A stretch of DNA of 64,000 nt from Zygnema circumcarinatum SAG 698-1b (Eukaryota; Plantae; Zygnematophyceae), in the NCBI GenBank assembly GCA_037447605.1, contig CM074812.1, positions 1,116,001-1,180,000 on the forward strand. Direction: 5' to 3'. The notes beneath the pieces were generated by a model. That model saw only the letters and a list, made by a program, of their open reading frames with translations. It had not been told where the DNA came from and made no database searches. The position numbers and the translations under genes were made by a program. Positions 1 to 64,000 of this stretch are shown one piece after another (position 1 is the first letter of the stretch; each line of letters opens with the position of its first letter).

Positions 1-224
1 CGTACAGCACCTGCAACTAGCTCAGCAGTCTCCTCTTAACCCCACTTATCTTGTGCTACACCGTCGATGGTGCGGGACAGACTTCGCAAAATCGTACGAA
101 ATACACTTCTGAAAACAGAGGGAGTACTTTTCTACAACTGGCGCGCTATTCCTTTGAGTACTCGCTCTGATTATAAACGTACGCAATGGACAACCGTACT
201 GGGGATTTTATGTCTGCTAATCTC

Positions 225-770
225 AACCGTTGAAATGGTTGGCAGTCAGGTCGGGACCCAACCAACCAATTGCCAATGGTTATAACTTTAATGGTTGGCA
301 GCCATTGTGGTTGCCAACCAATGTTTGGCGTCCCAGCAAACCATTTTCACACTGGTCGCGAACCATAGGCGTGGGACCCAGCCAACCATTGCGAATGGTT
401 GGCAACCATTGGCATTGGGGTCGGACACAAATCAGTTCACTGCCAATGAACCCATTGCTCAAGGATTCAAAATATTTTTTCGCGAAAACTTTCAGTTGCT
501 ATTAATCGTAATCAGCGGAATAATGGTCAGAGCGAATGAAGGGCAAATTCAGAGTCAGGTCAGGTCAGAGCACGTCGCTCCATCGAATGTACGACGAGGC
601 TTCATTACTGTACCAGTCGGCCGCAATTTTGAACTTTCTAAGCAAATGTGCCATGATTTGAACCATTTGATGGGCGGGTAGGTACTGGTTGGAACCAATC
701 GATGTACCATTCCAATGGTTGTTCGCCCAACCATTGGTTTCCCAACCATTGCCATCCACTGGCTGGACGT
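225..770. repeat. Dispersed CCATTG/AATGGTTGG-motif element with two motif clusters around an AT-richer core, 3' of APC1
   Basis: Repeated near-palindromic aatggttgg..caaccatt motifs at ~230-460 and ~660-770. The same motif family occurs at 29431-30075 and in the 37-42 kb satellite monomer. Confidence 0.55.
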
Positions 771-1068
771 CGGAGAAGCCCCTCGTTCCGAAGTCTGGCA
801 TGACATCACATTACATGGACACCGCAACACATGGCATCGCATTGCGTCAAAGTGAGCCGTGCGCCATCCCATCACACATCGCGAAGGAGCAGCTCTCAGC
901 CACTCATTCCATACAAAAGCTTCCTTCCCATTTCTCAAAGTCGTGCAATCTCTGCCTACTTCAGTCGAGCTGCTGCAAAGGCACGCCCTACTATGCTTGT
1001 TATTGACATGGCCCCTTTGGGACATATCCTCCTCCTCCTCCTATCTCCAACCCTTCCCCCTCCCCCTA

Positions 1069-20501
<19,433 letters not shown>

Positions 20502-20564
20502 GGAGTGCCACGTGGCGGCCTCCCCGGGCTTCCGGGGCGCGCTCCAAAGGGAAGGCGTACTCAA

Positions 20565-20732
20565 GTGCTGACACGTGGCGGTACAACCTCAAAAACCCGG
20601 AAAAGTTCTTACGACGGGCAGGTTTTTTCAACGAATCATGTGCGGATACGTGGTGCCCCGACGTAAAAACCAGGAAAAGTTCTTACAACGGGCAGATGTT
20701 TCAACAGGATACATACAAGAAGTCAAACCCTA
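20565..20732. promoter_or_regulatory. APC1 proximal promoter: G-box-containing module with duplicated CCGGAAAAGTTCTTACAACGGGCAG motif and a telo-box (AAACCCTA 20725-20732)
   Basis: Two copies of the motif at 20596-20637 and 20670-20706, 100-200 bp upstream of the ATG; homologous to 25175-25215 and 25711-25751. Confidence 0.55.
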
Positions 20733-20854
20733 GCGTCCGTACACGATCGGACAGCCAGGAACGCTCGCAGGTGGAAATCCGACGGTCAGGATCCAACAAG
20801 TACCTACGTGGAAAATTCAATAGCCGGTTTCCCAATCTCTGCTGACGTGACGTA

Positions 20855-21086
20855 TCCAACGGCCATGCAAGTATCCAACTGTCAAAATCTCTGCTGACGT
20901 TGTATATCTAACGGCCCGCCTCTTCGCATGTATGGTACGGTTGACAACTTCGGAATCTCAAGCCTGTCCACGTGGCCATAATCCCAAACCGTCCCACGCG
21001 CCTTTCCAACGGTCTGGATTTTACACGTGTCTAGGCATATCCAACGGCCATCTTCTCCCAATCTTGCCAACATCTATCCAACGGTC
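20855..21086. promoter_or_regulatory. Cluster of five MSA-like (YCYAACGGYY) elements upstream of APC1
   Basis: TCCAACGGCCA 20855, TCTAACGGCC 20907, TCCAACGGTC 21005, TCCAACGGCCA 21040, TCCAACGGTC 21077. Confidence 0.5.
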
Positions 21087-22602
21087 TGAATTTCACGAGT
21101 GTTCACGCGGACGGTGGGCTTTACGACGTCGTATAGTACCATGCTTCAGTGCAACTCTCGGCATGTATACAAAAAAAAAAAAAAAGAAAAAAAAAACAAG
21201 GAACACGTGAATGTTGTATCCCATCCGCAAGTGTATCCCACACCCGCCCATTGTACATATCTCATGAGTGTTTCAAGCTCATGAACTGATGACATATTCA
21301 AACCGGCCTCCCACAAGCCTTCCCCTCCACCATGTTCCTTGCAAAGGGAACATAAGAAGAAGATGAGGGCGAAGAAGAGAAGAGAATTAAGAAAGGAGAG
21401 AAGTGAGGAGACAGCGAAGGATAGGGGGGGGGGAGGGGGGGAGGGGGGAGGGATTTGGTGATAGAGGGGAATGGAGGGTAGTCAAGCAGAAATCCAACCT
21501 TCTATTGGCAAGTAACGCCAACCGCTTGCACTCCTCACCACAAAGCAAAACAATCGAAAACTGAATATTCTAAAAAAATAATTGTAAGTTGGGAAACAAT
21601 TCTAAGACTTTGCGAGCAGCTATTATCCACATTCACACCTCGCCTCAATTTTGTAGAATGAAGCATCAGGATTTCCACCAAATTGCCTGATCAGGGAGAA
21701 CAGGTGCTACAGGCCTGAATCATACCACTACTACTACTACTTCTACTACTACCAAATGACAGTTCATGCATCATGATCAGCTGGACATGTTCACCGTTCA
21801 TCACGAAGCCAAAGACATGACGTTAAGACGACGAATCTAAGCTCCTGCAGAAGAAGCATTCGTCTTTCAAAAACATTTGAAGGCCTGTGCTTGCATAGCT
21901 TGACTGTGATGAACGCGGGAACACAAATATTAATCTTCTGTGATAAATTTCCTTCCCTATTGACCGATGCACAACGTCTTCCTCTCCCTGCGAGACATAG
22001 GAGACTTCAAGCTTGAAGAGTCACATCATCCCGTGGGTACAGTTTGATCGGCCATTCTTTCTCAGAGCTGTCCAGGATGCATCGCGAGATAATTCTGACA
22101 AGTGCCGCAAGAAATCCTCCTTCCTCCTTCACAGCAGTTCCAAGTGTCTGACCAGCATTCAGCCTCCATCTGAGTGCAAAATAAGTGACTTGCGCGCATG
22201 AATGACACCCCTGCGGATTCACCCCTGTTGGCTGACCTTGGAGGAGCCTTGACGTGCTAGTGCTGAATGTTCGAACACCTGAACTGAATCCAAACTTTAG
22301 CAGGAGTTGGAAAGGTTCACTGCTCCAGAACGAATCCATGTTGCACAATGGACAGGCATTGCACTTGCAATGCCTAAAATAATGGAACGATCAATGAATC
22401 TGCCTGACAAACGCAGAGAGGGTCGCTTCAAGAAGGTTCGTGACCCTGGGCGTTTCGTTCTCCAGTGAGCATCTCATGGCTTTTCAGTATGGCACTTGAG
22501 TTGCTGCCAATGAGAGGCCGCCAAATGAGCAGCCCAATGCAGATGGTATCCCGCCGAAGATCACGGTGCACACATGGGTGCAGCAGATATACAAGGAAGA
22601 CT

Positions 22603-24728
22603 TCATTCACTTGAACTTCCCCAAGTATCCGCCGGATCGTGTTCTCCTAGCGTCAAGAACTCTTTCTTCTTGCCCTGAAAATGCACTGCTAGGAACTGAA
22701 CTGGGCCCTTCTGTGGCTCTTTAAGCCACGCTTCATAGTAGGCATAATTGACCGATGTTGGACACTTGTCTTTAAGAGAGAATTTGAAGCTCATAGTTGC
22801 AGTTGTGATGGAGAAGTTGTTGTCAAACATGCAACGACCGTTGTCAGACCAGGTGGTATTCTGACACATGTGGGGCTGGCAAAACGACTGTACAGGAAAT
22901 TTTGGAGTGAAGCTGTCTCGCATACGCAAGGCAGCTTCGCCTGCAATGCCTCCCGTTTTCTCTGCCAAGCAGGGTGGAAGCAGATCCTGATAAGCCCGAG
23001 ACCATAAACCCGGCACAAACATTAGTAGCATTCAGCCGGCAGAAGCGCACAGAAGTACCCGACATTTTCACAAAGACAGCCACCTTGACTGCTAAGCCAC
23101 GACTCTCAATCCAATCGTCTTTGGTGTGCTCGCACACATAACACTTCAGAGGACCATGCCAATGGAGATAGTACGGCGCACCTGAAGCCAGCACTCGGCG
23201 AATGTGTACCATCCCATGGCAATCATGTCATTGTATTGTGGCAGAAGCACTAGCTCCTTTGAGCCGGGTGTGCCTCCAAACAAACCCAACTCAAAAACCT
23301 TGAGCAGAAAAAGGCACCAGTCCACCAGCCCCTCATATGAAAAGAGTGCGGTATGGCCTGCAACGGCTGTTGAGACGTATTGATTGGTCCGAAGGGGTGG
23401 CCGCAGGCTTGGCCATCTTGCTGGCAGCACGATGTGAGATTGTGGAAACATCCATGCTGCAACATCACCATGTAATTGGAGATCATTAAAAGTATACTGC
23501 AGAAGAGAATTTATTCAAGTAAAGCCAAATGCGTCAAAACGAACCAGAACATATTCCAGCCCTTGCTCATGCTCTGCCATTCACAAGGCAGCCAGGGTTC
23601 AAATGCATTACAGCCACGAACAGGAAGCAAAGGCATTTGTATACCAGACTCGTCCACCTGGTGCATCACATTTCTGTCCTATCAACACGCCTTGCACACA
23701 AAAAAAATGGAGATATGTCGATTATAAAGCTCCAATGCTAAAAAAACTCCCGACCACTCAGAAAACTCTTTTTCATTGATACCCTGCCATTTAAAAAAAA
23801 TCCAGCATTGATTAGCTTGCATCATTCGAAAGTTTGATTTTTTTGACAGAGTTCACGCCGATGGGGAGCAACCGAACCCTCGTTGAGGTTTTTTTAACAA
23901 TAATCAATACCACTCTTTCCCCTCTAGCTAGATTGGCCATATCACACATTCAACGAAGATTCGATGCCCTATGTAGTTGAAAAAAAAACATCTATGGCCT
24001 TCTTACCTGCCAATTCGGTGACATTGGCATATAGCATCACTTCCGTCGCCATGTAAAAAACTCGGGCATAGTCGTGTTTCTCCAGAAACCTTTTCAATAT
24101 GAACCACCGCACCTGACAATAGAAACAGCCCGGCCGAGGTTCACAACCAAGGAAAGGCAAGAGACACCACCTTATATTCCAGCAACAGGGATTCTCAATT
24201 TGTAGCATGCCTTACATGATTGTCCACAACGCTTCCAACGTTACGCAAAAACCACTCGAACACATCCTCATACTCTTGGTACACCTCATATCGCACGCCC
24301 TGCTCAGAGTAAAAAGCCCGACATTCCTCCGGACCGATGAAAAAAACAGGGTCATTCAACTTCACAGCCTGTTCAACGACCGTTCTCACATAGTGCCCCT
24401 CCACACAAGGCATATCTCCCGGCTTTGCGAAATAAAAAACGAGAGGAACCTTCTCAACCACGTCCTCCGGATTCCATTCCGACCTAATAGGGGGCGATAA
24501 GGAGGCCAAAGTTGGATATGTGTACACAAAACTATCCGGCTTGATTGTGCGTATGAGATCTCCTCTTTCCTCAATGTCAACAGGAGGGTGTATAATCTCC
24601 AGCAGGTACACAGTGAAGAACTCAAGAATGTAGCTCAGATGAAGAGCAACGTAGAGCATTACCGCCAGATACAATATGCGAGTGATGGCCGCTCTCGGTA
24701 TGAGTGAGCGCGCACTACGGCCTGCCAT
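22603..24728 (-). CDS. Uncharacterised type-II membrane protein, glycosyltransferase-like (about 4 exons)
   Basis: N-terminal TM segment (ILYLAVMLYVALHLSYILEFF). Spliced in frame: exon 24728-24216, exon VRWFILKRFLEKHDYARVFYMATEVMLYANVTE (~24115-24005), exon ..YVSTAVAGHTALFSYEGL..YNDM (~23410-23180), last exon with FDNN and HFQGKKK, stop at 22603. The family assignment is from remembered motif resemblance only. Confidence 0.7.
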
Positions 24729-24999
24729 GCCGCCGCCGCAGTCAGATCAACGCAAGGGGCTTGCAGGAGCATCACTACTCCATGGAGGAAACCCTTAAAA
24801 AGCAACTGAGCTCGCTGATGATGAAGGTACGCAAGCCCTAATATCGAGATACATCGCAACCAGAAACGGAGACACCCCTGTTACTGTTCTGCGGCTTCTG
24901 CCCCAACGCTGCGGTGAAGAAACAGTGGAACTGCAACTGGAACTAGGACAACGTACGAAAATATTGTGTTTAGAATCACACTTTGTGATAATAAACTCT

Positions 25000-25760
25000 T
25001 GTGACGGCGCGGCCTACCGCCGCGCGCCACGTGACCAACCCCGACGCCCCGTGTTCACCCCAAACAAACAAGGGCAAACCCTAGCGCTCTGTTCAGACTG
25101 GGACCAAATCACCTAGGGACCTCGGATATCCGCGAATTGCGTGCTGACACCTGGCATCACATAAATAAAAAAAGCCCGGAAACGTTTTTACAACGGGCAG
25201 ATGTTTCAACGAATCGCGTGCTGACGAGTGGCGCATAGCTAAAAGCAATCACACAATATTGTGATTATCACAGAGAATTAGATTTTAAAAGGGAAGGGGA
25301 TGATGTTTGATTGAACTCACGATGGCAAGGCCATCAAATGTACATGGATAAAATCGACATAGGGAACCAAAAGAAGCGGTCACAATGGACATAAGGACAA
25401 AGAAAAAGCCTCGAAACGGAAACCAACTTCTAGGCTCAACAACACGGCACTAGAAGCAGCCGCGAAGGGCTTTCTTTTTTCTATCACAACAAAAGTGTGA
25501 CTGCGTAAAAACAGTGTTAAAGTCACACAACTCCTGTGACGGCGCGGCCTACCGCCGCGTGCCACGTGGCAAATCCCGACGCCCCGTGTTCGCACGAAAC
25601 GAAGTACAAGGGCACACCCAAGCGGTCTGTTCAGACCGGGACCAAATCACCTAAAGGACATATGATATTGGCGAATCGCGTGCTGACACGTGACGTCACA
25701 TAATAATAAGCCCGGAAACGTTTTCACAACGGGCAGAAGCTTCAACGAATCGCGTGCGAA
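25000..25760. repeat. Two diverged ~225-bp direct repeats (25000-25226 and 25535-25760) in the divergent promoter
   Basis: Both begin tgtgacggcgcggcctaccgccgcg..ccacgtg and share ctgttcagac(t/c)gggaccaaatcacct and cccggaaacgtttt..acaacgggcaga..ttcaacgaatcgcgtg. Confidence 0.9.
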
Positions 25761-25938
25761 CACGTGGCGTCACTGAAACAATGTCCGTCACATTTCACGG
25801 GACGGGAACTGCTACATGGAACCCGTTGCCAGTCTGGGTCTCCCCCTGCGGCAGCCGCCATAGCTCGAGGGAAGAAGGGGCGAGGGAGAGCCGGAGGAGT
25901 GGGGGCTTCGCGGGGAGGGAGCCGAGGAGGCGGCAGCC

Positions 25939-28900
25939 ATGGCGGGCGGCGACTCGCGGGTGCATGATGTGGCGGTGGTGGGCGGTGGGCTGGCGGGCCT
26001 GCAGGCGGCGCGCTGCCTCGCAGCGGAGGCGCCCTCCCTCTCCGTCGTGCTCCTGGAAGCGGCCCCGAGCCTGGGCGGGCGCCTGCGCGCCCTGCACGGC
26101 CTGGCGCCATGGCCCGTCGAGGTCAGCGCCTGCCCTGAAGGAGCCCAGACTTTTCGGGAAGAGGGATGAAGCGCGCTGGGTGGTGCGCACACGCAATCGT
26201 AGCTGCTAACTACCAATTTGTGCAGGGTCTTAATCCTGTGTCATGCAAAATCGCGAATTTCATCTGATCGTGCATCCTGCCTCCTGCATCTTACGTCTCG
26301 CGTCATGCACACGAGGTCGCAGTCGAGTTAAACCCCTATATTGGACTGTTGTCACCGTAACTTTGGAATGTGTGGTGTCGATAGGGCGTAGCTGTGTTTG
26401 GTCGGCGTGTGGTTGTGTGTGCCTTGCTGCATTCTAAGCTTTGAGGGCATTTGAACGGCGAGAGTGTGGAGTATAGAGTTTTCGCCCAAGCTCGGTAGTC
26501 AGCATAGCCGGAAAGAGTGACTATCACTAAGCCTGAATCCCTTCACTTCGGATGATGACATCTCGTAAAGTAACTTTACTACTTTACAAAATTCGCGAAC
26601 CATGATTCTTGCAAATTACGCAACCGCACATTTATCAAGTTCGTATTTCACAACTATGTTCTTATGTCATGACCTTCGCTGAACCCACTAGACTCACAAA
26701 TCTCATCACACAATTTTCTGACACTCTCTGTAAAGTGGAGGTGATGGACACGATGTCATCCCGACTCCATTTTTCAACAGCATAGGTGTCCGTTGAAGAA
26801 AGATGCTTTTGTGAACAAAATAGACCTTGTAATTCCCTGCCTTTCATTTTTATACTCTGTTGTTTCGCGAAGGAAACTTCTTGACTCCTTCACATCCATC
26901 CATGTACTGTAGCATATAACGCTTGATAGCTGGCCTTTCCTGACTGAGCACTTGCTCAAACTGCAGGCAGGTGCCGAATTTCTTCATGGCAGCTTGCACT
27001 CATCCATTGAGAGAGTCGCTACTGCTATGGGATGCCATCAACGCGAGCTCCCATATCATATCCTGACGCAGCAAGTCGTTCTCATGACAAATTGACATCT
27101 GAACCGTGGACATGTTCGTTTTTCATATTATATCCTCTTACAATAAGCCATCACTTAGGACGCAGATTACAGCACGTGGACGCTTTAGCATGCTTGCATT
27201 TTGTTCGACTAGAGTAGATTTTGTAAACTTTTTCGAATGAGTAGTTCCTTAACTTTCTCCACCCGATCATTATTTTTTTGGAGATTCCGGGCAGCTCCTA
27301 TCTGGAGAGGATGCTGAAAAGCGTTCAGAGTTGGGCCAGATTCACAAGCTCTTTGCAGATTTAGCAAATGAGGACATGTCAGGAACTGATGTGTCAGTTG
27401 CTGAGCACCTTCGTAATAAAGGCCTTTCCCCATCTCAGCTTCAGTTTGCAGAAGGTCAGTGCTGATTGAGTTATTCTTTACTTTTAGCGCAGAGATGTAG
27501 ACTGTTGGATTTGTGTCATCAAAAACGTCACTCTGGTCGACCTCAGTATTGTTTTGGCCCAGCCAAGATGTTCAGCATGCATCACTCTGACAAAATGCTC
27601 CTTTGTCTTGCAGCAATCTATGCAAATGACTTTGGTTGCTCACTGAAGGACTTAGGTCTCCACGAATGTATTCATGAGTCGCAGCATTGGATATACGGAG
27701 ACACCTACCTCATTCTTGATCGTCCCCTCTCTTCTGTCATCAGTTGGCTTTCACAAGGCCTTAAGGTATGTTTGTCTTCATGGTTTTCTCATTTCAATGT
27801 TTAGGTAGAGGTCTGCTTGAGTGTATTGCAGCTTGTCTGGAATGCTCAGGCAAGCGTATGTATTCCCCATTTTATACTGAGTTCATGTCAAGGCTACAGT
27901 TTGTTATGCGATTATTCAATGAAGTCAAGGTTTGTGCCGTTGATTTTTTTTCGCTGCGTTGCTTTTTTGGTTTAACTCTAGCCTTTTTTTTTTTGAACAG
28001 ATCCGATGCAATTGGCCAGTGGCTTCAATCCAGTATAGTGAACATGATTATTTGGTACGAATAAAAAATCAAAGAGGCGAACTGGTTACTGCCAAGAAAG
28101 TTGTTATTGCGCTTCCACTGGTAAATCCTACCCTTGTCGAATCCGCCACGTACGAAGAGAAATATTGACCATGGCGGACCATGACCATGACCATCATACA
28201 TGTTTGGAAAAAATAGACTTCTTTTATTTGCTTTGAAGCACCATTTTTCATCGGGTATGGCGTTTGGGTACGACTGCAGACTGTGCTCAAGGAAGGAGAC
28301 ATTACCTTTGTTCCTCCCCTTCCCAAGGAAAAGATAGCGGCTATAAATGCCATAGGCATGTCAAATGCAGTAAAGGTAAGTAAGCCTTCCTTTCTTAGCG
28401 CTTGCCTGTTCCCCCCTTTTGTATTTAGGTTTTTCTTTGTCCTTTTCTACTGTTTCTTCCTTTTCTCTGCAGGAAATCATGTTGGAATGACATGAAGTTT
28501 GATTGGTTGCGGTCGATGCAGGTCGTGCTATCGTTTTCTCATCGATTTTGGCCGGATCATCTATTTGATATTGTGTGCGCGGGGTGTTTCCTGCCGGAAA
28601 TTTGGATGACCCGTTACCCTCCAGCAGCCATAAAAGCAGCTGATGAGCCTCTTGGAAATTGTGTTGCCATTGGGTTTGCTGCTGGTGAGTTTGCTCTGAG
28701 AATAAGCAGTCTTTCAGAAGATGAGGCATTTCAACAAGCGCTCTCTCAGCTAGACACAATTTTTGGCACAACTTACGAGACTTCATCAACAGTAGAACAA
28801 CAGAAAGAGGCACTGAATAGTGATAACTTGCGAACGGGCTTCATTGTCACGAGGAGAGACTATCGCGGCCTTTCAATTCCTTCTAGCTCTACGAGAGATA

Positions 28901-29184
28901 GATTGAAGCTTTTAGACCCATTAAAATTCCCTGCATCAAGCAGCTTTATGGGGGGATGCATAGTTGACTGGTCCAAAGAGCCCTTTATAAGGGGAGCCTA
29001 CACTCATCCCACGGTAGGGGCACATGGAGCGAGGGAGGAGTTGGCTAAACCGGTGGGGCAGCATCTGTTCTTCGCGGGAGAAGCCTCTCATTCGGGAGTG
29101 AACCCATGCATGCAGGCCGCCATGGATACGGGAGAGAGAGCGGCCATGGAGGTCATAGCAGCATGCACTCACAGCAGGCTTTAG
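25939..29184 (+). CDS. Flavin-containing amine oxidase (polyamine oxidase/LSD1-like amine oxidase fold), 7 exons
   Basis: FAD-binding VAVVGGGLAGLQAA..VVLLEAAPSLGGR, then GAEFLHG, and C-terminal DWSKEPFIRGAYTHP..LFFAGEA..MQAAMDTGERAA; stop at 29184. Confidence 0.93.
27058..27262 (+). other. U12-type (minor spliceosome) AT-AC intron in the amine oxidase gene
   Basis: 5' end ATATCCTG, branch point TTCCTTAAC at 27245-27253, 3' end CAC. Removal restores the frame as ELPY-P-DHYFFG. Confidence 0.9.
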
Positions 29185-29430
29185 TCGCTTACAGGATTGG
29201 CAGATTGCGGATGGTTTGGAAGTATGGCAAACGTTTCTAATAATTACAGAATTGGAGTTTCATGGCGCCGTGACTTGCAGTGTGCCTCATCCTTGAATTT
29301 TTTTGACAGCTTTATGCAGATTGGTTGAGCTAAAAGTCCGAAGTTCTTGAAACTCACTTGAACCTCGCAATCCATGCGACGTGCGTGAGAAAAGGGATGT
29401 GAAATTACGTGTGTGACCCACCTGAGTGGT

Positions 29431-30075
29431 TTTTCCATTGCAAACTACAGTCGAGCATCTTCCAATGGCGATACGCGATATATCGATATGGCGATATGGC
29501 CATTGGAAGTTGCCCCACTAACTTTTGCAATGGAGAAAGGCCCTTAGCGCAGGGGGCAATGCTCGGTATAGCATAGGTTGGACCATCGGATCAGAAACCA
29601 TTGGCCAAACGTTGCACGCAAATGGTTGGCAACCGTTGCCAACGTTGGCAAGCAACGGGTCACACCACTGGAGATTGTTGGCTAGATCAGCAATCCACTG
29701 GTTGCAGCAATTAGCAATGTTTGCCTGGGTTCGCTTATCAATGGTTGCAACCGGTGCCAACGGTTGGAGCCACTACCAAACTTACCTGCGAAAAAAGTTG
29801 TCAGTTTGTAGATATGATCCTTTCGTCTCTACCAACACCAGAGAGGGACTGCGTTAACGATCCCAGAACTAAAATTTCTAAAAATTAGCAAATGATATTT
29901 ATCACTGAACCAGGCAGGAAGCAGTCTGGCAGTGATTGCCAATCATTGGCAATGGCTGGCAACCAACGGTTGTATTCATGGCTGGCTACCCCAACCGATG
30001 ATTGGCGCCTCCGCCAACCAATGGCTGCTACCATTGGCAGTGATTGCCTGAGCTGCCAACCAGCGGTTGGCCCAC
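29431..30075. repeat. Dispersed CCATTG/CAACGG-motif element with a nested 108-bp palindrome at its left end
   Basis: Palindrome at 29431-29538; motif clusters at 29560-29780 and 29920-30075. 29950-29975 is a reverse-strand copy of the satellite monomer. Confidence 0.65.
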
Positions 30076-30393
30076 ATCCCAAAATTAATGTCCTATCAGA
30101 CAGGTCGTACCATCCGTACATCGTTTCCCGACAAATCCTCCGTTGTCTGCACCAATAGGACGCGACGGCAGTGCCATCCGTACGCCACGTCGTCCCTCAT
30201 TGAAAATGAATGCCCAGATTCTTTTTGTCCTACGTGTCATCCATCCATTTGTCCACGTCAAAAAATCCCTCGAGTGCAGCCAATCCGCCATCACCCGTGG
30301 CATCCGTATGGTTCGTACAGTTCCTCGGACCAACGCTGGCCGCCAGCGCGACAGCGGACGCCGCATCAGCAGTGATTTTTCACTTTTTGCTGA

Positions 30394-30536
30394 CGTGGCG
30401 TTATCATATTGGCCCATTCCGGTTTCCAGTGTCCACGTCAGTGCTTGCTGATGCGGCGCTGGCACACAACTCGACTGCCGACACCGCGTCAGCATTGTCA
30501 ATTCCACTTTGTGGTGACGTGTCGGTCTCCCATTGG
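30394..30536. promoter_or_regulatory. Two ERSE-like composite sites (CGTG(G)-spacer-ATTGG) upstream of B12D
   Basis: TGACGTGG-N9-ATTGG at 30391-30412; CGTG-N10-ATTGG at 30518-30536. Confidence 0.5.
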
Positions 30537-30771
30537 CTCTCACTCAACCCGGGGGACTCGATAAAGCGGCGGGAGGCCCCCTCGGCCCCTCAGACCACCA
30601 GCAAAGCCTCCGCCAGCCTCCTGAAAGACAAGCCTGCCACCCTTCCTCCCTCCCTCCCTCTGCTCTGAACTGCTTCTACGCGCCTGCTGCTGCTCCCTCC
30701 TTCTTCTCTCAAGGGCGCCACATTGCTCTCAAATTCCTCATTTCTTCTCTCCGTGAGCATTCTCGGAAGCC

Positions 30772-31449
30772 ATGGCACGATGGGTGAAGCCTGAGGTGTA
30801 CCCCCTGGTAGGGATGATGTCAATGGCTCTCGGCTTCATGGTTTATACCTCCGCGCGCTCTCTCAGCTCCGCCCCCGATGTCTTGTGAGTGCTTCTCTCC
30901 CTTCTCTCTCTGTTGCTCTCCATGCTGTCAAGCTCTCTTCCCTGGCCCTCCGTCCTCGTCCTCCCTCCCTCTGACGCCTCACTCTCTCTCTTGCAGCGTG
31001 AGGAAGGTGAGACGACAGGAGGGCGGGCCCTCATGCACGGACGTGGAGGGCCGCGTGTACAAGCACAGCCCCCTGCGGGAGTTTGTCAAGGTGCGCTCTC
31101 CCTCCCACTCTCTCCCTCCCATTCTCTCCCTCCCATTCTCTCCCTCCCATTCTCTCCCTCATACTCTCTCCCTCCCACTCTCCCTCCCACTCTCTTCCTC
31201 CCACTCTCTCTCTCGCACTCTCTCTCTCCCACTCTCCCCTCCCACTCTCTCCCTCCCACTCTCCCTCCTACTTCCTTTCTCGTCCCCCCTCCCACTTCGC
31301 CCCTTTCCCACCTTCCCCTCCCTCGCCTTTTTAAGCCCAACCTTTCATACAGCCCGCATTTGATTCTCTCTGTGGCTCTGATATCAATTCTGCAGACATG
31401 CTACGACGTCAACTCCACATCGAGCCCGCTCACTCCCGCCAAGCACTAA
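30772..31449 (+). CDS. B12D: B12D / NDUFA4(MLRQ)-family small mitochondrial membrane protein, 3 exons (30772-30884, 30997-31090, 31396-31449), ~86 aa
   Basis: Spliced product MARWVKPEVYPLVGMMSMALGFMVYTSARSLSSAPDVFVRKVRRQEGGPSCTDVEGRVYKHSPLREFVKTCYDVNSTSSPLTPAKH. RWVxPEVYPL plus TM plus PDV and EGxxYxxxxLRxFV are B12D hallmarks; GT-AG phases are consistent. Confidence 0.88.
31095..31275. repeat. ~14-bp pyrimidine minisatellite (CTCTCCCTCCCA(C/T)T)n in B12D intron 2
   Basis: About 12 tandem degenerate copies seen directly. Confidence 0.85.
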
Positions 31450-33170
31450 GGATTGAGTAATATATACATTGAAAAAAAAAATTCTGGCAGTACAAGCTGA
31501 AGCTTCAGCAGCTTATAGTGGTTTTGGTTTCGGCCCTAATCTCGGGAGGCTTTTAGAGTTGAATAGTAGGGCGAGTGGACAATGCTCGGAAAGTGGGGGC
31601 CCTTCTTCTACTCCAGATAATATTGGTGGTTTTCGGATCCTGTTGAAAATACCGACGATGATAGACCATATGATGGCTTTGAAGCTGATGCCAACGACGC
31701 CATCCTCAGTAGTGGGATGGCTTCACTCAATCACGTACTTAAATAGTTTTCAGCATTCTTCGGCTTCTGTAGAAGCCATAGGTAGATTCTAAATTTAGTT
31801 GTGGAGGCGGAAGAAGGCTGAGTCTATAGTTTGGAGAATTGGCTGCAGCAGTGCAAATCGCTTGTGTGTAAATAATGTTATTCACAGCATTCAAGCGGCT
31901 TGCGGTTATGCGACCAATTTAGGCCATGTAAATTTAACTATTGTTATGACTCTTGATCGAGATAATATATAAGGGAGCTTCGTTCTTATCGAATGGTGGA
32001 ACTTGGGATTTGAAGCATATGGAGGCATGCGGCTGATTGTTTGTTTGAATTTTTTTTATAGCTAAGGAGACAGCCACTTCTCCATGACCTGTTTCCATGA
32101 CTGCATTGAACAGGCCATGCCGTGCCTAAAATTTCATTCGTACTCTGTTCATTCGCACATACTTTACTTGTGAAACGTGGTACATCACCTCTGTTGGGTT
32201 GTCTGCAGCTGAGCAGTGGAAGGAAGACCCACGGTGTTCTCTGGGGAGGCTGAGCCTCCTCCTCAGATCTTGAAAAGGATACCATTGAAGGTTGAATAAA
32301 TAGCAGAGCTACATTCAAATTTCAGATCTTTCCCCCACTCAATACTGATCAGCCCCCCACCCCCCCAAAAGAAATCCTCCCAGACTAAAATCCTGGATCC
32401 GCCCCTGCCTGCAGCTTCGGCTCATATGGGCTTTTGCAGTCTAGGCTTAGACCGAGTCAGCCATTCCATGAAGCCTTTACCTTTAACCTCTCCTCACAAT
32501 ATGGCACCAGCGGTCAAGCTGGAACAGCTCTACGATCTGCATCGACGGCATTGCTGCCAGCCCTGTGTGATGGGATTACAGGGATGTGCAAGCAGCAGCA
32601 TCTTCATGCCTTTAAAGAGAAAAGGAAACTCTTGCGTGCAGCCCTTACATATGTGCATGCGGTACTTCTCCATGCATGAATCCATCAGTTCGCCTTCTTT
32701 GCTGATCCCGCTCTATTTTGTGGCCAGTGCTTCAAAAAATTTGCTGCTGCATCCGCCTGCTCGGCTCCTCCCCTCCCCCCTCCCCATGTCATGCATGCGC
32801 GCGTCTTTGCGGGTCGGTCGCCATGGGGCGTTACGGGCCGTTCCTATCAGTATCGTATCGTATCGTATCGTACTTTTTAATATCGTGTCTCTTTTTGCGT
32901 AACACCATATCGTAACGTATCGCAACATACAGTCTGCGTACGGTATCATTCCGTACCGTACGGCATCCCTTGACACGAACAAGCCGGAAAGGGCACGCTT
33001 GGCGCGCTGACGCCAAGGCTCTTTCAAGACTGCCCTCCCCCGCCCTCTCTCTCCCTCTCCCTCTCCCACACCTCTCCTCTCCCTCTTCTCCCTCGTCTCT
33101 CGCTTCCCGCTCACTCTGCGCCCATCAGATTCGTAAGGAGGGGAAAGAGTGAGGGAGAGGAAGGTCCGCC

Positions 33171-36100
33171 ATGACGGATCAGGAGCGGAAGGGCGACGAT
33201 CTTGTACGGCAGGCGGAGAAGAAGCTAAAGGCGTGGAGCTGGGGAGACAGCAAATACTACGACGCAGCGGAGCTTTATGAGAAGGCGGGGACCGCCTACA
33301 AGGTGGCCAAAGCATGTAAATTGCAAAACCTAAATTCTGCTCTGCTACATTTTTTTTTTTTCTTAAGCGCTTGAGATATAGAAGAGCGCGTTAAATTTGA
33401 ATACAAACACCATAGTTCCTTTTAAATATCGATGATCTGGTACGACTTGCTTCCGTATCAGCGTGCTTGCTACTGCTCATATAGGCGCCGGCTCTCCTCT
33501 CGTTCTTCCACATACATATACGAACACGCACGAACACATCCAACAACTGCCTGTGCGTTGTTTCTGTAAATGGCCTGTTCACCTGAATCCGCCACTTCTT
33601 CCAAGGAATGAAATTATGGCATTAGGTTGACTGTTTGCTGCGTGGCAACCACAAGTTGAGTCAGATTGTGACGAGGACCTTGGTCCGATGCAGGGCAGAA
33701 AGGTGGAGACACTTTCCTGCAGCTTTCAGAACTTCACCTCAAGGTGCGTTGCATGTGCTTCAATTCGTTGGTTCGTGGGAAATAATTCGGCGGAGCCTTC
33801 TTTGGAAGTCTATTGCGAGTGATGTTCCTCACTTGTTGTATTTACTACCGTCAGACAGAGACCATCAAGTATGCACTCAACAAGGCAAAAAGAAATGTAA
33901 AGCAAATAGATTAACAAAAAAACCATGTATCTTTGTGGGGCACTGGCTGGCTGCAGCAAAAAGATAGTCAACATGAAGCTGCCTCGTCGTTGGTAGAAGC
34001 GGCGAATTGCTATAAGAAGGCGAATCCTGCAGGTAAGGCAATTCAGGCCTGCGGCTTTTGGGGCATATATTCACCACTTCCCATCTTTCAAATTTTACCC
34101 ACTAGACGAATACGGTACATTCACGTTGATAATCTCATCCATAACATTTCCTTTTTTCAACATCCACAGAGCAATTTTTTTTGTCAATAGTACTCTTTTC
34201 CTTCGCCTGTTGATTTCCTTTGGCTGCTCATTTTTTCCAACACCGACAGTGTTATTCACGTCATGTTCTTCTGCTTGTGCAGAAGCGTCAAAGTGCCTAC
34301 AACGAGCAGTCGACATTTTTGTTGACCTTGGTCGCCTCAATATGGCTGCCCGGCATTGTAAGGTACAAGTACTGCCCGAGAACTAGTAACACTGGTTGAA
34401 AATGCACTTATTCATAACCTTCAGTGCCTGAAAGGACAGGCACAAGAACTTAGAGAGCATTGATTAGATGTAAGGCTATGTTTAGCTATTACAGTAATTG
34501 TACTTAAATATCGGACCTCTGTTGCATCTGGAGATTCGATCCTCTTTCGGTAAGTCCGCTTTTGTGAATGTATCCATGAGTATTCAATAGAAGCAGCAGG
34601 GATCACTACTTTCGCTTCCCTAGAGCGTAACGGGTAAGAAGTTTTAATTAAGAAGGCTTTTTTCTAGTAAAGGATCAATTTAGGGTGTAACCTGTGTTTA
34701 AGGGCAGCGGGGGAGTTTGATGGTAAAGTCACTAAATTTTATGTTCTCAACTGAGATTTGGAGCCAGGGTCGTCATTGATAAGAGGAATTTATTTGAGTT
34801 CCCTGGTAACTAGTTTTCTTTTCGTATTGCTTCTGTTTGTGTGCCTTCGTTAGGTTTAATGTATGTTCTTTACTTGGGCGTTGTTGCCTGCAAGTGGTGC
34901 TTGTAAAGGGCAGCGTTTTGCGTTTGCCATGCTGTCCCATTAGGTGAGATGGAAGTGAGTTTTTTTATTCATGAAACCTTTGGTGGCTGGGCCGTGTGGA
35001 CAGGACATCGCTGAGACCTATGAGAAAGAGGACGACAGGGAACAAGCAATGGAGTGGTATGAAAAGGCAGCAGACTTCTATGCAAGTGAATCGGCCCAGA
35101 CAAGTGTGAATCAGATGAAGTTGAAAGTGGCTGAATTCGCTGCCATTGAAAAGCAGTGAGTCTTTTAAGACCATACAATGTCATTGCCTCACTATTAACT
35201 GTGCCAAAATATAGCCATCGGAGTAAAGTATGAAGCAGGCAACCGTTAGTGTTGACACCTCCATGTGCTTTACGAAGTATGTTAGAGTTGGATATATGAC
35301 TGTGTTGCTTGCAAGAAGCTCGTCTGTTAAATAGGAAGGGAACTTGTGGCCTGGGCACCGGTTTTTAGGAAATTAATGAACAAATGCCAGGGCCATGCAT
35401 TTGATGCAATTCTGGTGGTTACCATTTATTGGTTCTGGAATTTGTGATGATGTTGATGCAGATACTCGCGAGCGATAGAGATTTATGAGCAGGTTGCACG
35501 CGACTCTGCCAGAAACAACCTTCTGCGTTACAGTGTCAAAACTTACCTCCTCAACGCTGGGATATGTCTGCTCTGCCTCAACGATTCAGTAGCCGTCAGC
35601 AATGCGCTTGACAAGTACTCAGTGAGTTGCAGCTCTACCTCCTTCCATGGCTAACCTGTTTCTTCAGAGCACCATGAACCTGTCGTAGACGCGTAGCTAA
35701 AGTTACTGTGACTGTGATGTTTACATGAATTCCTCATTTTAGGCGGAGGCAGAACTTATTCCATATTGGTCGTTCTCAATTTGGGATCTTGCAGGACCTT
35801 GACCCTGGTTTCCCAGAAACGAGGGAGTTCAAGCTGCTTACGGTAAAACTTCCAGCCCGCTCTGCCCATTGGTTCGAGCGCAATACCTTGCTGAGCCCTG
35901 CATTAAACCTTCTTTAGTGAATGTAGATGTACGACCTCCTTATTCTGTCAGGCCTAGCTGGAGGATTGACTCAACGTTCAAGCCATCAGTCACTATAAAA
36001 AGCTTTTTGTCACTCCATCCGGCATGATGAACTCAACTCCCGTCCTGGCGGCGGCTCATTGCAGAACCTATCAACTGCAATTGAGGAGGGAGACGAAGAC

Positions 36101-36372
36101 ATGTTCACAGAGCATGTGAGGGAGTACGATGATTTGAGCCGATTGGTAAGAGGCTAAACTCATGCATGCAGGCCATGAGCCTGATGTGTCATATGAATTG
36201 TCTTCCTACATGGCATGCATACAGGTTAACAGGGTCGTGCTTTCTCTTTGATCGACATCATTATCACTGCAGAGGCTTGTTCCTTATGTTTTCCGTGCAG
36301 GATTCGTGGAAGACAACGCTCCTATTGAGAGCCAAACAGTCCATAGCGAATGCAGAGGAAGCCCTTGTGTGA
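33171..36372 (+). CDS. ASNAP: Alpha-soluble NSF attachment protein, 9 exons
   Basis: MTDQERKGDDLVRQAEKKLK..KYYDAAELYEKAGTAYK, HEAASSLVEAANCYKK, LGRLNMAARHCK, IAETYE..AMEWYEKAADFY, YSRAIEIYEQVA, LDPGFPETREFKLL, EYDDLSRLDSWKTTLLLRAK; stop at 36372. Confidence 0.96.
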
Positions 36373-37076
36373 GCTGAGCTGCATTCGGAAAATGAGTTAA
36401 TGCCACAGGGAGCTCGCCTCGCGCGTAGCCGTGTGTACCATTCTTCTCTCAACCTCTCATGTGTCTTTTGGCCGTGCTCATATGGCCGATCATGCGGAAA
36501 TGAGCACCAATTCTATTGTCAATCGGTGCCGGACATGGGCCCGAAGGATGCACATCTGTAGTCTGTTTGGCTGAACAGGAGGTGAAGCAGAGAGGCCTTA
36601 AGTTTGTATTGCCATTCAACACATAAATAAAGCTGCCTTCTGACACCGAGCTCAGTCTTGCTGCTCACTGTGACTGAAGCTAGGTGTATGCTTGTTTCTT
36701 TAAATAAATGAAATAAAGCAATACGGACATCTGTTCTATGGGAGGGGGAAGCATTCCAGCTTTGGTCTATCAGATGGTCTGATCCGGCTTGTAACGCAGC
36801 TGACAAAGTCTAAAATATTTTTTCTTTCCCTTCCAGTTTTTTTACACATATAAGAAAAAAGAAAAATAATCAAAGTATAAGCCGTACCTGGTTCTCTGAC
36901 TAGTCTGATTTTCCAGAGCCGGAATTAACCATTTTCACAGCTTGAATCATGAGCTGGGTCCCTAACCCTAAAAGCTCGAGCCTACCAACAGTCACGTCAC
37001 ATCATGTACAGTATTGAATGACCGTACCGTACGGTAACCCAAGCTCACTACTGTAGTTCAGGTCCAGTATCCGTTC

Positions 37077-40000
37077 TTGGGTTCAATGGTTGGTTTCCAG
37101 CCATTGCAAACAACCGGTGGTTGCCAGCCATTGGATTCAGTGGTCGGTTGCCAGCCCCAACCTGACCGCGCTCGCCAGGTACATGCCCGCCACGTCCTTC
37201 CGCGCACACCCGTACGAGGTTTGGTACACAGCTGCACAGGGCACTCGGGCCAAGCGCTGTAGGATTAGGGTTGGCATCGGTTCATCTGCTCGTCGCCATA
37301 CAAGGGCAGAAATCTACAAACGAGTCCGTCAAGTTCATTTGTAGATGCATGATAATACAAGTGTATGTGCATACAGATAGTAGTTCATGAAGTTGTGCTA
37401 AGCTTACAGCCCTTCTGCATACAACTGTTGGTTGCCCGCCTGGATTCAGTTGTCGGTTGCCAGCCATTGGATACAACGGTTGATTGCCAGCCATTGGATT
37501 CAATGGTTGGTTTCCAGCCATTGCAAACAACCGGTGGCTGCCATCCATTGGATTCAGTAGTAGGTTGCCAGCCATTGCATACAACTGTTGGTCGCCCGCC
37601 TGGATTCAGTTGTCGGTTGCCAGCCATTGGATACAACGGTTGACTGCCAGCCATTGGGTTCAATGGTTGGCTTCCAGCCATTGCAAACAACCGGTGGCTG
37701 CCAGCCATTGGATTCAGTGGTCGGTTGCCAGCCATTGCATACAACGGTTGATTGCCAACCATTGGGTTCAATGGTTGGTTTCCAGCCATTGCAAACAACC
37801 GGCGGCTGCCAGCCATTGGCTTCAGTGGTAGGTTGCCAGCTATTGCATACAACGGTTGATTGCCAGCCATTGCATACAACGGTTGATTGCCAGCCATTGG
37901 GTTCAACGGTTGGTTGCCAGCCATTGCAAACAACCGGTGGCTGCCATCCATTGGATGGAGTGGACGGTTGCCAGCCATTAGATACAACTGTTGGTTGCCC
38001 GCCTGGATTCAGTGGTCGGTTGCCAGCCATTGCATACAACGGTTGATTTCCAGCCATTGGATTCAATAGTTGGTTTCCAGCCATTGCAAACAACGGTTGA
38101 TTGCCAGCCATTGGATTGAATGGTTGGTTGCCAGCCATTGCATACAACTGTTGGTTGCCCGCCTGGATTCAGTGGTCGGCTGCCAGCCATTCGATTCAAT
38201 GGTGGGTTTCCAGCCATCGCAAACAACCGAACTGCCAGCCATTGGATTCAGTGGTAGGTTGCCAGCCATTGCAAACAACGGTTGATTGCCAGCCATTGGA
38301 TTCAATGGTTGGCTGCCAGCCATTGGATTCAATGGTTGGTTGCCAGCCATTGCAAACAACGGTTGATTGCCAGCCATTGGATTCAATGGTTGGTTGCCAG
38401 CCATTGCATACAACTGTTGGTTGCCCGCCTGGATTCAGTGGTCGGCTGCCAGCCATTCGATTCAATGGTGGGTTTCCAGCCATTGCAAACAACCGGTGGC
38501 TGCCAGCCATTGGATTCAGTGGTCGGTTGCCAGCCATTGCATACAACGGTCGATTGCCAGCCATTGGGTTCAACGGTTGGTTGCCAGCCATTGCAAACAA
38601 CCGGTGGCTGCCATCCATTGGATGGAGTGGTCGATTGCCAGCCATTGCATACAACTGTTGGTTGCCAGCCATTCGATTCAATGGTGGGTTTCCAGCCATT
38701 GCAAACAACCGGTGGCTGCCAGCCATTGGATTCAGTGGTCGGTTGCCAGCCATTGCATACAACGGTTGAGCGCCAGCCATTGGATTCAATGGTCGGTTGC
38801 TAGCCATTGGATACAACGGTTGATTGCCAGCCATTTAATTCAATGGTTGGTTGCCAGCCATTGCAAACAACCGGTGGCTGCCAGCCATTGGATTCAGTGG
38901 TCGGTTGCCAGCCATTGCCTACAACGGTTGATTGCCAGCCTGGATTCAGTGGTCGGTTGCCAGCCATTGGATACAACGGTTTATTACCAGCCATTGGATT
39001 CAATGGTGGGTTTCCAGCCATTGCAAACAACCAGTGGCTGCCAGCCATCGGATTCAGTGGTCGGTTGCCAGCCATTGCGTACAGCGGTTGATTGGCAGAC
39101 ATTGGATTCAATGGTAAGTTGCCAGCCATTGCAAACAAACGATGGTTGCCAGCCATTGGATACAGAAGTCGGTTGCCAGCCATTGCATACAACTGTTGGT
39201 TGCCCGCCTGGATTCAGTGGTCGGTTGCCAGCCATTGGATACAACGGTTGAGTACCAGCCATTGGATTCAATGGTGGGTTTCCAGCCATTGCAAACAACC
39301 GGTGGCTGCCAGCCATTGGATTCAGTCGTCGGTTGCCAGCCATTGCATATAACGGTTGAGTGCCAGCCATTGGGAACAATGGTTGGTTGCCAGCCATTGC
39401 AAACAAACTATGGTTGCCAGCCATTGGATACAGAAGTCGGTTGCCAGCCATTGCATACAACGGTTGATTGCCAGCCATTGGATTCAATGGTCGGTTGCCA
39501 GCCATTGGATACAACGGTTGACTTCCAGCCATTGGGTTCAATGGTTGGTTTACATTCATTGCAAACAACCGGTGGTTGCCAGCCATTGGATTCAGTGGTC
39601 GGTTGCCAGCCCCAACCTGACCGCGCTCGCCAGGTACAGGCCCGCCACGTCCTTCCGCGCACACCCGTACGAGGTTTGGTACACAGCTGCACAGGGCACT
39701 CGGGCCAAGCGCTGTAGGATTAGGGTTGGCATCGGTTCATCTGCTCGTCGCCATACAAGGGCAGAAATCTACAAACGAGTCCGTCAAGTTCATTTGTAGA
39801 TGCATGATCATACAAGTGTATATGCATACAGATAGTAGTTCATGAAGTTGTGCTCAGCTTACAGCCCTTATGCATACAACTGTTGGTTGCCCGCCTGGAT
39901 TGAGTGGTCGGTTGCCAGCCATTGGAGACAACGGTTGATTGCCAGCCATTTAATTCAATGGTTGGTTGCCAGCCATTGCAAACAACCGGTGGCTGCCATC

Positions 40001-42143
40001 CTTTGGATTCAGTGGTCGGTTGCCAGCCATTGCATACAACGGGTGCGTGCCAGCCATTGGAAACAACGGTTGATTGCCAGCCATTGGATTCAATGGTCGG
40101 TTGCCAGCCATTGGATACAACGGTTGACTTCCAGCCATTGGGTTCAATGGTTGGTTTCCAGCCATTTCAAACAACCGGTGGCTGCCAGCCATTGGATTCA
40201 GTGGTCGGTTGCCAGCCATTGCATACAACGGTTGATTGCCAGCCATTGGATTCAATGGTTGGTTTCCAGCCATTGCAAACAACCTGTGGCTGCCAGCCAT
40301 TGGATTCAGTGGTCGGTTGCCAGCCATTGGATACAACGGTTGATTGCCAGCCATTTAATTCAATGGTTGGTGCCAGCCATTGCGAACAACCGGTGGCTGC
40401 CATCCTTTGGATTCAGTGGTCGGTTGCCAGCCATTGCATACAACTGTTGGTTGCCCGCCTGGATTCAGTGGTCGGTTGCCAGCCATTGGAAACAACGGTT
40501 GATTACCAGCCATTGGATTTAATGGTGGGTTCCCAGCCATTGCAAACAACCGGTGCCTGCCAGCCATTGGATTGAGTGGTCGGTTGCCAGCCATTGCGTA
40601 CAACGGTTTATTGCCAGCCATTGGATTCAATGGTTGGTTACCAGCCATTGCAAACAAACGATGGTTGCCAGCCATTGGATACAGAAGTCGGTTGCCAGCC
40701 ATTGCATACAACTGTTGGTTGCCCGCCTGGATTGAGTGGTCGGTTGCCAGCCATTGGATACAACGGTTGATTGCCAGCCATTGGATTCAATGGTGGGTTT
40801 CCAGCCATTGCAAATAACCGGTGGCTGCCATCCTTTGTATTCAGTGGTCGGTTGCCAGCCATTGCATACAACTGTTGGTTGCCCGCCTGGATTCAGTGGT
40901 CGGTTGCCAGCCATTGGATACAACGGTTGATTGCCAGCCATTTAATTCAATGGTTGGTTGCCAGCCATTGCAAACAACCGGTGGCTGCCATCCTTTGTAT
41001 TCAGTGGTCGGTTGCCAGCCATTGCATACAACTGTTGGTTGCCCGCCTGGATTCAGTGGTCGGTTGCCAGCCATTGGATACAACGGTTGATTACCAGCCA
41101 TTGGATTCAATGGTGGGTTTCCAGCCATTGCAAACAACCTGTGGCTGCCAGCCATTGGATTCAGTGGTCGGTTGCCAGCCATTGCATGCAACGGTTGATT
41201 GCCAGCCATTGCATACAACGGTGGTCAATGGTCGGTTGCGCCTGGATTCAGTGGTCGGTTGCCAGCCATTGGAAACAACGGTTGATTACCAGCCATTGGA
41301 TTTAATGGTGGGTTCCCAGCCATTGCAAACAACCGGTGCCTGCCAGCCATTGGATTGAGTGGTCGGTTGCCAGCCATTGCGTACAACGGTTTATTGCCAG
41401 CCATTGGATTCAATGGTTGGTTACCAGCCATTGCAAACAAACGATGGTTGCCAGCCATTGGATACAGAAGTCGGTTGCCAGCCATTGCATACAACTGTTG
41501 GTTGCCCGCCTGGATTGAGTGGTCGGTTGCCAGCCATTGGATACAACGGTTGATTGCCAGCCATTTAATTCAATGGTTGGTTGCCAGCCATTGCAAACAA
41601 CCGGTGGCTGCCAGCCATTGCAAACAACCGGTGGCTGCCATCAGTGGTCGGTTGCCAGCCATTGCATACAACTGTTGGTTGCCCGCCTGGATTCAGTGGT
41701 CGGTTGCCAGCCATTGGATACAACGGTTGATTACCAGCCATTGGATTCAATGGTGGGTTTCCAGCCATTGCAAACAACCGGTGGCTGCCAGCCATTGGAT
41801 ACAGAAGTCGGTTGCCAGCCATTGCATACAACGGTTGATTGCCAGCCATTGGATTCAATGGTCGGTTGCCAGCCATTGGATACAACGGTTTTTTCCAGCC
41901 ATTGGGTTCAATGGTTGGTTTCTAGCCATTGCAAACAACCGGTGGTTGCCAGCCATTGGATTCAGTGGTCGGTTGCCAGCCCCAACCTGACCGCGCTCGC
42001 CAGGTACAGGCCCGCCACGTCCTTCCGCGCACACCCGTACGAGGTTTGGTACACAGCTGCACTGGGCACTCGGGCCAAGCGCTGTAGGATTGGGGTTGGC
42101 ATCGGTTCATCTGCTCGTCGCCATACAAGGGCAGAAATCTACA
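37077..42143. repeat. 27-bp-monomer satellite with ~108-bp higher-order repeat and ~2.4-kb macro-repeat
   Basis: Monomers ending GCCAGCCATT (variants GGATTCAATGGTTGGTTT, GCAAACAACCGGTGGCT, GGATTCAGTGGTCGGTT, GCATACAACGGTTGATT) plus a 25-bp variant. The non-monomer insert starts at 37157, 39612 and 41982. Confidence 0.97.
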
Positions 42144-42998
42144 CGTCGGTTCCGTCCGTTAATTGTGACGTCACAGTTTTACAGTGCTACTGTACCGATT
42201 TCTGGAAAATAGACGTTGTATGTGCCTGGTGTCGGTGTCGGCACGAGATTACGACCGTTGGATTGGCAAGTGCGAAATTCATCAACCGTTAGATACGCCA
42301 CGTGGACAAATCGCTCCAGCAGTCTCGCTCGCGTGCCTGCCTTGACCGTACGGGTTGTTTGGCCTTGTGTTGTGGCAGAATCATACCATACAAGTGTTGT
42401 TGTTGCTTTCTTCTTGTTGTTGGTTGATCTCCTCACATCGATTGGTCCTTCATATTGACATGAATTGGCACGCCTCTTCTACGCCTTTTTAATTGGACTC
42501 TTTTGCCCTTTTTCTTTGTTCGCGCTGTCTCATGGTACATGGCGCGATGCAAAACATCGGGATTTGCCCAACAATAGGCGCTGTGAAGGGTTCCCGATTA
42601 CCGTATCGCCCGCCATTTGAGCAGCATGGCATGGCCGCATGGGGGCATGTGCCTGGGCATGCATGCATGCATGCATGCCAGGCTCGGAGCCCGCGCCCGC
42701 TGAACCCTAAAGTCGCGGCAGACAAGCGCCTCGGGACGCTGCTAGGCAGGAGGGCAGGCAGGCGGGCAGACAGACAGGGCGAGGGCGAGGGCGAGGGCTC
42801 CAGGTCTCCGTCCGCACCCTGCACCACCATGGCGGCGCTCGCGACTTCGCCTCTGGCGCTCTGTCCGTTCTAGACAACCGCTCATTCCCCCACACCTCTC
42901 TTTCTCTCTTTCTCTGTCTCTCTCGCCTCCCCTCTTTTCTCCCTCTCTCTCTCTTTCTGCTCGTCCTACCTTCTTGAAGGCTCGCTTTCTCTTCATTT

Positions 42999-45900
42999 AT
43001 GTCCCAATCAGCTAAACAAGACAGGACCGACGTGCCGCCCAAGAGGTCTGTGAAGGGAGGGAGCCAAGGCACCCCTCGGCCAGGGGGTCCCTCCGGTATT
43101 AAAGGCGGTGGCGCCGCGGGGTCGGGAGGCGGCACTCGCGGACCTCAGAACGCTGGCCGCGGGTACATGAGATTTTTAACTTTCGCATCTTGTACTGCGC
43201 TTCTGAACTGAAGGACATTCCTTTCACGTTTTGCTTAGATAGATCCCTTTCCGGCATGCTCGGGAGTAGTGTTTGACACATTTTTCATCCTTTTCCGAGG
43301 GCCAGAATAGCTATTTTTCCTGTTACTAGACAACCAGTCTGAAGCTGCCCTTGTTTTCGTTATAGGCGGTACCTCTTACAATCCATCACCTGCAATGATT
43401 AGGTCAAAAGTGTCTTTGTCATGATTTAGGTCTGGCCTAAGGTTCCAGAAGAGCGCCTCAGATATGTATGGAGGAGGAGTAGTGGCTTGAGTAACTCCGA
43501 CTTTCTTTCAAACCGCAGTGAGTAAGGTTTGATTACTAAGAAACGGGTACCAGCTAGTCGACTGTTACTTAATGGTCAACTTGCAGTGATTTCAAATTCA
43601 ATGAAGTGTAGTCAAATATCTTTTCGGGTTGGACGTTTTCTTGTCGACCTTCTCCTCCAGCTGCCCGTTCGTACGTTGTGAAGAGGCCCCTTTTCCATGA
43701 TTATTGGCTCGGCCTTAAACAATATTAACGATCTCAAGCTACTCATTTCCATTTAATCTGCAATAGAGCCATTTGTACCACTGAAATTCTTAAATAGCAG
43801 AGAGAGAGAGAGAGAGGGAGTTCTCGAGCTTTCGCCCTGAACGATATGGTCAACTGCTCCTCTTGTTCTTGTGTTTTTTTCTTTTTCAACAAGAGCAGGG
43901 GAAGGGAGTGCCTTAGTCCTAATTTTGGCCTCCGGGTGTGATCAGGGGCCCTGCTAAGCGCGTACCTAGTGGATCAGCAAATGGTGGACGAAGCGGGGTT
44001 TCTCAGGATGTCGGAACTGTCAAGCCCAACGTTCAGGCGCAGCAACCAAGCGGCCCGTTGCCTGGTAACGTTTTTTCTCCGTGCTAGACAGGATGAAAAA
44101 CCCGAAAGAGAAGGAGCCCCTCATCGATAAAGGTGTAACAGATTGGCTTTTTTGAGCCCTTGAAAGAGATAAAAGTGCATTTGTTTAGTCAGGGATAAGC
44201 CAGGGGTCAGGGATCAGGCTCTGAGGGTTGATTTTTGCACGCTTATGACAGCTGGCGGCATTACGACAATCAGCTTAGACTAACTGAGGTTCACAAGGGT
44301 GTAGAGATAGAAATTGAATTATTATGAAGTTGCAGAAGCGAAACAGGTTTTGATTGTCAGGACGATATTATATTGGCCAGTCACTTGTTCCATATAGCAG
44401 ATGGGGCTTCCTTGTAGACACGAGAAGCTAGTTTTGCATAAATCGTAGGAGCTGTCCATTCGATTAAGCATTTTTCTGGATGTATAGCGCCTCGGAGGGG
44501 TGGTTACAGAGGACTTGAATACCTGAGCAGTATTGACTGCTTCTGAAGTTTGTCCACGTACATGTCCTTTTGGATCTGATTTGAATCTCGAGGAGGATCA
44601 GAGACACAGCAGTACTGTCATGAAAAGGTCACTGTAGCCTTCCTCCATTGCTTTCGCTAATTTCTGGTTGGCGTCACTGGATTTTCACATGAAACTACAC
44701 ATGGGAAATCGTTAATGCCCCCAAAAGCCAAAAGTCTTTGATGTGGGTTGCTCCTTAAGTGAAAGGTTATGGTTACGGCCTTTCCTATTTATTACTAGTC
44801 GGTAATTAGTGGAAATAATTTAACCTTACTGCTGCTTGATTATGTTTGTTAACTTCTCATTAGGGGTATGTTATCATAAAGGTCGCCAGTTATCTACGTC
44901 ATGGACTTTGAGACTTCTGTTTTCATTTTTGGAGATAGGAAAGAGTCACTTTTTGTGTGACTTGAATTAATCAGTTGTTCCAGCAAGGCATTGGCTGTCA
45001 AAGCTTTGACTGAAATCATAGCTAAATTGTCCATGTCTATGAGTTTAAACACGTGTGAACCAGGAAACCTTGGCTAGCTTGGTGGGACCTGCTCGCTGTA
45101 GACTTTGTTTTAATTTTTAGTATTCGGGTTCTACTCTTGGCATTGTCACATTCCCTTTCTACCACAACACAATCAGGCGAACAGATTTGCCCTTTTTTCC
45201 CCTTCAAGTTAGCACAACTATGCTGGATTCTTACACTGGATAGTTCTTTGTTTTTCTTCGCTGTATTGGTCAGAGCCTGAGAAAAGCGGCCAAGGAGCTG
45301 GTCGTCATCGATGATTGTTTTTAGAATCAATATCCTTAACTGTAAAATCTCACTTGCTTTTGCCTTTGCAACTCACGATTTGCAGCCCCTCGACAAGGTG
45401 AAGAACCAGTCGGGGAAAATGGACATGTTGGACCGCCGCTTCCCGACTTAAGCGCACCAATCAATGGAGGGGGGCAGTTGGCGACTTCGAACAGCGTCCG
45501 GACTGGCCCTGTTCCAGCCCCTGTAGCCGCCCCAGCCTTTCCTGGCAGTGGGGCTACGGCAAAGCCGCCTGTGCGTTCCTTTGCTGCAGCTGCAGCAAGT
45601 GCACCTTCCAGCTCTCTACCTCCAATAGGTAGGGAGAAGTGATGATGATGAGGAGAGCTGTTTTATAGAATCTTGTCTATTTTAGGAAATTTGAAACATT
45701 ACAGGAGGCACAATAGAACGGACACATGGGCCACAAGGATCTGTGGCGTCCGGCACCTTTCAGCCCAATGATATTCATCGGACGAGCAACCTCTTGTTTT
45801 TTGAACCTCCTCGTGGAGTCGCGCATGGCTGTTTATGTCAATGGCACAGATTAAATCATGAGCCAAACATTTTGCCGCATTTTTATGACATTGAGAGAAG

Positions 45901-48204
45901 TTTACCGTTGTCCTAGTTGTTATTGTTCCTTTGTCTTGTTTGGATGCGTCCTGCTATGTGGAGATCACAGGTTGACTTAAGTTTGGCATATTATCATTTC
46001 GTCAAATTTGCAGCTATTTGCTCGAGGCTGGCTGAAGTAGGATAGCGTGCAAGCATGTACTGAGGAACCGTCTCTCACCTTTGCTCTATTGCAGCATCCC
46101 CCCGGACAACAGCAGCGAAGCCATCAACACCAAGTGCTTCTGAGGTTGGAGGTCTGCAATTTGGAAGTTTTGGAAGTATTGTCCCCAACAATGTACTCCA
46201 TGTATGGCCTTGACTCTACTCGGGCTGGCCCTTCAGTTATTCAGTTACCCTAACCCTTCAGTTATGTCTGATATTCATTCGTCTGGCAATTCTCTTTCCG
46301 ACAAAACGATATACCCTTACCAACGTTTTTTTTATTTGGAGAACCGGCTTTGGTTTTGCAGGTCCCGCCAAGGACAAGCTCCGCACCTCCCAACCTAGAT
46401 GAACAGAATCGCGCTCGTGTAAGTACAAAACGAGCGTTTCTTTAAAGGATTATTTAGCTTTGTCATTGAATACGCTGTTCATTTGGAAATTCAGTCCTTC
46501 CATTCTTTAAATACTTTTATAGGTAAATGTCGTTTCTGGCTTTGGCTGGTGAAGTATGTACCACATAGAAGTTATAGGCCTAGTTTTCCAGGCACAAGTG
46601 CAATTGAGCTGGGTTTCTCCTGCAGCATCGAAGTTTTCATGTGGTGTCTTTGGAACGTTGTTCTTCCTTGGCTTATTACCTGATCTCAATCAGGATGTTT
46701 TGACGATACATTTAGTTTTGCCTTTCATGCGTGACTTAACATTCTAAGTTTGAACACCGTTTCAGGAGAAACAAGCGCACCTTGAGAGAGTCGATCCCCA
46801 AAAGAGACACCCACAGCAACAGACACCGCAATCAAAGGTTAGAGAATGGGACTTTTTCGCTTTATTTTGTCGTATTGGAGGCCTAACTTTGAGAAACACG
46901 CATTTCTGTCGAATGCTACTTGGAGGTCTGGGCTGTGAGTCACGAAGTCAATTGAGATTAATGCAAATTTTCTTTTCGCCGGGGTGAGGCGAGTCGAGAG
47001 AACTGTTGAATTGACTTAGGTGTTTATTTTCAACCGTTGGAATGGTCACAATTAAAAAGTTATATTATTGGCTCAACAGAAAGCGACACCTCTAGGAGTC
47101 TTTCATCAAGTCTTCTTTAGCACTGTATTGCAGTCTATGCATTCAACCGAGTGAACTCTGCATATAGCACGTAAATGCATGATGGGGTCATGAGCATGGG
47201 TATCCTGCAAGTCCTTTCGACAATGTCAAGTCATCAATTTCTTATGTTTCCTACAATCAAAGTTGATATTCAGGTTTACTCAGGAGGGTACCAAGTGAAT
47301 TTGAATGTATGTTCATAGTGGAGTGGGATCATAATGGCCTTAACTCATTTGGACTGTGTTTAATATTCGCACAGTCATCCGGTCTAGAGTTTTTCGTTTT
47401 CAATGGCTGCTAAAGATCACGGAGTAATCGAAAGTGATGCCATGCGTTACAGAACTGTGTGCAGTTGAAAGACATGTATGTGTGTGCTACGGACTGAAAG
47501 GAGATGTTACGGACTGAAAAACTGTTTGTATCGATTGTGTGTTGAATCTCTTGAACGATTTTTATGGAGCAGTAAGTAATATTCATGAAAGTCTCGTATC
47601 CCAGAGTAAGCAAGTTGGTTCAAACTTCCACTTCGGTTCAATTGCAGGCAGAGTTATTCGGGTTTTGAATTTTGCTTCTTTTTTTATCCATTTGGCATAC
47701 GTTTTCATAGGTCCTTATGCTCTCGTTGACCATCGACTCAGATTTTGACCAATTTGAGTAGCTAGCTAGTTTTTAATTAAATTTTTATATATGTACATTC
47801 AATCCAAGGGCATGAGTTGCACGAGGGCAACCGCTTGCAAGTGCTGCGGCTGACTTACTAGCAATAGGGGTCGAGTACATACTCTCTATGTGTCATTTTT
47901 AGGAAGGCGATTTCATGCACCTGCTGTAGGTAACCTGTAGGGCATACTGCATTATTCCAGCTAATGACACTTCCTTGTGATTTTAGCGACTGCTGCAGGT
48001 GGCATCAGGAGTTGCCGACACAACGATAAGCCAGCAACCTAGTGAGCAACGTCCGCCATCTAGTGAACCTATCTCAGAAGCAACAGGCCCATCTGCGGCC
48101 GCACCGGTTCCGAAGCCTCATATCGGTCCCCAACTCCCAACTCAAGCTTTGGCTCCACCTCCACTTCCACCTCCAAACCATTCAAAACCTGAAACCGATG
48201 CATT

Positions 48205-48235
<31 letters not shown>

Positions 48236-51200
48236 GTCCGGCTTGCTCAGCAAATGCAGGCGCATGAGCATGCTTCCTCACAAGGAGGGCAGCAGACTCC
48301 CCAGCAGGGGTATGCTCAAGCATATGGTCCTAGCCATAGTGCTCAATCCCATCAACCACCAATGCAGGAGAGGAAAAGTGTGAGCAACAGCAGTGGCCCA
48401 ATGAGAGTTAGCGGCCTGCAGGGACAGGGCCACGGAGGGTCTAGTCATAGCATGGGAACTGGGCCTCAGTCCCAATTGCCCGTATCGGGTAGCCATACAG
48501 CGCTGCATGGGCCGCATGGTGGCGCAAGTTTGGGTCTCCAGCCACCACAGAATCTGCAGGGGGTTGTTGCTAGCGGACATCATATGTTGCAATCACAGCA
48601 ACAACAGCAGCAGCAGGCAATGAAGTATCCTATGCAGGGGGTCCCCGTGGGTAACCAGCATGCCAATCAGCAGCAGCAGCAGATGATGACTGGACTCCAC
48701 ATGCGGCAAGTGAGCGGCAATCAGGCGGGGGTTGGCGGGCAAACTTATGGCCCAGGTGGAAACTTCAATCCAGGAGTTAGTTATGGCACTCCACAAGTTC
48801 AGCCTCGTGTGAGCAAAGCGATAAAGATTGTCGACCCAGTTTCTAAGGAGGAGGTAAAATTGGATCCTCCGAAACCATCCAAAAAACTGGAGGCAATGAG
48901 TGGACCTAACTCAGGCAGTGAGACTGTTGGGACTGCCACTATTGGTGGTGCATCAGTTCTTAATCAAGGTCTTGCTGGAAGGCCTGGCTCGTCAGGAGGA
49001 ATTCAGCCTCCACAGAGGCTTCCGTACGCCCAACCTCCGCAGGCATACTTCAACCAGAGTCAGTACCAAATGCAGTACATGCCCAAAGCAGGGCCGCCTC
49101 CTCAAGGGACACCAGGAGTTATTCCTGGGCAAAACCGGTATCCAGCCGGATACAATGGCCAAGGAATGGGCGTAACAGGATTGACAAACTTAGGTCAGTT
49201 TTCTGTACAGGGTGCAGCGCTGGGGGCAAAGCCGGGTGACTTGGGAGCTAATGGGGTTAACCATATGTTTTTTAGTCAGGGTATGGGCCCCAACATGATG
49301 CCGCAGCCGCCAATTGGAGGTCTGGGAGCCATGAATCTGAGAGGGGGACAAGGTGTGTCTCATCAGTTGCCAGCAGGCATGGCGCAGTCTCGCCAAGCAA
49401 TGCCGGGAATGGCTGGTGGACCTCAGGGCAAACCTTCATTGGGAACTCCTCAAGGAATGGGGACTGCTGGGATGCCTCTCAACTCACTAATGGATCCCAA
49501 CATGCCAACAGGGCCAGGTTTTGTGTTGCAAGGCGGGTCGGAAGGAAGTATGGTTATGATAAACCCAGCAGATAAGCAGGCAGCCTATGCTGGGGTGGCT
49601 GGGAATGCTATTGGTGGTAGTTTCTCGTCGGTTTTGAGCAGTAGTATGCAGGTCCCTGTCCGGGGTCCCGTGCCCACTGGAATGCTTCCAGGAAATCAAG
49701 TAGGGGTTCGCCCTCCTAGTCAGCCTCCCGGTTCTAAGCCCGGGACTCCAACAGGGGGCAGACAAGCTACAGGTGCGATGGGCAGTGCTGCTCAGCCCCT
49801 TAAACAGTTGGATAATGGTGGCAGTGGAAAACCTGGAGCAGGGATGGTCAGGGATCGAGAGGCGGCCGGATCACAACAACAGAAAAAGGGAAATAAGAAG
49901 TCTGGCAGACAACAGCCTGGGTCGACGCAGGTTCTGACTCAGCAGGTTGTTGGCCAAGGACAAGTCTCTTCTCAGAATGTATCAGCAGGGAATGCGTGGA
50001 TTCAAACTGGCAGCAGCATGTCGACAACTGTTGAAGATGCCCCCCCTGTAGTGGAGGGAAATGTTTCTGGTAGTTCTTTACCTGCGATAACTCCAGCAGT
50101 CCTTTCTCCTGCGATTGTGAATCCGCCTCCCACAGGTTGGGTTTCAGGAAATATGGCAAATAGACGCCCCTCAGAAGCATCAGTTTCTGGGGGCTCTGCA
50201 CCTGCTGGGCCACATGCAGTTAGAAGTCCGCAGGTCTCTCAAGGTGCTCGAGCTCAAGGAAACACTCCAGTGGTTTATGCCAACCAACCCACCTCGGGAA
50301 TGGGGGGCCGCCCAATAGTAACAATTTCGCCACATGATGGCAGTGGGTGGAGCAAGGATGTAAAGCAAGGAGACGCTGACATGTGGCCAGCAGATTCTCG
50401 CCAGATGCCGGCGGTCGATGTTTCAGCAGCAGATGGGAAGTCTTCTGAGTCAGTGGTTAAACCGGACGTTGAAGGTATCTCAGTCTCAGCTGATGACCAA
50501 GGCGAAACACCTTCACAAGCTATTCGGCTTGACACCTCAGACCATGCGAAGCCCCTTAGTTCTCCAATTGAGTTGGAAGCAACTGTATTGACACCTGCTA
50601 CTGGAGTTTTACCCACTGCTGCAATGGCGGCAGCAGCGTTGCCTCTGCATTTGGAGCGACCTAGTGAAGGAGAAGAGGCCTTTCAGCACGCTGCCATTGA
50701 AGGAGCGAATGGTCAACTTCGTTCTGAAACTCGCAGCTTGCCTCCAGTTTCTGATGCGGGCATTGCATCAAGCTCGGGAACTGACGTTTCTAGCATCTCC
50801 GGTGAGTCAGCTTCAGAGGTGGAGGCCATGGAATCTGATGTACGTTTAAAGTCGACTTCGTCCGAGGCAGACATTCCATCGACACCTGCTCCGACCCCGA
50901 TTCCTAGTCGGGAGTCCTCTATGCATGGTGAATCGACTATTCCCACAGAGAGTTTAAGTGTCGACACATCAAGGATTATGCCAGAACACAGTGCGGATGC
51001 AGTTGAGGCTCTGACTGGCGTCTCCAAAGAGCCGGTTTGGGGAAAGAGCGCTGATGCAAAGCACACAGAAAATTTGGATGTTGTGAATCAAGAGTGGCCA
51101 GCTCTTTCTTTAAGCTCTTCATCAAAACCTCGTTCCATGAAGAAGACAAATAGCACGGATATGTTGAGCACTGTTGATGGCTCTCTTGACATTCGTACAC

Positions 51201-54200
51201 AAGGGGCTGCAGATTCTGAAGAGACGAAAATCGCAGAGGATGGCATTGCTACAATTGCTGTGGAGAAGAGTCAAGAGAAAATCGAAATTGAAGAAACTCT
51301 GTCGACAGTACCGGAGGGGGAGAGTGCATTTGGTAATGCACCAGCGGAGGCAGTTGAAGGAGAGTTGCCTCCTGCCGGCTTGCTTAGTGTACATGCTGTC
51401 GTTGACATTGCTGGGGCAGGAGAGGTCCCTCTGGAAACTGAAGTTTTGGATCAGAATGCGGTAGTCATATCAAAGGACACTTTGCCCGATGTTGTAGATG
51501 AAGCTTCAAGGGAAACTGGGTGTGGGGTAGTCAGTGGTGAGGAAACAACTTCTATGTTGCCAATTGATGCTTCTTTGAGTCCCCCCAAACCTGAAGGTTC
51601 TGAGCCCTCTGATGTGGAGGCGACCGCAGTTGAAATTCCGTCGGTAGAGGTTAGTTCTGTGGTGGTGCAGGGAAGTGCTTCACCTATAGCAGAAGATAGT
51701 GTTGCTGCGCTGTCTGTGAAGGAGGAAGCAAATGCTCCTCTTATAGTGACTTCAGAAGTTGATACTGGTGAGGAAAGTAGAAAATCTGACAGGGATGATG
51801 ACAGCAGCACGACAGCGATTGCAGGTGCTGTTGTAAGTGAAGAATTGGGAGGTAGCACTCAAGCCTTTGCTTCTGATGACACCACGCATGCGACAACAAT
51901 CACACACGGTATAGATGGAATGGAGAACAGTGTAGGAGAGAGGCCGCATGCTGAAGCAGACCCTCCAGGAAAAGATGTGTCCGGTGCTGTTGAATCAGAT
52001 TCTCCTGAGGAGGAGGCGCAGGCTGGTCAGGGAGGGCCCGAGAGTTTATCGACATCAGAGGGAGGCGCGGACCCTTCAGAAGGAGGAGAAGAATGCAGAA
52101 TAGAGAAGGGTGAGGCAGCGACTGAAAGTGTGGAGGTCACTGGAGGCAATTCTGAAGGATCGGCCGAAGATCAACATGCAGCACAGGTGGAGCCAGAAAA
52201 GGGATTGAGCGGTGCTAGTGGGGCTTCGGCTGCAAGCAAGAAGAAGAAAAGGAAGGACATTCTTGCAAAAGCAGATGCAGCGGGCAACCAGAGCGACCTT
52301 TACAACGCATACAAAGCTCCCGAGGAGGAAAAGAAAGCGGATGACAAGGAAACGACAGAAATAAGCGGTAAAGCAGATAAATCCAAAGATGTTCCGAAGA
52401 AAGGATCCACTGTCTTTGTTGAAAAGCCGTCATCGGCAGAGCCGGATGATTGGGAGGATACTGCTGATTTGCAGACCACAAAGGTGACACCAACGGGAGC
52501 TTCGACTGCAACTCGTGAAGAACCCCGTGCTGCAGACGAGGCAGAGCAAGAAAACATAGAGAAGAAGAAGACCTACACTAGGGATTTCTTGTTCACTCTA
52601 CAGTACCATTGCGGTGAACTAACACTTGAAAAGAGGAAAGCCATTGGTGATGATTTACTCGACAAAAATCCTGCCTCAACCCCAGTGAAAACTCCGGGAG
52701 GAGGAGGAGGCGGAGGAGGTGGAGGGGGAGGAGGAGGAGGAGGAGGAGGGAGAGTGGTTGACCGCAGCAAAAGCATGCGAGAAGGGGGGATGGATGACGA
52801 CAGGTGGGCAAAGCCTGGAGGGGGAACTCCTACAAGAGGTGGCCCTATGTCCGGGGATGTCCGTTTAGATGCGGGAGCAGGAGTTATGGGAAGCTTCAGA
52901 CCCGGAGGATTGGGGTTGGTTTTTCCTCCTCAATTGAGGCCAGGTTTCCCCCCCGGTCTGCAGGTCCCACAGGGGCTGATGGGAATTGGGCCACTTTTGA
53001 GGCCCGTAGGGCCTGTGGTAGTGCGGCCAAATGGCATAGATGCTGACAGGTGGCAGAAGGCTCCCATGCAGAGAGCCGCCCAGCCTCCTGCACGCGTCCC
53101 TTTGCCAGCCATGCACAAGTCGGCAAATCGATATGAGGTTGGGAAGGTGTCGGATGAGGAACAAAAGAAGCAACGGGCGATCAAGGGAATTTTGAATAAA
53201 CTTACGCCACAAAACTTTGAGAAGCTGTTCGAACAGGTACGTTTTTGTCCTCCCTCGACCGGCGATGCAATAGTGACATCAGCAAATAACTGAGACATGT
53301 CGAAAAAGTGGAAGCATGTCAAATTCTTGAATCGTGTGGCTTTCATATAGTGCAGTCTCCATTGCCTCTTGTTGACCCTTTGAAATTGTACTGCTTTGGG
53401 CAGGTTAAGGAGGTTGGCATCGACTCCCAGGAAACTTTAATTGGTGTCATTTCCCAGATTTTTGACAAAGCGCTTTTGGAGCCCACTTTCTGTGAGATGT
53501 ATGCGCAATTTTGTAAAGCCCTGTCGGAAGAGATGCCCAGTTTTGAGAATAAGAACGAGGCGGGTGTAGTTGAGAAGGTTACATTCAAACGAATTCTTCT
53601 GAATAAGTGTCAAGAAGAGTTTGAGCGGAACATCAGTGAAGAGGCAGCAGCTATGAAGCAACAAGAAGGGGAGGAGGAGGTCACCGAGCAGCAGTTGGCA
53701 GCGAGACGGCTTAAGGCGCGGCGGAGGATGCTCGGGAATATTCGATTCGTTGGAGAGCTTTTTAAGAAGGGCATGCTGTCGGAGCGCATCATGCACGAGT
53801 GTGTGTTGAGGCTGCTTGGGGATGTGGAGGTAAGCAGGCGTCTCCCAGTATGTAACAGAAAAGAAAGTGAGGTAGAGAAGGGAGACGAGATGGGTTACGG
53901 ATGTTCTTTTTCCTTTTCTGTTTTGGGTCCTTCATCAAATTTTTCAGATCGAAGTGGGTTCTATAAAGCCAAGGGTAGAAGAGTCTGAATATAGAGTTAT
54001 CGTCGTCCTCCTCAGTGGTGGGATTAAGTATATGGATTCTGTAGAAATTTCTGTTTCACCGTTGGTGCTCCATACTTCAGTTCCAAATGCTCAAACCTTA
54101 CTGTTTTGCACTTGTATCTGTATGTTCTCTTGCATCGACATCCTCTGTCAGTAGTGAAGTTCTAGGGAATCTTGTCTGCTACATTACGAGCTATCGACAT

Positions 54201-57200
54201 TTTGTCAGTCAAGTGACCCATTTGTTGGAAGTTGGGGCCTTTCAGAATCCGGATGAGGAAGATGTGGAGGCGTTGTGCAAACTCATGGCCACCATCGGAA
54301 GCATGCTGGACCATCCCAAGGCAAAGCAGCACATTGATGCGTATATGAGCTTCATTGACTCGCTCTCAGTTAATCCAAAGCTGCCGAGTCGGATCAGGTT
54401 TGCTTTGAAGGATCTCCTCGACTTGAGAAGGAATCAATGGCAGGCAAGGCGAAAGGTTGAAGGCCCCAAAAAGATCGAAGATGTTCATAGGGATGCAGTG
54501 CGGGAGAGACACGATGCCGTTGCCAATGCAGGCAGGCAGATGATGGACAGGTCCTCCTCTCGTGGTGGAAGAAGATCAGACATGGACGCGCCCTCTTTCA
54601 GAGGCCCTCCGCCTATGAGGGGCGGAATGGCTGCTCCGCCACTGTTCCCTACAGGCCCTCCTAGAGGTGGTCTGCCGGGAGGTCTGAGTGGGAGACCGGG
54701 GCTTGAGTTGAGAGAGGAGACTGTGATTCCTCTCCCATTGAGAAGGGAAGAAGGAGACATTAAGTTGGGTCCACAGGGCGGTTTGGGAAGATTGGCTCCC
54801 GCAGGAAGGCCAATGGGAGGCTTTGCAGGTCCACTTCGGAGTGCTCTCACTGATTCCGCTCCACCATTGTTGGGAGAGAGGAGACCTGGGCTTGTTGGGC
54901 CATCACAGTCTGCAGGGAGAGAGGGAGAGTTGGGACTTAGACCCCTGGGAGTGGACAGGGGGAGCTTCGACCGATCAACCGCATTTGACCGCAGTAAGGT
55001 TGATAGCCGCGGAGCTGCTCCTGATCATGACAGATCAGACCGACCTCCAGAAAAGGGAGTAGAAAGGCCAAGTGAGAGGACCTCGGAGGCAGCGGGAGAG
55101 AGGCCGGCTTCACGGCCCGTAACACCGCCTGCCCCATCTCCTGCTCTACAAGAAGCTCCGCAGCTCTCAGAGGAGGAGATGAATCGGAAAAATGCAGCAA
55201 CCTTTACGGAGTATCTGAGGTGGGTCAACTCTTGAACTGTCTGAGTTTGAGCATAGCGGGCACCTGGTAGTGGCTTTCCATGTTTACCAGCTATCCCAAG
55301 TTAATTGGTGGTTAACCAAAAGCCAGTGGTTAGCTAGTGGTTTAACCAACAACACCCAAGTGGCTTTTTCTGACGAGTGTCAATTGTTTCAAAACAGGTG
55401 TGCTGCTCTCCTCACTTCATGTGGCATTTCCTGTGCAGCTCGAAGGATCTGAACGAAGCTGCAACCTGCGTGGAAGAGCTTAGACATCCTGAGTCTCATT
55501 CGCGCACTGTATTGAGCTGGTTTATTACGGCCCTGAATCAAAAGTCGTCACAGAATGCTCCTGCTGCATTGGCGGACCTTTTTGTGGCTCTATCTACCCG
55601 GACCCCGCCTGTATTCACCACCGAGCATTTAATCAAGGGGTAAGAAAAACGACTTGACTTAAAAAAGCTGCTTTCTGTGCTTTTCAGTGGCTGTGATTTC
55701 ATCCAATGACAACGAGCTGATACGTGCTGTAGGCTTCGCGTTGTTTAAACTCCCCTTCCCCTCCCTCCTCCCCCTCCCTCATTCCCCCCCCTTCCCCTCC
55801 TACCTCCTCCCTCGTTAGGTATGTCTGGTTTCAACACCTTTATTGATGTTAAGGCAAAATGTGCCTATACAGCTGATGCATTATATGATTGAGTTGTTGG
55901 GTGGCAGTTTTGAGCTCGTGTTGTATCAGCTCGAGGATGTGACTGTGGATGCGCCCAAGGCCCCAAGTCAGGTCGGTGGATATATGGGCCGACTCGCTGC
56001 AGCGGGAGTACTGCCACTTGCTGCCATTGGGAAACTCCTAAAAGAAGGGGGAACAGAGCGCGGTTCATTAGTGGAGGAAGGCATAGCGATAAGCGTTCTT
56101 GAGGCAGTCTTGTCTGCGATCAAGTTAGAGAAGAACGAGGAGGGGTTGGCGGAGCTTTGGAAAGGGTCTGCGCTGAAAGTGGAGGACTTTTTGGAAGAGG
56201 AGATGCGGCGGAATCCCGCTGTCGTGGATTCGTTCTTGGAAAAGTTTGGGCTTCTGCAGATGCTTAGACCGGTACAAGCTTACTTAACAACCTGTAGCAT
56301 AGACCTGCGGCAACCAGTACTCAATTGATAACTCGCAGCAGTCTGCATGGAGGGTCTCAGATTTACGTTACGAATGGCTGCACGCCAAGCAGTTCAATTG
56401 CATTGTTCAGTACTTATTTTCTAAATTGCTTGTCCAAAGTAAAACTCTTAACCGAGGTTTTTTTTTTTCATCTCTTTGTGGGGTGGGTGGGGAATGGTTG
56501 GTCTTCTGCAGCTTGCTGCAGTCGAGAAGTATTTGGACGAAGCTTTTGCGAGTGGCGTTTCAACAGATGAAGTGAGCAAATGGTTAGAGGTGCGGTTCTC
56601 GCCCACTCAACCCTGATGCTTTTTGCATGCAGAACGAGAAGATGTTAAGTATAGCCTGTAGTTTATGCATGCAAGGCACGTCCAGATGTTTTGTTAGTTG
56701 CAATTTATTGATTTCCATTGCCACTTGATGGCTTAGGGACGCTTAAGGGAAACTTTTGTCACAGTTGTAAAGTTAGTTGAGCTCAGATGGAGAGTTTTAA
56801 GTTCTCAGAGATGTGCAGGCTTTGGAACTGAACTTGCTTTTAATTTGTGTGGGAGGGGGTGATGTGGGCAACAGAGCAACCTGCCCTCCGCTTCACAAGG
56901 CAGCCATGAATTTTTTCGAGTCCTGATGAAGCGGCTCTTGCAAAGTGCGCTGCAATTACAAGGAGAAGCGGCTTCCGATTCGTCCGTAAGTTTGTTATAT
57001 ATATTTTCTCTTTCTCCTTAATGAATGCCAAGGTGTCTGTTTGGCGAGTCTGTCTGCATACTTTAGTGTGAGACAAGCCTATCGTGTGTTTGCCTTCTAT
57101 TCGTCCTTCGATATTGTGTGGGGATGCATTTGACTTACTATGGGTAAAAGGCTCCATCCGATTAACTCTTCCGCTCGTTTTACTGACGGCATTTCAGCAT

Positions 57201-58764
57201 TTCATTATTAATGTCTTTTCAGGAGAACCGTGGTGACTTACAGGGCCCATCTTAAGACTGAATTGCTGATTTGTTCAAGTAGAAATGAAGGAGCATCTTA
57301 TCATTCTGGTTTAATAACACTCTTATTGTCAGTTCCGGCCAAATACAGGAGCTCTACCTGACCTTAATCAGTAGCTTAGACATTGATGTCAACTCGATGG
57401 CCCCTTGGAATGAAGGTTTCCCTTTCTTGGGCCGATGGTCCAAACAAACAAGCAATAGGCTGCACAATGACCATAATCTGAAATTCTCCGGTCTTATGCC
57501 AAAGCTGATGAAGTGCTTCACACTCTGCTTTGTGGCTCAAGCAGATGTACGCATCACAAATAAAGAAATACAGCAAGGTTCTGGAAAAGTCAGCAGCCGG
57601 CAAGAATACGAAGGCAAACCAATTGCAGTGTAAGTGCAAGCGGGCTAAAAACTGAGTCCGGAAGTCTTTCTGGAAGGCATATGGCAGCAGGCGGTCGGTC
57701 TCTTAGGGGGAATATGATCTTTTCTGCATTTCTTGGGAAATCGCTACACTGTAACTAAGGGCAATCCTTGAAGGGCAATTTGCATGAAAGATGACCTGCT
57801 GCTGGTGGGTTTTTTGTTGGGAAGCAGACCTCTTCGCCGTGCAACACTTTGCTTTTGAGATTGCAAGCGGTGGAACGTACCCTGCGGGCCTTCCAAAGGC
57901 CATTTTTGAAGCGCTGTACCACTCTGGGGTAGGGAGAGCTTGCCCTCTTTGTACTTCTGCATTCTTGAAGCTGTAGAATCAATCTTTGAATGCGCATAAA
58001 CATCCTCAGGGTGGGGTATGATTTTTCTGGAACCTTCACGGTGCTTCAATCTGACTTTGCGTCAGTCTGAAATGAAAATGTGTGGAGGAAGGGAGGAAAC
58101 TCCCGTCTCGAATCTCGAAGTGAAGAAGAAAAAATGATTGAATTGAATGTTCGGATGTTGGCACTATTTTTTCGATGTCCACCGAACGCCTTTTTAACCA
58201 AAAGAGCGAGTGGACTTTGGGCGGCCTTCTCGCTTGCAGGCAGTGCGAGACTCCTTCATGTTGTGGAAAGACGACACAAAGGAAGAATTAGGAAAGAAAG
58301 AGGTAAGGATGCCCTCTGCCTCTCCACTGAATTTTGGAATGAAACAAGCAGTCAGACATAACGTCGCTCTGAAGCCCCTGACATGCAACAAAGGAGAGCA
58401 AGTATATGGTGAAAACGCAATATTTCATCTATGAAACTTCAACCTTTTCGAGAAAGAGCGTCTCAAAGTGAAGGAAAACTCCGAAAAATTGAAGTGAAAA
58501 ACTCAAATATCTTTGTCACACCCCTGTGGCCTCATTCTTGCGTTTTTTGGGGCAACAATATCGATTAAATACATCTCCCATACCTGATTTGAATCCTCCC
58601 TCCACTAGATGGAGCAAATCGGGGGCCATTACAGTAGGTGGGGCACTGACTTAGAAAGTTTTATAAATATGAATATCAGCACGAGTGCGAGCGAAATAAT
58701 ACATGAAGCGAAACCAGAAGTACTGCTGTCAAAATAATTTCTGTATTGCGACATAATAACGCTG

Positions 58765-58798
<34 letters not shown>

Positions 58799-58958
58799 NN
58801 NNNNNNNNCCCCCCCCCCCCCCCCCCCTCCCTTCCCCCCTATTGTGTCTGTTTCCCTGCCTGCCTGTCTGCCTTTTGCAGGCCTGGCACGACCTGCACAA
58901 GTGGTACAGATGGCTGGAGGAGGAGATGGAGAAGGAGGAGGAGGAGGAGGAGGAGTGA
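42999..58958 (+). CDS. EIF4G: Eukaryotic translation initiation factor 4G, plant-type N-terminus, MIF4G + MA3 + W2 (about 18 exons, ~2800 aa)
   Basis: LQFGSFGSI..VPPRTSSAPPNLDEQ (46095-46200, ~46362-46415), KAIKIVDP (PABP-site-like), KKKKRKDILAKADAAGNQSDLYNAYK, EPDDWED, 4E-binding YTRDFLF (~52573). MIF4G exons 47999-53236 (end), 53404-53829 and 54246-; MA3 exons 55439-55639 and 55908-56270. W2 exons 56512-56589, 56875-56985, 57545-57629, 57828-57928, 58240-58302 and 58881-58958. Confidence 0.95.
58799..58808. other. Assembly gap (10 N) within poly-C in the last eIF4G intron
   Basis: N run flanked by C homopolymers. Confidence 0.95.
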
Positions 58959-59633
58959 GGAGCTCCATCTCCATCTCCGCTGCTCGCCGTAAAGGGCGGG
59001 GCTGCTCTGACTGCGCCTCCTGGCAGAGAGGCGGAATGACTTGTACAGTGCAAAATTTGGACACGCAGACAGGGCACAAACATTCATTGTATCTTTCACG
59101 TCTAAATTTTTTTTCACCTCTCGGCTCAACCTTGCCGTGGTTGATGTGTCTCCAGAAACTCACACTCTTCGCATTATACGTGATGGTCTCCTTGTTGTCT
59201 CCTTGGAGCCGTGATGCCCTTCATGGTATCATCACATGAATGGTCTTCCTACAGCGGACTTTCGCACATGTGCTAATGTCAGTCACTGAATCGACTATGT
59301 GTATGTTGGGTTCTCAGTTCCAAGGGCTTTCAAGCTTTAACTTTCGTGTTTTGAAGCATGAATGTTCTTACAGCGGTCTTAAATTGGCAAAGAAGCGGTC
59401 TACTGAAAAAAGCTAATCTTTGGTCTTCACTTCATAAGGTATCCTCTGTGAAGGAAAAGAAAATTTGGCAGTTGTCCTACGCATGGCGATGCCATGAAAG
59501 GTACACGGACCAAAAGCAACACTGGGAACCACGAGGGACCCACCGCTCTCAAAGGACCCCTCGGGACAATAGAAAACTGCAAATGTTTTGTGGGCCAACA
59601 TGGGCTCTTCATGCCCATTGTGGGCGCCTCTGC

Positions 59634-59774
59634 GCACGTGGAGGCCCATTGTGACACGTGGCGATCCCCCATTGGCCGAGCTTTCCCAAGTAAGCAGCAT
59701 GGATCCGCGACGACCTCCCATTGGCCGAGCCACTCCCCAAGGACGAGCATGGGCACGTGGCGCGCCCCTATTGG
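59634..59774. promoter_or_regulatory. ERSE-like array (CGTGG-N9-ATTGG) upstream of gene X, copy 1
   Basis: Exact sites at 59657-59675 and 59756-59774; a degenerate site at 59706-59724. Confidence 0.6.
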
Positions 59775-59938
59775 TCGATCCGCCCCCACATTCCCGGGCG
59801 ACGGTCCCTCCCCGCCAACGGCCAAAGCAGTGCTCGCAAGTGCGGGGGCGCTAGGTCCGGCGGCAGTTGTAGGCCCTGCCAAACGCTGGGGAGGAGGAGC
59901 AGGAGTAGAAGCAGGAGCAGGAGCACGAGCAGGCAGCC

Positions 59939-60130
59939 ATGGCGGGCGAGGGCGAGGGCGAGGGCAGGGGCAGGGGCAGGGGCGAGGGCAGGGGCGGGGG
60001 CGAGGGCAGGGGGAGGGGCGGGCTCAGGGTGGCTCTCATGGTGGCGGCCTTTCTGATGGCGTGCTGCGAGGCCGCGAGGATGATGCTGCGGGCGGCGGAG
60101 CGGAGACTGGATCAGTTGGAGGAACTTATA
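59939..60130 (+). CDS. First exon of gene X (signal-peptide-like), truncated copy; possible first exon of a chimeric gene X/eIF4G transcript
   Basis: [37 protein letters not shown] is homologous to 63764-63937. The homology breaks at ~60110; candidate phase-0 donors gtgcgc (60131) and gtgcgt (60137). Confidence 0.55.
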
Positions 60131-60179
60131 GTGCGCGTGCGTGCTTTTGCATGCTCTGTTGTAGCTTCCTGCTTGACCA

Positions 60180-62771
60180 TTTCAGTTATGTCTGATATTG
60201 ATTTGTCTGGCGATTATCTCTCCAACGAAACGATATACCCTTGCTGCTCTGCCACTGAGAGTCACTGTGAGTCACAAAGTCAATTGAGATTAATGCAAAT
60301 TTTCTTTTCGCCGGGGTGAGGCGAATCGAGAGAACTGTTGAATTGACTTAGGTGTTTAGTTTCAACCGTTGGAATGGCCACGATTAAAAAGTTATAGTTT
60401 TGACTCAACAGAAAGCGTCTTTCCGTTACCTCTCCCTAGGATTCCTTCATCGAGTTTTCTTTAGCAACGTATTGCATTCTATGCATTCAACCGAGTGATC
60501 TCTGCATATAGCACGTAAATGCATGATGGGGTCATGAGCATGAGTATCCTGCAAGCCCTTTCGACAATGTCCAGTCATCAATTTCTTATGTGTTCTACAA
60601 TCAAAGATGATATTCAGGTTTACTCAGGAAGGTACCAAGTGACTTTGAACGTATGTTCATTGTGGAGTGGGATCATCATGGCTGAAACTCATTGGGACTG
60701 TGTTTAGCAGTAACACAGACATCTGCCCTAGAGATTTTCGTTTTTAATGGCTGCTACAGATCACGGAGTTATCCTAAGTGGTGCCATGCGTTACAAAACT
60801 GTGCACTTCCTTGTGATTTTAGCGACTGCTGCAGGTGGCATCAGGAGTTGCCGACACAACGATAAGCCAGCAACCTAGTGAGCAACGTCCGCCATCTAGT
60901 GAACCTATCTCAGAAGCAACAGGCCCATCTGCGGCCGCACCGGTTCCGAAGCCTCATATCGGTCCTCAACTCCCAACTCAAGCTTTGGCTCCACCTCCAC
61001 TTCCACCTCCAAACCATTCAAAACCTGAAACCGATGCATTGCAGCAGCAGCAGCAGCATCATGTCCGCACTGCTCAGCAAATGCAGGCACATGAGCATGC
61101 TTCCTCACAAAGAGGGCAGCAGACTCCTCAGCAGGGGCATGCTCAAGCATATGGTCCTAGCCATAGTGCTCAATCCCATCACCCACCAAAAGGAAAAGGA
61201 AAAGGAAGGAAAAGAAAAGAAAAAATAAAAGGAAAAGAAAAAGAAAGGAAGAGTGTGAGCCACAGCAGTGGCCCAATGAGAAATAGCGGTTTGCAGGGAC
61301 AGGGCCACGGAGGGTCTAGTCATAGCGTGAGAACTGGCAAGTGGCAGAAAGCTCCCCTGCAGAGAGCCCCCCCGCCTTCTGCACGCGTCCCTTTGCCAGC
61401 CATGCACAAGTCGGCAAATCGATATGAGGTTGGGAAGGTGTCGGATGAGGATCAAAAGAAGCAACGGTCGATCAGAGGAATTTTGAATAAACTTACGCCA
61501 GAAAACTTTGAGAAGCTGTCTGAACAGGTACGTTTTTGTCCTCCCTCGACTGGCGAAGCAATAGTGACATCAGCAAATTACTGAGACATGTCGAGTTAGT
61601 GGAAGCATGTCAAATTCTTGAATCGTGTGGCTTTCATATAGTGCAGTCTCCATTGCCTCTTGTTGACCCTTTGAAATTGTACTGCTTTGGGCAGGTTAAG
61701 GAGGTTGGCATCGACTCCCAGGAAACTTTAATTGGTGTCACCTTCCAGATTTTTGAAAGAGCGCTTTTGGAGCCCACTTTCTGTGAGATGTTTGCTCAAT
61801 TTTGTAAAGCCCTGTCGGAAGAGATGCCCAGTTTTGAGAATACAAACGAGGAGGGTGTAGTTGAGCAGGTTACATTCAAACGAATTCTTCTGAATAAGTG
61901 TCAAGAAGAGTTTGAGCGGAACATCAGTGAAGAGGCAGCAGCTATGAAGCAACAAGAAGGGGAGGAGGAGGTCACCGAGCAGCAGTTGGCAGCGAGACGG
62001 CTTAAGGCGCGGCGGAGGATGCTTGGGAATATTCGATTCGTTGGAGAGCTTTTTAAGAAGGGCATGCTGTCGGAGCGCATCATGCACGAGTGTGTGTTGA
62101 GACTGCTTGGGGATGTGGAGGTAAGCAGGTGTCTCCCAGTATGTAACAGAAAAGAAAGTGAGGTAGAGAAGGGACAGGAGATGGGTTGCGGACATCCTCT
62201 GCCAGTAGTGAAATTCTAGGGAATCTTGTCTGCTACATTACGAGCTATCGACATTTCGTCAGTGAAGTGACCCATTTGTGGGAAGTTGGGGGCTTTCAGA
62301 CTCCGGATGAGGAAGATGTGGCGGCGTTGTGCAAACTCATGACCACCATCGGAAGCATGCTGGACCATCCCATGGCAAAGCAGCACGTTGATGCGTATAT
62401 GATCTTCATTGAATCGCTTTCAGTTCATCAAAAACTGCCGAGTTGGATCAGGTTTGCTTTGAAGGATCTCCTCGACTTGAGAAGGAATCGATGGCAGGCA
62501 AGGCGAAAGATTGAAGGCCCCAAAAAGATCGAAGATGTTCATAGGGATGCAGTGCGGGAGAGACACGATGCCGTTGCTAATGCAGGCAGGCAGCTGATGA
62601 ACAGGTCCTCCTCTCGTGGTGGAAGAAGGAAAAGGTGACCTCCTTCCCCCCCTATTGTATATGTTTCCCTGCCTGCCTGTCTGCCTTTTGCAGGCCTGGC
62701 ACGACCTGCACAAGTGGTACAGATGGCTGGAGGAGGAGATGGAGAAGGAGGAGGAGGAGGAGGAGGAGTGA
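60180..62771 (+). pseudogene. Internally deleted tandem duplicate of eIF4G retaining the MIF4G domain (pseudogene or young chimeric gene)
   Basis: Matches, in order, 46256-46320, 46935-47460, 47968-48462, 53047-53900, 54135-54584 and 58828 onward. Exons 60835-61527, 61695-62120 and 62300-62638 are open with intact GT/AG sites. Confidence 0.92.
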
Positions 62772-63910
62772 GGAGCTCCATCTCCATCTCCGCTGCTCGC
62801 CGTAAAGGGCGGGGCTGCTCTGACTGCGCCTCCTGGCAGAGAGGCGGAATGACTTGTACAGTGCAAAATTTGGACACGCAGACAGGGCACAAACATTCAT
62901 TGTATCTTTCACGTCTAAATTTTTTTTCACCTCTCGGCTCAACCTTGCCGTGGTTGATGTGTCTCCAGAAACTCACACTCTTCCCATTAAACGTGATGGA
63001 CGCCCTTTTGTTTCCTTGGAGCCGTGGGCCATGGTATCATCACATGAATGGTTGAACCACCGCGGACATGCGCACATGTGCTAATGTTAGTTACTGCATT
63101 GTCTTGTGTTCTCGGTTCCAAGGGCTTCCAAGCTTTCATCTTCGTGTTTTGAAATATGAATGTGCTTACAGCGGTCTTGAATTGGCAAAGAAGCGGTCTA
63201 CTGAAAAAGGCTAATCTTTGGTCTTCACCTCATAAGGTATCCTCTGTGAAGGAAAAGAAAACTTGGCAGTGGTCTCACGCATGAAAGGTACACGGACCAA
63301 CAGCAACACGGGGAACCACGAGGCACCCACCGCTCTCAAAGGTCCCCTCGGGACAACGTTAAAGTGTCAAAGGTTTTGTGGGCCAGCATGGGCTCTTCAT
63401 GCCCATTGTAGAGCCGCTGTGCACGTGGCGAGTCGTCAGTGGCTGATTCAACGGCCGAGGAGGATCCTGCATACGTGGCGAGTCCCCAATGGTTGAGCTA
63501 CTCTTGAAAAAGCATTGGCACGTGGCGACCCCCTATTGGCGGAACCAGCTCCTGAGTAAGGTGCATGGACACGTGGCGAGTCCATTGGCCGAGCCGCCCC
63601 CGCATTCCGCCGTGGCCCCGGGCGACGGTCCCTCCCCGCCAACGGCCAAAGCAGCGTTCGCACGTGCGGGGGGGCCTGCTCCGGCGGCAGTTGAAGGCCC
63701 AGCCAACGGCCGGGGGAGCAGGAGCAGGAGCAGGAGCAGGAGCAAGAGCAGGAGCAGGCAGCCATGGCGGGCAAGGGCGAGGGCGAGGCCAGGGGCAGGG
63801 GCGGGCTCAGGGTGGCTCTCACGGCGGCGGCCTTTCTGATGGCGTGCTGCGTGGCCGACGTGGAGGCCGCGAGGAGGATGCTGCGGGCGGTGGAGCGGAG
63901 CGGGGAGGAG
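62640..63910. repeat. Second copy of the eIF4G last exon, 3' region and gene X promoter (homologous to 58828-60110)
   Basis: AWHDLHKWYRWLEEEMEKEEEEEEE exon duplicated at 62694-62771; downstream sequence alignable with scattered substitutions and indels. Confidence 0.95.
63424..63590. promoter_or_regulatory. ERSE-like array upstream of gene X, copy 2
   Basis: CGTGG at 63424, 63474, 63521 and ~63572 (~48-bp period), followed after 9 nt by AGTGG, AATGG and ATTGG respectively, and after 7 nt by ATTGG for the last. Confidence 0.6.
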
Positions 63911-63937
63911 GGGGAGAGTGGCACGTGGGACCATCAG
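63764..63937 (+). CDS. First exon of gene X, predicted secretory-pathway protein, probably continuing beyond the window
   Basis: MAGKGEGEARGRGGLRVALTAAAFLMACCVADVEAARRMLRAVERSGEEGESGTWDHQ|gttggt: basic n-region, hydrophobic core, then an AxA-like cleavage context; phase-0 donor. Confidence 0.6.
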
Positions 63938-64000
63938 GTTGGTCCTTCTTGCAAGTAATAGCTCGAATTTTGGCACGTGGCGGGGAATGCGTAGGGAGTC

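What the first reader, a model, noticed from the sequence alone, without database searches (positions are those of the whole stretch)
59939..62638. Candidate new chimeric gene: MIF4G-only mini-eIF4G fused to gene X exon 1
A tandem duplication of ~46256-60110 joined gene X's promoter and first exon to the interior of eIF4G. Phase-0 donors (60131, 60137; gtgcg donors are used elsewhere in this window) match the phase-0 acceptor at 60835. Exons 60835-61527, 61695-62120 and 62300-62638 are all open with intact splice sites, giving ~549 aa. An exactly in-frame 4584-bp (1528-codon) deletion removes the PABP-like and eIF4E-binding motifs, and a second deletion removes MA3 and most of W2. What remains is a complete MIF4G (eIF4A/RNA-binding) core. 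That resembles the eIF4E-independent architecture of DAP5 or protease-cleaved eIF4G, and could promote cap-independent translation or act as a dominant negative, possibly under ER stress. Against function: by eye ~22 replacements versus only ~6 silent changes in the two MIF4G exons suggest relaxed constraint, and a retained signal sequence might misroute the protein.
Basis: partly seen in the sequence, partly recalled or inferred. Interest (0 to 1): 0.85.

Follow-up and report, generated by a model that had tools for sequence, protein, structure and literature searches.

The report
Transcribed, decaying truncated eIF4G duplicate
A partial tandem copy of the translation factor gene eIF4G, cut down to its MIF4G domain and placed behind a copied neighbour's promoter, is really transcribed and spliced. 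The proposed fusion splice is not seen, and the protein sequence is drifting like a pseudogene's.

Summary
The sequence observation holds at nearly every coordinate. A ~13.85-kb unit (46257 to about 60105) is tandemly duplicated. The second eIF4G copy carries an in-frame 4584-bp deletion and a 4251-bp deletion. A 549-codon frame is open, and the MIF4G domain is complete.

Public RNA-like assemblies from three studies bridge every rearrangement junction. They show copy-specific, GT..AG-spliced introns 2 and 3 at high depth.

The key interpretive step fails. No contig joins 60130 or 60136 to 60835, whereas all three runs carry that stretch unspliced. Gene X's real donor (63937) lies outside the duplicated segment. 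With this leader, 24 AUGs precede the first in-frame AUG of the MIF4G frame.

The coding sequence shows no purifying selection:
- dN/dS against the parent is 0.7-1.1.
- Of 20 polarisable replacements, 18 are derived in the copy, seven at positions invariant in 119 plant eIF4Gs.
- A purine microsatellite has expanded inside the frame.

Patchy divergence indicates gene conversion from the parent, which helps explain the open frame.

Best reading: an expressed partial-duplicate pseudogene, or at most a very young gene. A functional MIF4G-only protein is not excluded. The scan noted this stretch once before (s1-387199), without follow-up.

The parts
45385..59130 (+). Parent eIF4G gene. It has small 5' exons including the PN1-motif exon 46362-46418 and exon 46766-46837. 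The giant exon is 47999-53236, the MIF4G exons are 53404-53829 and 54246 onward, and the last exon starts about 58880. Both gene ends are approximate. There is an assembly gap of Ns in a poly-C run at about 58780-58826.
   Evidence: RNA loose ends match the parent's exon ends (46837 and the penultimate exon).
59560..59938 (+). Duplicated promoter and 5' UTR of neighbouring gene X, with two perfect ERSE-type elements (59657-59675 and 59756-59774, on the minus strand).
   Evidence: Alignment to 63353-63774. Motif search found 4 matches in the window against 0.07 expected. Depth in X3 rises from 1.9 (59650-59795) to 91-181 from 59796 on.
59939..60105 (+). Truncated copy of gene X exon 1: ATG, expanded GAGGGC repeat and a hydrophobic N-terminal stretch. 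It lacks the native donor.
   Evidence: The true exon 1 is 63775-63937, with its donor at 63937 confirmed by spliced contigs in X1 and X3.
60106..60175 (+). Junction filler of unknown origin. It contains the two proposed cryptic donors (60131 and 60137).
   Evidence: Unique in the window. No homology to gene X or to the parent.
60176..60834 (+). Remnant of a parent eIF4G intron. Internal deletions removed two small parent exons. It is transcribed as an unspliced leader.
   Evidence: Contigs X1 60038-60862, X3 59793-60862 and X7 60046-61058 have 0 mismatches, and no joint into 60835 arises from within the locus.
60835..61527 (+). Exon 2: the start of the giant exon fused by the 4584-bp in-frame deletion (junction 61334-61337) to the start of MIF4G. 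It holds a copy-specific purine-rich insertion at 61190-61252 (63 nt replacing 15). The first in-frame AUG is at 61081.
   Evidence: Copy-specific contigs are X1 61029-61168 (depth 57) and X3 60833-61179 (depth 346).
61528..61694 (+). Intron 2, removed in RNA.
   Evidence: Joint 61524>61692 (GT..AG with the cut +3, i.e. 61527/61695) at depth 263 in X3 and 22 in X7. Intron depth is 9 and 0.9.
61695..62120 (+). Exon 3, the MIF4G core.
   Evidence: Pfam MIF4G 86 bits. Copy-specific contigs are X3 61797-62101 (depth 447) and X7 61692-61842 (depth 45).
62121..62299 (+). Intron 3, removed in RNA. It is 237 bp shorter than the parent's intron.
   Evidence: Joint 62118>62298 (GT..AG with the cut +2, i.e. 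62120/62300) at depth 319 in X3 and 17 in X7.
62300..62638 (+). Coding part of exon 4: the end of MIF4G plus the H1-CT motif. The deletion-2 junction lies at 62628/62639, and filler 62629-62638 supplies the stop at 62636-62638.
   Evidence: Motif consensus from PMC3352336. Contigs X3 and X7 62548-62721 are contiguous.
62639..62936 (+). 3' UTR. It is built from the remnant of the parent's last intron (62639-62693), the out-of-frame last eIF4G exon (62694-62770) and the parent-type 3' UTR. The RNA 3' end is near 62936 in X7.
   Evidence: In X7 an adapter sequence follows 62936 and depth falls to 0 after 63008.
63775..63937 (+). Exon 1 of the true gene X. The rest of the gene lies beyond the window.
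   Evidence: Contigs of 2.45-2.5 kb in X1 and X3 end on 63937 and continue into an unseen exon 2.

Best explanation
A 13.85-kb tandem duplication (46257 to about 60105) copied most of the plant-type eIF4G gene together with the promoter and most of exon 1 of its downstream neighbour, gene X. The second eIF4G copy then lost its N-terminal motif exons. It also lost 1528 codons that include the eIF4E-binding site, and everything after MIF4G.

Shown: the copied, ERSE-bearing gene X promoter lies just upstream of where RNA coverage begins. The RNA runs to about 62936. Introns 2 and 3 are spliced correctly. The 0.9-kb stretch between the copied ATG and exon 2 stays in the RNA.

Inferred:
- Scanning ribosomes would start at the copied gene X AUG (59939, good context). 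They would stop after 126 codons inside the former intron.
- The MIF4G frame sits behind 24 upstream AUGs, so it is translated poorly or not at all.
- The coding sequence evolves without purifying selection.
- Occasional gene conversion from the parent, plus some luck, keeps the frame open.

Overall it is an expressed partial-duplicate pseudogene, or a proto-gene at the earliest stage. It is not an established chimeric eIF4G isoform.
For: RNA:
- Copy-specific contigs with 0 mismatches and GT..AG joints at both internal introns, seen in X3 and X7.
- An unspliced leader in X1, X3 and X7.
- No joint 60130 or 60136 to 60835 in any run.
- Near-silence at 59650-59795 (depth 1.9 in X3, 0 in X7), which argues against read-through from the parent.

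Gene X's native donor is not duplicated. There are 24 upstream AUGs, and a 126-codon first ORF.

Selection:
- dN/dS is 0.8-1.1 over MIF4G and 0.7-1.0 over 453 codons.
- 18 copy-derived against 2 parent-derived replacements, relative-rate p = 3.5e-4. They include R1K, Q55E, F61S, K85R, Y96F, E213A and R254W at positions 100% conserved in 119 plant eIF4Gs.
- Copy-branch omega is about 1-2, not different from neutral.
- Exon divergence (4.6%) equals flanking intron divergence (4.6%).
- A 63-nt purine microsatellite sits inside the frame.

Gene conversion: 1 difference in 237 nt (60804-61040) and 1 in 235 nt (61867-62101), against 8-9% in neighbouring patches and 7-11% in flanks.
Against: The frame is still open after 4-9% divergence. 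The chance of no stop is about 0.12-0.18 for 40-50 neutral substitutions. The big deletion and the microsatellite insertion are both multiples of three, roughly 1/9 together.

The RNA is abundant. In X3 the copy's path wins the assembly bubble over the parent's. In X7 the copy reaches 0.4-0.7 of the parent's depth.

Both splice sites of both internal introns are kept.

Exon 2-4 depth exceeds the leader's (346-450 against 91 in X3, 57 against 12 in X1). A second start site nearer exon 2 is therefore possible.

Contig data cannot show absence of a rare spliced form, and no translation data were available.
Confidence: 0.6

Rival explanations
1. A functional MIF4G-only protein is made, but not. 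Translation starts at AUG 61081 (403 aa) from transcripts that begin inside the leader or by some non-scanning route. The protein binds eIF4A or RNA without eIF4E, PABP or MA3/W2. It would act as a stress-induced modulator or dominant negative, and its fast evolution reflects a new function.
For: The frame is open and its indels are in frame. The MIF4G domain is complete and the H1-CT motif is retained. Expression is high and splicing correct. Exon 2 is deeper than the leader, which allows an internal start site. Copy-branch omega of 1-2 is compatible with positive selection. The promoter carries ERSE elements.
Against: Seven replacements fall at positions invariant across land-plant eIF4Gs, including core aromatic and charged residues. 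Omega is not significantly above 1. Even a start site close to exon 2 leaves out-of-frame AUGs at 60747, 60786, 61034 and 61061. In X7 the leader and exon 2 have equal depth (16.3 against 15.9). No related short protein was found in the protein collection.
Confidence: 0.2
2. The copy's exons 2-4 serve as alternative terminal exons of the parent gene. The parent's exon ending at 46837 (phase 0) splices across about 14 kb to the identical acceptor at 60835. That would give a short eIF4G isoform with the true N-terminus but no eIF4E site.
For: Contigs in X1 and X3 join the parent's exon end to the first bases of exon 2. The acceptor and the next 131 nt are identical in parent and copy, so these contigs cannot be assigned to either. 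The phases match. Exon 2 is deeper than the leader.
Against: In X1 the parent's upstream-exon contig has depth 22, while the copy-specific exon 2 has 57 and the shared segment 72-74. At most a small share of copy RNA could therefore start at the parent's promoter, though word depths are rough. Depth at 59650-59795 is about 0-2. A 14-kb intron across the parent's own polyadenylation site would be far outside the 170-1100-bp introns seen here.
Confidence: 0.1
3. A cryptic donor at 60130 or 60136 is spliced to 60835. This yields a 549- or 551-aa protein with gene X's signal-like N-terminus fused to the mini-eIF4G, perhaps only under ER stress.
For: All phases fit and the frame is open. GT dinucleotides are present at both sites. 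The acceptor is intact and identical to the parent's. The promoter copy is active.
Against: No such joint appears in three runs from three studies, although joints of the two other introns are recovered at depth 17-319. The native donor is absent, and the proposed donors lie in filler DNA. The same lack of constraint applies to the coding sequence.
Confidence: 0.07

Closest known systems
Transcribed partial-duplicate pseudogenes and young chimeric genes made by tandem segmental duplication
   Same: A tandem duplication has breakpoints inside two neighbouring genes. The neighbour's promoter and first exon end up in front of an internal fragment of the other gene. The result is expressed, evolves at dN/dS near 1, and undergoes gene conversion with the parent. 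An earlier unchecked note of this scan (s1-328776) reports a similar 'short-form' TGS1 duplicate in the same genome.
   Different: The expected fusion splice is not made, because the donor of the captured exon was left behind. The captured exon and former intron act as a long AUG-rich leader.
DAP5 / eIF4G2 (p97, NAT1)
   Same: An eIF4G relative that lacks the eIF4E- and PABP-binding N-terminus and keeps MIF4G.
   Different: DAP5 is an old, conserved gene with MIF4G, MA3 and W2 under purifying selection (established knowledge). This copy has MIF4G only, is recent, derives from the neighbouring canonical eIF4G, and shows no constraint.
Plant eIFiso4G
   Same: A shortened eIF4G paralogue of the green lineage (PMC3352336).
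   Different: eIFiso4G keeps its own eIF4E-binding site, MIF4G, the H1-CT motif and MA3, and it is conserved from green algae to angiosperms. The copy has no eIF4E site and no MA3.
SLIP1 / MIF4GD and other single-MIF4G proteins
   Same: The architecture has one MIF4G domain and little else.
   Different: Those are separate, anciently diverged families (knowledge, not tested here). The copy is 95% identical in DNA to its parent eIF4G.
Protease-cleaved eIF4G C-terminal fragment (picornavirus 2A/L, caspase)
   Same: It lacks the eIF4E/PABP part and retains the eIF4A-binding middle domain.
   Different: The cleavage fragment keeps the eIF3-binding linker, MA3 and W2. Here everything after the H1-CT motif is gone.

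Membership tests
eIF4G family (paralogue of the neighbouring gene) | Nucleotide-level colinearity with an eIF4G gene, including its introns | tested here: met
   Five colinear blocks at 88-96% identity, with introns included. The parent's best protein matches are plant eIF4Gs.
eIF4G family (functional member) | eIF4E-binding motif YxxxxL-phi upstream of MIF4G | tested here: not met
   The parent's KKKTYTRDFLF at 52574 lies inside the 48463-53046 deletion.
eIF4G family (functional member) | MA3 (HEAT-2) domain after MIF4G | tested here: not met
   Parent 54575-58825 is missing. The frame stops 10 nt after the breakpoint.
MIF4G domain (PF02854) | Match above the Pfam gathering score over the whole profile | tested here: met
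   Exon 3 scores 86 bits (profile 28-130) and exon 4 scores 35.8 bits (138-202), against a cut-off of 30.8. The first about 27 profile positions lie at the end of exon 2.
MIF4G domain (functional) | Conservation of family-invariant residues and purifying selection | tested here: not met
   18 copy-derived replacements, seven of them at positions invariant in 119 homologues. dN/dS is 0.8-1.1.
MIF4G domain (functional) | Binding of eIF4A / RNA | not testable with these tools
   Needs a pull-down or a structure. Interface residues were not mapped.
Chimeric (fusion) gene | A transcript that joins the exons of the two source genes in frame | tested here: not met
   No joint 60130 or 60136 to 60835 in X1, X3 or X7. 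The stretch is carried unspliced. Contigs can miss rare forms.
Chimeric (fusion) gene | Transcription from the captured promoter | tested here: inconclusive
   In X3 coverage starts between 59796 and 59831, just downstream of the copied ERSE elements, and is near zero upstream. There are no 5'-end data.
DAP5 / eIF4G2 | MIF4G + MA3 + W2 architecture and orthology to DAP5 | tested here: not met
   Only MIF4G remains, and the copy derives from the adjacent canonical eIF4G.
Expressed duplicate pseudogene | Loss of coding constraint relative to the parent | tested here: met
   Relative-rate 18:2, p = 3.5e-4. Exon divergence equals intron divergence. A microsatellite has expanded within the frame.
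Expressed duplicate pseudogene | A disabling lesion (stop or frameshift) in the frame | tested here: not met
   The frame 60835-62638 is open across all three exons. The disabling feature is the missing start and leader context, not a lesion in the frame.

The most novel reading that the evidence does not exclude
The mini-gene is a newborn, ER-stress-inducible MIF4G-only factor. It would be translated from an internal start or from a rare or condition-specific fusion splice. It would titrate eIF4A or promote eIF4E-independent initiation, and its many replacements at otherwise invariant MIF4G positions would reflect adaptive divergence rather than decay.
Probability: 0.12. Interest if true: 0.7.

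Novelty: new member of a known kind. Interest (0 to 1): 0.3.

Why it matters
If the mini-gene only decays, it is an ordinary case, though a clean and well-documented one. It shows how a tandem duplication with breakpoints inside two genes gives a fragment of an essential translation factor a new, stress-type promoter. It also shows why such a fragment usually fails to become a fusion gene: the captured exon came without its splice donor.

It matters for annotation. An automatic pipeline would readily call a 549-aa 'eIF4G-like' protein here.

If a MIF4G-only protein is made, it would be a natural experiment on eIF4E-independent eIF4G function in the green lineage, arising independently of DAP5.

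Tried and rejected
1. Assembly artefact: rejected. Independent contigs bridge all three junctions.

2. Exons better conserved than introns, which would indicate constraint: rejected. BLAST identities suggested it. Ungapped counts show that introns 2 and 3 (4.6%) equal the MIF4G exons (4.6%). The contrast is regional and patchy, which fits gene conversion.

3. X7 'variants' as strain polymorphism of the copy: rejected for three of the five places. At 62024, 62490 and 62510 the X7 contigs carry the parent's letters, and those are the only copy/parent differences within the contigs. They are therefore the parent's own transcripts, which passed the 97% filter. The places 62578 and 62594 belong to the unexplained X7 form listed under things noticed in passing.

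4. Read-through from the parent as the source of the RNA: unlikely, because depth at 59650-59795 is about 0-2.

5. Searching the protein collection for an annotated or assembled product of the copy led nowhere:
- Exon 2 as query.
- The 126-aa leader ORF as query.
- No close relatives of the parent were found for a DNA outgroup. Synonymous changes therefore could not be polarised, and only amino-acid changes were.
Searches were coordinate slips that were corrected.

6. Structure prediction of the spliced product and a look-up of its exact sequence were not run. A spliced protein has no reference here, and I did not type long sequences.

7. The origin of the 70-nt filler was not found in the window.

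Full report
**What is in the sequence**

Self-comparison of the window and pairwise alignments show a tandem duplication whose unit runs from 46257 to about 60105.

- The first unit holds a large plant-type eIF4G gene. It has small 5' exons, a giant exon at 47999-53236, MIF4G exons at 53404-53829 and from 54246 on, and a last exon near 58880. Its best protein matches are land-plant eIF4Gs, about 65% identical over MIF4G.
- After that gene come the promoter and most of exon 1 of a neighbour, 'gene X'.
- The second unit starts at about 60176, in what was an eIF4G intron. It ends in the true gene X at 63775, whose exon 1 is spliced at 63937 in RNA contigs.
- Between the two units lie about 70 bases (60106-60175) that match nothing else in the window.

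**How the second eIF4G copy is reduced**

- Two intron-side deletions remove the small exons 46362-46418 and 46766-46837. The first of these carries the plant 4G-PN1 motif, whose consensus comes from PMC3352336.
- A 4584-bp deletion (parent 48463-53046, exactly 1528 codons) removes the PN2-like motif and the eIF4E-binding site KKKTYTRDFLF.
- A 4251-bp deletion (parent 54575-58825) removes everything after the H1-CT motif. Ten filler bases follow and end in TGA.
- The remaining exons (60835-61527, 61695-62120, 62300-62638) are open and in phase. They contain a full MIF4G domain by Pfam.

With the copied gene X ATG at 59939 and a donor at 60130 or 60136, the frame would give 549 or 551 aa. So is the count of 22 replacements against 6 silent changes.

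**RNA evidence (four runs laid at 97% likeness or more; contigs, not reads)**

Runs X3 and X7 behave as RNA. Exons stand at depth 350-670 in X3 and 30-200 in X7. Introns stand at 9-19 and 1-11. The promoter-side stretch 59650-59795 is near zero.

- Contigs with no mismatch cover many copy-specific positions: X3 61797-62101, 62298-62474, 62445-62577 and 62548-62721, and X7 61692-61842 and 62298-62474.
- Two GT..AG joints, 61527/61695 and 62120/62300, are present at depth 263 and 319 in X3 and at 22 and 17 in X7.
- The copy is therefore transcribed and its two internal introns are removed correctly, in data from two studies. A third study (X1) shows copy-specific exon 2 at depth 57.
- An adapter sequence follows 62936 in X7, which places an RNA 3' end near 62936.
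- A contig from a run labelled as another organism (X2) bridges the 61337 deletion junction without mismatch.

**The fusion step is not seen**

- No run shows a joint from 60130 or 60136, or from anywhere in the leader, to 60835.
- Single contigs instead run unspliced from the exon-1 copy into exon 2: X3 59793-60862, X1 60038-60862 and X7 60046-61058.
- The only spliced sequence arriving at 60835 is the end of the parent's exon at 46837. The acceptor and the next 131 nt are identical in parent and copy. This is most simply the parent's own mRNA.
- The reason is visible in the DNA. Homology to gene X stops at 60105 (= 63900), 37 nt short of gene X's real donor. The proposed donors are chance GTs in filler.
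- With the leader retained, the copied gene X AUG (good context) opens a 126-codon frame that ends inside the former intron.
- In all, 24 AUGs precede the first in-frame AUG (61081) of the MIF4G frame, which would give 403 aa.

**Evolutionary evidence**

- Against the parent, dN/dS is 0.8-1.1 over the 314 MIF4G-region codons. It is 0.7-1.0 over all 453 alignable codons, with 40 replacement and 14 silent codons.
- I polarised the 32 MIF4G-region replacements with 119 plant eIF4Gs. The result is 18 derived in the copy, 2 derived in the parent and 12 unresolved. The relative-rate test gives p = 3.5e-4.
- Seven of the copy's changes hit positions invariant in all 119 sequences: R1K, Q55E, F61S, K85R, Y96F, E213A and R254W. 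I79T sits at a 98% conserved position.
- The copy-branch omega is about 1-2 and not distinguishable from neutrality.
- Exons and their flanking introns are equally diverged, 4.6% each.
- A purine microsatellite has expanded inside the frame, with 63 nt replacing 15.

Divergence is strikingly patchy.

- There is 1 difference in 237 nt at 60804-61040. That tract includes 31 nt of intron and a poorly conserved N-terminal stretch.
- There is 1 difference in 235 nt at 61867-62101.
- Neighbouring patches show 8-9%, and upstream intron remnants, the 3' region and the promoter show 7-12%. The Fisher test for the region against the flanks gives p = 4e-5.

This mosaic is what gene conversion from the parent would leave. 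It also helps explain why the frame is still open.

Chance alone keeps a frame of this length free of stops in about 12-18% of simulations with 40-50 substitutions. The two in-frame indels add a factor of about 1/9. Openness is therefore mildly surprising but not compelling. The locus was also picked because it is open.

**Promoter**

The copied upstream region holds two perfect CCAAT-N9-CCACG elements, the ER-stress response element consensus from established knowledge. The true gene X promoter has one perfect element and several near-perfect ones. The window holds four perfect matches against 0.07 expected.

**Verdict**

The locus is a real, expressed, correctly spliced partial duplicate of eIF4G reduced to MIF4G and driven from a captured promoter. 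The chimeric protein is not supported. The actual transcript is badly suited to translate the MIF4G frame, and the protein sequence shows loss of constraint.

My odds:
- Expressed pseudogene or proto-gene: 0.6.
- A MIF4G-only protein made from another start: 0.2.
- Use of the copy's exons as alternative terminal exons of the parent: 0.1.

**Limits**

- Word depths are rough.
- There are no 5'-end, ribosome or peptide data.
- There is no DNA outgroup.

The same stretch was noted once before in this scan (s1-387199) without follow-up. Another note reports a comparable expressed 'short-form' duplicate of TGS1 in this genome (s1-328776). I did not check that note.

Noticed in passing
window 62548-62721 (run X7): Besides the window-identical form (depth 64), X7 holds a more abundant contig (depth 210). 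It has the parent's letters at 62578 and 62594, and no difference is listed at 62600. It also has a joint 62628>62692 that skips 63 nt with non-canonical GA..GC ends. It could be a second allele or a further copy of the mini-gene with a different 3' junction. X3 lacks it.
   Followed up: partly
window 63616/59793 (run X3): One 1995-nt contig joins 62692-63616 directly to 59793-60862 ('goes back 3824'). It does so through a 38-nt stretch identical in the two gene X promoter copies. This is most likely a de Bruijn mis-join across the repeat, but a further tandem repeat of the mini-gene unit in that strain is not excluded. It also shows RNA coverage from the mini-gene's 3' end up to gene X's promoter.
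   Followed up: partly
window 59657-59774 and 63423-63590: There are clusters of CGTGG-N9-ATTGG (ERSE-type, CCAAT-N9-CCACG on the minus strand) upstream of both gene X 5' ends. Three are perfect, and several are imperfect ACGTGGCG-N-ATTGG units. Gene X, with its hydrophobic signal-like N-terminus, looks like an unfolded-protein-response gene. The rest of it lies beyond the window.
   Followed up: partly
window 37419-41981: A 27-bp tandem repeat of about 170 copies (67% matches) spans 4.5 kb. One frame reads as a nonapeptide unit (YNGWLPAIG-like), so this is possibly a very long repetitive coding exon. Strand and gene were not determined.
   Followed up: no
window 58780-58826: A poly-C run interrupted by ten Ns (an assembly gap) sits in the parent eIF4G's last intron. 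It lies exactly at the right-hand breakpoint of the copy's second deletion.
   Followed up: no
window 46362-46418 and 48821, 52574: The parent eIF4G carries recognisable plant motifs: 4G-PN1 (VPPRTSSAPPNLDEQNRAR, on its own small exon), a PN2-like IKIVDPVSKEEVKLD and the eIF4E site KKKTYTRDFLF.
   Followed up: partly
window 3915-4747, 6962-7373, 12836-13462: Long microsatellites: (GA)418, (ATGGGGC)~60 and (GGGAGG/GGGAAGG)~95. The GAGGGC-type repeat in gene X's exon 1 is related to the last of these in composition.
   Followed up: no
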